IMG/VR virus record: IMGVR_UViG_3300022903_000002
Span: 1-64,000 of that record
Length of the DNA: 64,000 nucleotides
Source: a virus
Direction: 5' to 3' (one strand)
The position numbers and the translations under genes are program-made. Numbering within the stretch: position 1 is the stretch's first letter; every line of letters begins with the position of its first letter. This document shows positions 1 through 64,000 of this stretch, in pieces. The notes beneath the pieces were generated by a model. That model was not told the origin of the DNA. It saw only the letters and a list, made by a program, of their open reading frames with translations, and ran no database searches.

Positions 1-737
1 AGTACGGGCGAGCGTTCCAGTTCAAAACGCTGGACATGTCGCACTACGACCCGATGAACCTGGTCAGGGCGATCGCGAAAGCAGCAGAACGCCACATCGA
101 TGTCCTTATCATCGACAGCTTCTCCCACTTCTGGTCCGGGAAGGGCGGGATTCTCTCCAAGGTCGATGACGCCGCCCGCGGCATGAAGGGCAACACCTTC
201 GGCGGCTGGAAAGACGTCCGGCCGATCGAGTCGACAATGCTCGATGCGCTTCTCTCTTTCCCCGGCCACCTGATCGTGACGATGCGCGTGAAGACCGAAT
301 GGTCGATCGAGGAGAACGAGCGAGGCAAGAAGGTCCCCGTCAAGATCGGCCTGAAGCCTGAACAGCGGGACGGCCTCGACTACGAGTTCGACCTCGTCGG
401 CGAACTCGACCTGTCCCACAACCTGACCGTCACAAAGAGCCGCATCACCGACATCGCCGTCGGCCACGTTGAGCAGCTAGCCGGCGAGGAGTTCGGGAAA
501 CGCGTCGCGGATTGGCTCGGTACAGGCACGCAGATGCTGAACGCCACCGACTACCGCGACGCCGCGGTCGACCTGCACGCGACCGTCGAGGACCTCCGCA
601 ACCTGTACGGCGAGGTGCAGCAGCGCGGCTTGCTTGGTGCCGCTGTCATCGACGAGACCGGCGAGACCACCAACCTCGGCTCGTTGATCTCTCGCCGCGG
701 CCAGGAGGCCGGCAAGGTCGGACCGGTGGCGGCATGA
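1..737 (+). CDS. Sak4-like AAA ATPase/recombinase (5' end before window)
   Basis: Walker B 'VLIIDSFSHFW', 'GLKPEQRDGLDYEFD', 'VTKSR'; frame open from window start. Confidence 0.8.
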   Translation, partial: YGRAFQFKTLDMSHYDPMNLVRAIAKAAERHIDVLIIDSFSHFWSGKGGILSKVDDAARGMKGNTFGGWKDVRPIESTMLDALLSFPGHLIVTMRVKTEWSIEENERGKKVPVKIGLKPEQRDGLDYEFDLVGELDLSHNLTVTKSRITDIAVGHVEQLAGEEFGKRVADWLGTGTQMLNATDYRDAAVDLHATVEDLRNLYGEVQQRGLLGAAVIDETGETTNLGSLISRRGQEAGKVGPVAA

Positions 738-1261
738 ATGACCTCAGGGGAGGGACACTCGGCGCCGCAGTCCGCAAGCTCCTCGTTGAAAAGATCAACG
801 AAGCCGACAGCATCGACCGCGGCGACACGCTTCAGAAGTTCCTTGCCGCGCACGAGCTGATGGGCGTCAAGACGCTCGACATCATGCTCCCCGACGGCAC
901 GAAGGTCGCGCGGGCGACCTTGCCGCAGCCGAAACCCGGCGTTGTGGTGGACGACCAGGCGTTCCTGAAGTGGGTCAGCGCGGAACACTCGACCGAGATC
1001 GTTGAGGCGGTCCGGGAATCGTTCCGCCGCGCCGTCCTCAAGCGCCTCGAGATCGACGGTGACGAGGTCATTGACAAGCAGACCGGCCAGGTCGTGCCGT
1101 GGGCGTCCGTTCGTCCGGCAGCGGAGAAGCCCTCCAACTTCACGGTGACGTTCGTTGGTGACGGCCGGGCGGCTGTTGAGAAGGCATGGCTGGACGGGCA
1201 GATCAACCTGCTCGACTTCACCGCGCCGCCCACGCTCCCTACCGGGGGTGACGGCGAGTGA
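734..1261 (+). CDS. Hypothetical phage protein
   Basis: ATGA overlap with previous gene, GTGA overlap with next. Confidence 0.7.
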   Translation: MNDLRGGTLGAAVRKLLVEKINEADSIDRGDTLQKFLAAHELMGVKTLDIMLPDGTKVARATLPQPKPGVVVDDQAFLKWVSAEHSTEIVEAVRESFRRAVLKRLEIDGDEVIDKQTGQVVPWASVRPAAEKPSNFTVTFVGDGRAAVEKAWLDGQINLLDFTAPPTLPTGGDGE

Positions 1262-1608
1262 ATGACGTCCTCAACCCCGTCGACATCGAGCAGCGCATCT
1301 CCGAGATTTCCACGCGCATCGCCAACGGCGTCCGTGTTGTCACTGACGCGGAGCGGGAGGCGAAGCGGCTCCGCCGGGAGTTCGACCTCGCGTTCGCCCA
1401 CGCCTTCAATAACGCCGAAGGGTCCGTCCCGGCGAAGAAGTACCAGGCGCAGATCGAGACGATGCCGCAGCGTGAGGCGGCGGAGAACGCCGAGATCGCG
1501 CTGAGCTACGCGGAACGCACGGCGTGGGCGTTGAAGGACGAACTGTCGGCCTTCCAGTCGATCGGCGCTTCGGTCCGCGCGATGTTCGACGTCGCGGGCA
1601 GGTCGTGA
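1258..1608 (+). CDS. Hypothetical coiled-coil protein
   Basis: Coupled ORF, helical composition. Confidence 0.7.
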   Translation: MNDVLNPVDIEQRISEISTRIANGVRVVTDAEREAKRLRREFDLAFAHAFNNAEGSVPAKKYQAQIETMPQREAAENAEIALSYAERTAWALKDELSAFQSIGASVRAMFDVAGRS

Positions 1609-1982
1609 TGAAGCGCTCACCGATGCCTCGCCGAACCAAGCCAATGGCCCGTACCTCCGAGCTGAACAACGGGAGCCAGCTCGAGCGGACCAGTCGGATC
1701 AATCCACGCAGCAAGAAGACGTCAGCCAAGTACGTGCAGCGCCGAGCTCTAGTCGCGGAGATGTTCGCTGAGCCGACGGTCTGCGAAGTGCCGTGGTGCG
1801 CCAATACCGCAACTGACCCGCACGAGCCGAAGACCCGCACCCGCGGCGGCTCGATCCTCAACCGGGCGAACGTCCGGCTGATCTGCGCTCCCCACCACAG
1901 CGAGATTCACGACACCGAGCCGGCTTGGGCTTACGAGCTCGGTTTCCTCAAGCACTCCTGGGATGAGGAGGACGCGGCATGA
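1608..1982 (+). CDS. HNH-like endonuclease
   Basis: CxxxxC...DPHE...RGG...N...C.PHH..IH pattern. Confidence 0.65.
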   Translation: MKRSPMPRRTKPMARTSELNNGSQLERTSRINPRSKKTSAKYVQRRALVAEMFAEPTVCEVPWCANTATDPHEPKTRTRGGSILNRANVRLICAPHHSEIHDTEPAWAYELGFLKHSWDEEDAA

Positions 1983-2110
1983 GCGCCGGGACCGTCATCG
2001 AGTTCACCACCCGCCGCGAATGGGTTCCGGTCGAGCACTGCGACCGCTGCGGCGAAGCCCGCCCAGCAGACCACGCCTGCCTGATCCGACTGGAGACTTC
2101 CCATGGCTGA
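1979..2110 (+). CDS. Small Cys/His-rich protein (43 aa, not in ORF track)
   Basis: ATGA-coupled; MSAGTVIEF...HCDRCGE...HAC. Confidence 0.55.
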   Translation: MSAGTVIEFTTRREWVPVEHCDRCGEARPADHACLIRLETSHG

Positions 2111-2732
2111 CCGTTTCTTTTCGCCCCGCAACACCACCCGCGCCATGCAGGACCCGGCCGAGCAGATGCTCGCCCTCGGCGCCTCATGGGGACGCGGCCC
2201 GGCTAACTTCATTGAGGAGCAGGAAGCCGCCGGCCAGCGCGAGATCGTGCACTCCGACGTCATCCCCTCCCGACTGAACTACTGCACCGAAGACGACCTG
2301 ACCGCCCTGGGCTTCAAACTCGGCGATGCCGTCGACGGCGACCCCATGTTCCGACACGCGACCCTCCCGGACGGATGGGAGCGCGAGGGCAGCGCGCACG
2401 CCATGTGGTCCTATCTGCTCGACGGGCTGGGACGGAAGCGCGCCTCGATCTTCTACAAAGCCGCTTTCTACGACCGCGACGCGTTCGTCTCCGTCACGAC
2501 CGTGAGCGGCTACGTCTCGAGCCAGGCATACGACAAGCAGCCTGTCGTGCTCGACGACACGTGGGCCACGAAGGAAGCCGTATTCGCCGCCATCGGCGAG
2601 CTCCGGACCCGTGATGCCGAGCGGGTCGAGGAGTGGACCCAGTACGGCAACGATGAGTACGTCCGCGAGTACAGCGCGAAGGTCCGCGAGTGGGATGCCT
2701 TCAAGGCGCGGATCGAGGCCAGCGATGGCTGA
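2103..2732 (+). CDS. Hypothetical phage protein
   Basis: GGAG RBS, good codon usage. Confidence 0.75.
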   Translation: MADRFFSPRNTTRAMQDPAEQMLALGASWGRGPANFIEEQEAAGQREIVHSDVIPSRLNYCTEDDLTALGFKLGDAVDGDPMFRHATLPDGWEREGSAHAMWSYLLDGLGRKRASIFYKAAFYDRDAFVSVTTVSGYVSSQAYDKQPVVLDDTWATKEAVFAAIGELRTRDAERVEEWTQYGNDEYVREYSAKVREWDAFKARIEASDG

Positions 2733-3060
2733 GCAACTCGACCTGCTGGCCGCTGCCCGAGCTGGCCGCGACGAGGGCATGGCCCGCACCACCGAAGCCG
2801 CTGGCGACGACGAGATCACCGTCCTCGACGCCGCAATCGCACGGATGGCCGCCACCGGCGACGTCTTCTCCGTGAACGACATCAGGTCCGAACTCGACGG
2901 TGTCCGCGGCCCGCTGGTCGGCGCGAGATTCAGTTTCGCCCGAAGGCGTGGCCTCATCGTCCCGGTGTCGTACACCCCATCGACGGAGCCACGAACGCAT
3001 GCCCACCCGGTCCGCACCTGGCAGGGCACGGCGAAGGCCCGTAGGGACGTGGCGGCGTGA
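2725..3060 (+). CDS. Hypothetical protein
   Basis: Overlap-coupled ORF MAEQLDLL... Confidence 0.7.
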   Translation: MAEQLDLLAAARAGRDEGMARTTEAAGDDEITVLDAAIARMAATGDVFSVNDIRSELDGVRGPLVGARFSFARRRGLIVPVSYTPSTEPRTHAHPVRTWQGTAKARRDVAA

Positions 3061-3308
3061 ACCCCCGAACCGTATCCCAACCCGCAGCCTGGGGTTCCGC
3101 CGCTATCGCCACCGTGACGATCCTCGCCGCCCTGTGCGTCGGCGGAGCCACCGGCACAGCCCTTTTCTGGGCCACCAACATCTACGACTACGGCGCCCTC
3201 ACCCACACGCTCACGATCGGCGTGCTCATCGCCGCGATCGTCGCCGACCTCTCCTGGATGACACGAACCGGCACCGTCTTGTACCGCTCGTACAGGAGGC
3301 CGTCGTGA
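3057..3308 (+). CDS. Small membrane protein
   Basis: Two hydrophobic segments; GTGA coupling. Confidence 0.65.
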   Translation: MNPRTVSQPAAWGSAAIATVTILAALCVGGATGTALFWATNIYDYGALTHTLTIGVLIAAIVADLSWMTRTGTVLYRSYRRPS

Positions 3309-3676
3309 TCCGCCTCGCATGGGGGATGGCCCTCCTCGGCACAGCAGCGGCCATCGCCGCGGTCCTCATCACAGACCTCCTGGTTCAACGCCCCTCATCA
3401 CTGATCCAGCACGCCTGGGCGCGATGGTGTGAACGTCAGGACCAGCGACTTGGGCTCGGCTCCTACGAGCCACAACCCGAGGACGAGGCGGCTACGACCG
3501 CACTCGAGGCGTGGCTCGCCGGCGGTGACCCGCTCGCCGACGCTCCCGCCCGCGAGATGGGCGTGTGGCTCACCCCCGACCAGGCAGACGACCTGGATCT
3601 CCTCGCCGTCGAGACATGGCCGCGGAACGAGTACCTCGAGATCGCTGACCTGTACATGCGGGGTGAGGCGCCGTGA
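3305..3676 (+). CDS. Hypothetical protein with N-terminal TM helix
   Basis: AGGAGG RBS, GTGA coupling. Confidence 0.6.
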   Translation: MIRLAWGMALLGTAAAIAAVLITDLLVQRPSSLIQHAWARWCERQDQRLGLGSYEPQPEDEAATTALEAWLAGGDPLADAPAREMGVWLTPDQADDLDLLAVETWPRNEYLEIADLYMRGEAP

Positions 3677-3831
3677 CCGCCTCCACGCGACGTAAGGCGA
3701 CCCGCATCGCCGCGGGTTGCTTCGTACTGGCCGCTGTCGGTGTCCGCTACGGCTACACGCATGCCGCAGTGTTCGGCCCCGGCTGGACCGCCAAGAAGCT
3801 CGTAGCCGCAGGCCGAGGCGGCACACCATGA
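3673..3831 (+). CDS. Small membrane protein (52 aa, not in ORF track)
   Basis: Fills gap with GTGA/ATGA overlaps at both ends. Confidence 0.5.
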   Translation: MTASTRRKATRIAAGCFVLAAVGVRYGYTHAAVFGPGWTAKKLVAAGRGGTP

Positions 3832-4487
3832 CCGCAGCGAAACAAGAAGTCCGCCACGGCTACACCCTCGCCGACCTCGACCGCTACGCCCACATCAGTG
3901 TTGCCACCGCCTGGACCAACACCATGGACTACCGCGACCGATACGACGCGGCCTGGCACGCCATCGCCGAACGCCTCTACAACACCGAACACGAGCAGAC
4001 GCCGACGACCCGCGACCTAAAGATCGCTGGAACGCGCGCAGTGAATCGCCTCGCACAAGACGAAGGCCGCCACCACGGATTCGACCGGGCCAACCCCGAG
4101 GCCGGCCTGGAAGGCATGCCCGGCTTCCAGCGGTACTGGGCGTTGCACCATGCAACCCCCTCACCCGAGGACGCCATCGTCGACCGGATCGCCCTCACTC
4201 AGATCTGGCCGGAGCTGTCCGCCACCCACCGGCAGGTCCTCCTTGTACTGGCCGTCCACGCAGACCACCAACTCGCCGCCGACGCACTGGACCGCAGCCT
4301 GCCGACCTATCGCTCACACCTGAGGCATGCACGTCAGCGATACCGGGAGCTGTGGCACGCGCCTGAAACCGCGTCCGCGATGTGGGGTCAATCCCGCGGC
4401 CGGCCTGGACGCCGCACCGCCGCGCAGACCTTGGCGAACCGCATCCAGCAACGTGCACGCCGCGAGAGGAAGGGCCGGGCCGCGTGA
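3828..4487 (+). CDS. ECF sigma-factor-like protein (sigma70 region 4 HTH)
   Basis: 'PEDAIVDRIAL..IWPELSATHRQVLLV......AADALDRSLPTYRSHLRHAR' resembles sigma70_r4_2. Confidence 0.6.
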   Translation: MTAAKQEVRHGYTLADLDRYAHISVATAWTNTMDYRDRYDAAWHAIAERLYNTEHEQTPTTRDLKIAGTRAVNRLAQDEGRHHGFDRANPEAGLEGMPGFQRYWALHHATPSPEDAIVDRIALTQIWPELSATHRQVLLVLAVHADHQLAADALDRSLPTYRSHLRHARQRYRELWHAPETASAMWGQSRGRPGRRTAAQTLANRIQQRARRERKGRAA

Positions 4488-5017
4488 CCGCCATCGAGGG
4501 AATGAACGCCGACCAGCTCCGCGCAGAGTTGCGGCTCACCATCACCGAGTTCACCGCGTTGCGGGACCAGCAGCACCGGACCCTCACCGAGCACCAGGCC
4601 GACATGGAGAACGCACGCCAGGCCGAGCGGATCAACGCCATACAACGCGCCGACACCTACGCGCTGGCTGCCCTACGCGGACTCCTCGACCCGCTCCGCA
4701 GTCTCCTCGAGCAGGCCGGCGCGATCGACGGCAAGACCAGTCCGGACCGCTTGGAGCAGATCGCCGAACGAGCCCGCAGCCTGGCCTCCCGGATCGAACG
4801 CGACCCGGACCTGGCGATCGCTCAGCGTGTGACCGCTGACATGGACGCCGCCCAGCGCCGCCTCACCGCTGAAAAGGCGCGGCTGTGGGACGTCCTCGAG
4901 AGCGTCCGACAGGCCGTCCGGCCGCCGTCGTTGGGTGAGCTGCAGGAGCAGGAGTACCGGCAGAACCCGATGCCTCCAATCACTGGGCAGACCGACCTTC
5001 TTGAGGAGGTCGCATGA
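4484..5017 (+). CDS. Hypothetical coiled-coil protein
   Basis: Coupled ORF. Confidence 0.65.
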   Translation: MTAIEGMNADQLRAELRLTITEFTALRDQQHRTLTEHQADMENARQAERINAIQRADTYALAALRGLLDPLRSLLEQAGAIDGKTSPDRLEQIAERARSLASRIERDPDLAIAQRVTADMDAAQRRLTAEKARLWDVLESVRQAVRPPSLGELQEQEYRQNPMPPITGQTDLLEEVA

Positions 5018-5469
5018 CCGCCCCCCAGCCGCTCCCTCCCTCGGCGGACAAGACCGCTGCGTCGCCGGGGGAGGGAGCCACCACCCCAAGGTCGTGGCGC
5101 ATCGAGTTCCCGCCACGACAGAAGCTGCTGAACGCAAACCAGCGGCTGAACCATCACGCGAGGAACCGCATCACCCAACAGCTGCGCGGTGACGCCTTCA
5201 AGCTCGCCAAATACCACAAGGTCCCGCGCCTCATGCGGGCCCGAATCGACGCGATCTACGAGCCGCCTGACCGCCGCAAGCGCGACGCCGGGAACTACTA
5301 CCCGACCTACAAAGCCGCGATCGATGGCTTCGTGGACGCCGGCGTGCTCCCGGATGACGACTCGGAGCACTGCAAGGGCCCGTTCATGGACATCGGCGAA
5401 CGCCACGCCGGTGGCCGGATCGTCCTCCTGATCACCGAACTTCCCGAATCGGAGACTTCCCATGACTAG
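5014..5469 (+). CDS. rusA: RusA-like Holliday junction resolvase
   Basis: 'RKRDAGNYYPTYKAAIDGFVDAGVLPDDD' catalytic motif. Confidence 0.8.
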   Translation: MTAPQPLPPSADKTAASPGEGATTPRSWRIEFPPRQKLLNANQRLNHHARNRITQQLRGDAFKLAKYHKVPRLMRARIDAIYEPPDRRKRDAGNYYPTYKAAIDGFVDAGVLPDDDSEHCKGPFMDIGERHAGGRIVLLITELPESETSHD

Positions 5470-5977
5470 CAACCAGAAGAAGCTCCGTGAGGACTTCAAG
5501 GAAGAGACCGGCTACGAATGGCACCCATGGCGCTGGGCGCTGGGCGTCGTCGCTGCTGGCCTCGTCGTCTGGATCGGCCTCGGCCTGCTGTCTGTGGTCA
5601 CGCTGCCGTTCCGCACCGGCCACGGCGTCGCCAAGAAAATCGCAAACCCCAACAACGTGATCTTCACCTACGAACACTTTCACGACCTGTGCGGCGGCAT
5701 CGTCGGCTTCGACCAGCAGTACGCCACCGCGGCGAAGGAAGCCGCAGCGTTCGACAAACGCACCAACGGCAAACCCGACCCGATCGGCCGCAACGCCGAA
5801 GAGTCCGCCCGCCTGCACCAAGACGCCGCCGGGATCAAACTCGCCCGCCAGCAGCAGGCGCAGACCTACAACGCGGACTCCCGCAAGTTCACGCAGAACC
5901 TCTTCAAGTCGCACCGGTTGCCGTACCGCATCGAGGACGGCGTCACCCCGGACTGCGACGGCTCCACCACTTCCTGA
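5462..5977 (+). CDS. Membrane-anchored hypothetical protein
   Basis: N-terminal TM helix then helical domain. Confidence 0.75.
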   Translation: MTSNQKKLREDFKEETGYEWHPWRWALGVVAAGLVVWIGLGLLSVVTLPFRTGHGVAKKIANPNNVIFTYEHFHDLCGGIVGFDQQYATAAKEAAAFDKRTNGKPDPIGRNAEESARLHQDAAGIKLARQQQAQTYNADSRKFTQNLFKSHRLPYRIEDGVTPDCDGSTTS

Positions 5978-6002
5978 CCCCTCAACTTCCCTGGAGTAGC
6001 TC

Positions 6003-6548
6003 ATGCAGTTCACGATCAGCATCAACCACCGCACCGCCAGCATCATCGGCAGCTCCGCCCTGGCCCTCTCCCTGCTGGCCGCCTGTTCCGGCGGTGACAC
6101 CGCGGACCAGAAGCAGAAGCGCGCGAACTACAACGCCGCCGAGCAGAAGGTGCCCTTCCCCTCCGGAATGGTCGCGAAGAACCCACTCGAGCGGGAGAAC
6201 GTCGCCGAGAAGCTGAAGCGGGACTCCAACCCGAGCCGCCTGTCCTACATCTACCTGCTGTCCCTGGACGGGAAGGTGATCTCCCACTTCGTCGCCAAGG
6301 GCAAGGTCAGTTCGTCGGACTCCCAGCTCCTGCCGACGCAGGAAGTCCGCGACGTGTGCGGCTCCGGATGCACGGACCGGTTCGAGTTCGAAGCCGCCGG
6401 CGACGACGCCACCTACGGAAACCGCGAGCCGGGGATCTTCTTCTTCACCCCTGAGGGCCAGATGGTGACGTGGTCGGGGGACTACATCCAGTCGGACCGG
6501 CCCCTGTCGATCAAGACGCCGATCTCGCTCGTCGAGGACGCGAAGTAG
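6003..6548 (+). CDS. Putative lipoprotein
   Basis: Signal peptide with lipobox LLAA-C. Confidence 0.75.
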   Translation: MQFTISINHRTASIIGSSALALSLLAACSGGDTADQKQKRANYNAAEQKVPFPSGMVAKNPLERENVAEKLKRDSNPSRLSYIYLLSLDGKVISHFVAKGKVSSSDSQLLPTQEVRDVCGSGCTDRFEFEAAGDDATYGNREPGIFFFTPEGQMVTWSGDYIQSDRPLSIKTPISLVEDAK

Positions 6549-6553
6549 CCCCG

Positions 6554-6700
6554 ATGGATCGCCTCCTCGACCGTCTCGCAGCTCTGATCCCAGCCGTGGA
6601 CTGCTGCCCTCACCTCGACATCGGTGACGACCCGGACACCGCCTACCTGCCCGCAGACACCACCCGCCACGACTACCGGGGGAGCGCCACAAATGGCTGA
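6554..6700 (+). CDS. Small hypothetical protein
   Basis: Fills gap, overlaps next start. Confidence 0.45.
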   Translation: MDRLLDRLAALIPAVDCCPHLDIGDDPDTAYLPADTTRHDYRGSATNG

Positions 6701-7682
6701 CACCAGCATCGACTGGGCTGACCGCGTCTGGAACCCGACTGGCGGGTGTGACCGCGTCTCTCCTGGCTGCGACAACTGCTACGCGCTCACGATGGCGAAG
6801 CGGCTGAAAGGCATGGGGCAGGCCAAGTACCAGCGTGACGGCGACCCCCACACGAGCGGGCCCGGCTTCGGCCTCACCGTCCACGCGGACGTGCTCCGTG
6901 ACCCGCTGAAGTGGCGGAAGCCATCCAAAATCTTCGTGAATTCCATGAGTGACCTCTTCCACGCCGAGGTCCCAGACGAGTTCCTCGCAAAAGTCTTCGC
7001 GGTCATGGCCGCCGCTCCGCAGCACACGTTCCAGATCCTGACCAAGCGGCACGCCCGCATGCGTTCGCTGATGAACTCGGAGAAGTTCGCCGAGCAGGTG
7101 GCCGACGAGATGGCCGCCCTCTGGAACGTCGAAACCGTAGCGCCCTTGCGGGGACCGCTCCCCAACGTCTGGTTGGGCGTCTCAGTCGAGAACCAGCACT
7201 GGGCAGACATTCGCATCCCTGCGCTCCTCGAGACGCCCGCCGCAGTGCGGTTCCTGTCCTGCGAACCTCTTCTAGGTCCGCTCGATCTGGCCCCGTATAT
7301 CCAGGGACTCTCGTGGGCCATCGTCGGGGGAGAGTCCGGCCCGAAGGCCAGGCCGATGCACCCGTCATGGGCGAGGCAGATCCGCAACCAGTGCGTCGCC
7401 GCCGACGTCCCCTATTTCTTCAAACAATGGGGCACGTGGGTCCACGACCCGATCTATGACACGTCTGGCCGCTGGCGCTTGGTTGACCACGCTGGCCGTG
7501 TCGGACCGGTGCCGTGGGGCGGCTGGGGTCGAGGACGCCGGGAAGCAGGATGGCCGGGTTGGGTGCCGATGCATCGGGCATCGAAAGTGTTCCCGGACCA
7601 CAAGACCCTCGACGGCTTCGCCTGGCACGAGTTCCCGCCCACTCTCGCTGAGCTCCGGCAGCCTGTGGGGGTGTTGGCATGA
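6693..7682 (+). CDS. Gp37/Gp68 family protein (DUF5131, radical-SAM-like)
   Basis: 'WNP..GC..VSPGC.NCYA', 'FVNSMSDLFH', 'SCEPLLG', 'GGESG', 'FFKQWG'. Confidence 0.92.
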   Translation: MADTSIDWADRVWNPTGGCDRVSPGCDNCYALTMAKRLKGMGQAKYQRDGDPHTSGPGFGLTVHADVLRDPLKWRKPSKIFVNSMSDLFHAEVPDEFLAKVFAVMAAAPQHTFQILTKRHARMRSLMNSEKFAEQVADEMAALWNVETVAPLRGPLPNVWLGVSVENQHWADIRIPALLETPAAVRFLSCEPLLGPLDLAPYIQGLSWAIVGGESGPKARPMHPSWARQIRNQCVAADVPYFFKQWGTWVHDPIYDTSGRWRLVDHAGRVGPVPWGGWGRGRREAGWPGWVPMHRASKVFPDHKTLDGFAWHEFPPTLAELRQPVGVLA

Positions 7683-8350
7683 CCGCGATGCTCGTCCCCG
7701 AACGCGAGAACCACGCCCTCAACATCCTCGACCTCACCGACGAGAACTTCCAGATCCTCATCGAGAACAACCTCGGCCAAGAAGCCAACCCCGGCCTATG
7801 GGACGTCCTCCTCCACCCCAACGTGGTACGCCGCACCCACACCTTCCTCAACACCCGCTTCCGCGACGTCGAAGACCAACTCGCCGAACGCCGCGCCGGC
7901 ATCGAAGCCATCCGACAGCAATGCCACGAGATCGGCCCGGACGGCAAAGAGCAGTACTTCGCGGCGAACGGCGACTACCAGACGTGGCGCCGCCGAGCGC
8001 TCGGCTACCGGCGCGTCCTTGGCGCCCGCCTCCGCCAAGCCAAAGAAGCGTTGAACCACGCACAGCCGTACAAGTCCCCAGGCGCTCGCCCGAACCCACC
8101 AAACCCGGTCCGTCGGATCCGGCAGATGGAGACCGTATTCAAACTCGCCTGGGCCATCCACGAACACCGGCAGCGAAGCCGCGACGAGGACATCAAACCC
8201 GAACCGCACGACATGAACCTTTGGCAGGCACTGCAGGAGATCAAGGTCGAGACCTCGGACGGGCAGATCACCGTCGCGGAGTTCCTCGCGGACATCTCAT
8301 CGAAGCCCGGCTTCAGACCGCCGTCTGAGCGTGACGGGGAGGTGTCCTAG
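7679..8350 (+). CDS. Hypothetical protein
   Basis: Coupled ORF, good codon usage. Confidence 0.75.
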   Translation: MTAMLVPERENHALNILDLTDENFQILIENNLGQEANPGLWDVLLHPNVVRRTHTFLNTRFRDVEDQLAERRAGIEAIRQQCHEIGPDGKEQYFAANGDYQTWRRRALGYRRVLGARLRQAKEALNHAQPYKSPGARPNPPNPVRRIRQMETVFKLAWAIHEHRQRSRDEDIKPEPHDMNLWQALQEIKVETSDGQITVAEFLADISSKPGFRPPSERDGEVS

Positions 8351-8743
8351 GTGGCTCTTCCCAGCCAGATCGCTTCTGCTGCCCGCGGTGACACGAAACC
8401 GGTCGTAGGCCGGACCTTCCCGAACTTCCTCGACACCGTCACCGACGCCAGCAAAGGCCAGTGGGCGACGTTCACCGTAGACGTCATCACCCACGCCCAC
8501 CGCCGCAATGTACCCCGCACGGATCTCCTCGAGGTCTTGTCCATGCTCGGCATCACCGACGGGGCATCGAAACCCCGCGGGTTCGACGGCAAAGCCCTCG
8601 CCGGCCGCGGACTCTGCTCCGGATGCGACACCCGCCAAGGGCTGATGCTGAACGGCCGTGTCGCCTCCCACAAACGGAACGGGGACTACTGCCCCGGACG
8701 ACACCAGCTCCCCGCCGGTGAGCCTAAGGCGGTGGCGTCATGA
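8351..8743 (+). CDS. Hypothetical protein with C-terminal Zn-finger (CxxC...H...C)
   Basis: GGAGG RBS; CSGC...H...CPG. Confidence 0.7.
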   Translation: MALPSQIASAARGDTKPVVGRTFPNFLDTVTDASKGQWATFTVDVITHAHRRNVPRTDLLEVLSMLGITDGASKPRGFDGKALAGRGLCSGCDTRQGLMLNGRVASHKRNGDYCPGRHQLPAGEPKAVAS

Positions 8744-8991
8744 GCGACTGGCAGCAGTACGCGGCGTGTGACGGTCAGGACGTCGACCTGTTCTTCCCGA
8801 TCTCCTCGCGCGGCCAGTCCACAGCCCAGATCAACGAGGCGAAGGGCTTCTGTAAACGCTGCCCGGCCCGGCAAGACTGCCTGGATGAGGCGCTCGAGAA
8901 CAACGTCAAGTACGGGATCTGGGGTGGATTGACGGAGGTCGAGCGGGAGCAGCTCCGCCGACGTCGGATGCGACAGGCGAACGCCGCATGA
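8740..8991 (+). CDS. whiB: WhiB family transcription factor
   Basis: Four Cys (C..., CxxC, C) and 'GIWGGLTE.ER'. Confidence 0.95.
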   Translation: MSDWQQYAACDGQDVDLFFPISSRGQSTAQINEAKGFCKRCPARQDCLDEALENNVKYGIWGGLTEVEREQLRRRRMRQANAA

Positions 8992-9005
8992 CCGCGGGGG
9001 AGAGG

Positions 9006-9215
9006 TCAGCGAGGAGGGATCTTGCCGTCCTTGCGTGCGTCACGGATGAGCCGGCGCACGTAGTCCGGCGAGTAGACCTGCCGGATCGCCCGGGTGATCT
9101 GGTTGGCGTTCTCGCCATTCGCCGCGGCTTTGAGGATCACGGCCTGGAGTCGCTTCGGTGCAGCCTCGAACTCCTGGGCCGCCTGCGCCAGCTCGGTCTC
9201 CATCTCCCTGTCCAC
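9006..9215 (-). CDS. Small helix-turn-helix protein
   Basis: 'I..AAANGEN..QI..AI...YSPDYVRRLIR' HTH-like; only credible ORF in this gap. Confidence 0.65.
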   Translation of the reverse strand: MDREMETELAQAAQEFEAAPKRLQAVILKAAANGENANQITRAIRQVYSPDYVRRLIRDARKDGKIPPR

Positions 9216-9348
9216 GCCTTTCAGGGTCCCACGAGCGCGCCCTTAAACCTCGCTCGGACTGTACGCACATTGTACTCGCACTGATAGTGTGTACTCAGTG
9301 CATACTCAGAGACTCTGACCAGCACCAACCCGAGAGGCACCACGCGCG

Positions 9349-10662
9349 ATGGCCGTCAGCACAAGACTCCGCTGGGAGATCCTCCGCCGTGATCGATTCG
9401 CGTGCCGGTACTGCGGTGCCCGCGCACTAAAGGACGGTGTGGTGCTCGAGGTCGACCACGTGCTCCCCAGGGTCCTCGGCGGCAAGGACAGGGCCGACAA
9501 CCTCGTGGCGGCATGCGAAGCCTGCAATAGCGGTAAGGGATCTACACACCCGGACTCACCGCTCATCGAGGACGTCGAAGCAGATGCGCTGCGGTGGGCG
9601 CGCGTGGTCAAGCGCGCCGGGCAGAAGGTGATGGCCGATCAGGCGGCGCTTGAAGACCTGCTCAGCGAGTTCGAGGAAGCGTGGGACCGCTGGGGATACG
9701 GCGACGGCGACGAACGCCAGACGATTCCCAAGGCGCCCGACTGGGAGCGGCGCGTAACGCGCCTACTGGTCGGCGGCATTCCGATGCCTCTTCTCCTTGA
9801 GTGCATCCCGCCGGCCATGGCTGAGCAGAGACGATCACATGAGGCTCGATTCCAGGGCATGTGTGAGGCCGCGCAAGCGAAGCTCAACCAGTTGCGCCGC
9901 ACGGCTGACCGTGTGGTGCGTGACGGGCAACTTGAGCCGGACTTTGCGGCTCTCAGTGTGCCCGCGTTTGCCGAGTCGCTCCTTGAGTACCTGAGCGATG
10001 GCGAGCGGGAAGCCGCGCTCAACAGGATGCGCGAAAACTACGACGAGGACATTGAACTACTCGCAGTCGACACGGCGTTTAGTGAGCTCGTAACCGACCG
10101 GTTGAGCCTGCTCAATGCACTGGAGAGACTCCTCGGTTTCTATCCACAGGATGAGGTCGCCAAAGCGAAGCGCCAGGCGCGAGAAGACTTGATCGAGTTT
10201 GTAGGGACGGCGTCTGAAGCCGAGGCCGCAGCATCCGCAGCGCTGGCTGTAGCGACCTACCGTGATGCGCTTGCGTTCATCGGCGGGCTCCCCGAGATCG
10301 AACGAAACGCTTGGCTCGACTACGTCAGAGCATGGTCGCACGGGGAACTCGATGATCGGGCTATTGCTATCCAGGCCGCCGAGGTCGCACAGCGGGCATC
10401 TCAGGGGCTAGGCAGTTGCCTTCGGGGGATGTGTGAAGGCCCTTCCAAGGACAGCCCAATCAATCGTTGTCCAATGCCCGCAACGCATTCCGTGTTCATA
10501 GAGGCGTGCGTTGGCTGTGAGGGGGAGGGTCTCGCTGGCTGCGATGGCACGCACTCGGTTTGCGAGCGACACCTTACGGCTCTTATCGACGAGGAAATCG
10601 TTCGGCCGAATGGCGAAACAGTCAAGATCCGGGACTTCGCCGAGCTGGCGGTGTCCGCCTGA
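9349..10662 (+). CDS. HNH endonuclease domain fused to long unknown C-terminal region
   Basis: 'LRWEILRRDRFACRYCG...LEVDHV.P...GG....NLVAACEACN.GK'. Confidence 0.85.
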   Translation: MAVSTRLRWEILRRDRFACRYCGARALKDGVVLEVDHVLPRVLGGKDRADNLVAACEACNSGKGSTHPDSPLIEDVEADALRWARVVKRAGQKVMADQAALEDLLSEFEEAWDRWGYGDGDERQTIPKAPDWERRVTRLLVGGIPMPLLLECIPPAMAEQRRSHEARFQGMCEAAQAKLNQLRRTADRVVRDGQLEPDFAALSVPAFAESLLEYLSDGEREAALNRMRENYDEDIELLAVDTAFSELVTDRLSLLNALERLLGFYPQDEVAKAKRQAREDLIEFVGTASEAEAAASAALAVATYRDALAFIGGLPEIERNAWLDYVRAWSHGELDDRAIAIQAAEVAQRASQGLGSCLRGMCEGPSKDSPINRCPMPATHSVFIEACVGCEGEGLAGCDGTHSVCERHLTALIDEEIVRPNGETVKIRDFAELAVSA

Positions 10663-11609
10663 TGGGACGCAGCTTCGGGCGAGTCCTCGCCAGCATCTGG
10701 GACGACGACGACTTCCAGGCCGTGCCGCGGACAGCGCAGTGCCAATACGTCTTCCTACTGTCCCAGTCCGACCTTGAGCACTCCGGGGTCATTCCGCTGC
10801 GGGAGCGGCGCTGGGCCAAGTCGTGTGACGAGCTGACGAAGGATCAGATCGCCGAGGACCTGAAGGCGCTCGCGGCCGGCCGCTTCATTGAGGTTGATGA
10901 GGACACCGAGGAGCTGCTTGTCCGGTCGCTGATTCGTCGGGACGAGGTGTGGAAGCAGCCGAACGTCTTCAAGTCGGCGGCGGCAAGCGTGATGGCCGTG
11001 AAGTCCGCGCGGATCAAAGCCGTGCTCTATGGCGAACTGAAGCGGCTCGATCTTTCCAATGCATCTGAAGAGGTGAGGAGGGTTCGCGATGGGTTGCTCG
11101 CTCATTTGGAACCCTTCGCTAAGGGTTCGGAAAGGGTAGGCGAAGGGTTCGCGGAGGGTACCCATCTTGAACAGGGGAAGGGGGAGAGTAACGGTGAGGA
11201 AGTAGAGGATTCCCCTTCCCCCTTTCCTTCGTCCCCGGAGCCTGCTTCGCAGCCCGACGAGCCTGAGCCGGCACGCGAAGACGTCGAACGGCTCTGCGCC
11301 CACCTCGCGGACCGTCTTGTCGAGAACGGCTGTAAACAGCCGACCATCACGAAGACGTGGCGCGATGCAGCCCGGCTGCTCCTGGACAAAGACGGTCGTA
11401 CCGAGGACCAGGTCCGGCGGGCCATCGACTGGTGCCAGAACGACAGCTTCTGGAAGTCGAACGTCATGAGCATGCCGAAGCTCCGCGAGAAGTACGACAC
11501 CTTGCGGCTTCGAGCTGAGGAAGAACGCAACACCCGTGCGTCACCCAACGGCAAGAAAGCCCCGCGCCCCGACATCAACCAACGTGACGAATGGAAACTC
11601 AGCCGATGA
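10662..11609 (+). CDS. Phage replication initiator protein
   Basis: N-terminal 'SIWDD.DF' wHTH-type region, low-complexity linker carrying iterons, C-terminal 'FWKSNVMSMPKLREKYD'; directly upstream of helicase. Confidence 0.8.
   Translation: MGRSFGRVLASIWDDDDFQAVPRTAQCQYVFLLSQSDLEHSGVIPLRERRWAKSCDELTKDQIAEDLKALAAGRFIEVDEDTEELLVRSLIRRDEVWKQPNVFKSAAASVMAVKSARIKAVLYGELKRLDLSNASEEVRRVRDGLLAHLEPFAKGSERVGEGFAEGTHLEQGKGESNGEEVEDSPSPFPSSPEPASQPDEPEPAREDVERLCAHLADRLVENGCKQPTITKTWRDAARLLLDKDGRTEDQVRRAIDWCQNDSFWKSNVMSMPKLREKYDTLRLRAEEERNTRASPNGKKAPRPDINQRDEWKLSR
11079..11230 (+). repeat. Putative replication origin: AGGGT(T/A) iterons at 11-bp spacing plus purine/pyrimidine inverted tract
   Basis: AGGGTTCG 11079, 11122, 11144; AGGGTAGG 11133; AGGGTACC 11155; one inverted copy ~11109-11116; then AGGGGAAGGGG ... 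CCCCTTCCCCCT. Confidence 0.7.
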
Positions 11610-12916
11610 CCACAGCGGACATCCTCTCGCTGCCGCAGCCTCCCGCTGACGACTACGACCTCCCGCCCCACGACATGATCGCCGAGCAGTCCGTCCTCGG
11701 TGCGATGCTCTTGTCGGAGAACGCTCTGGAGAAGGCACAGTCGGCGCTGTCCGCAGGCGACTTCTTCCGGCCGGCCCACGGGACGATCTTCGATGCCTGC
11801 CGCGCCGTGAAGCGTGCGGGCGATGCCGTTGACGCGATCACGGTGAAGGCGCACCTCGAAGGCACTGGTGAGCTGCCCCGCGTTGGCGGCGCCCCGTACC
11901 TCTACCGGCTGATCGAGAGTGTCCCGTCCGTCGCGAACCTCGGCCACTACGCCGAGATCGTCCGGGAGCACGCGGTCCGCCGCCGCATCATCGACGCCGG
12001 ACACAGCGTGATCCGCCTGGCCCGCGAGCAGGGCGGCGTAGCGGCGCACGGTATCGCCGAGCGGGCCGTCCGCGAACTCGAAGCCGTCCGAGACTTCGGT
12101 GGCGATGACAACCTGACCACACAGACGATCCACGAGTTCCTGGCGGTGCCGGACGAGGACTACGACTGGGTGGTCCCGGGTCTGCTCGAGCGCGGAGACC
12201 GGCTGATCCTCACCGGCCAGGAGGGCGCAGGCAAGTCGACCCTGTTCCGCCAGTTGGCGGTGACGATCGCGGCGGGCGTGCACCCGTTCAGCGGGACGGA
12301 CATCGAGCCGAAGCGCTGCCTGATCGTGGACTGCGAGAACGGCCCGGCGCATACCCGACGGAAGATCCGGCCGCTGGTCACGCAGGCGAACGTGCAGGGC
12401 AAGCCGATCAAGGAGTCGAACCTGTGGGTAGAACTCCGGCCCGAGGGCTTGGACCTGGCGCTGGACCGGGATGTGTCGTGGTTGCTGCGGATGGTGTCGC
12501 AGATCGACCCGGACGTGGTCCTGCTGGGTCCTCTGTACCGGATGGTGCCGCGGGCGCTGAACACCGATGACGATGTAGCGCCGATCCTCGCGACGCTGAA
12601 CCTGATCCGAGCCCGCGGTGCTTGTGTGCTCGTTGAGGCGCACGCCGGCCACGCGCTCGGTGTCGGCGGCCGTCGCGACCTGCGTCCGCGCGGCTCGTCG
12701 GCACTGCTGGGCTGGCCGGAGTTCGGCTACGGCATCCGGTTCTCCGACTCGGAGCAGGCGAGGCAGAAGCGCACCGTGGACCTGGTGCCGTGGCGTGGCG
12801 ACCGCGACGAGCGGGACTGGCCGGAGTGCCTCACTGCTGGCGGCGTGTGGCCGTGGCGGGAGCACCTTGAGGGGTTCGACCCTGACGCGTGGAGTCCAAC
12901 GGCAGGCATGTCATGA
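11606..12916 (+). CDS. Replicative helicase (DnaB N-terminal domain + AAA_25/RepA-type ATPase)
   Basis: 'PPHD..AEQSVLGAML', Walker A 'GQEGAGKST'. Confidence 0.88.
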   Translation: MTTADILSLPQPPADDYDLPPHDMIAEQSVLGAMLLSENALEKAQSALSAGDFFRPAHGTIFDACRAVKRAGDAVDAITVKAHLEGTGELPRVGGAPYLYRLIESVPSVANLGHYAEIVREHAVRRRIIDAGHSVIRLAREQGGVAAHGIAERAVRELEAVRDFGGDDNLTTQTIHEFLAVPDEDYDWVVPGLLERGDRLILTGQEGAGKSTLFRQLAVTIAAGVHPFSGTDIEPKRCLIVDCENGPAHTRRKIRPLVTQANVQGKPIKESNLWVELRPEGLDLALDRDVSWLLRMVSQIDPDVVLLGPLYRMVPRALNTDDDVAPILATLNLIRARGACVLVEAHAGHALGVGGRRDLRPRGSSALLGWPEFGYGIRFSDSEQARQKRTVDLVPWRGDRDERDWPECLTAGGVWPWREHLEGFDPDAWSPTAGMS

Positions 12917-13116
12917 CGCATCCCTTCGCTGACTGCTGCCCGGAGTGTGGGCCTGCGCTGAGGACGCCGCCTGTCGCGCCTCACACAGTCCAGGATCTTG
13001 AGGCTCCGAACGTTCGGGCTCTGTACCGCTGCCCGACGTGCGGCCACACGTGGTTCACGGGCTGGAACTCGGAGTTCGTTCTGGGTGAGCGGGAGTCCGC
13101 GGGCGGTGCCGCATGA
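12913..13116 (+). CDS. Small Zn-ribbon protein
   Basis: CPEC...CPTCGH. Confidence 0.65.
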   Translation: MTHPFADCCPECGPALRTPPVAPHTVQDLEAPNVRALYRCPTCGHTWFTGWNSEFVLGERESAGGAA

Positions 13117-13643
13117 GCGCGCTGTTCGAGGTCCCGAGCCTGCCCGAGGGCGGTGATGGTGGCGCGGTCATCAGCGCGGACCGCCGCTACCGCTACTACC
13201 TGCGACGCACCTTTGACGACACCCTGCCTATCTGCGGCGTTGTGATGCTCAACCCGTCCACCGCTGACGAGACGAAGCTCGATCCGACGCTGCGTCGCGT
13301 TCTTGGCTACTGCCGGCGTTGGGGCTTCGGCGGGTTCCGGATCGCGAACCTGTTCGCCCTCCGCGCCACGGACCCACGCGAGCTGCTCACCGCTGACGAT
13401 CCGGTCGGGCCGGACAACGACGCGTGGCTGCGGAGCCTGATCACTGAGGTTGACCGCGTCGTCGTCGGCTGGGGGACTGGTCGCTACCCGCGCATCGGGA
13501 ACCGGTGGGAGCGGGTCGCTGAGATCCTCGCGCCCGCGAAGCCGGTGTGCCTGGCCACCGCGAAAGATGGCCAGCCGTGCCACCCGCTCTACCAGCGGGC
13601 TGACCTGACGCCCGTCGCATGGTATCCGGGGGTGGCGGCATGA
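13113..13643 (+). CDS. DUF1643 family protein
   Basis: 'MLNPSTAD....DPT', 'NLFALRAT.P', 'G.P.HPLY'. Confidence 0.92.
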   Translation: MSALFEVPSLPEGGDGGAVISADRRYRYYLRRTFDDTLPICGVVMLNPSTADETKLDPTLRRVLGYCRRWGFGGFRIANLFALRATDPRELLTADDPVGPDNDAWLRSLITEVDRVVVGWGTGRYPRIGNRWERVAEILAPAKPVCLATAKDGQPCHPLYQRADLTPVAWYPGVAA

Positions 13644-13777
13644 GCGCGACGGACTGCGGCCTGTGCAGCCACCCGGCCCACAGCATCCGCGAGTGCCCGG
13701 CAACCAACGAGTTCGGCCAGTGTGTGTGCTGGTGGTACATGCCGGCTGCTGTGTACGCGGCGAGGTGCGCCGCATGA
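13640..13777 (+). CDS. Small Cys-rich protein (45 aa, not in ORF track)
   Basis: ATGA-coupled at both ends; CGLC.HP.H...C...C.C. Confidence 0.55.
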   Translation: MSATDCGLCSHPAHSIRECPATNEFGQCVCWWYMPAAVYAARCAA

Positions 13778-13992
13778 CGACTCCCGTGCGGGTCACGGTT
13801 CCCCGCCCTGCTCAGCCCACCTACATCCCCGGCCGGTGCTACGCGCTGGCGACGCCGGACGACACGTCCGCGCATTGCATGGCTGAGGGTGCCCGCTTCT
13901 ACCCGTGCGGGTGGCGCTGTGACGCGCACTCGCCTGCGGCACTCAGAGCATCCCGCGAAACATCCCCAACCCGAATGGAGCAAGCAGCATGA
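13774..13992 (+). CDS. Small Cys/His protein
   Basis: Coupled ORF; 'YPCGWRC..H.P'. Confidence 0.6.
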   Translation: MTTPVRVTVPRPAQPTYIPGRCYALATPDDTSAHCMAEGARFYPCGWRCDAHSPAALRASRETSPTRMEQAA

Positions 13993-14327
13993 AGATCCGC
14001 ATCTATGGCGCCAGCGACGACCTGATCGAGGTCGAAGGCTGCACAGGTGCCGACGAGTTCAACAGCTACGAGAAGGGCTACGCGATGTGGCGCGGCGACC
14101 TCCGCGCGCCCGACGGCCAGGTCATGCGCGCGCACGCCGTGCTCAGCAACGACGGCTGCTGGAGCATCGCCCTCGGCCAGGCCGACGAGGACAGGCCGTT
14201 TCCTGCTTGGCCGGTCACGATCGCCCAGCACCGGAGCCTGCTGTACTCGACCGTGGCCGAGATCGAGGCGCCGGACGGCACCGAACTGGTCCACACGTGG
14301 CCGGCCCAGGGCAGCGACGATGACTGA
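13989..14327 (+). CDS. Hypothetical phage protein
   Basis: 'IYGASDDLIEVEG' start, coupled. Confidence 0.75.
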   Translation: MKIRIYGASDDLIEVEGCTGADEFNSYEKGYAMWRGDLRAPDGQVMRAHAVLSNDGCWSIALGQADEDRPFPAWPVTIAQHRSLLYSTVAEIEAPDGTELVHTWPAQGSDDD

Positions 14328-14619
14328 CCCGCGCACCGTCCTCGACACGCCGATGGGCGACAACGACGCCAACGCGGACACGATCCGCGACTACCTGGTC
14401 TGCCTACTGGCGGACGTGTGGAAGCACGGCGAGGGCTTCAACGGCAAGCGCCCATTCGGCAACTCCGGCTGGGAGTGGGAGCTGTACGCCGCTCTCGTCA
14501 AGGCGGGACACATCACTGGCCGGTTCGATGAGGACGGATTCATCGAGGACGCCGACCGGCAAGCCGGCGATGCTCTCGTTGCCGCTGCGATTGAGTCCTT
14601 GGGCGAGGTGACCGTCTGA
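14320..14619 (+). CDS. Hypothetical phage protein
   Basis: 'EGFNGKRPFGNSGW'; coupled. Confidence 0.75.
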   Translation: MTDPRTVLDTPMGDNDANADTIRDYLVCLLADVWKHGEGFNGKRPFGNSGWEWELYAALVKAGHITGRFDEDGFIEDADRQAGDALVAAAIESLGEVTV

Positions 14620-14990
14620 TGGCCCCCACCGAGACCTTGAACCGGATGCACATCAACCGGCCGGCGACCATCGCGATCCGCCGCATCATGCCCTGCCCGA
14701 CCGAGGGTGTCCGCCGCCGCTTCGCCGCCCACGATGCGCTCTGGTACGGGCCGACGTGGACATGCCTCGGCTGCGGCGACTCCTTCGGTGATGGGGAGCG
14801 GTTGGAGCGCCCGTTCAAGCCCCGCTGGCGCGAAGAGGCGAAGGCGCACGCCCGCGAGCTGTGGGAGCGGGGCGTCCGCTGCGGCTCACCGGAGCATCAG
14901 GTCTGGCTCGACGAGCAGGTCGCTCCGTACCGCGAGACCGAAGACATCGAACTTCCCGACACCTCCACCATCCGAACGGAGACAGCATGA
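14619..14990 (+). CDS. Hypothetical protein (Zn-ribbon)
   Basis: CPTE...CLGCG; TGATG coupling. Confidence 0.65.
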   Translation: MAPTETLNRMHINRPATIAIRRIMPCPTEGVRRRFAAHDALWYGPTWTCLGCGDSFGDGERLERPFKPRWREEAKAHARELWERGVRCGSPEHQVWLDEQVAPYRETEDIELPDTSTIRTETA

Positions 14991-15505
14991 CCACCACCAC
15001 AACCGACCCCGACCCGCGTATCGGAACCTTCGACGTCGACACCTGGCAGGCCATCCCTGCACCCAAACCAGGCGACTGTGACCCCGAGGAGCGTCTCGGC
15101 GGCCACTGCATCGTCGCGGGGGACTGCGATGAGGCGGACGTGTGGATCGAGGTGACCGCCGAATACCCCGAGAAGGTCGCCGAGTTCATCGTGCAGGCCG
15201 TCCAGAACGAATGGGCCGCCGTGAACAGCAGCGTGCCCGTCAAGGTTCCCGACTACGACCTGCGCGACGACCTCCAGAGCCTGACGTCGCCATGGCCCGG
15301 TGCGGTCTGGATCAAAGACGTGATCGCGCACGTCGAACCGGAGCTGGTGAAGCTCCGCGAGGAACGCGACCTGGCCATCGCCCACGACCGGCAGCCGTAC
15401 CCGACCGCTTGGGCGTACACGCAGGCATGCAAGGCGCTGGAATACCACCGCCAACGCGCTGACAAGGCGGAGGCCGAGTTGGCGCGGATCGGAGGCGGGC
15501 ACTGA
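14987..15505 (+). CDS. Hypothetical protein
   Basis: Coupled ORF with RBS. Confidence 0.65.
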
Positions 15506-16011
15506 TGGCCGCCGGGGACACCGCCATCACGATATGCGGGAACCTGGTCGACGACCCGAGCCTCCGTTTCACTCCGTCGGGCCAGGCTGTGGCGAACTTC
15601 CGTGTCGCCTCCACACCCCGCTACAAGGACCAGCAGAGCGGCGAGTGGAAAGACGGTGAAGGACTCTTCCTCACCTGCAACGTGTGGCGTCAAGCCGCCG
15701 AGCACGCCGCCGAAAGTCTTCAGCGCGGCATGCGCGTCATCGTCCAGGGACGCCTCAAGCAGCGCTCGTATGAGACCCGTGAGGGTGAGAAGCGGACGGT
15801 CTACGAGATCGAGGTCGATGACTTCGGCCCGTCGCTGAAGAACGCCACGGCGAAGGTCGAGAAAGCGCAGCGGCAGGGCGGTCAGTCTCAGGGCGGGTTC
15901 GGTCAGCAGGGCGGCCAGCAGCCTCCGCGGGGCGGTAGCCAGCCGGCCGACGACCCGTGGGCAACCGGCGGCGGTGGCGGTGGAGGGTTCGATGATAAGC
16001 CGCCCTTCTAG
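15505..16011 (+). CDS. ssb: Single-stranded DNA-binding protein
   Basis: 'GNLVDDP.LRFTPSG.AVANF.VAST', Gly/Gln linker, C-terminal 'DDKPPF'. Confidence 0.97.
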
Positions 16012-16486
16012 CCTGCGGATTCTCGTCACAGGGAGCCGTGACTGGTCCGACCCCGACCTGCTCGGTAAGGTCCTGTACGAGGTGATCAACGACAGCGGCG
16101 CGGACGAGTTCACGATCGTGCACGGCAAGTGCCCTCGCGGGGCCGATCAGATGACGACGGAGTTTTGTGAGTCCGAGGCCGCCTGGTTCGACAACATCGG
16201 CCAGGTCCTCGCCGAGGAGCCGCATCCGGCGATCTGGGATTCGTGCGGTCATGACTGCCCACAGAAACCCCACCGCATCACGAAGAAGCCGGGTGACGTC
16301 GACCATCCGGGGAACCTGCCGGACTACTGCCCGACGGCTGGCCCGCGGCGGAACCGGGCGATGGTCGGCCTGGGCGCGGACGTGTGTGTGGCGTTCTTCA
16401 AGAAGGGCGCCGCTAACTACGGCACCTCGGGCTGCGTGAAACTCGCCAAGGCCGCGGGCATCGTCGTGAAGCCGGTGAGCGGCTGA
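15992..16486 (+). CDS. SLOG superfamily protein (DUF2493/YspA-like)
   Basis: '[10 protein letters not shown]', 'IVHG.CP.GAD', 'AGPRRN..MV', 'D.CVAF'; GGAGG RBS before ATG 15992. Confidence 0.8.
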
Positions 16487-17298
16487 TGTATGACCACGGC
16501 ACCTACGCGAAGTACAAGCTCGACAACTGCCGCTGCTACCCGTGCTGCGGCGCCGGGTCTGCGTATCGGATGAACCGGTCACGGGCGATCGCCTACGGCA
16601 CGTGGCAGCCCTTCGTCGACGCCGAACCGGTCCGCCAGCACATTCAGCACCTCCGCGGGTGCGGGCTTGGGATGCGGCGGATCGCAGAGCTGGCCGGAGT
16701 CGACCAATGCCAGATGCGTCGCATCGTCAACGGGATGCGCGGTAAGCCCCCGATCGCGCGCATGAGGCCGGCGAACGCTCAGGCGATCCTTGCCGTGGAG
16801 CCAACCCTCGACAACATCGCACCGAAAACCGTCATCGATGCGGCGGGCTCGCGCCGGCGCCTGCAGGCCTTGGTCTGCCTCGGCTGGTCGCAGTCGAAGC
16901 TCGCTGATCGGCTGGGGATGACGGTCCGGAACTTCTCCACTCTGATGCGGACGCCGCGGATCACGGCGGGGAAGGCCCGCCAGATCCGCGCACTGTACGA
17001 CGCCCTGTGGGATCAGGCGCCGCCGGAAGCGACGCATCACGAGAAGAGCGCTGCTTCGCGCGCCCGGAACTACGCGAACGCTCGCAGGTGGCTCCCACCG
17101 ATGGCATGGGACGACGACCTGATCGACTTGCCAGCAGCCGAGCTCGTCACCGAGTTGAAGCGGCGGATCGATCAGATGGACGACGCCGAGATGCGGAGTC
17201 ACCGCTATGCCCGCTACACGCTCGGGGAGCGCTCCCCGTTGATTGCTGCGGCGGCGCGCGAGTTCGAGCGCCGGCGCTTGTCGAAGGTGGCGTCATGA
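16486..17298 (+). CDS. HTH DNA-binding protein with N-terminal Cys motif
   Basis: 'HGT...Y....CRC..C', two HTH-like segments, 'RRLQALV.LGWS'. Confidence 0.75.
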   Translation: MYDHGTYAKYKLDNCRCYPCCGAGSAYRMNRSRAIAYGTWQPFVDAEPVRQHIQHLRGCGLGMRRIAELAGVDQCQMRRIVNGMRGKPPIARMRPANAQAILAVEPTLDNIAPKTVIDAAGSRRRLQALVCLGWSQSKLADRLGMTVRNFSTLMRTPRITAGKARQIRALYDALWDQAPPEATHHEKSAASRARNYANARRWLPPMAWDDDLIDLPAAELVTELKRRIDQMDDAEMRSHRYARYTLGERSPLIAAAAREFERRRLSKVAS

Positions 17299-17531
17299 CT
17301 GCGGCTACGCCCACGATCGCCCCGTGTGAGCGCTGCCGTCTGACCCGCCCGGTGTGGCCGTACATCCCACGCCACGAGGGGCACGGCGCGGACGAGCCTG
17401 CGCTGTTGAACTGCCGCTGGTGCATGGCCACGGAGCAGGGGCGCCCTCAGCCGCTCCTGTGCGTGGGCTGCACGCAGGTTGAGGCCGCGGAAGAGTCCGG
17501 GCGTCCGGTGCCGGCGGAGCCTGCCGCATGA
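17295..17531 (+). CDS. Small Cys-rich protein
   Basis: Three CxxC motifs; coupled. Confidence 0.55.
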   Translation: MTAATPTIAPCERCRLTRPVWPYIPRHEGHGADEPALLNCRWCMATEQGRPQPLLCVGCTQVEAAEESGRPVPAEPAA

Positions 17532-17587
17532 CTTCCCCCGCAGCGCCCGGACGGCGCCCTACACCTACCCGAAGGAGACCCGAGCAG

Positions 17588-18052
17588 GTGACTAGTGAGA
17601 CCACCAGTGCGGAGCCGAAGCCTCCCGTGATGGAGCATGTTCACACCTGGTTCAGCCTCTCGTACAGCAACTACGCGGTCCTGCCGCGGACGTTGCTGCA
17701 GTCGATGCCTGATGAATGGCAGGAACGCTTCGTCGCGCTGATCGGCGAGCTGTCGACGGCATACGCGCACATCGCGCATGCGCCGGGCTACAAGGTCGAC
17801 GCTGGCGACTGGGTGTACGTCCATGAGTGCGGCGCCGATGAGTTGAAGGCTGCGGGCGTGACCTGCTCGGACGATGACCCTGACTCGGCGGACAGCGACG
17901 AGATCGTCTACTACGACGCGGACGGCAATGAGATGGGGCCGGCGGGCCGGATTTTCATCGCCAGTGCCGATCCGGTTCCGCATTACAACCGGGGCCGGAC
18001 GTACATCGCTCCCCGCATCCGGGATGCCAAAGCGGACGCCAGCGATGACTGA
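17588..18052 (+). CDS. Hypothetical protein
   Basis: AAGGAG RBS; 'H.WF.LSY.NY.VLPR.LLQSMP.EWQ'. Confidence 0.7.
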   Translation: MTSETTSAEPKPPVMEHVHTWFSLSYSNYAVLPRTLLQSMPDEWQERFVALIGELSTAYAHIAHAPGYKVDAGDWVYVHECGADELKAAGVTCSDDDPDSADSDEIVYYDADGNEMGPAGRIFIASADPVPHYNRGRTYIAPRIRDAKADASDD

Positions 18053-18985
18053 GCACACCGAGCACAGCATGAGCCGCGACCTATACCGGCATTTCGTAGG
18101 GCAGAATTGGGCGCCGCTCATCCACATCCCTGCCGATATGAAGCACCAGGCGGATGCGGATCGCATCGCGGGCAGGTCGGCCCGGGTCATTGACATGCTC
18201 CTCATCCGTTCCGCCCGCAAGAAGGACATCGGCCCGTTCGATCTCCTTGCTATCGAGATCAAGGTGACCCGCGCTGACTTCTTCTCGGATGTACGGGAGC
18301 CCGCGAAGCAGGAGGCGTGGCGGAAGATCGCCCACCGGCACGCGTATGCGGTCCCCAAGGGGCTGGTGCGTAAGGAGGAAGTGCCGGCCGGGTCCGGTCT
18401 CCTTGAGGTCGGTCCTGGCTGGCCGGGCTCCACAGCCTCGGATGTGTCGTGGAAGGTTCGAGCGCCATATTCGGATAGCCCGGAGATGCCGCCGTCGCTG
18501 GTGATGACGATGGCGTACCGGGCAGCACATGCCGAAGCGAAGGTCCGCGGCTTCTCCTGGGATACCCGGAGCGACGCCGACCCGGAGGAGATGCGCGCCG
18601 AGCTAGTCCGGCTCCGACGGCAGGTTGAGGTGCTGAATAACCGGGTGGACCGCGCCGAAGCTGACCGGAACGCATGGCGGACAGCGTTTGCCGCGACGAG
18701 CGGCATCCCCTGCGGGACGTGCGGGCAGCCGATCCGACCGAAGAGCGTCCGCTCCGGCAACTACACGGACTGGCGGCATTGGACAAGGCGCACGATCCCG
18801 CGTGTCAGGAGATCCGCGAGAGCGCTGCGGAGGCTCGTGCTCGCGCCCGCTGGGACGACTTGGACGAGGAGCTCCGATTGCGCCACCTGGCGCGGCACGG
18901 CGACGAGGAGAAGCCGTGGCGGATCTACATGTGGGCTGTCGCCCCGATCCAACCGGCCGATATCGAGGACGAGGAGGCAGCATGA
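18045..18985 (+). CDS. MmcB-like PD-(D/E)xK nuclease, apparently frameshifted near 18779
   Basis: 'IDML...AIEIKVTRADF..D....K.....AHR..YAVP.GLV..EEVP...GLLEV'; natural C-terminus with ATGA coupling lies in the -1 frame. Confidence 0.65.
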
Positions 18986-19233
18986 CCGCCGCGTTCCGCT
19001 CTCTGGTGATGCTTCCCGGCCACTGCTCAGCATGCCGGCAGCCCGCAGAGCGGCATGCAGGGTCGGGCCGCTGGTGGCACCTGGGACAGCTGTGCGAGTG
19101 GCGGAGCGCCAGCATCTTCCGCCCTGTCGAGACCTACCCGCTTGAGGGCGGCGGCTACGAGATCGGCCCGTTGAAGGTCGACCTGCCCGCGCGGTTCATT
19201 CCCGACAGCCCGAAGGAGGAAGGCGATGACTGA
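18982..19233 (+). CDS. Small Cys/His protein
   Basis: GGAGG RBS, ATGA coupling. Confidence 0.6.
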   Translation: MTAAFRSLVMLPGHCSACRQPAERHAGSGRWWHLGQLCEWRSASIFRPVETYPLEGGGYEIGPLKVDLPARFIPDSPKEEGDD

Positions 19234-19615
19234 CGGAGGCCAGCAACCGAGTTGGCGCGAACGAGCACGAGCCAAATACGGGGCCGAAGCCCGTGCGTAT
19301 CTGGAGTCGCTCGGACCGGACGATCCAGACATGCCCGCGCCGGACACCTATGAGGGGCCAGTCCCGGAATGGCGTGCAGGCAGGAGTGTAGGACGCACCA
19401 TCTACCGCATGGTTGGCGAGGAGGCGTCCAAGGCGGACGTACTGATCGGGATGATGGATACACCCGAGCTCGCCGCCCAGGTGGCCTCCGCGGTGAACGA
19501 GAAGCGGTCCCGGCTGAAGCATCGTGGCGGCAACGCCGAGGACTGTCCGATCTGCTGCTGGCGTAAAGGCTTCTGGCCGTTCATCTGCACTAGCGGGGAG
19601 GGCGACGGTGACTGA
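19226..19615 (+). CDS. Hypothetical protein
   Basis: RBS; 'WRAGRSVGRTIY...LIGMMDTPELA'. Confidence 0.7.
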   Translation: MTDGGQQPSWRERARAKYGAEARAYLESLGPDDPDMPAPDTYEGPVPEWRAGRSVGRTIYRMVGEEASKADVLIGMMDTPELAAQVASAVNEKRSRLKHRGGNAEDCPICCWRKGFWPFICTSGEGDGD

Positions 19616-20408
19616 CCGCACATCGCTCGGCGACAGGATGAAGACCTATGAGGCGGTCACCAGGGCCGTCCTTCCTCGTAGGACATTCACCGTTTGCCGG
19701 GTTGACGGCCGCGCCTTTCATGGCCTCCTCCGTCACGCCGAGAAGCCCTTCGACCGCGACGTCATCGCTGCCATGGACTACACCGCTGAAGCGCTCTGCA
19801 AGGAGATGTCCGGTGTGGTGTTCGCGTACACCCAATCCGATGAGATCTCCGTCCTGCTGACTGACTTTGAGTCGCCCGGCACGGAACCGTGGTTCGGTGG
19901 GGTGATCCAAAAGATCGTGTCGATCGCCGCATCGACTGCGAGTGTCGCGTTCAACAACGTGTACCCCCGCCATGACCAAGACGCGACCGCGACGTTCGAC
20001 GCCCGCGTCTTCACCATCCCCGACTCGGTCGAGGTCGCAAATTATTTCCTGTGGCGGCAGCGTGATTGCGTCCGCAACTCGATCTCCATGGCCGCCCAAG
20101 CCCACTTCTCCCACAAGCGCCTCCACCGGGTGAACACCGACCAGATGCAGGAACTGCTGTGGCAGGAGAAGGGCGTCAACTGGAACGACTACCCGGACGG
20201 ATGCAAGCGGGGCCGCGTCACGGTCCGGAAGTCGGGGGAGCGGTCCGTCACCTATATGGATCACCGCAGCCAGCAGGAAGTGAGCACGGTCGCCTTGCGG
20301 TCGTGGTGGGAGACCGAAGCTGCACCGCACTTCAATGCGAACCCGGGCGGCTGGCTTGCCGACATGATCCCGGCGATTCCCGCTCTCGACGCCAGGAGGT
20401 CAGCGTGA
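19608..20408 (+). CDS. tRNA(His) guanylyltransferase Thg1-like protein (3'-5' polymerase)
   Basis: 'LGDRMK.YE', 'RVDGRAFH', 'YTQSDEIS', 'FDARVF', 'YFLWRQ.D..RNS'. Confidence 0.95.
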   Translation: MTDRTSLGDRMKTYEAVTRAVLPRRTFTVCRVDGRAFHGLLRHAEKPFDRDVIAAMDYTAEALCKEMSGVVFAYTQSDEISVLLTDFESPGTEPWFGGVIQKIVSIAASTASVAFNNVYPRHDQDATATFDARVFTIPDSVEVANYFLWRQRDCVRNSISMAAQAHFSHKRLHRVNTDQMQELLWQEKGVNWNDYPDGCKRGRVTVRKSGERSVTYMDHRSQQEVSTVALRSWWETEAAPHFNANPGGWLADMIPAIPALDARRSA

Positions 20409-20662
20409 CTGACGGCATCCCGGCCTGCGGCACAGACCGCGCCTACCGTCGTCACCTCGCAAACGGGGAGGACTGCCCGACCTGCCGCACTGCGCACAAC
20501 GAGCGGGCACGCCGGGACAACAAGAAACGTGCCCGTGCCCGCGCTCAAAGCCGGGCACTTAAAGCCCTGGCGCGGTGTTTCCCGATCGAATACAACGCGC
20601 TGTACCTCCAGGAGCTCACCGAGGAATCCCGCGCCCCCAACGCCAACAGGGAGGTCGCGTGA
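20405..20662 (+). CDS. Small Zn-finger protein
   Basis: 'CGT..AY.RH...GE.C..CR.A'. Confidence 0.7.
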   Translation: MTDGIPACGTDRAYRRHLANGEDCPTCRTAHNERARRDNKKRARARAQSRALKALARCFPIEYNALYLQELTEESRAPNANREVA

Positions 20663-20838
20663 GCGCAGAGCAGCGCTACACCCTCGCCGAGGCGCAACAG
20701 GAACTGAACCGCCGCCACTGCGCCACGCACGGCCACGACATCGCCGTCATCTGCGCTGGCCTCAGCGGTAATCCGGTGCGGGTTGTGTGCGGCTGCTGCG
20801 GTGATTCGTGGGCCGTCCAATCGAAGGAGACTGCGTGA
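20659..20838 (+). CDS. Small Cys/His protein
   Basis: GGAGG RBS; C..HGH...C..CG. Confidence 0.6.
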   Translation: MSAEQRYTLAEAQQELNRRHCATHGHDIAVICAGLSGNPVRVVCGCCGDSWAVQSKETA

Positions 20839-21016
20839 CTGTCGAAAAGGGCGCCAGGGTCTGGGCCAAGTCGAAGGACTCGAAACGAGGCATGACCCTC
20901 GACGAATTGGCTGCGTTCGTTCAGGAAGCGATGGGTGAGGAAATCCCCAGCACCACGGTCGTGAAGATGATGCCACATGGCGTAGCAGCATCAGGAAGAT
21001 CGAAGTGAAGAAGTGA
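20835..21016 (+). CDS. Small hypothetical protein, probable 1-nt frameshift near 20969
   Basis: AAGGAG RBS; shifted frame ends with GTGA overlap on next gene. Confidence 0.5.
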
Positions 21017-21324
21017 GAGTCGGCCAGTTTCCTACCGGTGACGCGGAGATGGCGTTTTCGATCGTGACGCTCCCGACCCGCCGCAAGGCCGCCCGGCGGC
21101 TCGTACTAGAAGCGAAGCGGCGTCACCTCAAGGTCATCCACTCACACGATCGCGGTTGGCTGAGCCGATACCACCTCATCGAGGTCCACGGCGATGGCCG
21201 GGCCGTGGCCAGCTACAGCCGAGCGGTGAGTCGATGGGCGTACATGGCCCGGAACGGGGAGGCGCCGCCGGATCGTGCGGAGCTGGTGAAGCGGCTGCTG
21301 GGCTCGCAGTCGTCGTCTGATTGA
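21013..21324 (+). CDS. Hypothetical protein
   Basis: ORF fills gap. Confidence 0.55.
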   Translation: MRVGQFPTGDAEMAFSIVTLPTRRKAARRLVLEAKRRHLKVIHSHDRGWLSRYHLIEVHGDGRAVASYSRAVSRWAYMARNGEAPPDRAELVKRLLGSQSSSD

Positions 21325-21347
21325 TCACGAACAGGGGGAGCGGGGCT

Positions 21348-22196
21348 ATGGGGAAGTACAGGATCCACTCGACGGATGAGTACTACAGCGACGACGCTCA
21401 GCGGCCGTGCGCACGGGGGAGGCACTGCGCGAGCCGCAACGCGAACGGTGAGCCAGCGGAGGGGCCACGGGCTCTCTGCTCCGCCGACCGGGACTTCCTG
21501 GTCACGGCGATCGAGCGCCTCCCGGAGATGTACACGGAGTTGTACCTGCGTCTCGGCGAGAAAGGGGCCGGTGACGACAGCCTGCGCGTATCCGGAGGCG
21601 GACGAACCCCGCCCGTACCGATCAACCTCGGCACGGACGCGCTGATGCGCCGGATCGTCGATGTGTTGTCGTCGTGGGATGAGCGGGTCCGGTATGTCGC
21701 CCGCCTGTCCGGACCGGACACCGATGAGGCGCGGCGCCGGCGGGCTGGTGTGGCGATGACGACGATGTGCCGGACGTTGGCCGCACACGTCGATGCGCTG
21801 CTCGCGTTGGAGGCAGAGCCGATGATGCGGGCCATGGACATCTCCGGGCACCCGAAGCTCCCGGAGGATGCGGTGGGGGTGGTGCACACATCGGCGGGGT
21901 GGATCAGCTACCAGACGGAGTTGGATGGCGGGGACGCGGCAGAAGAGATCTTCGGCTTGCATGCGTTGTGCCGGTCCCGGCTCGGCCTCACCCGTAAGTC
22001 GGTGTTGCTGCGGTCCCGCTGCTGGGACTGTGACGCGTCGGGGAAGCTGGTGCGGGAGGACGGTGCCGCTGGCCTTGATGACCACATCACGTGTCGCGCT
22101 TGTGGGACCGAGTACATAGGGCTGCGCCTCAACGAGTTGATGGTGGACGAGCAGCGGATCATGCGAGAGATCGCCCAAGGGAAGAAGGCGTCGTGA
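21348..22196 (+). CDS. Hypothetical protein with C-terminal Zn ribbon (possible late-gene regulator)
   Basis: N-terminal Cys cluster, 'PPVPINL', C-terminal CWDC...CRACG; position near end of early operon. Confidence 0.7.
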   Translation: MGKYRIHSTDEYYSDDAQRPCARGRHCASRNANGEPAEGPRALCSADRDFLVTAIERLPEMYTELYLRLGEKGAGDDSLRVSGGGRTPPVPINLGTDALMRRIVDVLSSWDERVRYVARLSGPDTDEARRRRAGVAMTTMCRTLAAHVDALLALEAEPMMRAMDISGHPKLPEDAVGVVHTSAGWISYQTELDGGDAAEEIFGLHALCRSRLGLTRKSVLLRSRCWDCDASGKLVREDGAAGLDDHITCRACGTEYIGLRLNELMVDEQRIMREIAQGKKAS

Positions 22197-22417
22197 CCAA
22201 CAGAACCGAACAGGGAAACACCGCAGCTGGGCCTACGAAGACCGTCGCAGTGGCCGATGTCCGGCACACGACACCGAGCCCGTTCGCGGGCATCGCCTGC
22301 ATGCTGGGGCACACCTATCGGGTTGTGCTGGAGAAGAACCAGCCGATCGCGCTGGAATGCGCCCATTGCGCCGCAACATGGAAGACCGAGCGAGTCAAGG
22401 CGGATCCCGCAAGCTGA
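22193..22417 (+). CDS. Small Cys/His protein
   Basis: 'C..GH.Y....C.HC'; GTGA coupling. Confidence 0.6.
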   Translation: MTNRTEQGNTAAGPTKTVAVADVRHTTPSPFAGIACMLGHTYRVVLEKNQPIALECAHCAATWKTERVKADPAS

Positions 22418-22484
22418 AGCCATCCGTCGTGAATGGCGCGGAATACCGGCGTAGGACACGGGCCAGAAGGCGCAGAAACCGGCG

Positions 22485-22670
22485 GTGACGTGGGACAATG
22501 GGATATCTCTTCCCGCTCTCAACCTCCCACGGATACCCATGTCTCGTCTTCGCCGCGTCCTTCCCCTCCTCCGCCGTCGTACCGTTCCGCAGCCGTGGGT
22601 GTGGGAGCGGCTCGCTACCCCTGAAGAGATCACCCAGCTACGAAAGACTGACCTGAAGAGAGCGGCATGA
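22485..22670 (+). CDS. Small hypothetical protein
   Basis: Ends with GCATGA coupling. Confidence 0.45.
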   Translation: MTWDNGISLPALNLPRIPMSRLRRVLPLLRRRTVPQPWVWERLATPEEITQLRKTDLKRAA

Positions 22671-22849
22671 GCTCTGTCTTGCGCGTCTGGAATGGCATGA
22701 AGTCGATCCCCGGCTACGGAGTGACGTACCGGTGGACGAGCCGAATGGACGACAAACACCCCACGGCGGTAGGCGTCGCCCTCATCTGTTGTGCGGTGCT
22801 CGTTTCTGAGCTGGCACTGTTCGTTCGGTTCGCCATGCCGATTTCATGA
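22667..22849 (+). CDS. Small membrane protein
   Basis: C-terminal hydrophobic helix; coupled. Confidence 0.5.
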   Translation: MSSVLRVWNGMKSIPGYGVTYRWTSRMDDKHPTAVGVALICCAVLVSELALFVRFAMPIS

Positions 22850-22930
22850 GCGGCTCGGAGGCTGAGCCCGTGACCGATTTGGTGGAGTTCCTGCGGGCCC
22901 GGCTACAAGGCTGAGGAGTGGGCGGTATGA
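22846..22930 (+). pseudogene. Internally deleted remnant of a DUF6221-like gene
   Basis: N-terminal 'DLVEFLRARL' joined out of frame to C-terminal 'PGYKAEEWAV*'. Confidence 0.5.
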
Positions 22931-23145
22931 CACCTGAGGAGATCCGGGAAATCGTGGGGCTCCTATGGGCCCGGCTCGGTCGCAGGGCTAGTGGAGGTCA
23001 TCTATCAGGTACGCAGCGGGGTCGCGCTCAAGCTGATCTGGTGCCTGCACTGCTGTCGCCCGGTCGGCATACGACTAGACGCCCAGGCGAGACGTGGACG
23101 GAAGCGACGAATCGGCTCACGGAAGCCGAGGGGCACCAGTCATGA
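22927..23145 (+). CDS. Small hypothetical protein
   Basis: GAGGAG RBS; ATGA coupling at both ends. Confidence 0.55.
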   Translation: MTPEEIREIVGLLWARLGRRASGGHLSGTQRGRAQADLVPALLSPGRHTTRRPGETWTEATNRLTEAEGHQS

Positions 23146-23387
23146 GCGACCCACTGACCGAGGTCCGCTTCTGGATGCAGGTGATAGCCGACTCTGAGCG
23201 GACGATCGTCTGCTCACCGGAGAACGAGTCGCGGATCAAGTCCTGGATCGACGCCCGCAACTGCGGTGGCATCCTCAAGGTCCAGGTCGAGAGGTACGTG
23301 CCCGACAACCAGATCTTCGTCTTCGACCACAACGCGATCTCGGCGTCCACGGAGCAGATGTTCATGCGTCCACGGAAGCCCTTCTAG
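23142..23387 (+). CDS. Hypothetical protein
   Basis: Coupled ORF. Confidence 0.65.
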   Translation: MSDPLTEVRFWMQVIADSERTIVCSPENESRIKSWIDARNCGGILKVQVERYVPDNQIFVFDHNAISASTEQMFMRPRKPF

Positions 23388-23411
23388 TAACTGTCACTGC
23401 TGGGGAGGAGA

Positions 23412-23570
23412 ATGATCCCCGTGACTTCCTCCCAGACCGTGGTGATCGAGGACGGGCATGTCCGCCCGCCCCGCCGGGATGAGCACCTCGTGCGCCGTGA
23501 AGACGGCCGGTGGGTGTGCGTCTTGGTCGAGCACGCAGGCCGGGCGTGCCAGGTGGAGTTGGCCGCCTGA
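23412..23570 (+). CDS. Small hypothetical protein (52 aa, not in ORF track)
   Basis: GGAGGAG upstream; MIPVTSSQTVVIEDG... Confidence 0.45.
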   Translation: MIPVTSSQTVVIEDGHVRPPRRDEHLVRREDGRWVCVLVEHAGRACQVELAA

Positions 23571-23617
23571 GCCAGCCGAAGTCACTCTCTTACGAAACGC
23601 ATGTCGATACCCTGAAA

Positions 23618-23715
23618 TGTCGGCTTGACGTGGGAAAATGAACTCACGTTCGAACGCAAAGACCCCCGCGATGCGGTGAGGCATCCGGGGGCGTGGCCGA
23701 CTACCAGGAGTCGAC
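23618..23715 (+). promoter_or_regulatory. DNA-damage-type promoter cassette A: TGTCGG-N10-GAAAAT, LexA-like box, two-hairpin leader
   Basis: TGTCGG 23618-23623; -10 23634-23639; ATGAAC-TCAC-GTTCGA 23638-23653; hairpins 23663-23691 and 23696-23715. Confidence 0.65.
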
Positions 23716-24543
23716 ATGGTCAAGGATAGATGGCAGGCGAACCGGAATCCGTTCACCCCCAAGGAGGTTAAGGGGAAAGGTTCTGGGCTCCGTCCCAGCG
23801 TGGCTCGTTTGGTCGAGAAGCTGGACCCGGAGAGTGAGTCCTTCGCGCGGAGCACGGCGATCCTCGCAGATATGGCCGCAGCCGGAGTTGAGATCAACGA
23901 GGCCGCCGTAGACATCGCCATCAAGCTCGCGGTCCAGAACCGGGCTCGCGACTCCGGAGTCATAGCGGCGAGTCGCGAACTGGAGTCACGCCCACTTCGC
24001 CTCTGGGGAGAGCAGGACGATCGAGAGTCGATCGTCTACTACATCCGGCGCGGCGACCTCATCAAGATCGGAACGACCACGAACCCCAAGCGGAGATTCG
24101 AGGCTCTGGTTCCCGATGAGATTCTGGCTTGGGAGCCGGGAGGGACAACCGAAGAGGCTTTGCGTCACCGCCAGTTCCGTAGGCTCAAGCAGGGCATAGG
24201 CGAGTACTTCCGAGGAGAACCAGATCTGCTCCGGCACTGCCGGAAGCTCCGAGCGCTTCATGGTGACCCGGATCCGCAGTGGGCCACGACGGCGACCGTA
24301 GGGCTGGGGACCCCTGGCCGAGCACCGCTTCCAAGCGAACTGCCCCTGCCGGAATCAACGATCCTTGTCACTGCTGCCGAAGCGGCGGACCGCCTCAACA
24401 TCAAGCCAGCGACCGTCCGGGGCTGGATAGCCCGAAAGAGACTGCTCCCTGTAGCAAGAGATGAGGAGAGGCGAATGCTCTTCTACCTCGACCATGTTCG
24501 TTTCCTGAAGGGTCATAGCAGGGCGTACCGCGACGTTGCGTGA
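23716..24543 (+). CDS. GIY-YIG (T5orf172/MUG113-like) domain protein with C-terminal HTH
   Basis: 'VYYIRRGDLIKIGTT.N...R', 'EPGG...E..RHRQF', 'EAA.RL.IKPATVRGW'. Confidence 0.8.
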   Translation: MVKDRWQANRNPFTPKEVKGKGSGLRPSVARLVEKLDPESESFARSTAILADMAAAGVEINEAAVDIAIKLAVQNRARDSGVIAASRELESRPLRLWGEQDDRESIVYYIRRGDLIKIGTTTNPKRRFEALVPDEILAWEPGGTTEEALRHRQFRRLKQGIGEYFRGEPDLLRHCRKLRALHGDPDPQWATTATVGLGTPGRAPLPSELPLPESTILVTAAEAADRLNIKPATVRGWIARKRLLPVARDEERRMLFYLDHVRFLKGHSRAYRDVA

Positions 24544-24615
24544 TAACGGGCGTGTCCGAGTTGCGGAATGTGCCCTTGACCTGCTCCAATAGCAGAAGTC
24601 CACGGACACAGGTAT

Positions 24616-24647
24616 GCCCCGACGAGGTCACCTCGTTCGGGGCTTTT
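24616..24647 (+). terminator. Intrinsic terminator-like hairpin
   Basis: GCCCCGACGAGG-TCA-CCTCGTTCGGGGC followed by TTTT. Confidence 0.55.
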
Positions 24648-24669
24648 CGCACGTCAGGGGGCCTTTTAG

Positions 24670-24948
24670 GTGTCACCCGAAGACCCTCCAGTCGAGCCCG
24701 TCACCGTCTACGCGGCAGCCGAACGGCTCGGCAAGGCACCCTCCACGATTCACTGGTGGGCTATCCACTACGGCGCCCGGAAGCTCGGCAAGGTCGACCG
24801 GAAGACGTACTTCGACTACCTCGACCTCATGGTGATCGAGCGGGAGCTGTTCCATGAGCACCCGATCCCGGCGACGTGGCAGGAGCGTGCGGAGATCCGC
24901 GAACGCTGCCCCCTGAAGACCACCCAGCCTTTTCCCGCCGCTGCCTGA
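24670..24948 (+). CDS. Small HTH DNA-binding protein
   Basis: 'TVYAAAERLGKAPSTIHWWA'. Confidence 0.7.
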   Translation: MSPEDPPVEPVTVYAAAERLGKAPSTIHWWAIHYGARKLGKVDRKTYFDYLDLMVIERELFHEHPIPATWQERAEIRERCPLKTTQPFPAAA

Positions 24949-25094
24949 CCCCTGATCGCGCGCCCGTCCCACCTCGCGGAGGACGTGAGGCGCGCCCGCC
25001 GGCGACGTGCCCCCCAGAGTCCCGTCGCCTGGCGCCCCCTGTGGTTGACGGCCCGAGCCCACGTGAAGGGGAAGTCACGTCGTCGCTCGGGCCG

Positions 25095-25490
25095 TCAGCC
25101 CAGCAGGAGAACATCCGTCTTCCCGCCGCTCTTCTGTAGGGCGGCTGCGTAGCCGAGGTCCCGTAGCCGGGTTTGGATGACCCGCTCCGGCCCCCACCGT
25201 GCAGGCACCTCGACAGCCGCGGACGCCGCAGGATGGTGGCGTCTCCGGATACTCACCCCGTCGTAGACGTACAGCCCCCAGAGGGCTTGTGACGCGTCGG
25301 GGTCACGCGGCTGGTGCTGCATCCACGCCATCCAGACCTCGCCGTGGACGAACCAGCAGTGGATCGACCCAGTCCGCCACGCACCCTCATACCGGATCCA
25401 GACGAGTACGTGGCGTGCTTCGACGCGCCGCATCCCTGGTGGGCGCGGGTCCACGAGCCGGGCATCATCCACCGGCCCATCATCGAACAT
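25095..25490 (-). CDS. Hypothetical protein, likely SOS-regulated
   Basis: MFDDGPV... start lies within a LexA-type box; TACCAT -10 just upstream. Confidence 0.6.
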   Translation of the reverse strand: MFDDGPVDDARLVDPRPPGMRRVEARHVLVWIRYEGAWRTGSIHCWFVHGEVWMAWMQHQPRDPDASQALWGLYVYDGVSIRRRHHPAASAAVEVPARWGPERVIQTRLRDLGYAAALQKSGGKTDVLLLG

Positions 25491-25498
25491 GCTTTCGA
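25483..25498. promoter_or_regulatory. Actinobacterial LexA (SOS) box
   Basis: TCGAAC-ATGC-TTTCGA, one mismatch to TCGAAC-N4-GTTCGA. Confidence 0.7.
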
Positions 25499-25522
25499 CT
25501 GATGGTAGGGCGGGGGTGTCGG

Positions 25523-25732
25523 ATGGCACGTGAGACCACGTACTACTGCGAAGCCCCGGACTGCAGCATCCACGTCCGCTCCACCGCACCTGCACCCGTC
25601 TGCGGCTGGCTCCTCGTCCAGGAACCCCAGGACGACGGCACGGTCCGCGACATCGACGTTTGCGGTTGGACCTGCCTCCTGCGTCTCGCGGCCGGCATCG
25701 ACCCGGAAGAGGTCATCGAAGCCGCCCTCTGA
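25523..25732 (+). CDS. Small Cys-containing protein
   Basis: 'YYCEAPDC...CGWTCL'. Confidence 0.65.
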   Translation: MARETTYYCEAPDCSIHVRSTAPAPVCGWLLVQEPQDDGTVRDIDVCGWTCLLRLAAGIDPEEVIEAAL

Positions 25733-25735
25733 TCG

Positions 25736-25785
25736 CCCGGCCTGTCCCCTGAGAGTGGGCGGCAGGCCGGGTCAGCCCACTCTCA
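25736..25785 (+). ncRNA. Intergenic hairpin with loop-downstream pairing (pseudoknot/switch), copy 1
   Basis: Stem 25736-25746/25761-25771; loop TGAGAGTGGGC 25750-25760 complementary to GCCCACTCTCA 25775-25785. Confidence 0.6.
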
Positions 25786-25802
25786 ACCCGAAAGGCTCAG
25801 CG

Positions 25803-26150
25803 ATGAGCGAGTCACACGACGGCGCGGCGTTCACTCCTACCGATGCACTCGAGAAGCTTCACTACGTTGACGATGTCCGCACCACAGCGAAGCGCCTTGC
25901 CGCCTACCGGGACGAGTTGGTCGCTGCTGGATTCACCTCTGATCAGGCCAACGAGTTCGTCGCCACTGCCGCACCGGGGCTGATCGAGGATCTCGTTGTC
26001 GCTGCCGATGTAGAGGACGAGAACCCGCCGATCGGTGAGGTTCGCATCCACCTGCGACCCCAGATCAATGACGAGGACATCGCTCGCGTAGCGCAGGAGA
26101 TCCAGCGGCGCGCGGAGATCGGCCAGCGATTTCTCGGACGGTCACTCTGA
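25803..26150 (+). CDS. Hypothetical protein
   Basis: GAAAGG RBS. Confidence 0.65.
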   Translation: MSESHDGAAFTPTDALEKLHYVDDVRTTAKRLAAYRDELVAAGFTSDQANEFVATAAPGLIEDLVVAADVEDENPPIGEVRIHLRPQINDEDIARVAQEIQRRAEIGQRFLGRSL

Positions 26151-26518
26151 TGGCGCCCGCAGGCAACGCCGAGGTCGACTTCAAGATTGTCGTCGGCGGC
26201 GTGGACTTCGCAGGCGGACTAATCGACCTGCCGGTCACGGTCACCCAGCAGGAGAACACCGATGACGGCATGCGCCTGTCGGTTATCCCGGACTGGACAG
26301 CGTTCCGGGCGAATCTGGGTAACCAGCTTCGCCGTATTGCGTCGGAGTTGCCGTACTTCCCGGACCCGGAAGCGAAGTGTTCTGCGCACGGTGACCGGAT
26401 GTGCGGGCAGTGCGCCCAGAACCCATCAACCTGCGGAGAGCCCTACGGCCAGTGCGGGACGTGGATGTCGATCGGGATGCACTGGGACACCTGCCCGAAC
26501 CGCGTGAGGGGCTTCTGA
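26150..26518 (+). CDS. Hypothetical protein with Cys-rich C-terminus
   Basis: TGATG coupling. Confidence 0.65.
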   Translation: MAPAGNAEVDFKIVVGGVDFAGGLIDLPVTVTQQENTDDGMRLSVIPDWTAFRANLGNQLRRIASELPYFPDPEAKCSAHGDRMCGQCAQNPSTCGEPYGQCGTWMSIGMHWDTCPNRVRGF

Positions 26519-26754
26519 TGGCTGACGGCACCCCCATTGATCTGGACAAGCTCCGCAGCATTGGCGTGATCTCCCGCCGCACCCGTAACCAGGTTCGTGA
26601 AGGCCGCGACGCCAGCTCAGGCGAGCGTTTCAAGGCGGTCACGGACGAGCTCGGGAACACCGTCACCCAGCGCGGCAACGACCGGCAGGACGTCACGATC
26701 CGCGCCCCACGCGTAGCACTGAAGACAACGTCCGCTGAGGAGCCACACCAATGA
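26518..26754 (+). CDS. Hypothetical protein
   Basis: TGATG coupling; 'IDLDKLRSIGVI'. Confidence 0.65.
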   Translation: MADGTPIDLDKLRSIGVISRRTRNQVREGRDASSGERFKAVTDELGNTVTQRGNDRQDVTIRAPRVALKTTSAEEPHQ

Positions 26755-26972
26755 ACGCTGCCGAACAGGCCGCGAACCTCCGCGCCCAGGCGGACAGTCT
26801 CGAAGCTCTCGCTGATCTCGAGCAGAAGGCCGACGCTGCGACGAAGGCCTATCGCAAGACCCGGTCGGAGAAAAACAAGGTCGCGTACCGCTCGGCGGCA
26901 GAAGCGCTGCGTGCTGCCCGTGCTGATGCTCGGCCCGCCGAGACGACTGTTACGACCGGCGAGGGGGCGTAA
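26751..26972 (+). CDS. Small helical protein
   Basis: GAGGAG RBS. Confidence 0.65.
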   Translation: MNAAEQAANLRAQADSLEALADLEQKADAATKAYRKTRSEKNKVAYRSAAEALRAARADARPAETTVTTGEGA

Positions 26973-26974
26973 CC

Positions 26975-27421
26975 GTGGCCGTATCTGCGAGCGGCATGTT
27001 CGTCGCCAACCTAGTCGACATCCTCGACGCCACCCAGCTGGCCGTCGACCTGTCGCTGACTACCAACAAAGTCGCCCTGTTCACGAACTCGATTACGCCC
27101 AACTTCGACAGCGACGTGGGCTACGGCGCCGCGCCTTACAACGCCAACGAAGTGAGCGGAACCGGGTACACGGCCGGTGGTGTAGCGGTCGCTTCGCCGA
27201 CCGTCACAGGTGCGAGCGGGAACGTCACCTACGACATTGCCGACACCTCATGGTCGAGCTCCACCATCACGAACGCCCGTGCTGCGCTGATCTACGCGAA
27301 CGCGCTGACGAACAAGAACGGCATCGTGCTCGTGAACCTAGGAGCCGACTACTCAACTGTGAACGGGACGTTCAGCATCGTCTGGTCGGCGAGTGGGGTC
27401 CTGGTCCTCGACGTCGCATAA
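26975..27421 (+). CDS. Putative virion structural protein
   Basis: 'KVALFT...NEVSGTGYTAGG...D.SW.S.TIT.AR.ALIY...GTF.I.W' pattern typical of phage proteins that precede fibre genes. Confidence 0.7.
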   Translation: MAVSASGMFVANLVDILDATQLAVDLSLTTNKVALFTNSITPNFDSDVGYGAAPYNANEVSGTGYTAGGVAVASPTVTGASGNVTYDIADTSWSSSTITNARAALIYANALTNKNGIVLVNLGADYSTVNGTFSIVWSASGVLVLDVA

Positions 27422-27430
27422 GGGGTCGTC

Positions 27431-29611
27431 GTGGTCACTCTTGTCGGTGCTGATGCCGGCGGCGGCAACGTCGCCACCATCACCGACCTGACCTGGCCCG
27501 CCGTCCAAGCGAACGACGTCGCTGTCGTCGTCTGGGTCATGCAGAACACCCTCACCCCGACTATCCCGTCCGGATGGACCGTCCCCAGCGGCGGCGCCGT
27601 AGACGCGACGAACGGGGCGAGCCGCACCCGCGTCATGTGGAAGGCCTGCACCGGCTCCGAAACCGGCGCGCTTTCCCTGACGAACTCCACCAGTGCGATC
27701 AACCACCAGTCCGCGATCCTGCTCGTCTACCGCGGCGTCGACACGACAGCACCGATCGACGCACTGAACTCCCGGTCCGAGACGACCGCGGGTACGACGC
27801 ACGCGTCGCCGAGCATCACGACGGTCGCGGCGAACGCCCCGGTTCTGGCTGCGGTGATCGAACGGTCCACGTCCGGCACAAACAACTGGACTGCGCCCAG
27901 CGGCTACACCGAACGCGCTGACTCCACGACACTCGCGACTGGGTCGGGCGGCACGATCGTCGCTGGCGCTGATGACGGCCTCGCGGTTACACGTTCGGGC
28001 GGGACGACAGTCACGCCAAGCGTGTGGACGTCAGCGAACTCGTTCAGTACCGCGAACGTGGTGACGTGGACGCTGAGCTTGAAGCCGGGCGCGACGAACG
28101 CGGCCCCGACCCCGTCCGCGGTCTCAGCGGTCGCTGCGGTTCCGGCGCCGGGACCGGCCACGGGAGAGACAACCTCTCCTGCCGCTGCGGTGGCGGTTGC
28201 CGGGGTTCCGGCGCCTTCGGCGTCGACGGGTTCAGCAGCCTCGCCTTCCGCCGCCGCGGCGACAGCGGCTGTTCCCGCGCCATCTGTGCAGGCGGGCGAG
28301 ACGGCCTCCCCGCCTGTTGTGGTTACCGCCGCGGCGGTACCGGCACCATCGGCTCAGACCGGATCCGTTGCGGCACCCTCCGCTGCTACCGCTGCCACGT
28401 CGGTGCCCGCCCCGGCCTCCTCGGCAAGCGCTACCGCCGTAGCCGCTGCCGTCACAGCCGTGGCCGCTGTACCGGCCCCGGTCTCATCGGCCGGTGCCGC
28501 TGCGACTCCCGCGACGGTCTCTACGGTGGCGTCCGTCCCCGCGGCTGCCGAGGCGACGGGCAGCACCCTCACACCGACCACGGTCACCGCATCCGCAGCC
28601 GTACCATCTGCGGCATCCTCGGCGAGTTCTTCCGCGGCCCCGGCGGCAGTCTCAACAGCGGCAACGATTCCTACGGTCAGCGCGGCCACGGACGCGACAT
28701 CCGCAGCCGCCACGGTTACAGCATCGGCTACGGTTCCGCCTGTTGCGGTCGCCGCAGGAGAATCCGCGCAGCCCTCAACGGCGTCGGCTACGGCATCCGT
28801 CCCGGCGCCTGCCGCCACGACAGGGGCGACTGCAGCGGCAACCCCCGTTGTCGTCTCAACGACCATCTCCGCCCCGGCCATCTCAGCGGGGGCGACAGCC
28901 AACCCCGCACAGGTCGATGCGTCCACGACGGTTCCAGCACCGACCGTGGACACGAGCGGCAACACGACGGTCGCCCCGTCCACGGTTCGCGCCGCTATTG
29001 ATGTGCTTGTTCCGGCGACCTCGGCGAGCTCGTCTGCGACGCCGGCCACGGCCGCGGGTAGCGCCTCGACCGGTATGCCGACCGTCGCCGCGAGGACCGA
29101 AGCGGACCCGCCACCGGTCGTAACATCCACCGCTGTTCCAGGACCTTTGGCCAGCAGCGGCTCCGCGGCGCAACCGTCGGCTGTAGCCGCCACTGCCGCG
29201 ATCCCCGCGGTCGTGAGCAGCGTGGCCACTGTTGTAGCCGCAACGACAGCGACGGCAGGCTCGACGGTACCGGCGCCTACGACGCTCATCAGTGTCCGCA
29301 CCGATGCTGGTGTGGTCGCTGCACTCGCGACGGTCCCGACCGCGGCTACCTCCACGGACCACGGCACCGAGGCGACGCCGAGTGTCGTCCACGGACACGC
29401 GACCATCCCGCACCCGACAGTCAACGTCCCGGACATCCAGCCAGTCCCAGATCACCTCACCGGTACGGCTATCGTCACCGGTTACGCCGGGACCGTCCAC
29501 CTACGCCAGCTCAGCGGTTCGGCCTCCCGCCGGCCCCGCTCTGGAGCGGCTACGCCCTACGCCTACAGCGGCACGGCGACACCGGAGCTACTTGTTGGGA
29601 CAGCGAGGTGA
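27431..29611 (+). CDS. Fibre-like virion protein: beta-rich N-domain + ~20 Ala/Ser/Thr/Pro-rich 22-aa repeats
   Basis: Repeat unit e.g. TGETTSPAAAVAVAGVPAPSAS; N-domain paralogous to 58773-59828. Confidence 0.75.
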   Translation: MVTLVGADAGGGNVATITDLTWPAVQANDVAVVVWVMQNTLTPTIPSGWTVPSGGAVDATNGASRTRVMWKACTGSETGALSLTNSTSAINHQSAILLVYRGVDTTAPIDALNSRSETTAGTTHASPSITTVAANAPVLAAVIERSTSGTNNWTAPSGYTERADSTTLATGSGGTIVAGADDGLAVTRSGGTTVTPSVWTSANSFSTANVVTWTLSLKPGATNAAPTPSAVSAVAAVPAPGPATGETTSPAAAVAVAGVPAPSASTGSAASPSAAAATAAVPAPSVQAGETASPPVVVTAAAVPAPSAQTGSVAAPSAATAATSVPAPASSASATAVAAAVTAVAAVPAPVSSAGAAATPATVSTVASVPAAAEATGSTLTPTTVTASAAVPSAASSASSSAAPAAVSTAATIPTVSAATDATSAAATVTASATVPPVAVAAGESAQPSTASATASVPAPAATTGATAAATPVVVSTTISAPAISAGATANPAQVDASTTVPAPTVDTSGNTTVAPSTVRAAIDVLVPATSASSSATPATAAGSASTGMPTVAARTEADPPPVVTSTAVPGPLASSGSAAQPSAVAATAAIPAVVSSVATVVAATTATAGSTVPAPTTLISVRTDAGVVAALATVPTAATSTDHGTEATPSVVHGHATIPHPTVNVPDIQPVPDHLTGTAIVTGYAGTVHLRQLSGSASRRPRSGAATPYAYSGTATPELLVGTAR

Positions 29612-29614
29612 ACC

Positions 29615-29950
29615 GTGGCCCGCGTCACGCCCCTCACTCTCGATGAGAACAACGACGAAACCCTCGACCTGACCGTCACCGCAGACACGCTGATCGATCC
29701 GGATCAGGCCAGTTTCGAGTTGGTGATCAAGGCGTCCGCATCTGCGGATGATGCTGACGGTACGACGCTCACTGACGCGGACGGCATCACGGTCACCTCA
29801 ACGGAGCCGGCCAAGACCATCGCCCTAACCGCGGACATACCGGCGAGCGTGCTCGAGACTCCAGGCACCCGGTTCTGGCGCCTGGACGTGATTGTTTCCG
29901 GGAAGCGCGGCACCGCGATGTACGGGCCTCTCCGGATCCGGGACCTGTGA
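29615..29950 (+). CDS. Hypothetical (likely structural) protein
   Basis: GAGGTGA RBS; beta-rich acidic protein. Confidence 0.65.
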   Translation: MARVTPLTLDENNDETLDLTVTADTLIDPDQASFELVIKASASADDADGTTLTDADGITVTSTEPAKTIALTADIPASVLETPGTRFWRLDVIVSGKRGTAMYGPLRIRDL

Positions 29951-29959
29951 GGGGACTCG

Positions 29960-30643
29960 GTGACCGCTGACCTCCTGATGATCGTCCCGTCCCGTGGACG
30001 CCCACAGAACATCGCCGCCCTGTGGGAAGCGTGGGAGGCCACATCTGGTGGCGTCGCGGAACTCCTCGTCGCCGTCGATGACGACGACCCGGCCCTGACC
30101 GAGTATGAGCAGGTCTGCCGGGAGCGGCACATCGACCTCACTGTCGGCCCTCGCTTGCGGATGGTGCCGACCCTTAACCAGGTCGCGGCCCGGTGGGCGC
30201 CGCATTTCTTCGCGCTCGGATTCCTCGGGGATGATCATCGACCCCGGTCTACCGGGTTCGATCAGCGGTATCTCGAGACCCTCATCGAGCTCCGCACGGG
30301 CTTCGTCTACGGCAACGACCTGCTCGCCGGCGAACGCCTCCCAACTCAATTCGCACTTACTTCGGACATCGTCCAGGCCCTCGGCGCAATGATCGCCGCG
30401 CCGGTCCGGCATATGTTCGCCGACAATACGATCTGGGACCTCGGACACGCGATCGACCGAATCCGTTACCTGCCCGACGTGATTGTGGAGCACCTGCATC
30501 CGATCGCGCAGAAGGCGGACATGGATGCGGGCTACGAAGAGGTGAACGACCCGGACGCGTTCGAAGCCGACCGCCTCATCTACGCGGACTGGTACGCGAA
30601 CCAGATGCCCGCGGACGTCGCCAAGCTGAAGACGCTCCTGTGA
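29960..30643 (+). CDS. Glycosyltransferase, GT-A fold (GT2-like)
   Basis: 'IVPSRGRP', 'VDDDD', 'GDDH', 'H.FAD', 'EHLHP'. Confidence 0.75.
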   Translation: MTADLLMIVPSRGRPQNIAALWEAWEATSGGVAELLVAVDDDDPALTEYEQVCRERHIDLTVGPRLRMVPTLNQVAARWAPHFFALGFLGDDHRPRSTGFDQRYLETLIELRTGFVYGNDLLAGERLPTQFALTSDIVQALGAMIAAPVRHMFADNTIWDLGHAIDRIRYLPDVIVEHLHPIAQKADMDAGYEEVNDPDAFEADRLIYADWYANQMPADVAKLKTLL

Positions 30644-31542
30644 GCCGCGCACTCGTATCCGGCGGCGCGGGATTCATCGGCCGACACCTCGTCCGCGCGC
30701 TCACCGACGCAGGCTGGGACGTCACAGCGTTCGACATCTACCCGCGCAAGATCCCGAAGGTTCGTTTCAGGGACGCACGGGCGTTCTTCTCCTCGGACGC
30801 CACGACCTACGATCTCGTGGTGCATGCTGCGGCGGTGGAGCCTCACCGGTCCGCGATCGACAATTCGCCGCTGACGGTCGGTGCCGGGAACCTCGAACTC
30901 GACGCTGGCCTGTTCCAGTGGGCGGCCCGAACCAAGCCCGGCCGCGTGGTGTACCTGTCGAGCTCCGCCGCATATCCGATCTGGCTGCAGGATGGCATCC
31001 ATCCCTACCGGCTTGTCGAGAAAGACGCGAGGAAAGCGCATCAGCCGGACGCGATGTATGGCGAACTCAAGGCGATGGGGGAGCGGCTCGCATCCGCGTA
31101 CCGGCAGCAGGGCGGCATGGTGACGGTCGTAAGGCCGTTCTCTGGCTACGGCGAGGACCAGTCTGAGGACTTCCCGTTCGGCGCGTTCACCGCCCGCGCT
31201 CGCCGCCGTGACGACCCGTTCGAGGTATGGGGCGACGGAACACAGGTCCGCGACTGGATCCACGTCTCGGATGTGGTGGGTGCGATCCTCGCGGCCTACG
31301 AGCACGGCGTTGACGGCCCCGTGAACTTGGCGACCGGACGGCCCACGTCCTTCAACGAGTTGGCTCTCATGTTCGCCGCGGAGGCGGGCTACGCGCCGCA
31401 GATCAAGCACGTCCTGGACGCTCCGCGCGGTGTCGCGTACAGGGTCGGAGACCCGACACTCCTGCGGACGTTCTACGAGTGCAAGGTGACGATTGAAGAG
31501 GGCATCAGGCGGGCGCTGCCTAGCGGCGCTTGTTGTTCCTGA
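30640..31542 (+). CDS. NAD-dependent NDP-sugar epimerase/dehydratase
   Basis: GGAGFIG Rossmann motif, 'SSSAAY', YxxxK (YGELK), 'GDGTQVRDWIHV.D'. Confidence 0.93.
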   Translation: MSRALVSGGAGFIGRHLVRALTDAGWDVTAFDIYPRKIPKVRFRDARAFFSSDATTYDLVVHAAAVEPHRSAIDNSPLTVGAGNLELDAGLFQWAARTKPGRVVYLSSSAAYPIWLQDGIHPYRLVEKDARKAHQPDAMYGELKAMGERLASAYRQQGGMVTVVRPFSGYGEDQSEDFPFGAFTARARRRDDPFEVWGDGTQVRDWIHVSDVVGAILAAYEHGVDGPVNLATGRPTSFNELALMFAAEAGYAPQIKHVLDAPRGVAYRVGDPTLLRTFYECKVTIEEGIRRALPSGACCS

Positions 31543-31627
31543 TCACCACGAACAAACTCCCCGCAGTGCTGCCGATAGTCGCAAGGATGAGCAACTCGGC
31601 TAGGTAGAGGAGCAGGTGTACGTTCAC
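31520..31627 (-). CDS. 35-aa single-TM peptide (not in ORF track)
   Basis: VNVHLLLYLAELLILATIGSTAGSLFVVIRNNKRR*; GACGAT-N6-GTG leaderless arrangement. Confidence 0.55.
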   Translation of the reverse strand: MNVHLLLYLAELLILATIGSTAGSLFVVIRNNKRR

Positions 31628-31684
31628 CTGGCCATCGTCCCACGGAGCAGGGCATTCGCCGGTCGCTCATGGGACAATAGAAAC

Positions 31685-31882
31685 GTGACCAGAGAGCCGA
31701 ATATGGATTGGGCCGCCCGAGTAGACGGTGAGATCATCCTCCAGATCACAGGGCCCGACGCCGAGGCAATGGTCCGCGCGGTCGCCGCCGAGCGCGGCGG
31801 TGTTGTGGCCTATCGGATAGACGAGCCGCCGAACGAGGACATCCCGTACACCCACTTTGGCCCCTGGATAGACGTCGAATGA
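31685..31882 (+). CDS. Small hypothetical protein (leaderless)
   Basis: GACAAT-N6-GTG start. Confidence 0.55.
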   Translation: MTREPNMDWAARVDGEIILQITGPDAEAMVRAVAAERGGVVAYRIDEPPNEDIPYTHFGPWIDVE

Positions 31883-31903
31883 CCTGACGGATCGGAGCGT
31901 GTC

Positions 31904-32140
31904 GTGTCCGCACCGAACGAACAGCCCATCTACCGGCGCCTCCGACCCCCGTCCGGAACGGCAGTGTGCGTGTCCACCCGAGACGACCGCATCACCATCG
32001 CCGTCGGCGCACGACAACGCGTCAACTGCGACCGCGAAGACGCATACGCCGTGTGGCGGGCACTGACGACGACCCTGTTCGCTGACGGCGGCACGGCCCC
32101 GAAGTGGGCGATGCGTCTACCAGAAGCCAGCAGCCGGTGA
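31904..32140 (+). CDS. Small hypothetical protein
   Basis: GGAG RBS; GTGA overlap with next gene. Confidence 0.55.
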   Translation: MSAPNEQPIYRRLRPPSGTAVCVSTRDDRITIAVGARQRVNCDREDAYAVWRALTTTLFADGGTAPKWAMRLPEASSR

Positions 32141-32811
32141 CCATCCCGCTGATCGTGTTGACGAACGGCCGCCGCGACTGCATCTCCCAGACGATCCCCA
32201 GCATCACCAAGCACCTGACCGGCTACGGCGACATGGTCATCGTGGACGACTCCGGGGACAAGGACTATCGGGCGTGGCTTGCCGTCGAGTTCCCGGACGC
32301 TCTCGTCACTGCCGTAGCCTCGGAGGCCGCCGGGTACTGGCGGGCGATGCGGACCGTCTGGGCGATCGCCCGAGGCTCCGGAGCCGACACGGTAGTGATG
32401 TGGGAAGACGACTTCGTTCTCCTCGACGACATCGACGTAGCGTGCCTCGACCGCGTCCTCGACGAGCACCCATACCTGACACAGATCGCTCTGCGCCGGC
32501 AGCCGTGGTTCGCCAACGAGATCGCGCACGGCGGGACGCTGGAAGCCCTGGAAGTGCAGGGCCAGACGTTCGCCGAGACCAGCGACGGCAGACACCATTG
32601 GATCGAGCACCGCGCCTGCTTCACCGGCAACCCGTGCTTCATCCGGCGCAGGACATTCGAGCGCGACTGGCCCGAGGGCGCATGGTCGGAGTCCCGCTTC
32701 GGCCGGCTCCTCTTCGCCGACCCTGACGCCCGTGGCGCGTACTGGGGACGTCGCAGCGACCCGCCCCACGTGGAGCACATCGGACACGAGCGGGTCGGGA
32801 CGGAGTATTAG
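32137..32811 (+). CDS. Glycosyltransferase, GT-A fold
   Basis: 'IVDDSG', 'WEDDF', 'FTGNP', 'V.HIG'. Confidence 0.75.
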   Translation: MTIPLIVLTNGRRDCISQTIPSITKHLTGYGDMVIVDDSGDKDYRAWLAVEFPDALVTAVASEAAGYWRAMRTVWAIARGSGADTVVMWEDDFVLLDDIDVACLDRVLDEHPYLTQIALRRQPWFANEIAHGGTLEALEVQGQTFAETSDGRHHWIEHRACFTGNPCFIRRRTFERDWPEGAWSESRFGRLLFADPDARGAYWGRRSDPPHVEHIGHERVGTEY

Positions 32812-32813
32812 TA

Positions 32814-33041
32814 ATGGACAGCCTCGAAGCTCTTCAGCGGGCAGTGCTCGACGCGGAGCGCATCTACGGCATAATCCGCGACGATCTCCAGCGTCAGCTT
32901 GACGCGGATGGCCATCAGCACCTGACGCCAGAACAGATGCGCGATCCGAACGGCCGATTCATCCTCCTGGACGCGCTCACCGCGATCGTCAATGCGCGGG
33001 CCACTCAGCTATGGGCCACACAGTCACTCGACCGCTCTTAA
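32814..33041 (+). CDS. Small hypothetical protein
   Basis: ORF after GGAG RBS. Confidence 0.55.
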   Translation: MDSLEALQRAVLDAERIYGIIRDDLQRQLDADGHQHLTPEQMRDPNGRFILLDALTAIVNARATQLWATQSLDRS

Positions 33042-33066
33042 AACATCTTCTGAGGTGGCTGCCGCC

Positions 33067-33630
33067 ATGGCTTTGAACGACCACGCCTCCACACTCCGCC
33101 AGGCAGCACTCGACGCCTCACAGCGCCTCCACGCCCAGATCGAAGGCGAGTTCGCTCTCCGCCCCGGCGTCGACCGCAACGAGACCACCCTCGACGCCGA
33201 ATTCGACATCCGCTCCACCGCCGAGACCTTCTACGCCTGGCTGAACGGCACCACCCACCTCAGCCTCGAACGCGGCCCAGTCACGAAGCAGACCCCCGGC
33301 AGCCCCGCCGGTACAACCCTGAACGAGGAGAGCACTGTGCAGATCCATGACGACGAGCAGTTCACCCTGTCCGTCCACACCACCGACGCCAAGGGCTTCG
33401 AAACCAGCGACCAGATCGACTGGGCCGTCGACAACACCGACGCCGTCACCCTCCAGGTCTCCGACGACGGCCGCTCCTGCACCGTCGTAGCTGGCCAGCC
33501 CGGCTCGGCCGTGATCACGGTGACGGACTCCGCCACCGACCCGGTCCTGTCCGCGACCGAAGCCGTCGACGTGGTCGCGGGCGGTACGGCGACGATCACC
33601 CTGACCGAGGGCGACGTCACCAAGCAGTAG
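33067..33630 (+). CDS. Protein with C-terminal Ig-like (Big_2-type) domain; possible internal start at 33337
   Basis: 'IDWAVDN.DAVTL.VSDDG.S.TV.A..PGSAVITVT'; internal GAGGAG-N6-GTG. Confidence 0.65.
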   Translation: MALNDHASTLRQAALDASQRLHAQIEGEFALRPGVDRNETTLDAEFDIRSTAETFYAWLNGTTHLSLERGPVTKQTPGSPAGTTLNEESTVQIHDDEQFTLSVHTTDAKGFETSDQIDWAVDNTDAVTLQVSDDGRSCTVVAGQPGSAVITVTDSATDPVLSATEAVDVVAGGTATITLTEGDVTKQ

Positions 33631-33640
33631 GTCTCAAGCT

Positions 33641-33708
33641 CCCGGCCTGCCTCGTACTTTCTGGAAGTGGGGCGTGCGTGCGCAGGTCGGGTCAAAGCCC
33701 CACTTCCA
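33641..33708 (+). ncRNA. Intergenic hairpin with loop-downstream pairing (pseudoknot/switch), copy 2
   Basis: Stem 33641-33650/33682-33691; loop TGGAAGTGGGGC 33662-33673 complementary to GCCCCACTTCCA 33697-33708. Confidence 0.6.
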
Positions 33709-33723
33709 ACTCAAGGATCGCTC

Positions 33724-34005
33724 ATGCAGAGCAAGCTTCCTGATCGCGACACTCGCGAATACGAGTGGTGGCTCGCAGGCGCTACCGCCGAGGTTGAGGC
33801 ACGCAAGGAAGGCCGCAGCAAACCCGGACTTCAGGTGCGCAGCTTCGTTGATGGGCTCGCCGAACACTATGGCGAGCTTGACGAGGCGCAGATCGCCGCA
33901 TTTGTGTTCAAGGTCTACACGGCTGGCCTGCCGCTGCGGATTCGGATCCGTCTTGCCCTGAAGGGCCCCACGTTCTCACCGCGCGGTAAGGGCAGTAATG
34001 GGTGA
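33724..34005 (+). CDS. Hypothetical protein
   Basis: AAGGA RBS; MQSKLPDR... Confidence 0.55.
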   Translation: MQSKLPDRDTREYEWWLAGATAEVEARKEGRSKPGLQVRSFVDGLAEHYGELDEAQIAAFVFKVYTAGLPLRIRIRLALKGPTFSPRGKGSNG

Positions 34006-34216
34006 GCCCCGCCGCTTCTACCTCCAGCGCGATACCGACGTAACCGGCGCGAGCGGTGTCGGCCGTGTCGCTGACGGCATTCTCTGGCCCGACGGCACCG
34101 CAACCGTCCACTGGCGAGGTGAGGACAACAGCGAAGTGTCCTGGCCGACCGGAATCGCAGGCATCGAACGCCGCTCCGGCCACGGCGGTGCGACCCGCAT
34201 CGTCTGGATCGACTGA
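33998..34216 (+). CDS. Conserved small phage protein
   Basis: 'F.L.R..DVTG.SG.G.VA.G..WPDG......GHGG.TRIVW'. Confidence 0.75.
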   Translation: MGEPRRFYLQRDTDVTGASGVGRVADGILWPDGTATVHWRGEDNSEVSWPTGIAGIERRSGHGGATRIVWID

Positions 34217-34233
34217 CAGGGGAAGGCCAGGTC

Positions 34234-34458
34234 ATGCCAGCCCACCAGAAGGCATACCGCCGCATCTTCGACATGGTCGCCCAGGCGAAATCCAGTAGAG
34301 ACCAAGACCGCTGGCTGGATGAGGCTCTGGACCTCCGGCAGCGGGCAACAGACTGGGACGCCGACCAATGGGGTTTCAACCCCGACCTGTGGATGGAAGC
34401 CGAGCGCGCCGAACTCGCGAGCCGCGGCGGCAACGACTGGCCCCAGGAACGCGCGTGA
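34234..34458 (+). CDS. Small hypothetical protein
   Basis: RBS; GTGA overlap with next gene. Confidence 0.6.
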   Translation: MPAHQKAYRRIFDMVAQAKSSRDQDRWLDEALDLRQRATDWDADQWGFNPDLWMEAERAELASRGGNDWPQERA

Positions 34459-35171
34459 GGGTCCTTGTAGCCATTCCGTGGAGACCGCAGCCTGACCGCA
34501 TCTACGCCCACGATCTGACCGTCCAGCGCTACAGGGAGCTTCTCCCCGACGCCGACATCGTGGACGTCGACACTGACCATGACCCGTTCAGCCTCGCCGC
34601 CTGCCGCAACAAGGGCGTCCGCCTCGCCGAAGGGGACGGCCACGACGTGGTCGTACTCGGCGACGCAGACACACTCGCGGAGCAGGAGCCTCTCCTCGCC
34701 GCCATCGACAGCGCGCGCAGCAGCGGCAAGGTACACCTGCCGTACACCTTCTACAGGTCCCTCGGCTTCTACGGCACCAACCAACTACTCAACGGCTTCC
34801 CGATCGAGACCTGCGACAACGTGACCATCCCCACGGCCACGAGCGGCGTCTATGTCGCCACCCCCGCGATCTGGTGGGCATGCGGCGGCCAGGACGAACG
34901 CATGCTCGGCTGGGGCATGGAAGATGTCGCGTGGCTCGTCGCCCACCGGGCGCTACTCGGCGGTGAACCTGTCCGGCATGACGGCAGCGTCTACGCACTT
35001 CACCACGAGTCCGCAGCCAAGCAAGGCGACCAGTACGAGCGGAACGTCGCGCTCTACCACCGCTACATCGAAGCTGGCGACTCCGGAAACCCCGACGCTG
35101 TACGCGCGGTCGTCGCCGAACATGCCGACGCTGTGACCTGCGGCAAGTCAACATCGTCCACCGGCGGGTAA
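34455..35171 (+). CDS. Glycosyltransferase, GT-A fold (GT7/GT2 C-terminal GWG.ED motif)
   Basis: 'IPWR', 'RN.GV', 'DADT', 'GG.DERMLGWGMED', 'LHH'. Confidence 0.82.
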   Translation: MRVLVAIPWRPQPDRIYAHDLTVQRYRELLPDADIVDVDTDHDPFSLAACRNKGVRLAEGDGHDVVVLGDADTLAEQEPLLAAIDSARSSGKVHLPYTFYRSLGFYGTNQLLNGFPIETCDNVTIPTATSGVYVATPAIWWACGGQDERMLGWGMEDVAWLVAHRALLGGEPVRHDGSVYALHHESAAKQGDQYERNVALYHRYIEAGDSGNPDAVRAVVAEHADAVTCGKSTSSTGG

Positions 35172-35178
35172 GCAGCTC

Positions 35179-35808
35179 CTACTGCCCGACCGCACTGATG
35201 CGCACCTGGGAACTCTTAGGCCCGTAGTCGACCCGGTACAACGGACTCCCTGCACTGTCGGTCACCTCAAGCGCACCCGGCCCGCCAGGGATGTTGTACA
35301 TCCACACGCCGGACACATACCTACCAGGCGACGGAGCCGGCTGTTCGATACCCGCCCACTCCTGACCCAGGCCATGACACGTACCTATCGTCCCCGGAGT
35401 CGTATCCGCCTGCCGCCCATCAAGCCCGAACCACTGCGACCCCGTCTGCGCATCAGTATCGTCACTGGAGTATTTGACCGTCCCGACGTTCCGCAACTTG
35501 AAGCTGACACACAGCGTCACAGTGCCCTTCGGATCCGAAGATGCCCGCGGCCGGGTCTTGAGCCCCGTCACGGTGATCTCCAAGTTCGCTGCACCTTCCG
35601 CTGTCGGCATCTGGTACTTGAACGGCCGCCCTACCTGGACCGCCGGCACGGGGATGTCGCTGGTCTTCGCGGTCGGCATGCACTCAGGGACCGCCTCATC
35701 GCACGGCTTGCCCGACTGAGCCCGCTTACCTGAAGCCTTGTGTTCCGCTCCGCCGCAGCCCGCAAGTGACAGGGCAAGCGCAGCGGTTACGAGGAGTGTC
35801 GTTTTCAT
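35179..35808 (-). CDS. Putative lipoprotein (moron)
   Basis: MKTTLLVTAALALSLAG-C lipobox; beta-sandwich-like body; opposite strand. Confidence 0.7.
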   Translation of the reverse strand: MKTTLLVTAALALSLAGCGGAEHKASGKRAQSGKPCDEAVPECMPTAKTSDIPVPAVQVGRPFKYQMPTAEGAANLEITVTGLKTRPRASSDPKGTVTLCVSFKLRNVGTVKYSSDDTDAQTGSQWFGLDGRQADTTPGTIGTCHGLGQEWAGIEQPAPSPGRYVSGVWMYNIPGGPGALEVTDSAGSPLYRVDYGPKSSQVRISAVGQ

Positions 35809-35872
35809 GACAGAGGGGACGGGCGAACTGCCCAGGTGGTTCGCACCGCCGCCGGATCCGGCCATGCGGGAC

Positions 35873-35981
35873 TGTCGTAGATGCGTGAGACACTAGATCA
35901 GACGTTCGAACTTAATAAGAGACCCCCGCGAGTGCTACCAACACTCCGGGGGCATGGCCGACCTGATGAGAGCAGATCGAC
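35873..35981 (+). promoter_or_regulatory. DNA-damage-type promoter cassette B: TGTCGT-N10-GACACT, LexA-like box, two-hairpin leader
   Basis: TGTCGT 35873-35878; -10 35889-35894; TAGATC-AGAC-GTTCGA 35894-35909; hairpins 35923-35952 and 35957-35981. Confidence 0.65.
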
Positions 35982-36800
35982 ATGACAGAGGCTACCCCCA
36001 AGTACTGTGCCGCCTGCGGAACGCCGTTTGCAGATGAGTCGCCGACAGGTAACAGGCGGTTCTGTTGTCGCAGGTGCTGGCGTCGGGCCAAGGAGCGGAG
36101 ATCGCGGGGCGTCTCAGAGCGAGATGTAGCTACGGTTTCGGATTGCGTGGCATGCGGAGCATCCCTCGCCGGGCGTCCGCACGGGACCAGACACTGCTCG
36201 AACGCCTGTTACCAGCGGGCGAGGAGACGCGAGAGGCTTGGCCAGCCGATAGCTGACCGAGCTGAGGAGATCGCCTGTCGGCGCTGCGGAGACCTGGTAT
36301 ATCGCCAGCACTGGTCCTTCACGCTGTACTGCTCCAAACGGTGTCGCGAGGCATACAACGCGTACCGCTACTTCAAGATGAGACGCCCCGAGATCGAACG
36401 AGCGTGCTTGGCGTGCGGTGCACCGATCTCCCCAGACGACACGCTCAGCAAGAAGTACTGCGATAGGCGATGCGCGGGACGCAATCGGTCGCCAGACGTC
36501 ATCTTCAGGTACGTGAATGCACGTCGCGCCTTGCTCTCCGGAGCCACAGCGCGTCGCGTCCCAAAGCGGGTACTGAGGCGTCTACGGTCAGCGATCTGCT
36601 TCTACTGCGGGAGCAAAGCCAACACTGTGGATCATGTGGTGCCTCTATCTCGTGGAGGCCAGCACGCAGAGGGCAACCTCGTACCTGCGTGCCGATCGTG
36701 CAACAGCAGCAAGGCCGACAAACTGTTGATCGAGTGGAGGTTGTGGCGCCGTGGTCGAGAACTCGCCGAACGACGTTCAGAAAGTTCAGCGGCTGCGTGA
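35982..36800 (+). CDS. HNH endonuclease with four N-terminal Cys4 Zn-finger repeats
   Basis: Repeated CxxCG...(F/H/Y)Cxx.C; 'CFYCG....TVDHVVPLSRGG.H..GNLVPAC..CN.SK'. Confidence 0.88.
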   Translation: MTEATPKYCAACGTPFADESPTGNRRFCCRRCWRRAKERRSRGVSERDVATVSDCVACGASLAGRPHGTRHCSNACYQRARRRERLGQPIADRAEEIACRRCGDLVYRQHWSFTLYCSKRCREAYNAYRYFKMRRPEIERACLACGAPISPDDTLSKKYCDRRCAGRNRSPDVIFRYVNARRALLSGATARRVPKRVLRRLRSAICFYCGSKANTVDHVVPLSRGGQHAEGNLVPACRSCNSSKADKLLIEWRLWRRGRELAERRSESSAAA

Positions 36801-37002
36801 CTGGGCAGTAAGCGGCCCGGGCCGAGCCCTCTTCAACTGGGGCACAGCTGGCGACTTCGCTAGGTGCGAGGCGTTCTATAAGGGCAAGATGCCCGAGCGG
36901 ATGATCCCTGGCTGGTGCGCCACGCTCCACAAGCTCGCTACTGGCGCAACACCCGGCCACGCTCCCGGAGAAGAAGTGGCACGCAAGACCACAGGCCACT
37001 AG
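36751..37002 (+). CDS. Conserved small phage protein
   Basis: 'WGT.GDF.RC...GWCA.LH..ATG..PG'; overlaps HNH 3' end. Confidence 0.65.
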   Translation: MVENSPNDVQKVQRLRDWAVSGPGRALFNWGTAGDFARCEAFYKGKMPERMIPGWCATLHKLATGATPGHAPGEEVARKTTGH

Positions 37003-37004
37003 CA

Positions 37005-37340
37005 ATGGCAAGACGCATCCAAGAGAACCCACGTGACCGGGTCGAGTCCGCAGGGCAGTGGCGCTCAGCACCTCGACCCGTCGACTGGCCGGCCCGGGTC
37101 GAAGCTGTACTAGCTAGGGACAGGGCCTGTCGATGGGATGGCCTCGGCGTCATGTGCGGCAGCATCGAGAGGCTTGAGGTCGACCACATCGGTGACCCTC
37201 GAGACCACAGGCTCGAGAACCTTCGAGTGTTGTGTCATCGCCATCATGCGAAGCGCACCGCGCTCCAATCGGCAGCAGCGCGACAGGCAAAGCGCATCCC
37301 GCGGACCAGGCCGAAGGAGCAGCATCCCGGCCTTCTCTGA
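37005..37340 (+). CDS. Terminase-associated HNH endonuclease
   Basis: 'VLARD..C...EVDHI...H.LENL..LC..HH..RT'; immediately upstream of TerS. Confidence 0.85.
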   Translation: MARRIQENPRDRVESAGQWRSAPRPVDWPARVEAVLARDRACRWDGLGVMCGSIERLEVDHIGDPRDHRLENLRVLCHRHHAKRTALQSAAARQAKRIPRTRPKEQHPGLL

Positions 37341-37354
37341 TCGCTGTAGTCACG

Positions 37355-37445
37355 CCCCGTGAGGGTGGGGGGAGCCCCCAAGGCCATCCATGAGCGAGCC
37401 CGCTAGCGTATTGCGCCTGCCAGTCAGTACGGGTTCAGAAGCCGT
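37355..37445. other. Putative cos/packaging region
   Basis: Non-coding gap between HNH and TerS with GGGTGGGGG...CCCCC and ...GTACGGG; inferred from position only. Confidence 0.45.
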
Positions 37446-37486
37446 GAACAGCGATTCAAATCTTGGATGACTGCGGGAGGTGGCCG

Positions 37487-37912
37487 ATGCCTGGTCCCGT
37501 TCCGAATCGTTCCGACCAGCGGCGACGCCGGAACAAGGAGCCTGGCGGGGGAGTCACCCGCTCGGCTGGCGCCGAGAAGGTCGTCGCTCCTCCTGCTGAG
37601 CCTCATTGGCATTCGCTCGCGGTCGACTGGTATGAGAGTCTCGCGAAGTCGGGTCAGAGCGCCTTCTATGAGCCCAGCGATTGGGCCACGGCACGCTATG
37701 TAGCTGAGGCGATGTCTCGGAATCTTGAGAACAGCCGGTTCTCGGCGCAGCTCTTCGCGGCCGTGATGGCTGCCTCTACGACGCTCCTGGTTACCGAGGG
37801 AGATCGCCGGCGTTTGCGGGTCGAGTTGGAGCGGGCTGCCGCTGCGGTCGATGCCGATGAGGAGGCGGCGGTCGCTGAGCTCGATGAGTGGCGTGACCGA
37901 CTCTCCGGCTAA
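37487..37912 (+). CDS. Terminase small subunit
   Basis: 'PGP.P.RS..RRR.NK', 'WY.SL..SGQ..FYE.SDW', 'TEGDRRRLRVEL'; upstream of TerL. Confidence 0.88.
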   Translation: MPGPVPNRSDQRRRRNKEPGGGVTRSAGAEKVVAPPAEPHWHSLAVDWYESLAKSGQSAFYEPSDWATARYVAEAMSRNLENSRFSAQLFAAVMAASTTLLVTEGDRRRLRVELERAAAAVDADEEAAVAELDEWRDRLSG

Positions 37913-39539
37913 CCGGCTCGTTACGCTCCCTTCGGGTGTTCCGGAGTTCACGCTCGGCTGGGAGGTCGTGCGTTGGGCCGGGATGTATTTGAAGCATCCG
38001 AATGGGCCGCGGGCTGGTCAGCGGTGGAAGTTCGTGGAGAGCCAGATCCGTTTCCTCCTTTGGTGGTATGCGGTTGATGAGGACGCGAACTGGCTGTTCC
38101 ATCACGGTGTCCGCCGGCTGAGTAAGGGGTCTGGGAAGTCGCCGTTCGCTGCGTTGATGGCGTTGGCGGAGTTGTGCGCGCCGGTTCGGGTGGACTATTT
38201 CGACCCGAAGGCGCCGGGCGGGCTGGTCGGTAAGCCGGTTGATATGCCGCTGGTGCAGATCGCTGCTACGGCGGAGTCGCAGACTGCGAACACTATGCGG
38301 ATGGTGCGGGCGTTCGCTCCGAAGGGTTCCCGCCTGGTCCAGGAGTACAAGCTCGATCCGGGGAAGACGAAGTATTACAAGGCCCCGGAGGGCACGCTCG
38401 AGGTCATCACGTCGTCAACGACCGCGGCGGAGGGCGCTGAGGCGAGCTTCATCGTCGGCGATGAGACGGAGCATTGGAAGCCGTCGAATGGTGGCCCGGA
38501 GCTCGCGGCGACGCTCGAGGACAACCTCACGAAGAGCGGCTCGCGGATGCTGGAGACCTGCAACGCGTGGGTTCCCGGTTTGGGGACGGTTGCGGAGACG
38601 TCGTATGACGGCTGGCTCGCGCAGGAGGAAGGCCGGACCCGCGGCGAGTCGAAGGTGTTGTACGACGCGCGGATCGCCCCTCCGGAGACGGATCTGACGG
38701 ACGAGGCGTCGCTGATGGTGGCGCTGGAGTTCGTCTACGAGGACTGTTTCTGGCAGAAGCTTCGGCCGATCATGGAGCGGATCTGGGATCCGCGGTCGAA
38801 GCCGGATGATTCCAAGCGTAAGTATTTGAACTGGCCGACGGCGGCGCAGGATGCGTGGACGACGAAGGAATCCTGGGCGGCGTGTACTGACGTGACGCAG
38901 GTTGTCGCTGACGGTGAAGAGATCGTTGCTTTCTTCGACGGGTCGAAGTCCCGGGATGCGACTGCGTTGATCGGTTGCCGCGTGTCGGACGGTTTCGTCT
39001 TTACGGTCGGCGTGTGGGAGCCGGACACGACGCACACCACCGAGTCGGTTGTGCCTGTCGGGCAGGTCGACGCGGCTGTGGAGCAGATGTTCTCGCGCTG
39101 GGATGTGCTGGCGTTCTTCGCGGACGTCAAGGAGTGGGAAGGGTTCACGAAGGTCACCTGGCCGGAGCGGTACACCGAGGACCTTCTGCTTCATTCCGTT
39201 CCGTCCGGTAATGACCCGCAGGTGATCGCGTGGGACATGCGGTCTCACACCTATGACTTCACGCTCGCTTGTGAGTTGACCGAGGCGGAGATCCGGGACC
39301 GTGGGTTTGCTCACGATGGCGACTCGCGTGTGTTGCGGCATGTGACGAACGCTCGCCGCCGGCCGAACCGCTATGGGGTCTCGATCGGTAAGGAATCGCC
39401 GGACAGCCCCAACAAGATCGATGCCGCGGTTTGTGTTGTCGGTGCACGGATGGTGCGCCGGAAACTGCTGGCTTCACCGGAGTGGAAGAAACGCTCGGCG
39501 AAGAAGACCCGAACTGGCCGTGTGTACGGATTCTCCTAA
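37893..39539 (+). CDS. Terminase large subunit
   Basis: Walker A 'RRLSKGSGKS', Walker B 'IVGDETEHW', nuclease 'FFDGSKSRDAT', 'KIDAAV'. Confidence 0.95.
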   Translation: MTDSPANRLVTLPSGVPEFTLGWEVVRWAGMYLKHPNGPRAGQRWKFVESQIRFLLWWYAVDEDANWLFHHGVRRLSKGSGKSPFAALMALAELCAPVRVDYFDPKAPGGLVGKPVDMPLVQIAATAESQTANTMRMVRAFAPKGSRLVQEYKLDPGKTKYYKAPEGTLEVITSSTTAAEGAEASFIVGDETEHWKPSNGGPELAATLEDNLTKSGSRMLETCNAWVPGLGTVAETSYDGWLAQEEGRTRGESKVLYDARIAPPETDLTDEASLMVALEFVYEDCFWQKLRPIMERIWDPRSKPDDSKRKYLNWPTAAQDAWTTKESWAACTDVTQVVADGEEIVAFFDGSKSRDATALIGCRVSDGFVFTVGVWEPDTTHTTESVVPVGQVDAAVEQMFSRWDVLAFFADVKEWEGFTKVTWPERYTEDLLLHSVPSGNDPQVIAWDMRSHTYDFTLACELTEAEIRDRGFAHDGDSRVLRHVTNARRRPNRYGVSIGKESPDSPNKIDAAVCVVGARMVRRKLLASPEWKKRSAKKTRTGRVYGFS

Positions 39540-39551
39540 GGGGGGTTGCTC

Positions 39552-41000
39552 GTGGCCCCGCTGGCGGAAGGTAATGCGATCAGCATCGCGACAAAGCTAC
39601 TGGCGAAGCGTGAGGACGAGCAGCCCCGTTTGCAGAAGATCGCCGCGTACATGCGTGGTGACCAGGCGTCGGTGTATGTCCCGAAGGGCGCCCGCCAGGA
39701 GTATCGGTGGCTGATTCGCCGGGCCAAGGTCAACATGCTGCCGCTGGTTGTCACGGCTGTGGCGCAGGCGCTGTTCGTGGATGGGTATCGGCCGGAGAAG
39801 TCCTCGGATAACGCCCGAGCGTGGGGTTACTGGCAGGCGAACCGGATGGACGGCCGTCAGCATGGCCTGCACCGGTCGGCGCTGAAGTACGGGGTGGCGT
39901 ACAACGTCGTCCTCCCGGGTGAGCTCGCCGGCCAGAAGATGCCCGTGATCACCCCGAAGTCGCCGCGACGGATGACGGCGTTCTACGCGGATCCGATCGA
40001 TGATGAGTGGCCGCTGTTCGCGATCGAGGAGATGGTCGTGAACCTCGCGCCCGGTAAGGCGCAGCGGCAGGTTCTTCTCTACGACGACAATTTTCGGTAT
40101 CCGCTTGTCGGGGATGTGAAGCGCGGTGCGAAGCTCGAGCTTGACGCCGCTGGTGTCGCGGAGCATGGCCTCGGGGTGTGCCCGGTCGTCCGGTACCGCG
40201 ACGGCGATGACCTCGACGGCGATGAGTGTGTCCGCGGTGAGGTCGAGCCCCTGTTTGATGTTCAGGACCAGCTGAATTCGACGACGTTCGGCCGGATGAT
40301 GGCTGAGACCTACGCGGCTTTCAGGCAGCGTTGGGCGACGGGCATGGTCGCTGAGGATGAGAACGGTAATCCGCAGGCACCGTTCCAGGCGATGGTCGAC
40401 AAGCTGTGGGTTGCGACGGACTCGGACACGAAGTTCGGTGAGTTCTCCCAGACGGATTTGGCGGGGTATTTGGAGAGTGCTGAGGCGTCGATCAAGAACA
40501 TGGCGACGATGTCGCAGACGCCCCCGCACAACCTGCTGGGCGCCATGGTCAATCTCAGCGCAGAAGCTCTCAACGCTGCCAGAGACGGCCTGAACTCGAA
40601 GATCGCGGAACGCAAGAGCGTGTTCGGTGAGGCGCACGAGCAGACCCTCCGTCTGGCAGCGCATGCCGCCGATGATGACTCCGGGTGGAACGACATGTCC
40701 GCTCAGGTCGTGTGGCGTGACACGGAGGCGAGGAGCCTTGCGCAGACGGTCGATGCGCTCGGGAAACTCGTTCAGATGCTGGGTGTGCCGCCCGAGGTGC
40801 TGTGGGAGAAGATCCCCGGCGTCACACAAACCGACGTGAAGCGCTGGCAGGACGCCGCGGAGAAGGGCGATGCGATCGCCCAGTTGGACGGAATGATCGA
40901 CCGGCAGATGAGTCCCGCTGTGCCGGCACCGAACGGTTCGCGTGTGACGGCATCACCGACTGCCGAGCCGCCCGCACTGACGTCAGGGAGAGCCGGTTAA
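39552..41000 (+). CDS. Portal protein (SPP1 Gp6-like)
   Basis: Position after TerL; 'WQANRMD', 'HGLG.CPVV.Y', 'AF.QRW.TG', 'NLSAEAL'. Confidence 0.93.
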   Translation: MAPLAEGNAISIATKLLAKREDEQPRLQKIAAYMRGDQASVYVPKGARQEYRWLIRRAKVNMLPLVVTAVAQALFVDGYRPEKSSDNARAWGYWQANRMDGRQHGLHRSALKYGVAYNVVLPGELAGQKMPVITPKSPRRMTAFYADPIDDEWPLFAIEEMVVNLAPGKAQRQVLLYDDNFRYPLVGDVKRGAKLELDAAGVAEHGLGVCPVVRYRDGDDLDGDECVRGEVEPLFDVQDQLNSTTFGRMMAETYAAFRQRWATGMVAEDENGNPQAPFQAMVDKLWVATDSDTKFGEFSQTDLAGYLESAEASIKNMATMSQTPPHNLLGAMVNLSAEALNAARDGLNSKIAERKSVFGEAHEQTLRLAAHAADDDSGWNDMSAQVVWRDTEARSLAQTVDALGKLVQMLGVPPEVLWEKIPGVTQTDVKRWQDAAEKGDAIAQLDGMIDRQMSPAVPAPNGSRVTASPTAEPPALTSGRAG

Positions 41001-41428
41001 TGTTCGATTCGTCGCAGCATCCGAGAGCGGCAGCGGGCGCTGCATCTGGCGGGCAGTTCATCTCCTACGACTCGGAGAAGAAACACGGCACTGGATACGG
41101 GCACAAGGACGGCGATCCGCGTGTGAAGCGTCTCCAGGAGGCGTTGAACAGGCTCGGGTTCACGGACTCCAAGAGCCGCCACCTCGAGGTGGATGGGCAG
41201 CTGGGGCCGTTGACGACGCAGGCTGTTAAGGCCGCGCAGAAGAAGCTCGGGGTGAAGGAAGACGGGCGTGTCGATGCGGCGCTGCTGAAGCGGCTGGCGA
41301 GCCTGTCGAAACACAACGTCGCGAGTATCGGCATGGACTCGCTGCTTCGTAGCGCGGCGAAGAAGACCGCTGCGAAGCGCGTCAAGAAGGCTACGACGGT
41401 CGCTACTGTCCGCAAGCCCGCGAAGTGA
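41000..41428 (+). CDS. Peptidoglycan-binding-domain protein
   Basis: 'HPR..G...GGQF' N-motif; 'VKRLQ..L..LG....L.VDG.LGP.T..AV...Q..LG...DG.V'. Confidence 0.8.
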   Translation: MFDSSQHPRAAAGAASGGQFISYDSEKKHGTGYGHKDGDPRVKRLQEALNRLGFTDSKSRHLEVDGQLGPLTTQAVKAAQKKLGVKEDGRVDAALLKRLASLSKHNVASIGMDSLLRSAAKKTAAKRVKKATTVATVRKPAK

Positions 41429-42201
41429 CAAGTCGGCATGCCGCTGACCAGTATCGCCGACAGCAGGTGTTGATCTCAGCGACTCTGAGCCGCGACGTCG
41501 TCCGCCTGTTGAAGAACCTGTTCAACCCTGCGAACCCTGGCCCGTCTTGGGCTGCAGCACGTTCGGTTGTCGCGGCGCTGGTTCGCGATCAGCGGCGCAG
41601 GTCAGCGGATCTCGCGGCACGGTTCTATCGAGATGCTCGGCTCTCAGCGGGTGTATCCGGCGGGTTCACACCGGCGGCACCGCTTGAGCTTGACGAGGAG
41701 CGGCTGGTCAAGTCGCTCGACGCGACCGGGATCGGGGCGTTCCAGAAGTCGCTGCGGGCTGGTGCCTCGCCGGATCGGGCGGTGGACAGATCCGCGGTGA
41801 CGTTGTCCGGTAGCGCGTCGAATCTCGCTCTCGAGGGGGGCCGGTCGGTTGTCGACCTGAGTGTCCAGGCTGACGACGAGGCGATCGGGTGGGCGCGCGT
41901 CACGGACGCTGATCCGTGCCCGTGGTGCCTGATGATGGCTTCCCGCGGCGCCATCTACCGTTCGGCGGGATCCGCTGGCGGGGCGAAGAGCTCCCGCTTC
42001 ATCGGCGATGGTGACTTCAAGTGGCACAACCATTGCGGGTGCGTCGCTGTCGCCGTGTGGCACGACGATGATCCGGTGTTGAAGACCGCCGACGACCTGT
42101 ACGACCAGTGGCTGCAGGTCACTGCCGGGCATTCCGGGCGGGACGCGGTCAACATCTGGCGTCGCTACTGGGAGAACCGCGACGACCAGCCGGCCCCATA
42201 G
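41425..42201 (+). CDS. MuF-like minor head/capsid maturation protein
   Basis: 'GWARV....PC.WC.M.ASRG..Y', 'HNHCGC'. Confidence 0.8.
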   Translation: MTSRHAADQYRRQQVLISATLSRDVVRLLKNLFNPANPGPSWAAARSVVAALVRDQRRRSADLAARFYRDARLSAGVSGGFTPAAPLELDEERLVKSLDATGIGAFQKSLRAGASPDRAVDRSAVTLSGSASNLALEGGRSVVDLSVQADDEAIGWARVTDADPCPWCLMMASRGAIYRSAGSAGGAKSSRFIGDGDFKWHNHCGCVAVAVWHDDDPVLKTADDLYDQWLQVTAGHSGRDAVNIWRRYWENRDDQPAP

Positions 42202-42218
42202 CCGTCGCTCCTTAGACC

Positions 42219-42242
42219 AGGCGCCTTCACGGGCGCCTTTTT
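42219..42242 (+). terminator. Intrinsic terminator-like hairpin
   Basis: AGGCGCCT-TCAC-GGGCGCCT followed by T run. Confidence 0.6.
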
Positions 42243-42322
42243 CATGCCCGCAGCCAATGAGGTGACGGGCTGACCTGCCACGCCTACGCGATGTGGGTGT
42301 GGCTGACCGGAAGAAGAAAACG

Positions 42323-42955
42323 ATGAGCCAGGACGCGACGTCCGACGCATCTGAAAACACCACCACTGCCTCGGCGACCGAGGCCGATGACACCACCCAG
42401 ACCGAGCAGGTAGCCGGAAGCGCCGTCCAGAACGATCAGCAGAGCGATGGCAAGGGCGAGCAGCCCGCCAAGAGCAAGTCCGGCACGGATGAGGACAAGC
42501 TCGGCGATGGCGGGAAGCGGGCTCTACAGGAAGAGCGGAAGGCTCGGCGCGACGCCGAGAAGAACCTCACCGCACTTCAGGCACGTCTGCAGGAGTTCGA
42601 GGACCGCGACAAGACCGAACTGCAGAAGGCCATCGAACGTGCTGAGGCGGCCGAGAAGGGCGCTTCGAGCATGCGGGTGACGAACACCCGCCTGATGGCC
42701 GCAGCTACGCACAACATCCCGGCGAACCTGATCGAGTTGCTTGGCGACGGCACCGACGAGGAGATCGACGCGAAGGCGGCGTCCCTTGCTGCGGCTCTCG
42801 CGTCTGCCGCACCGCCTCCCACTCCGGCCGAGCCGGAGAAGAAGGCACCCGCACAGACGCGCCCTGTCGAGTCCCTCACTGCCGGTGCACAGCCCGCGGG
42901 CGAGACGCCCACTGACATGAACACGATTCTGCGGCAGATGGCTGGCCGCGGCTAA
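42323..42955 (+). CDS. Capsid scaffolding protein
   Basis: 'LGDGGKRAL..ERKAR..AE', coiled coil; directly before capsid gene. Confidence 0.88.
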   Translation: MSQDATSDASENTTTASATEADDTTQTEQVAGSAVQNDQQSDGKGEQPAKSKSGTDEDKLGDGGKRALQEERKARRDAEKNLTALQARLQEFEDRDKTELQKAIERAEAAEKGASSMRVTNTRLMAAATHNIPANLIELLGDGTDEEIDAKAASLAAALASAAPPPTPAEPEKKAPAQTRPVESLTAGAQPAGETPTDMNTILRQMAGRG

Positions 42956-43029
42956 CCCCCTGATTGATCGCAGCAACCGGACCGTTGGCACGGGCCGGGG
43001 CCGCTGCATGCCTGAAAGGAAGTCCCCCC

Positions 43030-43998
43030 GTGCCGACCTACAACTCTGGTATCACTCGGGATGGCAGCGACGACCCGCTGATCCCCGTCCCGGTCTCCAA
43101 CCAGATCATCCAGGAGATGCCGACGAGCAGCTTCATGCTGCAGCGCGCCGGCCGCGTCCAGATGTCCACGAAGTCCCAGCGTCAGCCGGTCCTGGACGTT
43201 CTGCCGATGGCCTACTGGGTCTCCGGTGACACCGGGATGAAGCAGACCTCGGCCGTGGACTGGAAAAACGTGTCGCTGGTCGCTGAGGAGCTCGCGGTCA
43301 TCGTCCCGATCCCCGAGTCGTACCTCGACGACGCGCAGGTCCCCCTGTGGGACGAGGTCCGGCCGCGGATCGTAGAGGCGTTCGGCGCGAAGATCGACGG
43401 AGCCGCGATGTTCGGTCTCGATAAGCCGTCCTCGTGGCCCGCCGCGATCTACCAGTCGGCGGTCGCCGCCGGCAACACCGTCCGGACCGGAGCGGCAGCG
43501 GACTTCGGCGTGGACGTCGCCGCGATCGGTGAGGTCGTCGCCCGCGACGGTTTCGCTGTCAACGGCTTCGCGGCCCGCCCGGGTCTGACGTGGAAGCTCG
43601 TGGCGATGCGGTCGTCGCAGGGCGTGCCGCTGTACCAGCCGAACCTGCAGGACGGCACCGGCCCCGGCCAGCTGTACGGCTACCCGGTCAGCGAGGTCAA
43701 CAACGGGTCCTGGGACTCCGACGAAGCCGAACTCATCGCCGGTGACTGGACGAAGGCGATCATCGGGATGCGGCAGGACATCACCTGGAAGATGTTCGAC
43801 CAGGGTGTCATCTCCGACGGTTCCGGTGCTGTGGTCCTGAACCTCATGCAGCAGGACTCGGTGGCGCTGCGCGTCACGATGCGCGTCGCCTACGCCACGT
43901 CGAACCCGGTCACCACCCTCAACACCACCGAGAACACCAGATTTCCCTTTGGGGTCGTACAGGCCTCGACGGCGGACAGTGTCGCGGGTTCTGCCTGA
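43030..43998 (+). CDS. Major capsid protein (HK97 fold)
   Basis: 'AYWV......K', 'EELAVIVPI', 'GDW', 'NLMQQD.VALR...R'; GAAAGGA RBS. Confidence 0.93.
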   Translation: MPTYNSGITRDGSDDPLIPVPVSNQIIQEMPTSSFMLQRAGRVQMSTKSQRQPVLDVLPMAYWVSGDTGMKQTSAVDWKNVSLVAEELAVIVPIPESYLDDAQVPLWDEVRPRIVEAFGAKIDGAAMFGLDKPSSWPAAIYQSAVAAGNTVRTGAAADFGVDVAAIGEVVARDGFAVNGFAARPGLTWKLVAMRSSQGVPLYQPNLQDGTGPGQLYGYPVSEVNNGSWDSDEAELIAGDWTKAIIGMRQDITWKMFDQGVISDGSGAVVLNLMQQDSVALRVTMRVAYATSNPVTTLNTTENTRFPFGVVQASTADSVAGSA

Positions 43999-44006
43999 TC
44001 CGTGTT

Positions 44007-44053
44007 GGTCGGGCGTCGTGGCTGCTGCGCGCTGGCTGCGGCGCCTGACCTTT
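44007..44053 (+). terminator. Long hairpin after capsid gene
   Basis: GGTCGGGCGTCGTGGC ... GCTGCGGCGCCTGACC then TTT. Confidence 0.5.
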
Positions 44054-44065
44054 CGGAGGTGACTG

Positions 44066-45052
44066 ATGCGGATCCTGGCGATGGTCGCGGCGTATCCACC
44101 TGACCGCTGTGTGGGCTCGTGGATCATGACGCATGCGCTGCTGCGGGCACTCGTCGCCCGCGGCCATCAGGCGGATGTGGTGCTCACGGCGGCGTCAGGG
44201 GCTCCGTATGCCCTCGACGGTGTGAACGTGTGGCCGCACGTCGACAAGGGCGACCCGTTCCGGTTCATTCAGGACGCCGATGTGCTGGTCGCACATGCGG
44301 AGTCCGCAGGCCGGGCGGTGGCGCTGGGGGAGATGTGGGGTGTACCGGTCGTGAGGCTGGCACACAACACGAGCCCGACCACGGAGTCGTCGATGCGTCG
44401 CCGTGCGGCGGCGCTGACGGTCTTCAACTCCCAGCACATGGCGGACCTGTTCGCCGCGGAGGCGGGACCGTCGATCGTTGTGCGTCCACCGGTCGACCCA
44501 GCGGAGTACGCGACGACACCGGGTGATCACGTCACACTCATCAACGTCACACACGACAAGGGCGCCGAGACGTTCTACTCGCTCGCCGAACGGTTCCCCG
44601 ATGTGCCGTTCCTCGGTGTTGAGGGCGGCTACGGCGTACAGGTCACCGACGACCTGCCCAACGTCGAGATCGTCCCGCACACGCCCGCGGATCGGATGCG
44701 GAACGTCGTGTATGCCCGCACCCGGGTCCTGTTGATGCCGTCCGCTTACGAGTCGTGGGGTCGTACCGGTGTTGAAGCGATGACGAGCGGCATCCCGGTT
44801 CTCGCACATCCCGCGGCCGGCCTAAAAGAGTCACTCGGCGACGCGGGCGTGTTCGTGGACCGAGACGACATCAATGGGTGGGAGCGGGAGCTCCGGCGCC
44901 TGTTGGATGGCCGCCGGTGGCGTCATGCGTCGAAACGCGCGAAGGCGCGGGCTGTCGAGCTCGACCCGTCCCCTGACCTTGCTGTGTGGTGTGCGGAGCT
45001 CGAGACGCTGGGTGCGCAACGTGCCCGGTTCCGTCCTCTCACCCGTGCCTGA
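44066..45052 (+). CDS. Glycosyltransferase family 4 (GT-B)
   Basis: 'LMPS.YESWGRTGVEAM.SGIPV' E-x7-E motif; 'KG' motif. Confidence 0.9.
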   Translation: MRILAMVAAYPPDRCVGSWIMTHALLRALVARGHQADVVLTAASGAPYALDGVNVWPHVDKGDPFRFIQDADVLVAHAESAGRAVALGEMWGVPVVRLAHNTSPTTESSMRRRAAALTVFNSQHMADLFAAEAGPSIVVRPPVDPAEYATTPGDHVTLINVTHDKGAETFYSLAERFPDVPFLGVEGGYGVQVTDDLPNVEIVPHTPADRMRNVVYARTRVLLMPSAYESWGRTGVEAMTSGIPVLAHPAAGLKESLGDAGVFVDRDDINGWERELRRLLDGRRWRHASKRAKARAVELDPSPDLAVWCAELETLGAQRARFRPLTRA

Positions 45053-45064
45053 GTGGAGGTGAGC

Positions 45065-45679
45065 GTGGACGCTCTCGCAACCGTCGAGGACCTCGAGGCG
45101 CGGCTCGGACGCGACCTCACCACCGAAGAAGCCGTGCGTGCCAGCGCGATGCTCGCGGACATGTCCGCGATGATCCGTTCGTACACGGGCCAGGACTTCA
45201 CGGTCACCGACGATGACCAGGTGACCTTGCGGGGGGTCGGCGGGGAGATTCGCCTGCCGCAGCGACCGGTAACAGAGGTGTCCACGGTCGTCGCGATTGG
45301 CGGCGACGGACTCCCCGATGTTCCACTGGTCGACTGGGTATGGGACGGCATCGACACCATCCGCGTCGGTGACGGCAGCTTCGTCATCAACCTGCCCGAA
45401 GTGTGGTGGGACGATGACGGATACCCGGGCACCTACCGGGTCACATACAGCCACGGATACGAGGAGACACCCGGGGACGTCCTCGCGGTCATCTGCGGGG
45501 CGATCCTGCGGGTCTTCATCAACCCGAACGGCTACCGCTCCGAGACTGTCGGGTCCTACTCGGTGACCTACGCGTCCCCTGGTGCGGGCGAAACCGTTGG
45601 TACATCCCTGACGCGGGCCGACCGGTTGGTTCTCGACCGCTACCGGCGTAAGGCCGGGACGATCAAGGTCAGGCGTTGA
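45065..45679 (+). CDS. Head-to-tail adaptor
   Basis: 'LAT.EDL.ARLGR', 'LPQRPV', 'VTYSHGY...P', 'NP.G..SET.G.YS'. Confidence 0.82.
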   Translation: MDALATVEDLEARLGRDLTTEEAVRASAMLADMSAMIRSYTGQDFTVTDDDQVTLRGVGGEIRLPQRPVTEVSTVVAIGGDGLPDVPLVDWVWDGIDTIRVGDGSFVINLPEVWWDDDGYPGTYRVTYSHGYEETPGDVLAVICGAILRVFINPNGYRSETVGSYSVTYASPGAGETVGTSLTRADRLVLDRYRRKAGTIKVRR

Positions 45680-45993
45680 TGCTCGGCCCACACACCGTCA
45701 CCGTCATCCAGCCCGCGAGCCGGGACAACTGGGGTGACACCCAGACTGGCGACACCGAGACCAACGTGCCGGGGTGTTTCTGGCAGCCGCGCTCCACCTC
45801 GGAACGGACGACCGGCCAGGACACCGTGATGATCAACCCGTGGGTGTCGATGCCACCGTCAGCACCAATCGCAGCGACGAGCCGCGTCCGGTTCGACGGC
45901 GTCACCTACGAGGTCGTCGGCGAACCCGCCCTGCACCACACACCCAGAGGACCGCACCACTTCGAGGTGGAGCTGAACGAGGTCAAGGGGTGA
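45679..45993 (+). CDS. Head-to-tail stopper
   Basis: 'D.WG', 'YEV.GEP', synteny. Confidence 0.78.
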   Translation: MLGPHTVTVIQPASRDNWGDTQTGDTETNVPGCFWQPRSTSERTTGQDTVMINPWVSMPPSAPIAATSRVRFDGVTYEVVGEPALHHTPRGPHHFEVELNEVKG

Positions 45994-45996
45994 GCT

Positions 45997-46293
45997 ATGG
46001 CCCGGGAAATCTCCTACACGCCTGATTACAAGGGCACGGGCAAGCTGATGCGCGGTAAGGAGATGGAGGCCTTCATGCGCCTCAAAGCGCAGGAAGGCAA
46101 GCAGTACGCCGAGGTGATCGCACCGCGCGAAACAGGCGAGTACGCGTCGGCTTTCCGTGTCGCCTCGACCCGCTCCGGCGACCGCGCTACCGCCTACCTG
46201 TACAACGACTCTGATCACGCGTACCTCGTCGAGTACGTCGATGACTACCGAACCCTCGGCGTCGTCGCGGACATCATCGAGAACGGTCTGTGA
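45997..46293 (+). CDS. Neck/tail completion protein (HK97 gp10-like)
   Basis: 'AP..TG.Y..AF', 'A..VE'; synteny. Confidence 0.7.
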   Translation: MAREISYTPDYKGTGKLMRGKEMEAFMRLKAQEGKQYAEVIAPRETGEYASAFRVASTRSGDRATAYLYNDSDHAYLVEYVDDYRTLGVVADIIENGL

Positions 46294-46673
46294 TGACCGT
46301 CCTCGCACCGTTCCCGGACGTGGAACGCGCGGTTGGCGACCTCGTAACCGGCCTCGGAACGGCAGGGTCGGAAACGAACATCACCCTGCAGTCCACGCTT
46401 CCGTACATCCGGATCCGCCGCCTTGGCGGTTCCGATGACCGCGTCACCGACGCCGCCCGCGTGGACGTGCACGTGTACGACACGAATGCCACGTCGGCGA
46501 AAGAGATCTCCGAGCAGATCCGGCAGCGGCTGATCTCAGGGCCATCTATGACCGCCCATGGCGTCATCGACCGGGCCTGGACCGAGATCGGCCCGCAGAC
46601 GATCCCAGCCGATGACACCGCGGATATCCGTCAGGTCGTCGCCACTTACCGCATTTCGATGCGCCGCCGCTGA
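46290..46673 (+). CDS. Tail terminator
   Basis: 'P.I.I.R.GG.D', synteny before major tail. Confidence 0.78.
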   Translation: MMTVLAPFPDVERAVGDLVTGLGTAGSETNITLQSTLPYIRIRRLGGSDDRVTDAARVDVHVYDTNATSAKEISEQIRQRLISGPSMTAHGVIDRAWTEIGPQTIPADDTADIRQVVATYRISMRRR

Positions 46674-46752
46674 CCAGCGGCTCCTTTTTCAGGCCCGCCA
46701 GCCTGTCCCAGCCCCGCCCGCGGGGCCACCTATCCCGCAGAGGGGAACATCC

Positions 46753-47421
46753 ATGGCTGGCGTCAGCTATGACGATCTTCAACAGCGCAATGCCGCGCTG
46801 ATCTTCAAGGCCCTGCAGGGGTCCGTGTTCGTCGCCCCGTCGAGCGTCGCAGCGATCACCGCACTGACCGACACCGACAAGCTCCTCAAGGAACTCCCCG
46901 AAGGGTACGAGGACGTCGGCTGGATCAGCGACGACGGAGCCCAGTTCTCCCGCGACACCGACACTAGCGACATCACCGGCTGGGGAAGTGTGGAGCCGCT
47001 CCGCTCGGACGTCACACAGGACACCACCACGCTGCAGATGGAAGCCCTGGAGACCAAGAAGTCGACGATCGGTCTCTACACAGGCGCCGACATGGACGCG
47101 GTGACCCCGGACCCGGTCTCCGGTGAGGTCAGCATCCAGAAGCCCGCCCGGCCCGGGTTCCGCTACTACCGGGTCCTCGCTGTTGCCGTGGACCTCACCG
47201 ATGACGGCGAGTACTACGTCGCCCGGTTCCTGCCGCGGGCCCGCGTCACGGACTACGACGACCAGAACATGCAGTCCAGCGACGACTCGCCGATCACCTG
47301 GCCTGTCACGATGACGGGCTACGAGGACCCCCTTCTCGGCTACTCGGAGAACTACCTGTTCGGAGGCCCCGGCTGGGCGACGAGGCTCGCCGCGATGGGC
47401 TTCGAGCCCATCGGCTCCTGA
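46753..47421 (+). CDS. Major tail protein
   Basis: 'LP.GY..VGWISDDG..F', 'WG..EP.RSD'; synteny. Confidence 0.9.
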   Translation: MAGVSYDDLQQRNAALIFKALQGSVFVAPSSVAAITALTDTDKLLKELPEGYEDVGWISDDGAQFSRDTDTSDITGWGSVEPLRSDVTQDTTTLQMEALETKKSTIGLYTGADMDAVTPDPVSGEVSIQKPARPGFRYYRVLAVAVDLTDDGEYYVARFLPRARVTDYDDQNMQSSDDSPITWPVTMTGYEDPLLGYSENYLFGGPGWATRLAAMGFEPIGS

Positions 47422-47424
47422 TAC

Positions 47425-47483
47425 GTCGCGGCGGCCGGTCTAGCTGGCGGGCCCCGGCCGCCGCGACTCCAAGGCCCGCCAGC
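47425..47483 (+). ncRNA. Intergenic hairpin with loop-downstream pairing (pseudoknot/switch), copy 3
   Basis: 14-bp stem 47425-47438/47454-47467; loop GCTGGCGGGCC 47443-47453 complementary to 47473-47483. Confidence 0.65.
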
Positions 47484-47502
47484 ACAAGAGAAGGGTCCGG
47501 CC

Positions 47503-47688
47503 GTGGCCGCAGCAAGCTCCCAATACCCCGTCTACGTGTCACCGGACGGCGAGAAGGAACAGTTCGCGACGTCGCCAGCCCGTGAGGTGCAACTCAGGCA
47601 TGCGGGCTGGCGGCTCAAATCCGAACCTCGCAAGAAGAAGACGCCGAGCGGTGACCTGAGCCGCTGGCAGCAACCCACCACCAACTGA
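47503..47688 (+). CDS. Small hypothetical protein
   Basis: 'SPDG......SPA.EV.LR..GW'; GAAGGG RBS. Confidence 0.6.
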   Translation: MAAASSQYPVYVSPDGEKEQFATSPAREVQLRHAGWRLKSEPRKKKTPSGDLSRWQQPTTN

Positions 47689-47703
47689 CAGAGAGGCCCG
47701 CCA

Positions 47704-47985
47704 ATGGCCGCCAAGAAGAACCAGTTCCAGCTCGCCGTCTACCGGGCGGAGGCCGTCAAGGCGCCGTTCGAGCTGATCATCGACGAGAAGACCAGCGTCA
47801 TGATCCCGCCGCCGAGTACCGATGATGTTCTCGCCGTCGCCGAGGCGGCCACTCCGCGCGAGCAGTTGCGGCTCCTCGCCGGCGACCAGTTCGGGACACT
47901 GATGGAGCACATCAGTGATGAGCCCGGCGGGATCTTGAAGCCTCTGCTGAACGATATGACCAGTCACTTCAAGCTGGGGGAATAG
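47704..47985 (+). CDS. Tail assembly chaperone (short form)
   Basis: Ends ...KLGE* over GGGGGAA slippery site. Confidence 0.88.
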   Translation: MAAKKNQFQLAVYRAEAVKAPFELIIDEKTSVMIPPPSTDDVLAVAEAATPREQLRLLAGDQFGTLMEHISDEPGGILKPLLNDMTSHFKLGE

Positions 47986-48440
47986 CGCGCGCTGCTGGCC
48001 TGATCGACAGGTACGGCAGCGCGATCCGCGCTGACCTGCGCCGATTCTACGGCGTGGACATGCTTGATTTCTTCCGGGACAGATTGTCGGCACAAGAGAT
48101 CCTCGACTATCTCGAGCACATGCCGCGCACGTCCGCGTATCACACGGCCATTGCGGAGGACGAGGACCTTGCCGAGCAACTGGCGGGAATGCCAGATCAG
48201 AAGCCGGGACCGCCGCGGCTAGCGGAGTTTTCACCAGAGGTGCAGGTCCTTGCTGAGGTGCGGGATCTGGTGGCGACGCTCATCAACGTGCAGATCGCCC
48301 GGGCCGGCAAGAAACCATCGAAGGTGAAGCCTTACCCGCGGCCCGTATCGGCGGTTGAGCAGGTCCGCCGGCGGGAGCGGTACCGGAAGCACACGTCGCT
48401 GGTCGCACAACTCATTCCCGGGTCGGATCGACAGCGGTAG
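47704..48440 (+). CDS. Tail assembly chaperone, -1 frameshifted long form
   Basis: GGGGGAA at 47976-47982; -1 frame continues GIARAAGLIDRYGSAIRADLRRFYGVD into ORF ending at 48440. Confidence 0.85.
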
Positions 48441-48473
48441 CCCACGGCACGAGTCCCAGACGGGGGTGGTGTC

Positions 48474-51400
48474 GTGGCCGCTCAAGTCGGTGCTGCTTAC
48501 ATCAAGGTCGCTCCGAACCTCGCCGGTTTCCACCGCACGATCACCAAAGAGCTAAAAAGCCTCAGCCCGCAGGTCAAGAAGATCGGGTTGGGGCTCGGCC
48601 GGAACCTTGGCGACGGCATCAAGGTCGGCCTCGGCGACCCGCTTTCCGGACCGCTGGATGAGTCCACCAAGAAGCAACGGCAGAAAGGCCCCAAGCAGGG
48701 CGAAGAGGTCGCTGGGGCGTTCGCGAAGGGTTTCGAGAAGCGCCTGAAGGCAGCGTTTCAGGCCCTGCCGAAAGCCGAAATCGACGCTGATTCCTCACCC
48801 GCCGACAAGAAGATCGCGGAGCTTCGGCGACAGCTTGAGGCACTCTCCGGCAAGACCGTCGGTGTCGACATTGACGCGGGTGCGGCTCTCTCAGAGGTCG
48901 CCGCGATCCGGTCCGAGTTGGAGGCACTGGACGGCCACGAGTCGATCCAGGTCGATGTCGACGCCGCTGCGGCCCTGGCGGAGCTCACCGCGGTACAGGT
49001 CGAGGTCGATCGGGTAGATGGGCGCACAGCCCGTGTGAACGTCAACGCGGACGTGTTGCCGGCGTTGGCTGGTATCGGGCTTGTCAGCACGGCGTTGCTT
49101 GGTCTGACGGCGATTCCGATTGCGGCGACGGTCGGTGTGGGGATCCTGTCGCTGGTCGGTCCGCTTGGTGCGGCGGGAGCTGGGTTCGCTGGTCTTGCTG
49201 CGGTCGCGACTCCGTCGATCAACCGTATCGGCGAGGCGCTGAAGGTCCAGAAGCAGGCGCAGGACGCGTCGACGGGTAGTGCCGCGCAGGCCGCGGCGGC
49301 GAACAAGAAGCTCGCCGCGACGATGGCGGCTCTGTCGCCTGCTGAGCGCGACGTGCTCAAGTCGTGGAACGGGCTGCGGACGGCGTTCACGGGCTGGGCG
49401 AAGGAACTGCAGCCTGCCGTGCTCCCGCTGTTCACGCGCGGCATCAACCTGGTGAAGCAGGCTCTGCCCGGGTTGACGCCGATCGTGAAAGGCGCGGCCG
49501 GCGCGGTCAACGGTCTCCTCGGGGACGTTACCCGCGCGGCTCAGTCGCCGTTCTGGCGGCAACTACGGACGAATATCACAGGTCTGGTGCCGACGTCGAT
49601 CACGGGTTTCGGGAAGATCGCCGGGAACATCGCGACGGGTCTGGCTGGGATCGTGTCCGCGTTCTTGCCGTATGCGCCCACGATCTTGTCGTTCATCACC
49701 CGGATCACCGCGGGTTTCGCCCGTTGGGGCCAGGGGCTGGGGACCTCGAACGGCTTCGCGAAGTTTATGGCCTACGTCAAGCAGAACGCGCCGCTGATCC
49801 TCGAGACGGTCAAGCAGCTCGGCTTGTCGATCGCGCACATTGTGTCGTCGCTGGCACCACTCGGCCCGGCCGTCCTCGGCGGCTTCGGGCTGCTGCTGCG
49901 GTTTATCGGCATGCTGACGCCCGGCGAGATCCAGGCCATCGCGATCGCGTTCACGCTCCTGTCGGTGTCGATCTGGGCCGTGAATTTCGCGCTTGAAGCC
50001 AATCCGGTGGTGCTTGTCATAACGCTGATCGTCGCTCTTGTGGCGGCGGTCGTCTTGGCGTTCAACCACGTGACGTGGTTCCACAATGCGGTGGTCGCGG
50101 CGTTCAACGGCATCAAGGCCGCGGTCCTGTTCGTCTGGAATTCGGTCTTGAAGCCGACGTTCTCGGCTCTCGTGGTCGCTTTCCAAGCGATCAGCACGGT
50201 CGTGATGTGGCTGTGGCGGAACGTGATCTCCCCGGCATTCAGCGCCATCTCGCTGGCCGCACGGATCCTGTTCGCGATCGTCGCCGTTGCCGTCCTGGCG
50301 CCGCTGGTCATCGCGTTCAACATCCTCAAGGCCGTGATTCTGGCTTGGTGGCACATCGTTGTGGTGCCAGCGTTCGCGGCGGTGCAGGCGGTCATCGCGG
50401 CAGCATGGGTGGTGATCCACCCGATCCTGGCCGCGCTCGGCGTCGCGGTCCGCGCTGTTGGCGCTGCGGCGATGTGGCTGTGGCACAACGCGATCGTGCC
50501 GGCCTGGAACGGCATCAGCCTTGCAATTGCCACCGTGTACAACACGGTGATTCACCCGATCTTGAACGCGCTGAACGCGGTGCTACGGAACGTGATCGCC
50601 CCGGTTTTCCGGTGGATCTACACATCGGTGATCAAGCCGATGTTCCAGGCGGCGGGCGCTGTGATCCGTAACGTCTGGAACACCGCTATAAGTCCGGCGT
50701 TCAACGCTCTTAAGTCGGGTGTGAACGCGGTCAAGAACGCGTTCTCCACCGCTGTCTCGGCAATCGGGCGAATCTGGAAGGGCCTGGAGTCCGCCACCAA
50801 GAAACCCGTCCAATTTGTTGTCAACACGGTCTACAACAACGGCATCCGTTCCGTGTGGAACAAGGTCGCCGGCCTAGTTCACCTGCCTCAGCTGCCTGCG
50901 GCGAAGTTCGCTCAGGGCGGTATCTTCCCGGGCTACACGCCCGGCAAGGACCCGTACTCCATGCCGATGGCCGCCTTCTCTGGCGGCGAGGCCGTCATGC
51001 GGCCCGAGTTCACCCGAGCGGTCGGCCCCGGGTTCGTGTACGCGGCGAACAAGGTAGCTCGCAAGCGTGGGCCTGGCGGTGTCCGGGATTTCCTCGCGAA
51101 CGGTGAGATGAAGTTCGCGACGGGCGGGATCCTGCCCGGACGGCATGTGGCGGCATTCGCGAATGGCGGCATCATCGGAGGGATCCTCGGGGCCGTCAAG
51201 CGTGCCAGCAGTCTCGTGGTTCGCGGCGCGTCATCGGTCCTCGGCGGGGGTGCGAGCGCGTTCGCGAAGACCGTCCTCAACCCGATCCTGTCTCGGATCC
51301 CGGGGGCGGATTCGCCGTGGGCGCAGGGCATCCTGTCCCTGCCGAAACGGATGATCGATGGGTTCATCTCCTGGCTGCACACAGCCATCGATCCGAAGCT

Positions 51401-53216
51401 CGGCGGTGACGCGCATGGTGTTGTCGCCGCAGCGAAGAAATACATCGGTATCGGCGACGATAGAGGACCTAACAACAACATCTTCAGCCGCTGGTGGGGA
51501 ATGCCGGGCGGGCCTTGGTGCTTCGCGGCCGGAACACTTGTGGACACCCCACAAGGCTTGGTCCCGATCGAGAACCTCAAGGTCGGCGACCCGGTCTACA
51601 CCGGAACCGGCAATGTCCAGCGGGTGTCGTGTCTGTACAGGAGGCAGAAAGAGCTGTGGCGCGTCGTCGCCATGGGAATGCCCGAGACCTTCACGACCGA
51701 AGACCATCCGTATCTTGTGCGTAAGCGCCTCGCTGGGCGGAAGCGGGCGTTTGCGGAGCCGCAGCGCACATCGGTCAAGGACCTCCGGAAGGGGGACCTG
51801 ATCGGCCTTCCGCTCGGGCCGGAAGGAACGACGAAGTACGACCCGGACCTGAGTTACGTCCTCGGCATGTATGTCGCCGACGGATGCCGGAGCAAGGGCA
51901 CCGTGATCTTCTCGGATGCCCCTGGTGAGACCGAACGGATCCTAACCGCCCTCAAGCGCGCCGGCTTCGATCGAGCATGGACCACACGTAACGGCGGTGG
52001 GACGAACACGGGCATCACCGACAGCGGCCTCTACGAACTGTGCGGGAAGTTCGGGGACCTGGCACACAACAAGGAGATCCCCGATGAAGTCCACGCTTGG
52101 GATGCCGCCGCCAGGACCGCTTTCGTAGAGGGGTTCCTCGCCGGGGACGGGCACCTGAACGATGCGATCTCGTGCGGTGGTTCGCCGCGCTGGGAGGTCA
52201 CGACCGTTTCACCGAAGTTGGCCGTCGGGCTGGCCAAACTACTGCGGTCCCTGGGGTTCCTCCCGTCGGTGAATGACGGTCGCCCTGAACAATCGCTGAC
52301 GATCTGCGGACGGGATACACACTGCCGGAAGCAGTTCAAGCTGAGCTGGCGGAACGCCCATCGCGATGAACTTACCTATCACCATTACGTCGAAGAGGAC
52401 GGTGTCATCTGGGTTCCGGTTCGTGAGGCGGAGCCGACGGGGCGAGTCGAGTGCGTGTATGACATCACCGTTCCTGGCGAGCACACATTCATCGCTAACG
52501 GAGCGTATTCGTTCAACTGCGCCATGTTCGTTTCTCGTGTCATCAAGGACGCCCACGCCGAGAAGTACTACTCCGGATATCCGACGGCGCTGGCCGCCGG
52601 GTACAACTCGATGCGGCATGTCAGTAGCGGGCAAGCTGGTGACCTCGCCACATACAACGGCGGCGGTCACATCAACATCATCGAGAAACCCGCTGGCGGG
52701 GCGTACATGACGATCGGCGGGAACCAGAACGCGCTCGTACAGCGCGGTATCCGGTCTCCCGGCCTGATTTTGCGCCCGGCGTTCGCGAACGGCGGGATCA
52801 TCGGCCGAGAAGCGCAGCGCCTGTTCAAGCACGACGCACCGCGGCAGATCGACAAGCACGAACTGCAGACGCCGATGGTGCAACTCATGCGTTCGCTGCC
52901 GTCCGGGCAGATGAGCAACGTTGTCCGCGCGATCACGAAGAAGCACCTCACCGTCGCGAACGCCGGCGTCTACGACGACGGAGGTGTTATTGCCCCTGGG
53001 TTGAACCTTGTCGCGAACGCGTCACGAAAACCGGAAGCGCTGCTGAGCAACGCGCAGTGGCGTGGCATCACCGAGGCCGCCGCTGGTGGCGACACGCACT
53101 ATCACGCGCACCTGGACGAGATGACGCAGGCGGCCTACGGCACGCAGATCCGCTCGACATTCCACGCGATGGAAACCCAGCGGGCCATGAAAGAGCGCAT
53201 CGGACGGAGGCGCTGA
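48474..53216 (+). CDS. Tape measure protein with C-terminal CHAP-type peptidase domain interrupted by an intein
   Basis: 1580 aa, W/F-periodic helical repeats; spliced extein reads ...GMPGGPW-CAMFVS...GHINII. Confidence 0.93.
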   Translation: MAAQVGAAYIKVAPNLAGFHRTITKELKSLSPQVKKIGLGLGRNLGDGIKVGLGDPLSGPLDESTKKQRQKGPKQGEEVAGAFAKGFEKRLKAAFQALPKAEIDADSSPADKKIAELRRQLEALSGKTVGVDIDAGAALSEVAAIRSELEALDGHESIQVDVDAAAALAELTAVQVEVDRVDGRTARVNVNADVLPALAGIGLVSTALLGLTAIPIAATVGVGILSLVGPLGAAGAGFAGLAAVATPSINRIGEALKVQKQAQDASTGSAAQAAAANKKLAATMAALSPAERDVLKSWNGLRTAFTGWAKELQPAVLPLFTRGINLVKQALPGLTPIVKGAAGAVNGLLGDVTRAAQSPFWRQLRTNITGLVPTSITGFGKIAGNIATGLAGIVSAFLPYAPTILSFITRITAGFARWGQGLGTSNGFAKFMAYVKQNAPLILETVKQLGLSIAHIVSSLAPLGPAVLGGFGLLLRFIGMLTPGEIQAIAIAFTLLSVSIWAVNFALEANPVVLVITLIVALVAAVVLAFNHVTWFHNAVVAAFNGIKAAVLFVWNSVLKPTFSALVVAFQAISTVVMWLWRNVISPAFSAISLAARILFAIVAVAVLAPLVIAFNILKAVILAWWHIVVVPAFAAVQAVIAAAWVVIHPILAALGVAVRAVGAAAMWLWHNAIVPAWNGISLAIATVYNTVIHPILNALNAVLRNVIAPVFRWIYTSVIKPMFQAAGAVIRNVWNTAISPAFNALKSGVNAVKNAFSTAVSAIGRIWKGLESATKKPVQFVVNTVYNNGIRSVWNKVAGLVHLPQLPAAKFAQGGIFPGYTPGKDPYSMPMAAFSGGEAVMRPEFTRAVGPGFVYAANKVARKRGPGGVRDFLANGEMKFATGGILPGRHVAAFANGGIIGGILGAVKRASSLVVRGASSVLGGGASAFAKTVLNPILSRIPGADSPWAQGILSLPKRMIDGFISWLHTAIDPKLGGDAHGVVAAAKKYIGIGDDRGPNNNIFSRWWGMPGGPWCFAAGTLVDTPQGLVPIENLKVGDPVYTGTGNVQRVSCLYRRQKELWRVVAMGMPETFTTEDHPYLVRKRLAGRKRAFAEPQRTSVKDLRKGDLIGLPLGPEGTTKYDPDLSYVLGMYVADGCRSKGTVIFSDAPGETERILTALKRAGFDRAWTTRNGGGTNTGITDSGLYELCGKFGDLAHNKEIPDEVHAWDAAARTAFVEGFLAGDGHLNDAISCGGSPRWEVTTVSPKLAVGLAKLLRSLGFLPSVNDGRPEQSLTICGRDTHCRKQFKLSWRNAHRDELTYHHYVEEDGVIWVPVREAEPTGRVECVYDITVPGEHTFIANGAYSFNCAMFVSRVIKDAHAEKYYSGYPTALAAGYNSMRHVSSGQAGDLATYNGGGHINIIEKPAGGAYMTIGGNQNALVQRGIRSPGLILRPAFANGGIIGREAQRLFKHDAPRQIDKHELQTPMVQLMRSLPSGQMSNVVRAITKKHLTVANAGVYDDGGVIAPGLNLVANASRKPEALLSNAQWRGITEAAAGGDTHYHAHLDEMTQAAYGTQIRSTFHAMETQRAMKERIGRRR
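51519..52517 (+). mobile_element. Intein (333 aa) with LAGLIDADG homing endonuclease
   Basis: Block A CFAAGTLVDT, block B TTEDHPY, LAGLIDADG motifs LGMYVADG and VEGFLAGDG, block F VYDITV...HTFIANG, ends SFN followed by Cys. Confidence 0.93.
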
Positions 53217-54161
53217 ATGCCGCTGCTCGTCAAACGGCCGTCCGCGCCGGCGGCTCCGCAGTCACCGGGGTTCAACCCGGATCGGCTCGGTGTGACGTAC
53301 ATCGATCCGGACGGGCATGCGTGGGCGTGGGGTGATCTGACGGCGAAGGTGTTCGCGACGGCGGTGGCCGGTCTCGGTTCACCACCTGTCGCGTTCACCC
53401 AGCTCGGTTTGCCGTCCGGGGGTGCCTTCGCGCAGTCACATCTGGCCGCGGCTCGTACCATCACGGTCGGCCTGTATGCCTACGACGATGAGGACCAGGG
53501 CGCGTTCCTTGCGCTGGTGGACCGTCTCGCTCGAGCTCTATGGTCGCAGCGGGATGGGAAGCCCGCGCCGGGGATCCTGGTGATCGCACGCCCGGACGGG
53601 ACAGCCCGGCAGATCCAGGTGTACTGCACTGACGGCATGGACCTGTCCGACGACGACCGGACGAAGTCAGGCCTGATGTGGGCGACGTATCCGGTCACGC
53701 TCGCGGCCCCAGACCCGTTCTTCGAGGACGCTGACGCGACCTCACGGGAGTTCGGCTCCTCGACTACTGCTGGCATTCCACCGATGCCACCGATCGTGTT
53801 GTCGCCGTCGTCGCTGCTCGGGGATACGACGGTCGACAATTCCGGTGACGCTGACGCGTACCCGATCTGGACGATCCACGGGCCCGGCACACCCACCTTG
53901 TCGAACGTCACGACGGGCCGATCGTTCGGGCTGGATGTGAGCCTCGGCGATGACGAGGTCGTTGTGGTCGACACTCGGCCCGGTATGCAGTCCGCGGTCG
54001 ACCAGGACGGCGTTAACCGTTGGGCGGATCTGGTCCGGTCGAGTCCGCGTGACTTGTGGCAGCTCGTCCCGGGCGTGAACGAGCTAAGCCTGACGATCGG
54101 CGATTCCGATGCCGGGTCGAAGATCAGCCTGTCGTTCACGCGCCGCTGGTTGAGGGCCTGA
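53217..54161 (+). CDS. Distal tail protein (Dit-like)
   Basis: Follows TMP; 'A.DPFF', 'N.GD..AYP.W.I.GP', 'L.PG.N'. Confidence 0.85.
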   Translation: MPLLVKRPSAPAAPQSPGFNPDRLGVTYIDPDGHAWAWGDLTAKVFATAVAGLGSPPVAFTQLGLPSGGAFAQSHLAAARTITVGLYAYDDEDQGAFLALVDRLARALWSQRDGKPAPGILVIARPDGTARQIQVYCTDGMDLSDDDRTKSGLMWATYPVTLAAPDPFFEDADATSREFGSSTTAGIPPMPPIVLSPSSLLGDTTVDNSGDADAYPIWTIHGPGTPTLSNVTTGRSFGLDVSLGDDEVVVVDTRPGMQSAVDQDGVNRWADLVRSSPRDLWQLVPGVNELSLTIGDSDAGSKISLSFTRRWLRA

Positions 54162-54162
54162 C

Positions 54163-55335
54163 ATGGCCGTGATGGTCGAAGTCCGTGACGGTGACCTGAA
54201 CAGTATCGGCCCGCTGACGTGGACGAAGGTTGACCTTACGGCCCGCTACAACGCGGTCGGGGCGTGGTCGATCACCGTCCCGGCTACCGATAAGAACATC
54301 GAGTTGACGAACATCCCGAGCCTGGGTGTGGTCGTGGACTGGAACGGCGTCTATCGGTTCACGGGCCCTATGGAGACGTGGGCACCGTCGAAGTCCCTTG
54401 ACGATGCCGGGCAGGTCACGGACACGATCACCCTTTCCGGTGCCGATGACCTGGCGCTGATCGCGAACCGGACCGCGTACCCGGACCCGGCGTCGTCCTG
54501 GGCGTCACAAACGGTGTCGGGTGAGGACGCCCAGACGGCGGTGCCATGCGAAACCGCCATCAAACACTACGTGAACGTCAACGCAGGCCCGGGCGCTCTC
54601 GCAGCCCGCAGGGCACCGCATCTGACGGTCGCGTCGAGTCTCGGCATGGGCGGCACCGTGTCCTACAGCGCCCGCTTCGCTGACGGCGTCGACCTTGAGC
54701 TGATGGACATCATCCGGCTGCTCATCGCCTCCGGTGGGCCGCTCGGTGTGACGGTCACTCAGCAGGGCGGGTCGCTGGTGTTCGACACCTACGAACCCCG
54801 CGACCTGTCCGAAACCGCCTGGTTTTCGTTCGCGCTCGGGAACCTTCGTGGCGTCGACCTGTCCGATGCGGCGCCGACGATCACCAATGCGCTTGTCCGC
54901 GGCTCGACGACGTTCGTTGAGGTCGCCGGCGCCGGCGCGGGTGATCCGTGGCGGCGTATCGAGACGATCGTCGACCAGTCCAGTTCCACCGACTCAACGG
55001 AGATGACGCAGGCCGGCCAGGACGCCCTCAGCCAGGGCGCGGGCGCGGCACAAATGTCGATCTCGACGGTTGACCTGCCGTTGCTGTCGTTCGGGACTGA
55101 CTACGGGCTGGGGGACACGGTCACGGTCGAGGTCCGAGATGGCGTCACGTACCAGGACATCGTGTCCGCAGTGCAGCTCACCGCGGATGACAGCGGCCAG
55201 AACTACGTGGAGACCGCGACGCCGACGGTTGGCGCGTCGGAGTCCGACATCGGCGATGACCAGACCGCCTCAGCGCAACTCGCAGCGCGAGTCAGGGCGC
55301 TTGAGAAGCAGATCCGACGACTTCAGGCAGGATGA
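54163..55335 (+). CDS. Minor tail protein (siphovirus Gp37-like hub)
   Basis: 'R.N.VG.W', 'YPDP', 'FG.DY.LGD.VTV'. Confidence 0.82.
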   Translation: MAVMVEVRDGDLNSIGPLTWTKVDLTARYNAVGAWSITVPATDKNIELTNIPSLGVVVDWNGVYRFTGPMETWAPSKSLDDAGQVTDTITLSGADDLALIANRTAYPDPASSWASQTVSGEDAQTAVPCETAIKHYVNVNAGPGALAARRAPHLTVASSLGMGGTVSYSARFADGVDLELMDIIRLLIASGGPLGVTVTQQGGSLVFDTYEPRDLSETAWFSFALGNLRGVDLSDAAPTITNALVRGSTTFVEVAGAGAGDPWRRIETIVDQSSSTDSTEMTQAGQDALSQGAGAAQMSISTVDLPLLSFGTDYGLGDTVTVEVRDGVTYQDIVSAVQLTADDSGQNYVETATPTVGASESDIGDDQTASAQLAARVRALEKQIRRLQAG

Positions 55336-56267
55336 GCATGGCCTACGACGAACCGATGCCGACCCCGGACGGCAACACCGTTTCGACGATGACTGACTGG
55401 GAGGCGTACTGGGTCGGTGGTCTCGGCGGAGCGTCTGGTGTCGTCGCGGGGAAGCTCGGGGAGTTGGCCCCGTCGATCAACTCCGGTTCCCGGACGGTGT
55501 CGACCGCGACCGGCGCCGCGTTCGTCAGAGGGTTCTACGTGCAGAACCCGACTACCACCCACACGGCGAGTGTGCCGGCGCAGTCGGTCGGGGATCGCGT
55601 GGACCGTCTGGTTTTGCGGCTCGATCGGACTGCGAGCGTCGCAGCGAATTGGTTGAAGCCCGTGATTTTGCAGGGCTCTTCGGGGTCGTCGACGCCACCG
55701 ACGATGCAGGTGTCCACTGACGGGTCCTACGACGAACCGATCGCACGGTGGACCACGAAAGCGGACGGATCCCTGACGGGCCTCGTTGATGAGCGGCGCA
55801 GGTCCGGCGGCCAGTTCCTCGTGTTCAACTCCGCGGCGAGACCGCCGGCGTCGCCGCCCCGGCAGGGCTACGAACTCGACACCGGCCGTCCCGTATACGC
55901 GGACGGCAGCAACTGGAACTACTACGAAACCGATACCGGCTTCCAGAATGTGGCGATCACCGGGTTCTGGGCGGTCGGCGGGTTCACACCACAGATCCGT
56001 CTGCGGAACGGCTGGGTGTACCTGCGCGGATCTATCGCGCGGACTACGAACACGCTGCAGTCCACGGACACGAATTCACCGATCGGCACGATCCCGACCC
56101 AGTTCCGGCCGGCGGGTACACACAACTGGGCGGCTGTGACGTCGTCGATGGGCCATGTGCGGCTCCAGGTGGACTACAGCACGGGCGCGTTGGCAGTTGT
56201 TGATCTGTCCGCTGACATCACGGTCGGCCGCACGGTGTACCTCGACACGGCATGGATCGCTGGCTGA
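55332..56267 (+). CDS. Minor tail protein
   Basis: 'G.AFVRGF', 'RVDRLVLRLD', C-terminal 'GWVYLRG...IGTIP..FRP'. Confidence 0.78.
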   Translation: MSMAYDEPMPTPDGNTVSTMTDWEAYWVGGLGGASGVVAGKLGELAPSINSGSRTVSTATGAAFVRGFYVQNPTTTHTASVPAQSVGDRVDRLVLRLDRTASVAANWLKPVILQGSSGSSTPPTMQVSTDGSYDEPIARWTTKADGSLTGLVDERRRSGGQFLVFNSAARPPASPPRQGYELDTGRPVYADGSNWNYYETDTGFQNVAITGFWAVGGFTPQIRLRNGWVYLRGSIARTTNTLQSTDTNSPIGTIPTQFRPAGTHNWAAVTSSMGHVRLQVDYSTGALAVVDLSADITVGRTVYLDTAWIAG

Positions 56268-56386
56268 TGCCGCTCCTCGTCAAGCGTCCAGTGCGGCCAG
56301 AGTCCCAGTGGGTGCTGCCACCGATGCCTCCGATCGGCTCGGCCAGCGAAGAATCCGATGACGACCCAGAGCAGGAGACGGTGTGA
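56267..56386 (+). CDS. 39-aa mini-ORF paralogous to parts of Dit (not in ORF track)
   Basis: MPLLVKRP...LPPMPPI...; TGATG and GTGA coupling at both ends. Confidence 0.55.
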   Translation: MPLLVKRPVRPESQWVLPPMPPIGSASEESDDDPEQETV

Positions 56387-56940
56387 GGCACATGTTCGGC
56401 GGCGACTTGGCCGCTTGGTCCACTGATCTGGGTGACGAAGCAACGAGTATCAACGGTCAGGATGGGCGCGTCGCCCTGTTCATCCCCGACGCACCCATCG
56501 AGTTCTGGTCGGCGATCACAGGCGGTACACCGTACACGGATCTCCTCGACAACCTCGGTACGCCGACGACATCGGTTACGACCGACACGAACGGCGAGTT
56601 TCCGCAATTCCAGGGGCCCGATGATGTCTGGTACATGTGGGCGGACGGCTCCGGTGACGGCTCCGGCCCGCGCCGGCTGATCGTCGCCACGGACCTCGCT
56701 GACACGGTCGCGGCGAACAAGGACTCCCTCACGGACCTGATCGGCACTGTCACTGACCTGCAGTCTCTCGTCGCCTCGTCGCTGGGGATCATCGAGTACG
56801 ACAGCGTCGGTGCGGCGTGGCCGGACCGACCTGAGGATTCGCGGATCTACATGTGGGTGGGGCCGACGGCACCGACGGTGGGCGGCACGGGAATGCAGGA
56901 TGGCCGGGACTTCTGGCTCAACCCGGTGCCGGTGAGCTGA
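56383..56940 (+). CDS. Minor tail protein
   Basis: 'RH.FGG', 'FWSA.TGG..YTDL', 'FQGPD.V..MWAD'. Confidence 0.75.
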   Translation: MRHMFGGDLAAWSTDLGDEATSINGQDGRVALFIPDAPIEFWSAITGGTPYTDLLDNLGTPTTSVTTDTNGEFPQFQGPDDVWYMWADGSGDGSGPRRLIVATDLADTVAANKDSLTDLIGTVTDLQSLVASSLGIIEYDSVGAAWPDRPEDSRIYMWVGPTAPTVGGTGMQDGRDFWLNPVPVS

Positions 56941-56941
56941 G

Positions 56942-57880
56942 GTGCCTTACGCACGCCTGTATGCAGCGTCGGGTCTGCGGCTACTGCCGTTGGATGGCGG
57001 CCCGGCAGTCGTTCCGGGCGGGGGAGGTGGGGAAGGGCCGCCGGACAACCCTCCGCCGACTGGGAACCGAAATTCGATGCTGGTCGGTGCTGCCGGGGTC
57101 AACTTGTCCGGCTCGGATTTCCCTGCGCTGGATGCGGCGGCCGGGCCGTTCACGGTCCGCAGGAGCTACGACACGAGCCTCCCTGCGACGTTCGCTGCGA
57201 GTGTCGCTGGGATTGATGTGGGTGTCCGCGCGTCGGTGTGGTCATGTAAGCCCGATCTGGCCCAACTCGCTAGTGGTGCTCTCGACTCAGCGATCCACGC
57301 TTTCGTGACGTCGATCCCGGACACACATGTGGCCTGGCTGACGGTGTGGCACGAACCCGACGGCAAGATCCGCAAAGGCCAGTTCACATTGGCCGCGTAC
57401 CTCCCAGCGTTCAAGCGGTTCTGCGAGGTCGTCAAGAGCGTCGGCAAGGCTCACGTGTATACGACGCAGATCCTCGAAGCGTGGTCAGGGCAGCATCCGG
57501 CGGTCGGGACGACGTATGCGGATCTGTGGCCGGGTGATGGGCTTGTGGACTGCTACGGCGTGGACGGCTACTCCAACACCGGTAGCGGGTCGGCTCTGTG
57601 GGGTCCTGCGGTGACGTTCGCGACGGGCAAGGGGATCCCGTGGGGGATCGCTGAGGTCGGGTGTGCGGGGGCGATGGACACGTCGTGGATGCAGGCGCAG
57701 GCGGACTATGCCGGGACGCATAAGGCTGGTGGGTTGCACACGAAGTGCGCGTACTTCTGCTGGTTCAGCAACACAACCGGTGGTGTCCTCGCGACGCCCG
57801 GCACCGACTCGGCCGCGGTAGCGAAGGCGAAGAGTATCTCGCAGGCCTACTTTACGGACGTAAACAGCTACCTGCTCTGA
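56942..57880 (+). CDS. Tail-associated glycoside hydrolase (GH26-like, clan GH-A)
   Basis: 'WHEP' acid/base, 'WPGD..VD.YGVDGY', 'IAEVG' nucleophile, 'WF'. Confidence 0.75.
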   Translation: MPYARLYAASGLRLLPLDGGPAVVPGGGGGEGPPDNPPPTGNRNSMLVGAAGVNLSGSDFPALDAAAGPFTVRRSYDTSLPATFAASVAGIDVGVRASVWSCKPDLAQLASGALDSAIHAFVTSIPDTHVAWLTVWHEPDGKIRKGQFTLAAYLPAFKRFCEVVKSVGKAHVYTTQILEAWSGQHPAVGTTYADLWPGDGLVDCYGVDGYSNTGSGSALWGPAVTFATGKGIPWGIAEVGCAGAMDTSWMQAQADYAGTHKAGGLHTKCAYFCWFSNTTGGVLATPGTDSAAVAKAKSISQAYFTDVNSYLL

Positions 57881-57956
57881 GCAGCGCCAACGAACAATGC
57901 GGCTAGCGCAAGGTTTGGATCCACGGTTGCCTCCTGGGTGGGGTCGTCCAGGTGGG

Positions 57957-58316
57957 TCAGTTGCGCCCAGTCCGGCGCCGCTCACGCCACGCGGCGCGCT
58001 CGGCAATATTGATTTTTGCGATCCGGTCGGCCTCGACCAGTTGCGGTTGGAACTGGGCCACGATCTGATCGTCGAAACCCAGGCCGTATGCGAGTGTCCT
58101 CATAGTGACGATCGTGCTTATCGATTCCTCGACAGCGACCGGCATGTCGTCAGAGTTCGCCTGCGTGCTCCGGCCGATCTCCACGAGGCGGTTGTATCCC
58201 CCGCACTCCAAGCAAGAGGGCGCGTGGTGCCCAGCGAAGTGCCAAGAGGTCTCGCGGGCCAACGCTTGCCACTGCCGGCTGGTCAGCGTGATTCGGTAGG
58301 ACTCGATCAGTTCCAC
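57957..58316 (-). CDS. Hypothetical protein (moron)
   Basis: GGAG RBS; downstream of Phd-like gene. Confidence 0.55.
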   Translation of the reverse strand: MELIESYRITLTSRQWQALARETSWHFAGHHAPSCLECGGYNRLVEIGRSTQANSDDMPVAVEESISTIVTMRTLAYGLGFDDQIVAQFQPQLVEADRIAKINIAERAAWRERRRTGRN

Positions 58317-58331
58317 AGCGTCTCCATTCGG

Positions 58332-58685
58332 TCAGGCGGCGGTGTAGCCGTCGCCGCGCAGTTCAGTCTCGCGCCCGCGCAGATAGCTGTCAGCATCATC
58401 GCTGCATACGACCGAGTCGTCGCAAACATCACCATCGACCGTGTAGATCTCGCGGACCTCTTCGCCGTTCCGGATGACCTTGACGGCCTCGGTTCCTTCG
58501 TCGGTGGTGCGGGTGTAGGTGGTCTCGGTCACGGCGGTCTCCTTGATGCGGTCGAGGGGGACTATTGCGGCGTATCGCCTGCCGCGTCGGGTCAGGTAGG
58601 TAACGGCCCCTTCGAGGGCGGCATCGTCAACGAGGCTCCCGAGGGTTTTCCGGGCTTCCTCGACTCCGATCTCTTTCTCACTCAC
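58332..58685 (-). CDS. Phd/YefM antitoxin-like domain fused to an acidic domain
   Basis: 'IGVEEARKTLGSLVD.A......YLTRRGRRYAAIVP'. Confidence 0.75.
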   Translation of the reverse strand: MSEKEIGVEEARKTLGSLVDDAALEGAVTYLTRRGRRYAAIVPLDRIKETAVTETTYTRTTDEGTEAVKVIRNGEEVREIYTVDGDVCDDSVVCSDDADSYLRGRETELRGDGYTAA

Positions 58686-58691
58686 AGGCTC

Positions 58692-58714
58692 AACCTTACC
58701 GAACCTTAAGGTTC
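58692..58714. promoter_or_regulatory. Putative operator for the Phd-like gene
   Basis: Perfect 14-bp palindrome GAACCTTAAGGTTC 58701-58714 plus extra AACCTTA half-site. Confidence 0.6.
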
Positions 58715-58772
58715 CTGTCTATCGCTATCGCGCCGCCGTGCGCATTCCTCCGTATCTACCTGAAGGAGCCGC

Positions 58773-59828
58773 ATGGCTATCGCGTTTCGTGCGTCCGCTG
58801 AGGCGCACGTCACCTCCGGGTCACTCACCCTCACGATCCCCGGCGCTGTCCAGGCCGGTGACCTCCTCGTCCTCGTCGGCGGTATGAACAACGCAGGCAA
58901 CGCCGCCTACGACTGGAGTACGCCGTCCGGGTGGACGAAGAAGGATGATCGCAGCGTCGGCTCCAACCTGTACGGCGTCGTCTACGTCAAAACCGCCACC
59001 AGCGGCGACTCCGGCGCCAGCCTCACCCTCGCCTCCAGCAACACCGGCAAGAGCTGCGCGATCATCGCCGCATACTCCGGACTCGACCAATCCGCGCCCG
59101 TCGACGTCATCGCAGGCCTCTCCGAGACGACCTCCACCGTCTCCCACGCCACCCCAACCGTCGCGTCGACACTGGACCAGGACTGGGTGATCATCGCCGC
59201 GGTCCAGTCCAACTCGGTAGCCGAGTCGTGGGGCACCGCATCCGGCTACACGAAACGGCAGGACTCCCTCGACAACACGCTCCCGTCCGGGCACGTCACC
59301 GCGACACTCCAGGACAAAGGACCGGAGTCGGTCGGCACGTATGGGGGAGAGGTCCTCACCGCCGCGTCCGCGTCGTCGAAGGCGGCGATGTGGACGATCG
59401 GGATCTCCCCGCAGCAGTCCACGCAGACCGCGCGCCCCACCTCCGACATCGATATCACCAGCGCAGTCGGCGTCCCAAGCCCTGGGGTCGGCAGCGGCGT
59501 GTACGCGCGCCTCGCCGAGAACACCGACTCCAGCTACGCCGAGATCAGCAACGGCGGCGACGTCGAGGTCGGGTTCGCCTCGCTGATCGATCCGCAGGCC
59601 AGTACCGGGCACACCCTCACCTACCGCGCTTGGTACGCCGGCGGGGCATCGAGCGGCACCCAGACGGTCACGCTGAAACGTGGGTCGACGACGATCGCGT
59701 CGTGGACGGACACTCTCACCGCGAGCCCGCAGACGTTCACCCACACCCTGAACGGGACGCAGGCTGACAGCATCCCGACGGGGGACTACTCCAACCTTCG
59801 GGTCCGGTTCGCGCCGAGCGTGAGCTGA
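58773..59828 (+). CDS. Ser/Thr-rich minor tail/fibre protein
   Basis: 'T.P..VQAGDLLV', 'TPSGWT'; paralog of 27431 N-domain. Confidence 0.75.
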   Translation: MAIAFRASAEAHVTSGSLTLTIPGAVQAGDLLVLVGGMNNAGNAAYDWSTPSGWTKKDDRSVGSNLYGVVYVKTATSGDSGASLTLASSNTGKSCAIIAAYSGLDQSAPVDVIAGLSETTSTVSHATPTVASTLDQDWVIIAAVQSNSVAESWGTASGYTKRQDSLDNTLPSGHVTATLQDKGPESVGTYGGEVLTAASASSKAAMWTIGISPQQSTQTARPTSDIDITSAVGVPSPGVGSGVYARLAENTDSSYAEISNGGDVEVGFASLIDPQASTGHTLTYRAWYAGGASSGTQTVTLKRGSTTIASWTDTLTASPQTFTHTLNGTQADSIPTGDYSNLRVRFAPSVS

Positions 59829-60733
59829 TGGCCCACATCTCCAGCATCACCAAAGTCCAGAACTCCTCCGCGACCGTCGTCACGATCACGCTCACCGCGG
59901 CCGTCTCCGCCGGCCACACGCTGATCGGCGGGATCTGCTGGGAAGCCGCCGCCGGGACGGTCCCGACGATCTCGAGCATCGTCGACTCCCGCAGCAACAC
60001 GTGGACGACCACACCCGATGACAGCGTGGTCGCGGCGACGACACTCGCGGTCGCGGTCATCCGGGCGAGGGTGACGACGGCGCTGCAGGTCGGCGACACG
60101 ATCACCATCACGATCAGCGCCGCCCGTTCCAAATGGGCGATCCAGATCGACGAGTTCGATGATGTCAACGCCTCAAGCCCGAAAGACGTCGTCGCACACA
60201 ACGCGCCAGGGTCCTCTACCTCCCTGGCGTCGGGTACGACAGCGACGACCGCGCAGGCCTACGAACTCCTGTACGCGGTGTTCGGTCTCGGCACGGGCCG
60301 CACGATCACGATCCCGTCAGGCTGGTCCGGCGGCGCGTCTGTTGAGACGACCGGCGGCACCGACCGTGCCCTGCAGGCCGCCTGGAAATACCAGGCCACG
60401 ACCGGCGCGCAGTCGGTGACGTTGACGCTCAACACGGCATCGACCTACGGCGGGGTCATCGCCGCCTACAAAGCGACAAGCCTCGCCCCACCGCTCGGCC
60501 GCGTATCGCAGGTGAAACTGCAGGTGCCGCAGGCGACAGCACCCGCTGTGGGTCGTGTCTCCCAGGTCCGGCTCGCTGTCCCGGTAGGCGCTACCGGCGT
60601 GGTCCGCGTCGCACAGGTCAAACTCCGGGTCCCGACCCTCACCGGCCAGACGCCGTATTCGGGCATCAAAGGCGCGGTCGACGGAGTACTCACCGACTCC
60701 GCGATCTCGACCGCGCAGAACGGAGCGGTGTGA
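59828..60733 (+). CDS. Ser/Thr-rich minor tail/fibre protein
   Basis: Beta-rich; three C-terminal RV(S/A)QV(K/R)L.VP repeats. Confidence 0.72.
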   Translation: MAHISSITKVQNSSATVVTITLTAAVSAGHTLIGGICWEAAAGTVPTISSIVDSRSNTWTTTPDDSVVAATTLAVAVIRARVTTALQVGDTITITISAARSKWAIQIDEFDDVNASSPKDVVAHNAPGSSTSLASGTTATTAQAYELLYAVFGLGTGRTITIPSGWSGGASVETTGGTDRALQAAWKYQATTGAQSVTLTLNTASTYGGVIAAYKATSLAPPLGRVSQVKLQVPQATAPAVGRVSQVRLAVPVGATGVVRVAQVKLRVPTLTGQTPYSGIKGAVDGVLTDSAISTAQNGAV

Positions 60734-61173
60734 TGCGCCACCCCGGCTGGCGGCTCCGTTTCGAAACCAACCCGTTCGGCACCATGGCCGCGTTCGCCGC
60801 AGTCGTCCTCGGCTCCCTCGGCGTGATCCTCGGTGACGGCGTGAGCCAGGGTATGACGCTCAGCTTGCATGCCACCGCGAACGTCACCGCGCACCTGTGG
60901 GGTGCGGCGTTCGCCGTCGGCGGGATCTTGAAGCTGGTCGGCCTCTACGCGGGCCGCACGACCATCGAAACGCCAGGCCTGTGGGCGATGACCGGAGGCT
61001 ATGCCTTCTATTCGATCACCGTCACTCTCGGCCTGGGCATGCACGGCCTGGCCGCAGGGATCATCTCCGGCGCGATGACGATCGGATGCCTGATCAAAAC
61101 CCACATCATCATGGCTCGAGCGAGGCAGGTGACACGCCGCGTCGAGGCGACCGGAGGCGATGAGGAGGCGTGA
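60730..61173 (+). CDS. Four-TM membrane protein (holin candidate)
   Basis: Four hydrophobic helices; in lysis region. Confidence 0.65.
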   Translation: MMRHPGWRLRFETNPFGTMAAFAAVVLGSLGVILGDGVSQGMTLSLHATANVTAHLWGAAFAVGGILKLVGLYAGRTTIETPGLWAMTGGYAFYSITVTLGLGMHGLAAGIISGAMTIGCLIKTHIIMARARQVTRRVEATGGDEEA

Positions 61174-61514
61174 GCGTGCACACATCAGATGTGATCGTCT
61201 CAATCGCTCAGGTCGCCGCAGGAGGCACGATCGTCCAAGGCGTACTGGCGTTCTTCCGCCGCCGTACAGAACTACGGCAGCTCGACACTCAGTCCGACAG
61301 CGTCATCGTCGGGACCGCCGAACACGTCGTGGTTTTGCTGCGGACCGAACTCGACGCCGCGAAGGACGAGATCAAAAAGCTCAAAGCGGATCACGCCAGT
61401 GAACGCGCGGATATGCAGCGTCAACTCACGCGCCTCGGAGACCAGATCTCAACGGTCCGCGCGGAGAACGTGGTGATGAAAGCGGAGATAGAGCGCCTGC
61501 AAAAAGAAGCATGA
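61170..61514 (+). CDS. Membrane-anchored coiled-coil protein
   Basis: N-terminal TM then heptads. Confidence 0.7.
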   Translation: MSVHTSDVIVSIAQVAAGGTIVQGVLAFFRRRTELRQLDTQSDSVIVGTAEHVVVLLRTELDAAKDEIKKLKADHASERADMQRQLTRLGDQISTVRAENVVMKAEIERLQKEA

Positions 61515-61542
61515 CATGCCATTGCTCGGTTAGGGGCTGCTC

Positions 61543-62034
61543 GTGGCTGATCATGTCTGCTCGCTGAAGTACGACCCGGCCGTAGATGGGTCGCAGTCGA
61601 TCCCGGGCGACGGCGCATACCACCTCGTCAGGTTCCCCTACGGGGGTCACGAGTCGTATGACCCGGACAACATGCACGCCCAATCCCGCGGCGGCAGCGA
61701 CCACCCGTTCAGCAGCCAACAGGCCGGGCTGATCTGGCCGGCGCTCCCATCTGGCAGATCAGCGTGGGCCGAGATCAAAGCGATGATCCAGTGGAAGCCA
61801 GGGAACGCGACCGAGTACCGAGACCGGTTCACCCGCGACCCGCTGAACCTGTCGACCGGAGCGGACTCCACCTGCACTGAACACCGTCCACCATCGCCGG
61901 GCATGCAGTGCTTCGCGAAGGCCTGGGCGATGTGGATGTCCCCAGAGACCCCCCTCGGGCTGATGGTCGCCCACAACTCCTCCTCGCCGATCCGGCTTGA
62001 CGTGTGCGAGTTCAAGATCTCCTACCGCACGTAA
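61543..62034 (+). CDS. Hypothetical protein
   Basis: ORF fills gap before endolysin. Confidence 0.65.
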   Translation: MADHVCSLKYDPAVDGSQSIPGDGAYHLVRFPYGGHESYDPDNMHAQSRGGSDHPFSSQQAGLIWPALPSGRSAWAEIKAMIQWKPGNATEYRDRFTRDPLNLSTGADSTCTEHRPPSPGMQCFAKAWAMWMSPETPLGLMVAHNSSSPIRLDVCEFKISYRT

Positions 62035-62054
62035 ACCCCCGAACCATCCCACCG

Positions 62055-62082
62055 AAGCCTCAGGCACCCGCCTGGGGCTTTT
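62055..62082 (+). terminator. Intrinsic terminator-like hairpin
   Basis: AAGCCTCAGGC-ACCC-GCCTGGGGCTT then TT. Confidence 0.55.
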
Positions 62083-62101
62083 CGCATTGAGAGGGGCGAC
62101 C

Positions 62102-62986
62102 ATGCCCGATCAGGACGTCGAAGAGTTCGTTCCGCCGCCGGCAGGGGAGACGGTCCCGCCGCCCGGCCCGTCTGACCGCGGCGCACCCGACCTCCCGGAC
62201 CCGCCCGATGACGGCGTCGAGTACGTCGACCCGCTCGCACACGAGGAGGGGGACCGCCGGAAGCTGACCGCTGCGGCGACAGCACCGACGGGTTCGCAGG
62301 TGCTGGCGTATGCCCGCACATTCAAGGGCGTCGCGGACGGCCGACGGCGGGAGAACGAGAACGACTTCACCCACTGGTACTACGGCAACTCCACCGCCGC
62401 ATCGTTCTGCCTGATCTTCATCTGTTACGTCTTCAACCACTTCGACGTGCTCGTGACGTTCCTGGGCGGGAAGATCGCGTACTGCCCGGACGTGAAGAAG
62501 CGCGTCGGCTCCAAGTTCCACACCACCAGATCCGACATCCGGCCGGGCGACCCGGTCCTGTTCGACTTCAACAACACGAACGAGCCCGAGCATGTCGGCC
62601 TGTTCGTGAAGTGGCTGAACGACTCCCACACCATGTTCGAGTCGTTCGAGGCGAACACGACCGGCGGTGGCAGCAGCGACTGGATTGGCGCCAAGACCCG
62701 CTACTGGTCGGACGTGTTCGGCTACGTCAAGCCTGGTCTCGCCCCGGAGAACCCCAATGCGTACCCCGGCAAGATCTACCGGTATGTCAAGGGTGACCTG
62801 ATGCACGATGACCACATCGAGTGGGCGCAGGGCCGCCTCAACGCGAAGGGCGCATCGCCGAAGCTTGTCGCGGACGGCGTGTACGGCACGAAGACCCGCG
62901 ACGAGGTTAGCGATTTCCAGTCCGCGAACGGACTCACGAAGGACGGGGAAATCGGCCCGAAGACCTGGGCGAAGCTCGGGGCCTAA
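62102..62986 (+). CDS. Endolysin: CHAP domain + peptidoglycan-binding domain
   Basis: 'WYYG.....SFC.IF', 'GD.VLFDF...EHVGL', 'EANT'; C-terminal 'ADGVYG.KT...V..FQ..NGL..DG.IGPKTW'. Confidence 0.88.
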   Translation: MPDQDVEEFVPPPAGETVPPPGPSDRGAPDLPDPPDDGVEYVDPLAHEEGDRRKLTAAATAPTGSQVLAYARTFKGVADGRRRENENDFTHWYYGNSTAASFCLIFICYVFNHFDVLVTFLGGKIAYCPDVKKRVGSKFHTTRSDIRPGDPVLFDFNNTNEPEHVGLFVKWLNDSHTMFESFEANTTGGGSSDWIGAKTRYWSDVFGYVKPGLAPENPNAYPGKIYRYVKGDLMHDDHIEWAQGRLNAKGASPKLVADGVYGTKTRDEVSDFQSANGLTKDGEIGPKTWAKLGA

Positions 62987-63047
62987 CCCCCCGTTTCCTG
63001 CCCTCGCTGATTCCTGCCGGGGGCTTTCGTCGTGTCTGGAGGGCAAT

Positions 63048-63899
63048 TTGACGATCAAGTTCCAGGGCGGCCGGCTCGCACCGGACCGCAGCAAGCCGCG
63101 GCTGTTGCTGCGCCCGTTCATGGGCACTGTCACTGCGGCTCCCTCTTCGGTGGATTGGCACAGCAACGTCGCTGACTGGCCCATGTACCTCAACGATCAG
63201 GTGGGGTCCTGCACGGAAGCGATGGTCGGCCACAACCTGCAGAACACCTCCACCTACGGCGACGGTGCGACCGTCACCATCGGCGACGATGACGTCCTAG
63301 CCGCCTACGTGCGGGTGTCCGGCTACCGCCCAGGCGACCCGTCGACCGACAACGGTGCCGTCCTGCAGAACGTGTACAACGACTGGCGGAAGAACGGCGT
63401 CGGCGGACACCGGACCCTGGCGTTCGCTGAGGTCGATGTCTCGGATCTGAACGAGGTCAAGACCGCCGTTGCAACGTTCGGGGCCGCAGGCTTCGGCATC
63501 ACTGTGACGCAGCAGATGATGACGGATTTCAACGCCGGGAAGGGCTGGACCCGTGCCGGCGACAGGAAGCTCGGCGGGCATGCGGTCGTCGCGGTCGGCT
63601 ACGACGTCGACGGCGTAGACATCGTCACGTGGGCGACTGCGATCCGGATGACGTGGACGGTGTTCCAGAAGGTCTGCGAGGAAGCCTGGATAGCTGTCCT
63701 GCCCGAATGGCTCAATGATCAGTCCGGCAGGGACCCGCTGGGCGTGGACCTGCTCGGGCTCGGTGAGGCCTTCTCGGCACTCACCGGTGAGGTGAACCCT
63801 TTCCTCCCGTCCCCAGCCGCAAGCCCGGCCCAGGCCCTTCCGCAGCGCCTGTTGACGTGGCTGATCAGACTCTTGCAGCGGCTGCTCGGGCGTGGCTGA
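63048..63899 (+). CDS. Papain-like (C1) cysteine peptidase
   Basis: 'ND.VGSCT.A', 'GGHAV..VGYD', 'VTW'; GGAGG RBS, TTG start. Confidence 0.8.
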   Translation: MTIKFQGGRLAPDRSKPRLLLRPFMGTVTAAPSSVDWHSNVADWPMYLNDQVGSCTEAMVGHNLQNTSTYGDGATVTIGDDDVLAAYVRVSGYRPGDPSTDNGAVLQNVYNDWRKNGVGGHRTLAFAEVDVSDLNEVKTAVATFGAAGFGITVTQQMMTDFNAGKGWTRAGDRKLGGHAVVAVGYDVDGVDIVTWATAIRMTWTVFQKVCEEAWIAVLPEWLNDQSGRDPLGVDLLGLGEAFSALTGEVNPFLPSPAASPAQALPQRLLTWLIRLLQRLLGRG

Positions 63900-64000
63900 G
63901 GCTGCGCCACCTCGGCGCTAACGAATCGATGGCCAAGGAACTCATCGCGTGGATAGCGGCGAAGAATCTATGAGTGAAGTGCGTCGCGTCGAGCGCGACG

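Follow-up and report, generated by a model that had tools for sequence, protein, structure and literature searches.

The stretch of DNA analyzed here (the window) covers 64,000 nt of the virus record IMGVR_UViG_3300022903_000002 and carries two look-alike leaders, each leading into a nuclease gene (Table 1). The gene behind copy 1 gives a weak Pfam match (E = 1.7e-3) and a phrog_8604 match at 1e-16. As claimed in an earlier note on this DNA, the two proteins show no similarity (BLASTP E = 0.18), and the motifs and hairpins that it described for both copies are all in place. With GC3 values of 0.70 and 0.68 the two genes lie below the genome mean of 0.80. The core pattern GACCCCCGCGA-N(8-30)-TCCGGGGGC matches exactly twice in the window, where 100 shuffles give an expectation of 0, and these two matches remain the only ones in the entire 105,082-bp record.

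Table 1. Features of the two leader copies and the genes behind them.
Feature	Position	Strand	Remarks
Copy 1 promoter-like TGTCGG-N10-GAAAAT	23618-23639	+	TGg before the -10-like hexamer (extended TGn); resembles RecA-NDp
Copy 1 LexA-box-like palindrome ATGAAC-TCAC-GTTCGA	23638-23653		10/12 positions; GAAC-N4-GTTC core intact
Copy 1 hairpin 1	23663-23691		CCCCCG / bulged C / GAUGC-loop-GCAUC / CGGGGG
Copy 1 hairpin 2	23692-23718		outer 4 bp CGUG/CAUG including start codon; internal loop; inner stem CGACU/AGUCG
Copy 1 SD AGGAG	23706-23710		within hairpin 2
Copy 1 gene, 275 aa	23716-24543	+	T5orf172/MUG113-type GIY-YIG-superfamily domain, C-terminal MerR-like HTH
Copy 1 predicted antisense -10 TATCCT	23723-23728	-	sense A+8, T+12, A+13; codons 3-5
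Copy 1 predicted cis-antisense RNA, ~60-66 nt	23652-23717	-	two hairpins, UCUUUGCGUU tail; both ends predicted
Copy 2 promoter-like TGTCGT-N10-GACACT	35873-35894	+	TGa before the -10-like hexamer
Copy 2 LexA-box-like TAGATC-AGAC-GTTCGA	35894-35909		10/12 positions; one core mismatch
Copy 2 hairpin 1	35923-35952		CCCCCG / C / GAGUG-loop-CACUC / CGGGGG
Copy 2 hairpin 2	35953-35984		outer CAUG/CAUG with start codon 35982-35984; inner CGA.CUG/CAG.UCG
Copy 2 weak SD GAGAG	35968-35972		within hairpin 2
Copy 2 gene, 272 aa	35982-36800	+	HNH endonuclease (PF01844, 6e-12), N-terminal zinc ribbons
Copy 2 predicted antisense -10 TAGCCT	35989-35994	-
Copy 2 predicted cis-antisense RNA, ~65-75 nt	35908-35983	-	two hairpins, UCUCUUAUUAAGUU tail; both ends predicted

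On the sense strand both leaders fold into two adjacent hairpins (z = -3.5 and -4.2 against shuffles), whose helices abut without a linker. The similarity between the copies had been thought to end at the ATG, but the alignment extends it from TGTCG through +13 of each ORF, where A+8, T+12 and A+13 are the shared positions past the start codon; upstream of the leader, conservation is restricted to the promoter motif positions. The outer edges of this similarity, TGTCG and +13, coincide with the outer edges of two predicted promoters.

The leader has further homologs, viral as well as actinobacterial. We gathered 142 distinct copies from uncultured viral contigs, from Streptomyces and other actinobacterial genomes and from cultured phages, namely Gordonia phages of the Getalong group, Microbacterium phage Footloose and the Arthrobacter phages ArV2 and MargaretKali. 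A viral scan yielded at least 118 loci with about 65 true leaders among the matches listed, actinobacterial genomes contributed 25 more, and a scan that did not fix the region 3' of hairpin 1 (the anchor-free set) gave 55 further distinct copies. Most copies were found by sequence anchors, which fix some alignment columns; the restriction of position 43 to purines in the first set is forced by such an anchor. Among 151 genomes sampled from the phylum of a Streptomyces genome 12 contained a leader match, and within what was searched the family was seen solely in actinobacterial phages and prophages. Rfam holds no family matching the leader, in keeping with its supposed novelty. The leader is a widespread, undescribed control cassette of ~95 bases of actinobacterial phages that heads many unrelated genes, often those of selfish nucleases. 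The genes encode HNH, endonuclease VII, GIY-YIG and DUF559 proteins, one resolvase and many function-unassigned proteins of 60-120 aa, a range too wide for the nuclease-specific module that the earlier note had in mind; often the leader-headed gene codes for a DNA-cutting enzyme or opens the early operon of a prophage.

Changes on both sides were found in 10 of 20 base pairs (113 cells), a result matched by 0 of 500 shuffles and collapsing in slid controls, which agrees with the idea of a portable, covarying leader in front of unrelated genes. The direction of the tolerated mismatches separates the stems by strand. Across the 142 distinct leaders, hairpin 1 contains 71 A.C against 3 G.U cells, with 95.0% standard pairs on the sense and 99.4% on the antisense strand, while the inner stem of hairpin 2 contains 66 against 1 (88.7% sense, 97.9% antisense). 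The summed ratio of 137 A.C to 4 G.U among non-Watson-Crick cells therefore points to selection of both stems on the opposite strand, although, the leader sequences being related, fewer independent events lie behind these cells than the counts suggest. Counted as distinct stem variants, those with A.C outnumber those with G.U by 20:2 in hairpin 1 and 20:1 in the inner stem of hairpin 2. Even the apparent mismatch C47.A89 (121 leaders with C.A, 8 with C-G or U-A, 13 with another combination) forms a standard pair in 90.8% of leaders on the antisense strand, compared to 5.6% on the sense strand. The antisense fold was the stabler one in 79 of 92 comparisons for hairpin 1 and in 70 of 92 for hairpin 2; despite this bias the sense-strand hairpins still form. 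The bias is reversed in the 4-bp start-codon stem, where 139 G.U stand against 2 A.C and 97.5% of pairs are standard on the sense strand, so that this stem fits the mRNA. In the anchor-free set it shows 11 non-pairs in 214 cells, with variation consisting mostly of transitions, which cannot break a pair.

The bases conserved inside the ORF also make sense on the opposite strand. A+8 is present in 86, T+12 in 87 and A+13 in 87 of 89 leaders, with information content at background level past +13, and T+12 occupies a third codon position, in genomes whose GC3 is ~0.8. Read on the opposite strand, the three bases spell TANNNT, a -10 hexamer, within codons 3-5, and the antisense TANNNT recurs in 54 of the 55 anchor-free leaders. 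In leader L033, whose start codon is displaced, the hexamer holds its distance to hairpin 2 (1-nt shift) and not to the start codon (3-nt shift); in L118 and MargaretKali it lies 1 nt nearer. Neither a -35 nor an extended -10 accompanies the hexamer in the leader alignment, E. coli-type promoter and terminator scans returned nothing on either strand, and a lone hexamer is weak evidence for a promoter. The antisense RNAs predicted for the window copies form two clean hairpins each, with -30.9 kcal/mol (z -2.7) for copy 1 and -34.8 kcal/mol (z -4.5) for copy 2, whose sense leader reaches -27.6. Hairpin 1 on the minus strand would be the terminator-like 3' hairpin, followed by a tail that is at most U-enriched (~43% U), with a mixture of C and U in the Streptomyces group. 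This pattern suggests a small opposite-strand RNA that blocks translation, and from it we infer the synthesis of this RNA, its end point and its repressive action. The earlier note had considered a guide or antitoxin-like RNA; the antitoxin-like role comes close to these data, and for a guide role nothing was found.

On the sense strand, about 66 of 89 leaders have a TANNNT whose end lies 11-19 nt upstream of hairpin 1, and none of the 142 leaders contains one inside. The promoter and operator motifs of the window phage are a different matter. Of 86 leaders, 3 have TGTCR-N11-[TG]ANNNT and 4 have LexA-like boxes; other copies have different promoters at a fixed distance. TGTCG-N11-GANANT and the LexA-like box are hence outside the conserved leader module, and the ~110-bp unit first described as one cassette does not hold together, its promoter/operator part being missing in nearly all of the others. 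In both window copies the spacing between TGTCG and a -10-like hexamer (3 + 8 nt) is that of the RecA-NDp consensus tTGTCRgtg-8nt-TAnnnT (PMC5656591), but the hexamers have G in place of the initial T, and gct or tag replaces the consensus gtg. Mycobacterial genes with both RecA-NDp and LexA box exist (PMC8223512). In both window copies a perfect GTTCGA half-site of the actinobacterial LexA box directly follows the -10, in copy 1 overlapping the expected sense transcription start (~23646), but the boxes match only 10 of 12 positions. Of the proposed damage inducibility through PafBC and LexA, the motif resemblance stands, with the G-initial hexamers and 10/12 boxes as departures from the consensus; at the level of motifs we infer that LexA or PafBC may act on the two window promoters.

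Convergent promoters, a structured 5' UTR and a cis-antisense RNA together make up what we consider the best reading of the cassette, with a probability of roughly 55%. Each copy would be a self-contained, portable expression cassette of ~95-110 bp with two convergent promoters. The sense promoter, in the window phage TGTCG-N11-GANANT followed by the LexA-like box, would start the mRNA a few bases upstream of hairpin 1, and the 5' UTR would fold into the two adjacent hairpins, with the Shine-Dalgarno sequence spread over the loop of hairpin 2 and its 3' arm and with the start codon in a 4-bp stem with C-R-U-G. Codons 3-5 of the downstream gene would be constrained to N-A-N N-N-T A-N-N, which is TANNNT on the opposite strand. 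Transcription from this antisense -10 would begin across from the start codon and traverse the entire leader in reverse, giving a ~60-70-nt RNA that ends past the GC-rich mirror of hairpin 1 and the U-enriched tail. This RNA would be fully complementary to the SD/start region, the loop of its 5' hairpin would expose an anti-SD (CUCC), and its pairing with the mRNA leader would most likely begin between loops. Pairing would block ribosome binding, cleavage may follow, and the gene would stay silent until sense transcription outruns the antisense RNA, the signal for which in the window phage is probably DNA damage.

A possible though unlikely alternative is a purely cis-acting sense leader, in which the mRNA hairpins engage the start codon together with some of the SD, thereby limiting translation, and may also stabilize the mRNA 5' end, without any part for an antisense RNA. 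Good sense folds (z = -3.5 and -4.2), the start-codon stem with its G.U excess of 139 to 2 and 97.5% standard sense pairs, and the T4 precedent of structured RNA elements limiting homing-endonuclease expression all fit this proposal, as do the fixed-distance sense -10 boxes, which place the hairpins at the mRNA 5' end. However, it leaves unexplained why A.C exceeds G.U by 137 to 4, why C.A at 47-89 is nearly invariant and alternates with C-G and U-A, and why three ORF bases are invariant across more than 80 unrelated proteins; with the SD mostly in a loop and a start-codon stem of just 4 bp, the lock would also be weak. The translational RNA lock of the earlier note is accordingly retained for the sense-type start-codon stem and not as a purely cis hairpin lock, since the main stems carry the opposite-strand signature; more likely the lock is the cis-antisense RNA plus the small start-codon stem.

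We regard as improbable an element acting at the DNA level, be it bottom-strand ssDNA hairpins, a recombination or insertion junction or the end of a mobile nuclease cassette. G.T is the best-tolerated mismatch in DNA too, so the strand bias would fit a bottom-strand DNA hairpin; the conserved blocks are sequence-conserved stems, not loops, the cassette marks the 5' boundary of swapped genes, the nuclease genes have a GC3 below that of the genome, and in Footloose the leader and its HNH gene sit between the tail chaperone and tape measure genes (no near relatives for defining insertion boundaries were found in the phage collection). Against this, orientation and distance to SD, start codon and sense -10 are always fixed, the positions conserved within the ORF correspond to a promoter hexamer and to no known recombination core, and neither terminal repeats nor target duplications turned up. 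Least probable of all appears an operator whose conserved stem sequences are read by an RNA-binding translational repressor or processing enzyme, for example a protein of phage or host origin, or RNase III working on the coaxial stack of both helices: conserved nucleotides in stems, bulged C and internal loop outside the hairpin loops, abutting helices and an occurrence in phages of several actinobacterial genera, compatible with a conserved host factor, speak for it, but no candidate protein co-travels with the cassette, the neighborhoods differ, and a protein site on the mRNA predicts neither the antisense-strand pairing bias nor TANNNT in the ORF. As RNase III commonly cleaves sense/antisense duplexes, this operator is compatible with the antisense model.

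For the proposed antisense control of the cassette, three known systems come closest. Free-standing and intron homing endonucleases of the T4 family are likewise phage selfish nucleases held down by RNA structure near the gene start, with RBS-sequestering hairpins in I-TevI, segB and mobE. In mobE an intrinsic terminator hairpin lies just inside the gene (PMC2790892). T4 control involves read-through transcripts, with the RBS freed when transcription starts at an internal late promoter, whereas each cassette here has its own upstream promoter, lacks a sense TANNNT inside the leader and has its structure selected on the opposite strand. In IS10/Tn10, a selfish element encoding a DNA-cutting enzyme, the promoter of the 69-nt antisense RNA-OUT lies just within that enzyme's gene; the RNA is complementary to the region of RNA-IN where translation initiates and prevents ribosome binding, with repression increasing with copy number (PMC5006887). 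A promoter just inside the gene and an RNA opposing the initiation region are also predicted for the cassette, but RNA-OUT is a single long stem-loop instead of two predicted hairpins, and IS10 control relies on Hfq and is bound to the transposase, whereas the cassette serves a swappable gene slot. To our knowledge, actinobacteria lack Hfq. The 68-69-nt sar RNA of phage P22 runs opposite to the leader of ant, a gene that must stay low, pairs with its ribosome-binding region and blocks translation (PMC12197685). Size, position and convergent promoters correspond to those of the cassette, whose RNA is predicted, but sequence and structural homology are absent, the host of sar is enterobacterial and the cassette has its -10 in the first codons; sar is confined to one locus of one phage group, while the cassette described here is portable and heads dozens of unrelated genes.

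The virus record to which the window belongs is 105,082 bp long with ~65 % GC and an estimated completeness of 92 %, the window being its first 64 kb. Since its portal protein is ~45 % identical to the portals of Arthrobacter and Curtobacterium phages, we take it to be a phage of an actinobacterium. The earlier note had described one regulatory cassette in front of two unrelated nuclease genes, and both stretches were indeed found in place and built as described, while protein comparison agreed that the downstream genes are unrelated. The core pattern of hairpin 1 matches exactly twice in the window, with no match expected by chance, and neither a pattern scan nor a covariance model detected a third copy in the whole record. 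Copy 1 precedes a gene whose product combines a T5orf172/GIY-YIG-superfamily domain, weakly supported by Pfam and clearly by a PHROG match, with a MerR-like HTH. Copy 2 precedes a gene for an HNH endonuclease with zinc ribbons, which is directly followed by a second, small HNH gene and then by the gene of the large terminase subunit. GC3 values of 0.70 and 0.68 for the two leader-led genes, against a mean of 0.80 for the genes of this genome, are as expected for acquired genes.

Coordinates of the features are collected in the table. The small HNH gene resembles packaging-associated HNH genes and has no leader copy. Glycosyltransferase-like genes lie in the region between the two cassettes, where a sugar-modifying cluster may serve DNA or cell-surface modification. 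The window also encodes a tRNA-His guanylyltransferase-like protein, and ARAGORN finds no tRNA genes in it. Two T-arm-like GGTTCGAAC words in a stretch of ~2 kb beyond the window were considered as tRNA genes and rejected, as ARAGORN finds no tRNA there either. Megablast of a 14.5-kb region against cultured phages returned zero matches.

Coordinates of leader-associated features and of neighbouring genes (window positions unless stated otherwise)
Feature	Position	Strand	Remarks
tRNA-His guanylyltransferase-like gene	19524-20408	+	phrog_4717, E = 3e-78
GIY-YIG-superfamily ORF behind copy 1	23716-24543
Sugar-modifying cluster	29960-35171		methyltransferase/glycosyltransferase-like gene, nucleotide-sugar epimerase, two galactosyl-transferase-like genes
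HNH ORF behind copy 2	35982-36800
Second, small HNH gene	36915-37340	+	phrog_333, HNH_3; between leader-led HNH and large terminase
Large terminase gene	37851-39539
Antisense -10 hexamers of the window copies	+13 to +8 from start codon	-	TATCCT, TAGCCT
LexA-like box, copy 1			ATGAAC-TCAC-GTTCGA, 10/12, core GAAC-N4-GTTC intact
LexA-like box, copy 2			TAGATC-AGAC-GTTCGA, 10/12, one core mismatch
Stretch with the GGTTCGAAC words	67.9-69.8 kb of genome G000 (L441)		without high-GC3 ORFs
Two leaders of locus L383	6376-6446 and 7306-7385 of their contig		inner stems differ
Orphan leader of Arthrobacter phage MargaretKali (L122)	1494-1571		downstream of the final annotated gene, close to the right end of the genome

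In hairpin 1 of the ~95-base leader, a bulged C separates six conserved C-G/G-C pairs from a variable inner stem of five pairs. In the outer stem of hairpin 2, C-R-U-G forms four pairs with the start-codon segment C-[A/G]UG; an internal loop follows, and then a variable inner stem whose loop and 3′ arm hold the SD. The covariation seen in the two leaders of the window extends to a model-made alignment of 91 distinct copies, in which 10 of 20 pairs changed on both sides (113 cells) and 94 % of the cells are paired; 0 of 500 shuffles reached any measure, and slid controls collapsed. Compensatory changes occur even in the conserved outer stem of hairpin 1, as in the cultured phages Asapag (CCCCGG/CCGGGG) and MargaretKali (GUCCCG/CGGGAC), whose copies lie outside the reach of the search anchor. 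Three further elements were considered and rejected. The distance from the conserved RTG-GCC-GAC to the main start changes from 23 nt (copy 1) to 28 nt (copy 2), and with it the frame, and hairpin 1 leaves no space for an SD in front of such a uORF. CUGAUGAG in copy 2, a candidate hammerhead core, is missing from the other copies and gave zero ribozyme family matches, and a pseudoknot of the 5′ flank with the UA at +12/+13 fits Asapag and Footloose, not the window copies.

As the earlier note had supposed, the leader matches no named family: at gathering thresholds Rfam 15 has no match anywhere in the 64-kb window, at E ≤ 10 over both loci it has nothing that overlaps either leader, and no description of it was found in the literature. 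Viral contigs scanned with a 16-base anchor from the hairpin junction gave at least 118 loci, with the full two-hairpin leader and start codon in ~65 among the viral matches listed. The same kind of scan in prokaryotes, at one genome per species, revealed 25 leaders in 120 loci, those identified being mostly from Streptomyces plus one Jiangellaceae MAG. Of 151 genomes sampled from the phylum to which a Streptomyces genome belongs, 12 were matched by a model from 63 copies (11 of 150 when the unpublished genome G152 is left aside). Among cultured phages, BLAST located the leader before HNH genes in Gordonia phages of the Getalong group, including Asapag, Horus, BENtherdunthat, Budski, Leroy and LitninMcQueen, before an HNH gene flanked by the tail chaperone and tape measure genes of Microbacterium phage Footloose, and in Arthrobacter phage ArV2. 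No near relatives of Footloose were found in the phage collection for mapping the insertion boundaries. The leader of MargaretKali has no annotated ORF behind it and may indicate a missed gene or a relic. Several contigs hold two leader copies; those of L383, and likewise L368 and L395, which share a contig, differ in their inner stems as the copies of the window do.

Pfam assigned 85 distinct downstream proteins to HNH families (7), HNH_3 (4), endonuclease VII (3), DUF6415 (6) and, in one case each, GIY-YIG, DUF559/Vsr-like and resolvase families, the remainder being mostly family-less proteins of 60–120 aa. In one Streptomyces-type prophage the leader stands before a small gene in the region adjoining the integrase. 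Based on this census and the integrase-side gene, the proposed link to nucleases holds as an enrichment and fails as a specificity.

The variation within the stems allowed us to ask which strand carries the fold. Across 142 distinct leaders, hairpin 1 contains 71 A.C and 3 G.U combinations, with standard pairs in 95.0 % on the sense and 99.4 % on the antisense strand, and the inner stem of hairpin 2 contains 66 and 1 (88.7 % vs 97.9 %), which sums to 137 A.C vs 4 G.U. Counted by distinct stem variants, the ratios are 20 vs 2 and 20 vs 1. Every A.C reads as G.U on the complementary strand, so that both elements are much better paired there, and as single transitions yield G.U and A.C equally, the dominance of A.C indicates selection for the opposite-strand fold. 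Even the internal-loop "mismatch" of hairpin 2 (pair 47-89), for which 121 leaders have C.A, 8 have C-G or U-A and 13 have other combinations, is a standard pair in 90.8 % on the antisense vs 5.6 % on the sense strand. The outer stem with the start codon shows the reverse bias (2 A.C, 139 G.U; standard pairs 97.5 % sense, 73.1 % antisense) and fits the mRNA, a moderately supported assignment given that the bias is partly due to the first anchor, in which one position was set to a purine. With this segment left free in the anchor-free scan, 203 of 214 cells of this stem are paired, the variation being mostly of a kind unable to break a pair.

Conservation of the leader runs 13 nt into the ORF. 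There, A+8, T+12 and A+13 are kept in 86–87 of 89 copies, while the neighbouring positions and all positions past +13 are at background. With T+12 at the third position of its codon in genomes rich in GC, and with no relationship among the proteins encoded downstream, it is the nucleotides that are constrained. Read on the minus strand, the three bases spell T-A-N-N-N-T, the actinobacterial -10 hexamer, at whose edge the conservation stops. The hexamer is present in 54 of 55 anchor-free copies, for which the search pattern left these positions free. At locus L033, where the start codon has shifted by 3 nt, it lies no more than 1 nt off its usual distance from hairpin 2, and at L118 and in MargaretKali it is 1 nt nearer. 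The candidate start site, 6–8 nt downstream of the hexamer, offers two invariant purines, A opposite T+2 and G opposite C-1, which would place the 5′ end of the transcript at the base of the mirrored hairpin 2. The antisense RNAs predicted for the window copies fold into two clean hairpins (-30.9 and -34.8 kcal/mol), the first with a CUCC-type anti-SD in its loop and the second a GC-rich mirror of hairpin 1. This GC-rich hairpin is followed in the window copies by the tails UCUUUGCG and UCUCUUAU (the second also given as UCUCUUAUUAAG); across the family, the tail contains ~43 % U. Consensus scans detected neither a terminator nor a promoter on either strand; both are E. coli-type scans and carry little weight for actinobacteria.

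On the sense strand, a TANNNT ends 11–19 nt before hairpin 1 in ~66 of 89 leaders. From this placement the mRNA would start a few bases before hairpin 1, and the two promoters would face each other ~85–90 bp apart. No sense TANNNT lies between hairpin 1 and the start codon in any of 142 leaders, which excludes a lock of the T4 type with an embedded late promoter.

The promoter/operator segment is only ~60 % identical between the window copies, with the identity concentrated in TGTCG, CGTGR-GANANT and ACGTTCGAAC, and such clustering speaks for putative functional sites. The PafBC-dependent RecA-NDp promoter has the consensus tTGTCRgtg-8nt-TAnnnT (PMC5656591). TGTCG at the matching distance from the hexamer occurs in both window copies and in L044, a further leader locus; their hexamers are all GANANT with a G at position 1, the "gtg" is not kept, and the window contains 10 instances of the loose pattern vs 5.1 expected. 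The LexA box of actinobacteria follows the consensus TCGAAC-N4-GTTCGA. In both window copies the LexA-like box opens on the final bases of the -10-like hexamer and lies over the TSS, expected near 23646 in copy 1 and 35901 in copy 2; the loose pattern shows no enrichment, with 11 matches in the window vs 10.3 expected. Boxes of at least 10/12 lie upstream of 4 of 86 leaders vs 0 of 86 control stretches, all four before nuclease genes: the two window copies, L021 (HNH_3-type gene) and L116 (GIY-YIG gene). A LexA half-site as a family feature was rejected, as GTTCGA adjoins the leader in a single true further case (L342) among 118 loci of a viral scan for this arrangement. The earlier note had counted TGTCG and LexA sites as part of the cassette; with the TGTCR arrangement in just 3 of 86 leaders, and LexA-like boxes similarly scarce, they are not a property of it, and DNA-damage control is plausible, judging from these motifs, for this phage's copies and a few others. 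Many Streptomyces-type copies (L010, L012, L016, L017, L019 and others) have in common a palindrome TGCAATTGCA, 10–45 nt upstream of the leader, with the sense -10 (TAGCCT or TACCGT) on one side of it and hairpin 1 on the other, and further upstream direct repeats such as CCTATACC and CCTATCCC; together these may be the operator and iteron set of those prophages.

The best explanation, to which we assign a probability of roughly 55 %, is a portable cassette with two faces. Its sense face would be a promoter-led, structured 5′ UTR, and on its antisense face a convergent promoter would produce a cis-antisense RNA over the SD and start codon, with the fast-changing inner stems and loops giving each copy its own specificity. 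A lock acting purely in cis within the sense RNA explains part of the data, as do a hairpin or junction formed at the DNA level and a protein operator; none of the three covers the strand bias together with the opposite-strand TANNNT. A bolder version of the two-faced cassette, which we hold only tentatively and consider rather doubtful, would see in the leader a shared ~95-bp "expression socket", a convergent-promoter switch for mobile and early genes of actinophages and actinobacterial prophages. Its antisense RNA would combine conserved outer with fast-evolving inner stems and loops, making each copy a private, orthogonal sense/antisense pair, and its sense promoters would be wired to different inputs, here DNA damage via LexA-like and PafBC-like sites. 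If true, it would amount to a natural library of non-cross-talking riboregulators.

Should the predicted antisense RNA be real, it would represent a large family of RNA regulators, undescribed as far as we searched, at work in phages of Streptomyces, Gordonia, Arthrobacter, Microbacterium and relatives. To our knowledge, the actinobacterial hosts of these phages are without Hfq and few cis-antisense controls have been characterised in them. Such an RNA would account for the silencing of selfish nucleases and prophage early genes as well as for the nucleotide-level fixing of codons 3–5 in many unrelated phage genes, and would provide actinomycete engineering with repression modules that are small, portable and probably orthogonal. 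The cassette can also serve as an annotation marker for true start codons and free-standing mobile genes, and with cultured carriers at hand the antisense prediction is directly testable.

The manner of action proposed for the predicted antisense RNA is that of P22 sar on ant and of IS10 RNA-OUT on RNA-IN. Two features of this cis-antisense type recur in the leader family: at the sequence level, the 5′ end of the target gene carries a putative opposite-strand promoter that faces back over the SD and start codon, and antisense stem-loops under selection are evident from the strand bias, pair 47-89 and the antisense folds.

Follow-up and report, generated by a model that had tools for sequence, protein, structure and literature searches.

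Why would an uncultured actinobacterial phage keep two copies of one folded RNA between genes that have nothing else in common? E1 and E2 are two intergenic copies of such a conserved structure, and the genes flanking E1 are unrelated to those flanking E2. We analysed them in a window of 64,000 nucleotides (nt), the whole stretch of DNA considered, and in related phage sequences. At about an even chance, judging from comparative sequence data, E1 and E2 represent a portable, cis-acting, bistable structured RNA leader on the + strand, governing how well the cistron 3′ of it is translated or how stable that cistron is.

Two interleaved helices and their relatives

Each element combines a very stable, GC-rich hairpin (A), formed by segments a and a′, with a segment b in its loop that is complementary to a C-rich segment b′ just downstream. 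The features of E1 and then of E2 are as follows.

25730–25732, + strand: TGA stop of the small gene 5′ of E1, which forms the 3′ part of ORF 25199–25732
25736–25785, + strand: whole element E1, with interleaved helices a/a′ (9 bp) and b/b′ (11 bp)
25736–25771, + strand: E1 hairpin A (a, loop with b, a′)
25736–25744, + strand: E1 a, CCCGGCCTG, pairing with a′ at 25763–25771
25750–25760, + strand: E1 b, TGAGAGTGGGC, in the hairpin A loop
25763–25771, + strand: E1 a′, CAGGCCGGG
25775–25785, + strand: E1 b′, GCCCACTCTCA, perfect 11-nt complement of loop segment b
25786–25805, + strand: E1 conserved tail, AACCCGAAAGG, plus ATG
25791–25795, + strand: E1 Shine–Dalgarno (SD) motif AAAGG
25803, + strand: ATG start of the 115-aa gene 25803–26150, 3′ of E1
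33628–33630, + strand: TAG stop of the 212-aa gene 32992–33630, 10 nt before E2
33641–33708, + strand: whole element E2, with interleaved helices a/a′ (9 bp) and b/b′ (12 bp)
33641–33691, + strand: E2 hairpin A (a, loop with b, a′)
33641–33649, + strand: E2 a, pairing with a′ at 33683–33691
33662–33673, + strand: E2 b, TGGAAGTGGGGC, in the hairpin A loop
33683–33691, + strand: E2 a′, CAGGTCGGG, with one G·U pair, mismatched if read on the opposite strand
33697–33708, + strand: E2 b′, GCCCCACTTCCA, perfect 12-nt complement of b
33709–33726, + strand: E2 conserved tail, AACTCAAGGA, plus ATG
33713–33717, + strand: E2 SD motif AAGGA
33724, + strand: ATG start of the 93-aa gene 33724–34005, 3′ of E2

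The original prediction held that E1 and E2 are homologous with co-varying loop and anti-loop (11 bp versus 12 bp), and this can be read directly from the sequence: their b/b′ helices differ by two substitutions and one insertion, every one of them compensated. The stop codon before E1 lies within a conserved word, CTGATC, 3 nt 5′ of helix a, and codon-position GC confines the coding signal of its ORF to the last ~50 codons. The 212-aa gene before E2 has a weak match to the Ig-like domain Big_2. E1 b′ follows a′ after 3 nt and ends 5 nt before the SD; in the predicted E1 fold the first linker, which is rich in C, pairs with the 3′ portion of b and lengthens the stem inward.

Complementarity of this kind is not a product of chance, a possibility that had been raised as a ground for refutation. 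A scan of the 105-kb genome for interleaved helices with a summed length of at least 22 bp and a third linker of at most 6 nt returned exactly three on the + strand (E1, E2 and 47425–47483), against a mean of 0.025 per strand in forty dinucleotide shuffles. The search for relatives that had been proposed, carried out with a pattern and a covariance model, added eight members from IMG/VR contigs to give a family of ten sequences. The pattern that yielded the first six had CCGGCCTG, AGTGGG and CAGGYCGG as fixed words, so part of the invariance reflects ascertainment. The family is small, at ten members, and genomes carry one or two copies, most relatives just one. Covariance models from Rfam gave no match at gathering score in the 64,000-nt window; with the cut-off at E ≤ 1 the loci gave two matches, both at chance level and both away from the element, and none to an exoribonuclease-resistant RNA (xrRNA) family.

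Across the ten sequences, 98.5% of cells in the alignment (A2) are paired, whereas slid controls reach just 30–51%. Six pairs changed on both sides (two in helix a, four in helix b), which bears out the expectation that both helices covary. The b/b′ helix varies from 8 to 13 bp. Three G·U cells and zero A·C cells occur on the + strand, with G·U pairs on the coding strand only, pointing to an RNA of the same sense as the genes. The distance from a to a′ ranges from 18 to 35 nt, which is tolerable for the loop of an RNA stem but not for a dimeric DNA site and hence favours RNA.

Genomic neighbours of the element

The elements of E1, L003 and L004 are 84–87% identical, while their flanks are unrelated and at background identity, in keeping with the earlier view that structure rather than flanking sequence is conserved. 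Every member has a start codon 14–22 nt after b′ with an AAGG-type SD, and b′ always ends 3–8 nt before that SD; the family shares the tail AAC(C/T)C(G)AAAGG. The invariant neighbour of the element is the downstream SD and start codon. On the other side, a stop codon lies 3–10 nt before hairpin A in E1, E2, L003, L004 and L294 (5–6 members) and is absent in four: in G001, G002, L005 and L297 the element comes after non-coding DNA, with no upstream ORF. The proximity to a stop codon described at first is thus correct for E1 and E2 but fails as a defining trait. Since what precedes the element can be a stop codon or non-coding sequence, we assign it to the gene downstream. In three genomes, G002 and L295 among them, the element stands before homologues of the 115-aa gene, with differing upstream neighbours.

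This context bears on the idea that the element acts mainly at the 3′ end of the upstream message, as a U-less terminator or a barrier to 3′–5′ exonucleases, with b′ just modulating. Hairpin A is GC-rich, has 9–14 bp and stands 3–10 nt past the stop in E1, E2, L003, L004 and L294; an element of the same architecture follows the highly expressed major tail gene (E3, below), and a long hairpin is also found after the major capsid gene (about 44007–44048). We nevertheless regard a 3′ role as rather unlikely: the stem lacks a trailing U-tract, four members have no upstream gene, conservation extends across b′ to the following gene's SD, the element moves together with the gene it precedes, and the b/b′ covariation would be left without a reason. 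The four members without an upstream ORF likewise argue against a recoding signal in which a structure 3 nt past the stop drives read-through or frameshifting to extend the upstream protein. That spacing occurs in E1, L003, L294 and the E3 family, and the ORFs downstream of E2 and E3 are in frame with the upstream ORF with no stop between; however, E1 is out of frame, in L168 an in-frame TAG occurs 17 codons further on and the downstream gene is out of frame, and each downstream gene has its own SD, making recoding extremely unlikely.

Phage HK022 has two homologous sites, putL and putR, and two homologous, covarying, co-oriented copies in one temperate phage could similarly be processive antitermination RNAs of the put/nut kind that modify RNA polymerase, the more so as some members follow non-coding, possibly promoter-bearing DNA. 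Yet put and nut sites stand 3′ of promoters and act on terminators far beyond them, a tight, conserved tie to an SD and start codon is not one of their traits, no sigma-70-type or consensus promoter was found upstream, and most relatives have only one copy; we consider antitermination very unlikely.

Judged by gene order, the elements sit at mosaic joints. A single element in G001 takes the place of about 10 kb in G000 that contain both E1 and E2; in G002 a glycosyltransferase gene, which is the neighbour upstream of E2, is joined to the downstream neighbour of E1; and in L296 two glycosyltransferase genes are adjacent with no element between them. All three arrangements would suit a DNA-level site, either a cassette recombination joint or a protein-binding operator. 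Against this stand the variable spacing of the repeat arms, the compensatory changes, the G·U pairs on one strand only and the fixed distance to the start codon, all four of which fit RNA. A DNA site is therefore improbable, and any recombination at the leader would be a side effect of its being conserved.

Proposed two-state fold and control of the downstream gene

The segment order a–b–a′–b′ is that of a classical H-type pseudoknot. The linker is only 3–5 nt, however, and on a geometric argument from A-form dimensions it cannot cross the 9–14 bp of stem 1 in any of the ten members. The original prediction was right that the linkers are too short for both full helices, and of the folds it offered, a tight H-type knot or a two-state switch at the ribosome-binding site (RBS), the full H-type form falls while a two-state or partial knot is a reasonable reading. 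Both helices cannot be complete at once, which implies two states. In thermodynamic models, hairpin A is more stable than hairpin B by 3.5–15 kcal/mol in all members; reaching state B would take an active trigger. In the models the −15 to +3 window has a similar unpaired probability in all states, and SD accessibility shows no systematic change between them, which lends no support to a simple RBS-masking switch that exposes a buried RBS in the ColIb manner. Hairpin A has the GC-rich, 9–14-bp stem of a terminator hairpin, but no U-tract directly follows the stem, where TCA, CCT or CCCA stand instead, and neither E1 nor E2 was flagged as terminator-like. The element thus lacks a defining part of an intrinsic terminator.

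On the reading of E1 and E2 as a translational leader, the ground state would be hairpin A with b′ single-stranded, the first structure to form during transcription, and the alternative would have a complete b/b′ helix and a helix a that is unpaired in its lower part. Where an upstream gene ends 3–10 nt away, the terminating ribosome would cover and melt the 5′ arm of A, freeing b to pair with b′. The resulting loop-to-leader helix beside the SD could then set downstream initiation, through re-initiation and coupling or through limited access of the 30S subunit; in members preceded by non-coding DNA, hairpin A might also serve as a structured 5′ end. We infer both the trigger and the sign of the effect. 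The element probably tunes expression of the following gene, and control of stoichiometry or coupling is plausible. Independent elements of like design before other genes (E3 and its relatives; G001 46690–46772) support the leader, whereas the four members with no upstream ORF to bring a ribosome, and a b/b′ helix of 8–13 bp, far longer than known activator pseudoknots, count against it.

A small plant-virus xrRNA is a dynamic fold in which the apical loop of a stem–loop base-pairs, across short linkers, with the 3′ flank. This is the topology of E1 and E2, and the element lies on the 5′ side of the gene to be protected in ten of ten members. It could thus be a barrier to 5′–3′ decay by RNase J or a 5′ stabilizer, in which a loop–tail ring or tight knot shields the downstream cistron or b/b′ becomes a protective 5′ hairpin once hairpin A is processed. 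Papers on flaviviral xrRNAs reportedly treat bacterial RNase J as well (PMC5760640). We think this role unlikely: no Rfam xrRNA matched even at E ≤ 1, there is no sequence relation, and the loop–tail helix is much longer than xrRNA pseudoknots. To our knowledge, plant-virus-type xrRNAs occur only in eukaryotic viruses, and we know of no xrRNA from bacteria or phages.

The major tail gene element and known systems

The third interleaved structure, E3, has the architecture of E1 and E2 but an unrelated sequence.

About 44007–44048: plain long hairpin 3′ of the major capsid gene
46692–46702, + strand: exact repeat (copy two) of the E3 b′ word, GGCCCGCCAGC, within the major tail gene leader
47425–47483, + strand: whole element E3
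47425–47438, + strand: E3 a
47443–47453, + strand: E3 b
47454–47467, + strand: E3 a′
47473–47483, + strand: E3 b′
47503, + strand: GTG start of a small conserved gene 3′ of E3
47695–47703, + strand: third copy of the E3 b′ word, GGCCCGCCA, filling the spacer from SD to ATG (47704) of the tail assembly chaperone gene

The TGA that ends the major tail protein gene lies 3 nt before E3, and the copy at 46692–46702 directly follows a T-tailed terminator hairpin. E3-type elements also occur in the cultured Nocardia phage P69 and Rhodococcus phage GuyFagieri. Complementarity of the loop to three leader sites is retained in five genomes, and in G001 a change from GGCCCGCC to CGCCCGCC is matched in the loop and all three sites; in L169 and G001 the distal sites fit the loop better than the local one. 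These matches would suit hairpin A as a trans antisense regulator, a stable decay product whose loop b binds b′-type leader words, and pairing in trans would remove the steric problem. For E1 and E2, however, loop-complementary 9-mers or longer are at or below a rough chance estimate in the 105-kb genome, and local b′ is the only clear partner, making this distinctly unlikely as their explanation. Tentatively, and with some doubt, the elements could reflect a general actinophage design, a ribosome-opened, stable intercistronic hairpin with its loop antisense to the following leader or leaders, through which translation upstream would set initiation downstream, with E1 and E2 as portable copies doubling as cassette joints and E3 setting the ratio of tail tube to chaperone.

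How phages set relative protein amounts from one long message has been worked out in few cases. Here a compact RNA module, with good comparative support for its fold, moves between unrelated genes, and its E3 analogue sits at the junction of the major tail and chaperone genes, where a large expression ratio is needed, with versions in cultured, tractable phages. If loop-to-leader pairing controls initiation, the module would offer a natural 'insulator/coupler' part that can be reused in high-GC hosts, and an RNA-level account of actinophage start-associated sequences, a question dating from 2011.

Pseudoknots, or equilibria of hairpin and pseudoknot, occur near the RBS in the 5′ leaders of phage T4 gene 32, Escherichia coli rpsO (with two alternative conformers) and the alpha operon, much as proposed here. 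Each of those sites is present once and mediates autoregulation through binding of the encoded protein, whereas E1 and E2 precede unrelated genes with no binding protein indicated. For E3 alone, with a leader word complementary to a 3′ hairpin loop of the same message, there is a likeness to Bacillus subtilis hbs mRNA, where 5′/3′-UTR pairing that could link stability to translation is reported (PMC5737220); the organism and sequence differ, and the parallel does not apply to E1 and E2, which have no second site.

The closest known systems are the ColIb-P9 rep activator pseudoknot and the start-associated sequences (SAS) and extended SAS (ESAS) of mycobacteriophages. In ColIb-P9 and pMU720, a hairpin loop pairs just 5′ of the rep SD after termination of a leader ORF (PMC4705826, PMC8053102). 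The IncI-alpha, IncB and IncL/M rep leaders (ColIb-P9 repZ, pMU720 repA) resemble E1 and E2 in pairing a loop immediately 5′ of the SD; there, formation is tied to a ribosome ending an upstream ORF and the effect is on translation of the next cistron, much as we propose for E1 and E2. Their pairing is 4–8 bp and long-range (about 100 nt), as against 8–13 bp at 3–5 nt; their stop adjoins the target SD, whereas ours, if present, precedes the hairpin; an inhibitory hairpin hides their SD and their loop is also the target of a competing antisense RNA, whereas no buried SD is predicted and no antisense gene was seen for the E1/E2 family. The two share no sequence relation. SAS and ESAS are repeated, conserved SD-containing words before starts of unrelated genes in Cluster K mycobacteriophages and Cluster EF Microbacterium phages, with a suspected role in translation initiation (PMC3203893, PMC7302621); the authors judged that differences between ESAS arms do not support RNA pairing, and favoured DNA-binding proteins. 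Both there and here an inverted repeat with variable spacer lies directly upstream of a start-associated word. SAS number 10–19 per genome, compared with one or two elements here, and the 13-nt Cluster K consensus, GGGATAGGAGCCC, found at many RBSs, is not that of the E1/E2 tail. ESAS have no second interleaved helix, whereas both helices covary in the E1/E2 family. The sequences of the family establish its fold, conservation, strand and tie to the downstream start, and its portable hairpin-loop-antisense leader design may be one so far undescribed in actinobacterial phages.

Two interleaved-helix elements and their genome

Judged by sequence, this phage has no close cultured relative; a megablast search of the cultured-phage collection with 24000-35000 as the query gave no match. 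Its major tail protein, too, shares no more than 39% identity with the counterparts in Gordonia, Nocardia, Rhodococcus and Arthrobacter phages, so the source of the 105,082-bp IMG/VR record (G+C content, 65.5%), of which the window makes up the first 64 kb, is an uncultured phage of an actinobacterium.

Gene landmarks
29.9-35.2 kb, small genes and a glycosylation cluster (glycosyltransferases, epimerase)
37851, terminase, then portal and scaffold
42964-43998, capsid
47421, end of the major tail protein gene; chaperones next
48474-53216, tape measure

The two elements, E1 and E2, each precede a gene start, and direct sequence reading confirmed the predicted layout of both. Helix a/a' closes hairpin A, the loop segment b of which is complementary to b', placed just before the Shine–Dalgarno (SD) sequence; pairing of b with b' gives hairpin B.

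Components of E1 and E2
25730-25732, + strand, TGA stop upstream of E1, 3 nt before a
25736-25744, + strand, E1 a, then a 5-nt linker
25750-25760, + strand, E1 b, then 2 nt
25763-25771, + strand, E1 a', then 3 nt
25775-25785, + strand, E1 b', then the tail AACCCGAAAGG and ATG at 25803
33628-33630, + strand, TAG stop upstream of E2, 10 nt before a
33641-33649, + strand, E2 a, then 12 nt
33662-33673, + strand, E2 b, then 9 nt
33683-33691, + strand, E2 a', with one G.U pair with a, then 5 nt
33697-33708, + strand, E2 b', then AACTCAAGGA and ATG at 33724

A purpose-written scan found just three sets of compact interleaved helices on the + strand of the whole genome, against an average of 0.025 per strand in forty dinucleotide shuffles, so that the arrangement survives comparison with shuffled sequence. 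The open reading frame upstream of E1 (25199-25732) has a coding signal in its last ~50-70 codons only (third-position GC, 0.84). This 3' part reads as a small Cys-rich protein, and the long annotated N-terminal part is probably untranslated.

A covarying RNA family at the starts of unrelated genes

The covariance-model search called for by the original prediction was run with model R1, made from the first six sequences, together with pattern scans of IMG/VR. It enlarged the family to ten, the eight further members being in contigs L003, L004, L005, L294, L295 and L297 and the proviruses G001 (L009) and G002 (L013). The first six had come from a pattern fixing parts of a, b and a'. Across the ten-sequence alignment, which was fitted to helix b, 98.5% of cells are standard pairs, compared with 30-51% when partners are slid. 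Both sides have changed in six pairs, several of which may reflect single events common to relatives: helix a has C:G replaced by U:A in L294, L295 and L297, and helix b has four covarying pairs, including the innermost (C:G, G:C, U:A). A DNA site is one rival reading of such conservation. Because G.U pairs occur on the + strand (three cells) and A.C mismatches nowhere, the element fits an RNA of the same polarity as the genes. A search of RNA runs for 25000-34500 gave no match.

Rfam gave no family match at either threshold. In the genome_contigs pattern scan, no family member occurs among the 120 matches listed, all of them chance or coding; 57 are the NlpC/P60 motif (FDCSGLVQWAYKQAG), an accidental fit to the pattern. 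The matches listed from metagenome contigs are mostly chance, and among them is one distinct variant sequence (L023, L025, L090, L137) with a downstream loop complement.

We then considered to which gene the element belongs. The elements of E1, L003 and L004 are 84-87% identical, whereas identity falls to background in the adjoining 200 nt on each side and the downstream proteins are mutually unrelated, bearing out the predicted conservation between unrelated flanks. An AAGG-type SD is present in all ten members, with the start codon 14-22 nt after b'. The stop codon expected just upstream lies 3-13 nt from the start of helix a in E1, E2, L003, L004 and L294, but that part of the prediction fails for G001, G002, L005 and L297, where a longer non-coding stretch (AT-richer in the last three) precedes the element. 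Homologues, in G002 and L295, of the 115-aa gene that follows E1 both have the element in front, with differing upstream neighbours; a search of viral contigs for relatives of this gene found none. One rival role, stabilization of the upstream mRNA, would tie the element to the preceding gene. Because an SD and a nearby start are common to all ten, the upstream side is variable and the element precedes both 115-aa homologues, it is instead the leader of the downstream gene, not the tail of the upstream one.

The TGA within the word CTGATC is the upstream stop in E1, L003 and L294, and the word is kept even in L297, where the preceding DNA is non-coding. In the members with non-coding DNA in front, no sigma-70-type promoter was found there; actinobacterial promoters match that consensus poorly. 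Ahead of the L297 element, the non-coding DNA (L297:517-615) has GTACTCC three or four times, together with a palindrome (AATGGTTA..TAACCATT), and these resemble operator sites.

These conserved leaders coincide with points of cassette exchange. In place of ~10 kb of the present genome (24948-35179), which holds the glycosylation cluster and both elements, G001 has ~1.2 kb (36546-37749) with one element (36704-36773). The same region is rearranged in G002 (70472-74859), in the order glycosyltransferase A, element, 115-aa gene, glycosyltransferase B, so that the gene preceding E2 is joined to the one following E1. Genes A and B flank the element in L005 and are adjacent without it in L296. We read the position of these joints as a consequence of leader conservation, which offers short homology for recombination, and not as a function. 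Taken together, the alignments and neighbourhoods firmly support a structure family new to Rfam, a real, conserved and strand-specific RNA, that is linked to the ribosome-binding sites of genes unrelated to one another and has been exchanged among phages.

Related designs at tail genes

A third element, E3 (47425-47483, + strand), has the same design in unrelated sequence, its helices a and b being of 14 and 11 bp. It starts 3 nt after the major tail protein stop, precedes a small conserved gene and is kept in relatives (G001 49702-49758, L168, L169 and L170). In this family five helix a pairs have changed on both sides, while b/b' has a 7-bp core that does not vary. The E3 loop (47443-47453) has its complementary word at three sites.

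Sites complementary to the E3 loop
46692-46702, site 1, in the major tail gene leader
47473-47483, site 2, after the hairpin
47695-47703, site 3, in the SD-ATG spacer of the tail chaperone gene

The triple-site core is kept in the present genome, G001, L169 and L170; L168 keeps sites 2 and 3 and has one mismatch in site 1. In G001, GGCCCGCC has become CGCCCGCC, and the loop and all three sites have changed in step. This loop–leader complementarity may set the tube-to-chaperone ratio. At the same place, the cultured Nocardia phage P69 (L299:2174-2229, 2656-2663) and Rhodococcus phage GuyFagieri (L300:2237-2290, 2568-2575) have a hairpin with the loop CTCCCCGG; the word CCGGGGAG follows this hairpin and occurs again where the tail assembly chaperone gene has its SD. 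Gordonia phage Morgana has no such match. In P69 and GuyFagieri, CCGGGGAG is also found near 1000-1010, before the tail terminator gene. A further element in G001 (46690-46772; L159:6690-6772), with helices of 12 and 11 bp and linkers of 11, 16 and 10 nt, is bounded by a TGA on one side and a GAGGAGG-GTG start on the other; this stretch is also readable as coding for a CxxC-containing peptide. A predicted hairpin loop antisense to the next leader thus recurs with unrelated sequences in this phage group, which favours a role in downstream gene expression.

Other features were seen near these genes. Just upstream of the major tail gene leader, 46665-46690 is a canonical T-tailed hairpin (GCCGCT GACC AGCGGC, then TCCTTTTT); few other U-tract terminators were seen. 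A plain long hairpin 3' of the major capsid gene (44007-44048; outer arms GGTCGGGCG and CGCCTGACC) is without a loop complement downstream. The b' word of G002 (ACCCACTCCA) recurs at reverse-strand coordinate 45441-45450, immediately ahead of the SD of the gene that follows the G002 major tail gene, a 10-mer recurrence within chance. In L171 (2160-2396), a 75%-identical major tail gene runs into three ~29-nt CRISPR-like repeats with spacers (repeat core, CCCCGCGCACGCGGGGATGGTCC); this junction may come from a chimeric assembly or mark an array beside a phage fragment.

Two predicted states and comparison with known systems

The linker between a' and b' is 3-5 nt, and helix a is 9-14 bp, with a' ending at its foot and b at its top. 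Because so short a linker cannot span such a stem, geometry implies, as predicted, that both helices could not be complete together. Under ViennaRNA constraints the hairpin A state is 3.5-15 kcal/mol more stable than the hairpin B state in every member of both families, so A is the ground state and the first formed in transcription. Hairpin A is often predicted to extend inward, its C-rich first linker pairing with the G-rich 3' part of b. Because compensatory changes keep b/b', innermost pair included, this second predicted state must also matter. A ribosome halted at the stop 3 nt upstream would be the obvious agent to open the 5' arm of A.

A simple switch that masks the ribosome-binding site is not supported, as modelled SD accessibility is equal in all states, without systematic difference. 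Recoding by read-through or frameshift is an unlikely rival: frame relations between upstream and downstream genes are not conserved. A trans-acting hairpin is another rival; for E1 and E2, loop complements of at least 9 nt elsewhere in the genome are no more frequent than a rough chance estimate; a 12-mer (7635-7646) and a 10-mer (35352-35361) lie upstream of start codons and are not significant. An RNase J barrier and antitermination are further rivals. Against this field, we put the chances evenly for and against a ribosome-operated two-state leader that controls initiation of the downstream cistron.

Among mechanisms on record, the nearest is the activator pseudoknot in the rep leaders of I-complex plasmids. 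It forms after the ribosome terminates the leader peptide, when a hairpin loop binds the bases directly 5' of the rep SD, and the initiation signal is kept open (PMC4705826; PMC8053102). The nearest phage phenomenon is the SAS/ESAS repeats of Cluster K mycobacteriophages and Cluster EF Microbacterium phages, the role of which is unknown; their authors saw nothing to support pairing of the repeats as RNA (PMC3203893; PMC7302621). The present family is distinct from either of these: its sequence, copy number and helix lengths are different, and its linkers are short.

Follow-up and report, generated by a model that had tools for sequence, protein, structure and literature searches.

From a single operon, a long-tailed phage makes tube subunits by the hundreds, whereas the chaperone and the tape measure protein are made in only a few molecules; this disparity is usually credited to terminators, to weak ribosome sites, and to the G/GT frameshift. 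In the virus studied here, a very stable hairpin stands directly behind the major tail protein (MTP) gene, and its loop is complementary to words in three leaders of the same operon, which raises the question of what such a loop does. We analyzed this locus in the window, that is, the whole stretch of 64,000 nt (positions 1 to 64,000 of IMG/VR record IMGVR_UViG_3300022903_000002; genome, 65% G+C), and in related tail operons. Our answer is that the loop and its targets most likely constitute an undescribed RNA device, which would set the amount of the chaperone relative to that of the tail-tube protein.

A hairpin and three complementary boxes in the tail operon

The tail terminator gene (46290..46673) is followed on the + strand by the MTP gene (46753..47421; 222 aa; phrog_476, E 3.9e-63), a conserved 61-aa ORF (47503..47688), the gene for the gpG-like tail assembly chaperone G (47704..47985; phrog_2624, profile positions 10-101), the frameshift extension of the chaperone, which is its gpT-like part (48054..48440; phrog_2624, profile positions 138-261), and the tape measure protein gene (48474..53216; a 1580-aa ORF assigned from the ORF list and gene order). 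The coordinates of the extension are those of the ORF as listed, and the true frameshift junction lies upstream. The 61-aa ORF between the MTP and chaperone genes had no PHROG match. It was found by tblastn at 11 loci with 48-73% identity, and a hypothetical protein is annotated at the same position in cultured phages.

No other perfect hairpin in the structural region is as long as the hub hairpin (47425..47467, + strand). Its 14-bp stem is formed by GTCGCGGCGGCCGG (47425-47438) and CCGGCCGCCGCGAC (47454-47467), with all 14 pairs perfect, and encloses the 15-nt loop TCTAGCTGGCGGGCC (47439-47453), of which the pairing segment GCTGGCGGGCC (47443-47453) adjoins the 3' arm. The stem begins 3 nt after the MTP stop codon TGA (47419-47421). 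Box 1 (46691..46702, + strand; AGGCCCGCCAGC), in which 11 nt are complementary to the hub loop, is located 18 nt after the stop of the tail-terminator gene and ~50 nt before the MTP start. Box 2 (47472..47483, + strand) also reads AGGCCCGCCAGC. It is separated from the 3' end of the hub hairpin by 4 nt, or by 5 nt if measured to its 11-nt pairing core at 47473, and from the SD of the small ORF, farther downstream, by 6 nt; it is the proximal candidate partner or decoy of the hub loop. Box 3 (47694..47703, + strand; AGGCCCGCCA) adjoins the chaperone ATG at 47704, taking in the final two bases of the SD (GAGAGG) as well as the whole spacer up to the ATG, and the stop codon of the 61-aa ORF is 5 nt before it.

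The perfect stem and the loop complements at 46691, 47472, and 47694 are exact in the sequence, as the initial annotation had reported. It had also placed the three words in the leaders of three tail genes, which is correct for the MTP and the chaperone; the second word is located in the leader of the conserved 61-aa ORF, which is not a known tail gene. The likeness that it drew to elements at 25.7 and 33.6 kb was borne out in part: the hairpins there do have a partner word, but only one, in the 5' flank, and no distal targets were found for their loops.

The 10-mer occurs four times in the window compared with 0.32 expected, a count reached in 0 of 100 shuffles, and its fourth copy (16973) is within a coding region. 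Over the full 105 kb of the record, the 12-mer was found only at box 1 and box 2. Copies of the 11-mer with one mismatch were only modestly enriched in the window (12 vs 4.8 expected).

With respect to the features of an intrinsic terminator, the hub hairpin has the GC-rich stem-loop but neither the U-tract nor a loop as short as about 3-8 nt. The sequence after the stem is TCCAAGG, the hairpin was not called in the terminator-like scan, and the T-run is also absent in relatives. The loop is 15 nt in the window and 10-22 nt in relatives, with conserved sequence; loops of 10-22 nt are unusual for terminators. The same scan did report a small hairpin, GCCGCT/AGCGGC, followed by TCCTTTTTC (46666..46690, + strand), which lies over the stop of the tail-terminator gene and ends where box 1 starts. 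Relatives have a hairpin and/or a pyrimidine run at this position. The MTP leader contains a further GC hairpin, GCCCCG-CCCG-CGGGGC (46711..46726, + strand), of which the GCCCC(G)/(C)GGGGC stem recurs in every leader of the window's group while the loop varies. Searches with the Rfam covariance models assigned the hub hairpin to no family and returned only sub-threshold chance matches to miRNA models (E 0.4-4.8).

Covariation of the hairpin and its targets in related phages

A nucleotide search against cultured phages gave no match, and cultured relatives were found at the protein level. Pattern scans of IMG/VR for a loop followed by a box returned mostly ordinary hairpins with the word in their arms, and loci were kept only when a separate stem enclosed the loop. 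The comparison covered about 40 related loci. Covariation is seen in the stem, and a change in the loop word is accompanied by a change in its targets; nine different loop words were found. These are CTGGCGGGCC in the 11 loci of the window's group; GGGTGGGCT in L011 and L039; CGGGCTGGGTTG in L021 and L025; CGGGCAGGGTTG in L043, where a single U-to-A change in the loop is accompanied by T in all three boxes; CTGGGTGGT in L028; CCGGGTGG(TT) in L050 and L051; TGGGCAGGG in L019 and L047; the G-rich form (G)TGGTGGGCC in the Arthrobacter phages EvenBluerMoon and MargaretKali; and CUCCCCGGU in Nocardia phage NC1, Rhodococcus phage GuyFagieri, Gordonia phage Jifall16, and eight IMG/VR contigs.

Box 3 was the most conserved partner. 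A covarying word was present at the homologous position in every positive lineage, it overlaps the SD or fills the SD-start spacer in all of them, and the gene behind it encodes a gpG-type chaperone in each. The proximal target, box 2, was nearly universal. Box 1 was lineage-specific: it was perfect in 10 of the 11 loci of the window's group, covaried in L011/L039, L021/L025, L043, and L050, and had no counterpart in the lineages of the Arthrobacter phages, the Zierdtviridae, L019, and L051. Extensions of the loop in single lineages were matched by the boxes, giving 13 bp in L016, 12 bp in L009, and 11 bp in L051. An internal A·G mismatch was present in two boxes (box 1 of L003 and box 3 of L025), and the RBS box of L109 was degenerate. 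The element persists where an HNH gene (L035) or an extra ORF (L039) is inserted between the MTP gene and the hairpin, and it was absent from many homologous tail operons of Mycobacterium, Cutibacterium, and Corynebacterium phages. The initial annotation had proposed testing whether the loop and all three targets co-vary in related tail operons and had named relatives keeping only the proximal target as evidence against its inference; the co-variation was observed, and the distal target at the chaperone RBS was present in every positive lineage.

The polarity of the complementary words is reversed in cultured Nocardia, Rhodococcus, and Gordonia phages, which have a C-rich anti-SD loop and the SD as target. 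In the Zierdtviridae, the C-rich anti-SD-like loop CUUCCUCCCCGGU, which contains CCUCC, is complementary to the G-rich SD ACCGGGGAGG, so that the SD itself is the complementary word, located in cis 400-500 nt downstream. In the window, the polarity is the other way round: the loop is G-rich and the spacer C-rich. The reversal indicates that pairing, not composition, is conserved. A second group has the same design with another MTP family (phrog_117) and another chaperone family (phrog_330). The element is modular, as seen in its two opposite polarities and in its presence beside MTPs and chaperones of unrelated families.

In the hub stem, 6 of the 14 pairs had double changes, and 99.4% of cells were paired. 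In the loop:box 2 helix, 92.4% of cells were paired, and three pairs were changed on both sides. Overall, pair counting gave 96.3% paired cells and nine pairs changed on both sides, values as high as these being obtained in 0 of 500 shuffles; controls with slid positions were 27-55% paired. When the nine loops were permuted over the nine lineages, the true assignment ranked first of 362,880, both for box 3 and for boxes 2 and 3 together. Compared with shuffled target windows, a lineage's own loop scored at p 0.0025-0.035 for most boxes. Run-length scores with shuffles and permutations were used instead of a cross-lineage duplexfold energy matrix, which was uninformative because longer loops always gave lower energies. 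A chance likeness of GC-rich words around an ordinary hairpin would find some ground in the 65% G+C of the genome and in the only modest enrichment of one-mismatch 11-mers. However, it is contradicted by the nine-word covariation, the permutation test, the shuffle controls, and the conserved position at the chaperone RBS, and we give it practically no weight.

RNA pairing and other explanations of the words

The complementary words could in principle act as DNA or as RNA. At internal non-Watson-Crick positions, read on the mRNA strand, 20 were G·U and 1 was A·C (binomial p = 2e-5, although not all positions are independent); without doubtful sites, the ratio was about 10:0. RNA pairing is favored over a protein box on DNA because of this G·U bias on the mRNA strand. 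The initial annotation had named a protein-binding box as its alternative. A phage or host regulator would then recognize AGGCCCGCCA on dsDNA in either orientation, or on RNA, and the copies would co-evolve with the protein. Such a site would suit the presence of four copies within 1 kb, one of which is inverted relative to the other three. A shared binding protein also predicts co-evolution of all copies, and short repeated boxes are known in actinophages, among them stoperators, start-associated sequences, and the 17-bp repeats of Cluster O (PMC4351075). However, the deviations among copies keep G·U on the mRNA strand in 20 cases compared with 1 of the opposite transition class, a bias that a DNA site would not have. 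Moreover, the inverted copy is in every case a hairpin loop enclosed by a covarying stem, the lineage-specific loop extensions are matched by the boxes, and the boxes differ in their positions relative to start codons. The word is also not dispersed in the genome as the dispersed repeats of actinophages are, and its polarity is reversed in the Zierdtviridae. A protein box is thus very improbable.

Energies were calculated for the window's element. The hub hairpin has an energy of -33 kcal/mol (-36.6 kcal/mol with flanks). The loop-box duplexes range from -21.6 to -27.9 kcal/mol compared with a cost of 4.5-9.9 kcal/mol for opening the boxes; the loop:box 1 duplex has -27.1 kcal/mol, and the loop:box 3 duplex has -21.6 kcal/mol against an opening cost of 4.5 kcal/mol. 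The alternative hairpin B, formed with box 2, has -25.3 kcal/mol. A helix of 11 bp within a closed loop of 15 nt is geometrically strained. As in an H-type pseudoknot, the loop is complementary to a downstream strand, namely box 2, with support from covariation and also in other lineages. Across lineages, stems of 13-15 bp are linked to box 2 by 5-12 nt, which by general pseudoknot geometry is probably too short for a classical H-type pseudoknot unless the base of the stem opens.

RNA pairing could also serve the message itself. The hairpin may mainly be a 3'-end or stability element of the abundant MTP message, either a terminator without a U-tract or an exonuclease barrier, with the words serving RNA processing or stability. 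For example, a loop-box helix stacked on the 14-bp stem would offer RNase III about 25 bp of helix, or box 1 and the loop would form a 5'-3' clamp protecting the ends of the MTP mRNA, as in B. subtilis hbs. A stable stem directly after the MTP stop in nearly all lineages agrees with this, and the pairing segment always adjoins the 3' arm, a geometry that favors coaxial stacking. The terminator-like hairpin and pyrimidine run end exactly at the start of box 1, and box 1 could therefore be located at a processed 5' end. Other actinophage stem-loops to the right of major tail genes have been read as terminators (PMC4351075), and 5'/3'-UTR pairing that controls RNase access has precedents (PMC5737220, PMC3868564). 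By contrast, a stability element leaves unexplained why the most conserved partner is located at the chaperone RBS in all lineages and why the SD itself is the target in the Zierdtviridae; in addition, several lineages do not have box 1, the hairpin lacks a U-tract, and the loops are 10-22 nt. We consider this account unlikely, although it carries some weight.

Action in trans makes use of the same complementarity and covariation, which support it equally. In this case, the MTP mRNA or a stable 3' fragment with the hairpin at its end would build up late in infection and act on other tail transcripts through pairing of its loop with their boxes 2 and 3, in the manner of a 3'UTR-derived sRNA with a loop seed, so that repression downstream of the MTP gene would be proportional to the abundance of MTP mRNA. 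Loop seeds are usual in sRNAs of Actinobacteria and other Gram-positive bacteria, the Zierdtviridae loop CUUCCUCCCCGGU has the anti-SD CCUCC, and a very stable hairpin would withstand 3' exonucleases. However, no promoter or terminator consensus was found flanking the hairpin, it has no Rfam match, and a proximal decoy 5-10 nt from the hairpin is more sensible in cis. Action in trans is improbable on these grounds.

Three further candidates were examined and rejected. Readthrough of the UGA to give a fusion of the MTP and the small ORF is in frame without an intervening stop in the window, but L003 has an in-frame TAG and L015 is out of frame. For a ribosome hop from UCC to UCC across the hairpin, considered from a reading of the window sequence, the landing frame is not conserved. 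A Rho-loading (rut) role of the C-rich boxes is contradicted by the Zierdtviridae, in which the loop is C-rich and the boxes are G-rich.

Proposed control of the chaperone start and comparison with known systems

We infer that cis pairing within the tail mRNA, in a network centered on the hub hairpin, probably masks the chaperone start. The very stable stem would hold the hub loop single-stranded, and in vivo the loop would pair with the word at the chaperone RBS ~230 nt downstream. By burying the SD-to-AUG spacer, the loop:box 3 pairing would lower translation of the chaperone (G/GT) relative to that of the MTP. Box 2 would compete for the same hub loop as a decoy or in an alternative structure, and in the window's lineage, box 1 is a third copy, at the 5' edge of the MTP leader. 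Competing long-range RNA pairings, with occlusion of the chaperone RBS as an example, were what the initial annotation had proposed as a putative means of setting the ratio of the major tail, chaperone, and tape measure proteins; the proposal gains support from the covariation of loop and targets through nine words, with the stem covarying independently. The anatomy of the locus speaks more for repression at the chaperone start than for the looping of the mRNA that it had also suggested.

The hairpin and the boxes are located just downstream of stop codons; therefore, terminating ribosomes could open the pairings, and chaperone initiation would be coupled to upstream translation. In most but not all lineages, a stop codon precedes the hairpin or box 3 by 0-12 nt. 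The gap from the MTP stop to the hairpin is 2-4 nt in most lineages and 14-70 nt in L043, L051, L019, and GuyFagieri, and box 3 can be as far as about 40 nt from the stop of the small ORF (L004, L019). Opening by ribosomes would therefore not be universal. A more elaborate version is a three-way switch driven by ribosome traffic, in which the hub loop would alternate its partners after the stops of the tail-terminator gene, the MTP gene, and the small ORF, and these terminations would yield a fixed stoichiometry of tube, chaperone, and tape measure proteins. We regard this version as conceivable but rather doubtful. If true, it would be a general, previously unrecognized way of setting tail-protein ratios in siphoviruses of Actinobacteria.

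Masking of the chaperone start would add a covariation-supported RNA mechanism, loop pairing with the chaperone RBS and a built-in competitor site, to the means by which tail operons set protein ratios. Few dsDNA phages are known in which translation is controlled by long-range pairing within one mRNA, and this would be one of them. Because phages of Arthrobacter, Gordonia, Rhodococcus, and Nocardia with the same design are in culture and genetically tractable, it is directly testable by compensatory mutations. For annotation, a "terminator" after a major tail gene may be more than a terminator, and this also bears on the engineering of tail operons.

A full-text literature search, using the words and tail-operon RNA structures, found no description of this element. 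[quoted passage not shown] It shares the position and the presumed purpose of lowering downstream tail-gene expression. Unlike it, the hub hairpin has no U-tract and has a conserved loop of 10-22 nt with covarying complementary targets; loop targets were absent in the mycobacteriophage examples inspected. The 6C and B11 sRNAs of Actinobacteria have C-rich loops that pair with SD regions (PMC10470900), which resembles the C-rich loop CUUCCUCCCCGGU and the G-rich SD ACCGGGGAGG of the Zierdtviridae. However, the loop described here is part of the tail mRNA with its target in cis, the window's variant has the opposite polarity, and there is no Rfam match.

Pairing between the ends of one message is known in S. 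aureus icaR, where a 3' UTR motif pairs with the SD of the same mRNA, blocks translation, and makes an RNase III site (PMC3868564), and in B. subtilis hbs, where the 5' and 3' UTRs of the same mRNA base pair (PMC5737220). In these cases, a motif after the stop pairs with a leader; here, the hub loop may do so, and the loop:box 1 pairing would join the ends of the MTP message. However, box 1 (11 bp) is 50 nt upstream of the MTP start, is not the MTP SD, and is absent in several lineages; the SD-proximal target here belongs to another gene downstream, and one loop has two or three targets. The hub loops of HCV SL9266/5BSL3.2 form alternative long-distance pairings (PMC3413155, PMC4357731). They are alike in that one stem-loop offers unpaired nucleotides to several distant sites, with extended pseudoknots switching states. 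They differ in being part of a eukaryotic RNA virus and in concerning replication as opposed to translation control, and there is no sequence or evolutionary relationship.

In the Min Jou interaction of MS2, the replicase start is paired to a distant sequence in the coat gene and is opened by ribosomes translating the coat gene. As in MS2, the chaperone SD and start are complementary to a distant upstream segment of the same polycistronic RNA, and this complementarity is conserved by covariation. In both cases, the upstream partner is located where translating or terminating ribosomes can disturb the pairing, and the would-be purpose is a fixed product ratio. The upstream partner is coding sequence in MS2; here, it would be the loop of a stable intergenic hairpin, which has a second, proximal copy of its target and in some lineages a third, 5' copy, and which is carried in the tail operon of a dsDNA phage.

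The hub hairpin and its three boxes

The viral record of origin is 105 kb long with 65% G+C, and the window covers its first 64 kb. The gene order obtained by PHROG search was tail terminator, major tail protein (MTP; phrog_476), a 61-aa small ORF (47503-47688) to which this search assigned no family, chaperone G with its frameshift extension (both phrog_2624), and tape measure. A perfect 14-bp stem (47425-47438 with 47454-47467), the hub hairpin, begins 3 nt past the MTP stop codon TGA (47419-47421) and carries a 15-nt loop, TCTAGCTGGCGGGCC. The complement of the last 11 loop nucleotides was found in the MTP leader (box 1, 46692-46702) and in the small-ORF leader, 4 nt past the hairpin (box 2, 47473-47483). 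Box 3 (47694-47703), in the chaperone ribosome-binding site, matches 9-10 nt of the loop complement and adjoins the ATG at 47704. The loop, the stem and the three complementary words described in the initial annotation were all confirmed in the window sequence. The 10-mer AGGCCCGCCA occurs four times in the window vs 0.32 expected; the fourth copy (16973-16982), within a coding region distant from the tail genes, is probably a chance match. No further copy of the 12-mer form was present anywhere in the 105-kb record.

Other features were observed in the window. A 10-bp hairpin (13 bp with extensions) lies within the small ORF at 47573-47612, with arms (CGCCAGCCCG and CGGGCTGGCG) similar to the words of the boxes and the loop. 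The 81 nt from the MTP stop to the small-ORF start (47422-47502) are open in the MTP frame, which is also that of the small ORF; because the related loci L003 and L015 do not share this arrangement, it probably arose by chance at high G+C. Homologous hairpins at 25736-25785 and 33641-33708, with loops CAGGCCGGG and CAGGTCGGG, pair with CCCGGCCTG in their own 5' flank, and a third hairpin outside the window (record position 99394-99428) has a loop ending in CGGGTCA in common with them. The architecture of the tail element had been likened to that of the 25.7- and 33.6-kb hairpins; the likeness holds for pairing of the loop with a flanking word but, in contrast to the tail element, no distal target for these loops was found within 2.5 kb.

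Loop and boxes in related tail operons

MTP searches of viral, genome and metagenome collections yielded ~60 loci (L numbers), with MTPs 32-100% identical to that of the window. In the group with 74-86% identity, the three boxes were retained along with the loop core CTGGCGGGCC, and the stem (e.g., CCGCTCCGGCCGG in L004) and surrounding sequence varied. More distant lineages had the same architecture with different words. L011 and L039 have the loop GGGTGGGCT and boxes AGCCCACCC, the third again adjoining the chaperone ATG. L021 and L025 have the loop CGGGCTGGGTTG with boxes CAAC(C/T)C(A/G)GCCCG; in L043, a single U-to-A change relative to the L021 loop is accompanied by T at the matching position in all three boxes. 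The loops of L028, L050, and L051 are built on GGGTGG, and their boxes, on CCACCC, overlap the chaperone SD. L019 and L047 carry neither box 1 nor box 2; in both, a second hairpin has the loop TGGGCAGGG, and CCCTGCCCA lies in the SD-ATG spacer of the gene at the chaperone position. Gene order and similarity within the lineage were the basis for placing this gene, which matches phrog_24495 (unknown function), not a named chaperone family. L039 carries the L011-type word in its loop and box 1 despite an MTP 75% identical to that of the window, indicating that the word does not simply follow MTP descent.

Insertions and junctions were also seen at the MTP end. An extra ORF of ~113 aa lies between MTP and hairpin in L039 (1060-1450), with the hairpin beginning 4 nt past its stop. 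A free-standing HNH endonuclease gene of ~0.9 kb separates the MTP stop from the hub hairpin in L035 (Ga0255336_102085; 2472-3370); beyond this insertion, the hairpin with its loop and box 2 is preserved, showing that displacement from the MTP stop is tolerated. In L006 (IMGVR_UViG_3300003972_000048; 3620-3878), the MTP gene lacks its last ~10 codons and continues directly as a CRISPR array (repeat GTCGGCCCCGCGCACGCGGGGATGGTCCG), most likely an assembly join via a spacer matching the tail gene; if so, the type I-E-like system of some actinobacterium includes a spacer against this phage family. The stem of a small hairpin just past box 1 in the window (46711-46726; GCCCCG/CGGGGC), kept in all related leaders, resembles the stem of this type I-E-like repeat (GGCCCCGCGCACGCGGGG).

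Pairing of each loop with its own box windows exceeded that with dinucleotide shuffles of those windows in most cases (p 0.0025-0.035); box 1 was not significant by this comparison in L028, L043, and L051. When nine loops were permuted over nine lineages, the summed best pairing runs were 179 for the true assignment vs a permutation mean of 117.5 (SD 8.9). Among all 362,880 permutations, no other assignment did as well for box 3 or for boxes 2+3; three permutations matched or beat the true one when box 2 was scored by itself. In a 12-row alignment of the stem and loop:box 2, 96.3% of cells were paired and nine pairs had changed on both sides; none of 500 shuffles scored as high, and slid controls were 27-55% paired. 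The competing long-range RNA pairings proposed in the initial annotation are supported by this covariation of loop and targets in relatives, which was the test suggested there.

A tblastn search with the MTP returned 722 actinophage records, all with ≤41% identity, and twelve were inspected. Arthrobacter phages EvenBluerMoon and MargaretKali have differing stems with loops CCGTGGTGGGCC and CCTTGGTGGGCC, GGCCCACCA(C) 7-10 nt past the hairpin, and a second copy adjoining the chaperone ATG. Three unrelated stems, in Nocardia phage NC1, Rhodococcus phage GuyFagieri, and Gordonia phage Jifall16 (Zierdtviridae), each carry the loop (C)CUCCCCGGU, which includes an anti-SD-like CCUCC or CUCCCC; ACCGGGGAG(G) follows 4-7 nt past the hairpin, and its second copy is the chaperone SD. 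Eight more IMG/VR contigs of the Zierdtviridae type had both boxes and an invariant loop, with six stem variants among them. A separate group (L086, L087, L100, L109, and others; MTP phrog_117, chaperone phrog_330) has the stem GGGGGAG.. and loop ..CTGGCGGGCC, followed by GCCCGCC and the chaperone RBS GAAAGG(C/T)C(C/T)GCC..ATG. The loop target was absent, and hairpins were ordinary or lacking, in the inspected tail loci of Mycobacterium phages Cosmo, Snenia, Kostya, and prophiT49-2, Propionibacterium phage Kubed, Corynebacterium phage Zion, and Gordonia phage Aleemily. The device has a wide but incomplete distribution. A Rho-loading role of the C-rich boxes was also considered; the reversed polarity in Zierdtviridae argues against it, since complementarity, not C-richness, is conserved.

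A double-stranded DNA box would likewise be expected to show co-evolution of its direct and inverted copies. However, the internal non-Watson-Crick positions in credible boxes included 20 G·U pairs on the mRNA strand and a single A·C, the transition class that would read G·U on the opposite strand (~10 to 0 once sites counted twice and doubtful "box 1" sites within coding sequence were excluded). The inverted copy always lies in the loop of a hairpin with covarying arms, the pairing segment always adjoins the 3' arm, and the boxes track lineage-specific loop extensions (13 bp in L016, 12 bp in L009, and 11 bp in L051). The two clear internal disruptions were both A·G (L003 box 1 and L025 box 3). 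The G·U bias, the hairpin context, and the matched loop extensions favor pairing as RNA on the coding strand.

Predicted regulation and comparison with known systems

Box 3 is the invariant partner, located in the chaperone SD or the SD-start spacer in every positive lineage; its gene is a gpG-type chaperone in all family-assignable positive lineages and is so placed by gene order only in L019 and L047. In the window, the computed loop:box 3 duplex is -21.6 kcal/mol, whereas local opening of box 3 costs 4.5 kcal/mol. The simplest interpretation is that the hub loop would occlude the predicted chaperone start, lowering translation of the chaperone and its frameshift product (G/GT), and perhaps also of downstream genes, relative to MTP. 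Box 2, a second word copy 4-12 nt from the stem, may compete with box 3 for the loop; box 2 of Jifall16, a pseudo-SD too distant from any start codon to work as one, fits such a competitor. The linker to box 2 is 5 nt for a stem of 14 bp, and at this length a full H-type pseudoknot would probably be overstrained. Box 2 may therefore need an open stem base in order to pair, or it may form the alternative hairpin B (computed, -25.3 kcal/mol).

The positions loosely suggest a tie with translation. The hairpin begins 2-4 nt past the MTP stop in most lineages (14-70 nt in L043, L051, L019, and GuyFagieri), box 3 begins 0-12 nt past the small-ORF stop in about two-thirds (~40 nt in L004 and L019), and box 1, present in some lineages only, overlaps the tail-terminator stop or comes shortly after it. 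MS2 is a known case of long-range coupling by intramolecular pairing, and terminating ribosomes near these stop codons could likewise open the loop-box pairings. Given the distance exceptions, this cannot be the whole story. In the window's group, the 3' half of box 1 (GCCAGCC; CGCCAGCC, 46696-46703) has a second complement in the MTP start region (UGGCUGG; UGGCUGGCG, 46754-46762), and for 9 of 11 related leaders the predicted minimum-energy structure has this helix closing the entire 5' leader. Because the hub loop shares GCUGGCG with the MTP start region, it could compete for box 1 and might also free the MTP start; this is only a lead, as the box 1:MTP-start pair does not vary.

The functional outcome of loop-box pairing is what we infer from these sequences; a search of sequencing runs for the window sequence listed no RNA run containing it. 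Rfam contained no family matched by the hub element, full-text literature searches returned no description of a tail-operon loop-box element, and the element is apparently undescribed. It is of high interest because it is conserved, covarying, and found in cultured phages in which compensatory mutations could decide. Annotations of actinophages usually treat stem-loops behind the major tail gene as terminators (PMC4351075); the hub hairpin differs from an intrinsic terminator in two defining features, lacking a U-tract and having a long conserved loop. The class of mechanism is already known, comprising RBS masking by intramolecular pairing, long-range coupling, and 5'-3' UTR pairing; translation or stability is controlled by leader/3' UTR pairing in icaR (PMC3868564) and hbs (PMC5737220). 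HCV SL9266 (PMC3413155) is a multi-partner hub loop in an RNA virus, resembling the hub loop with its several boxes.
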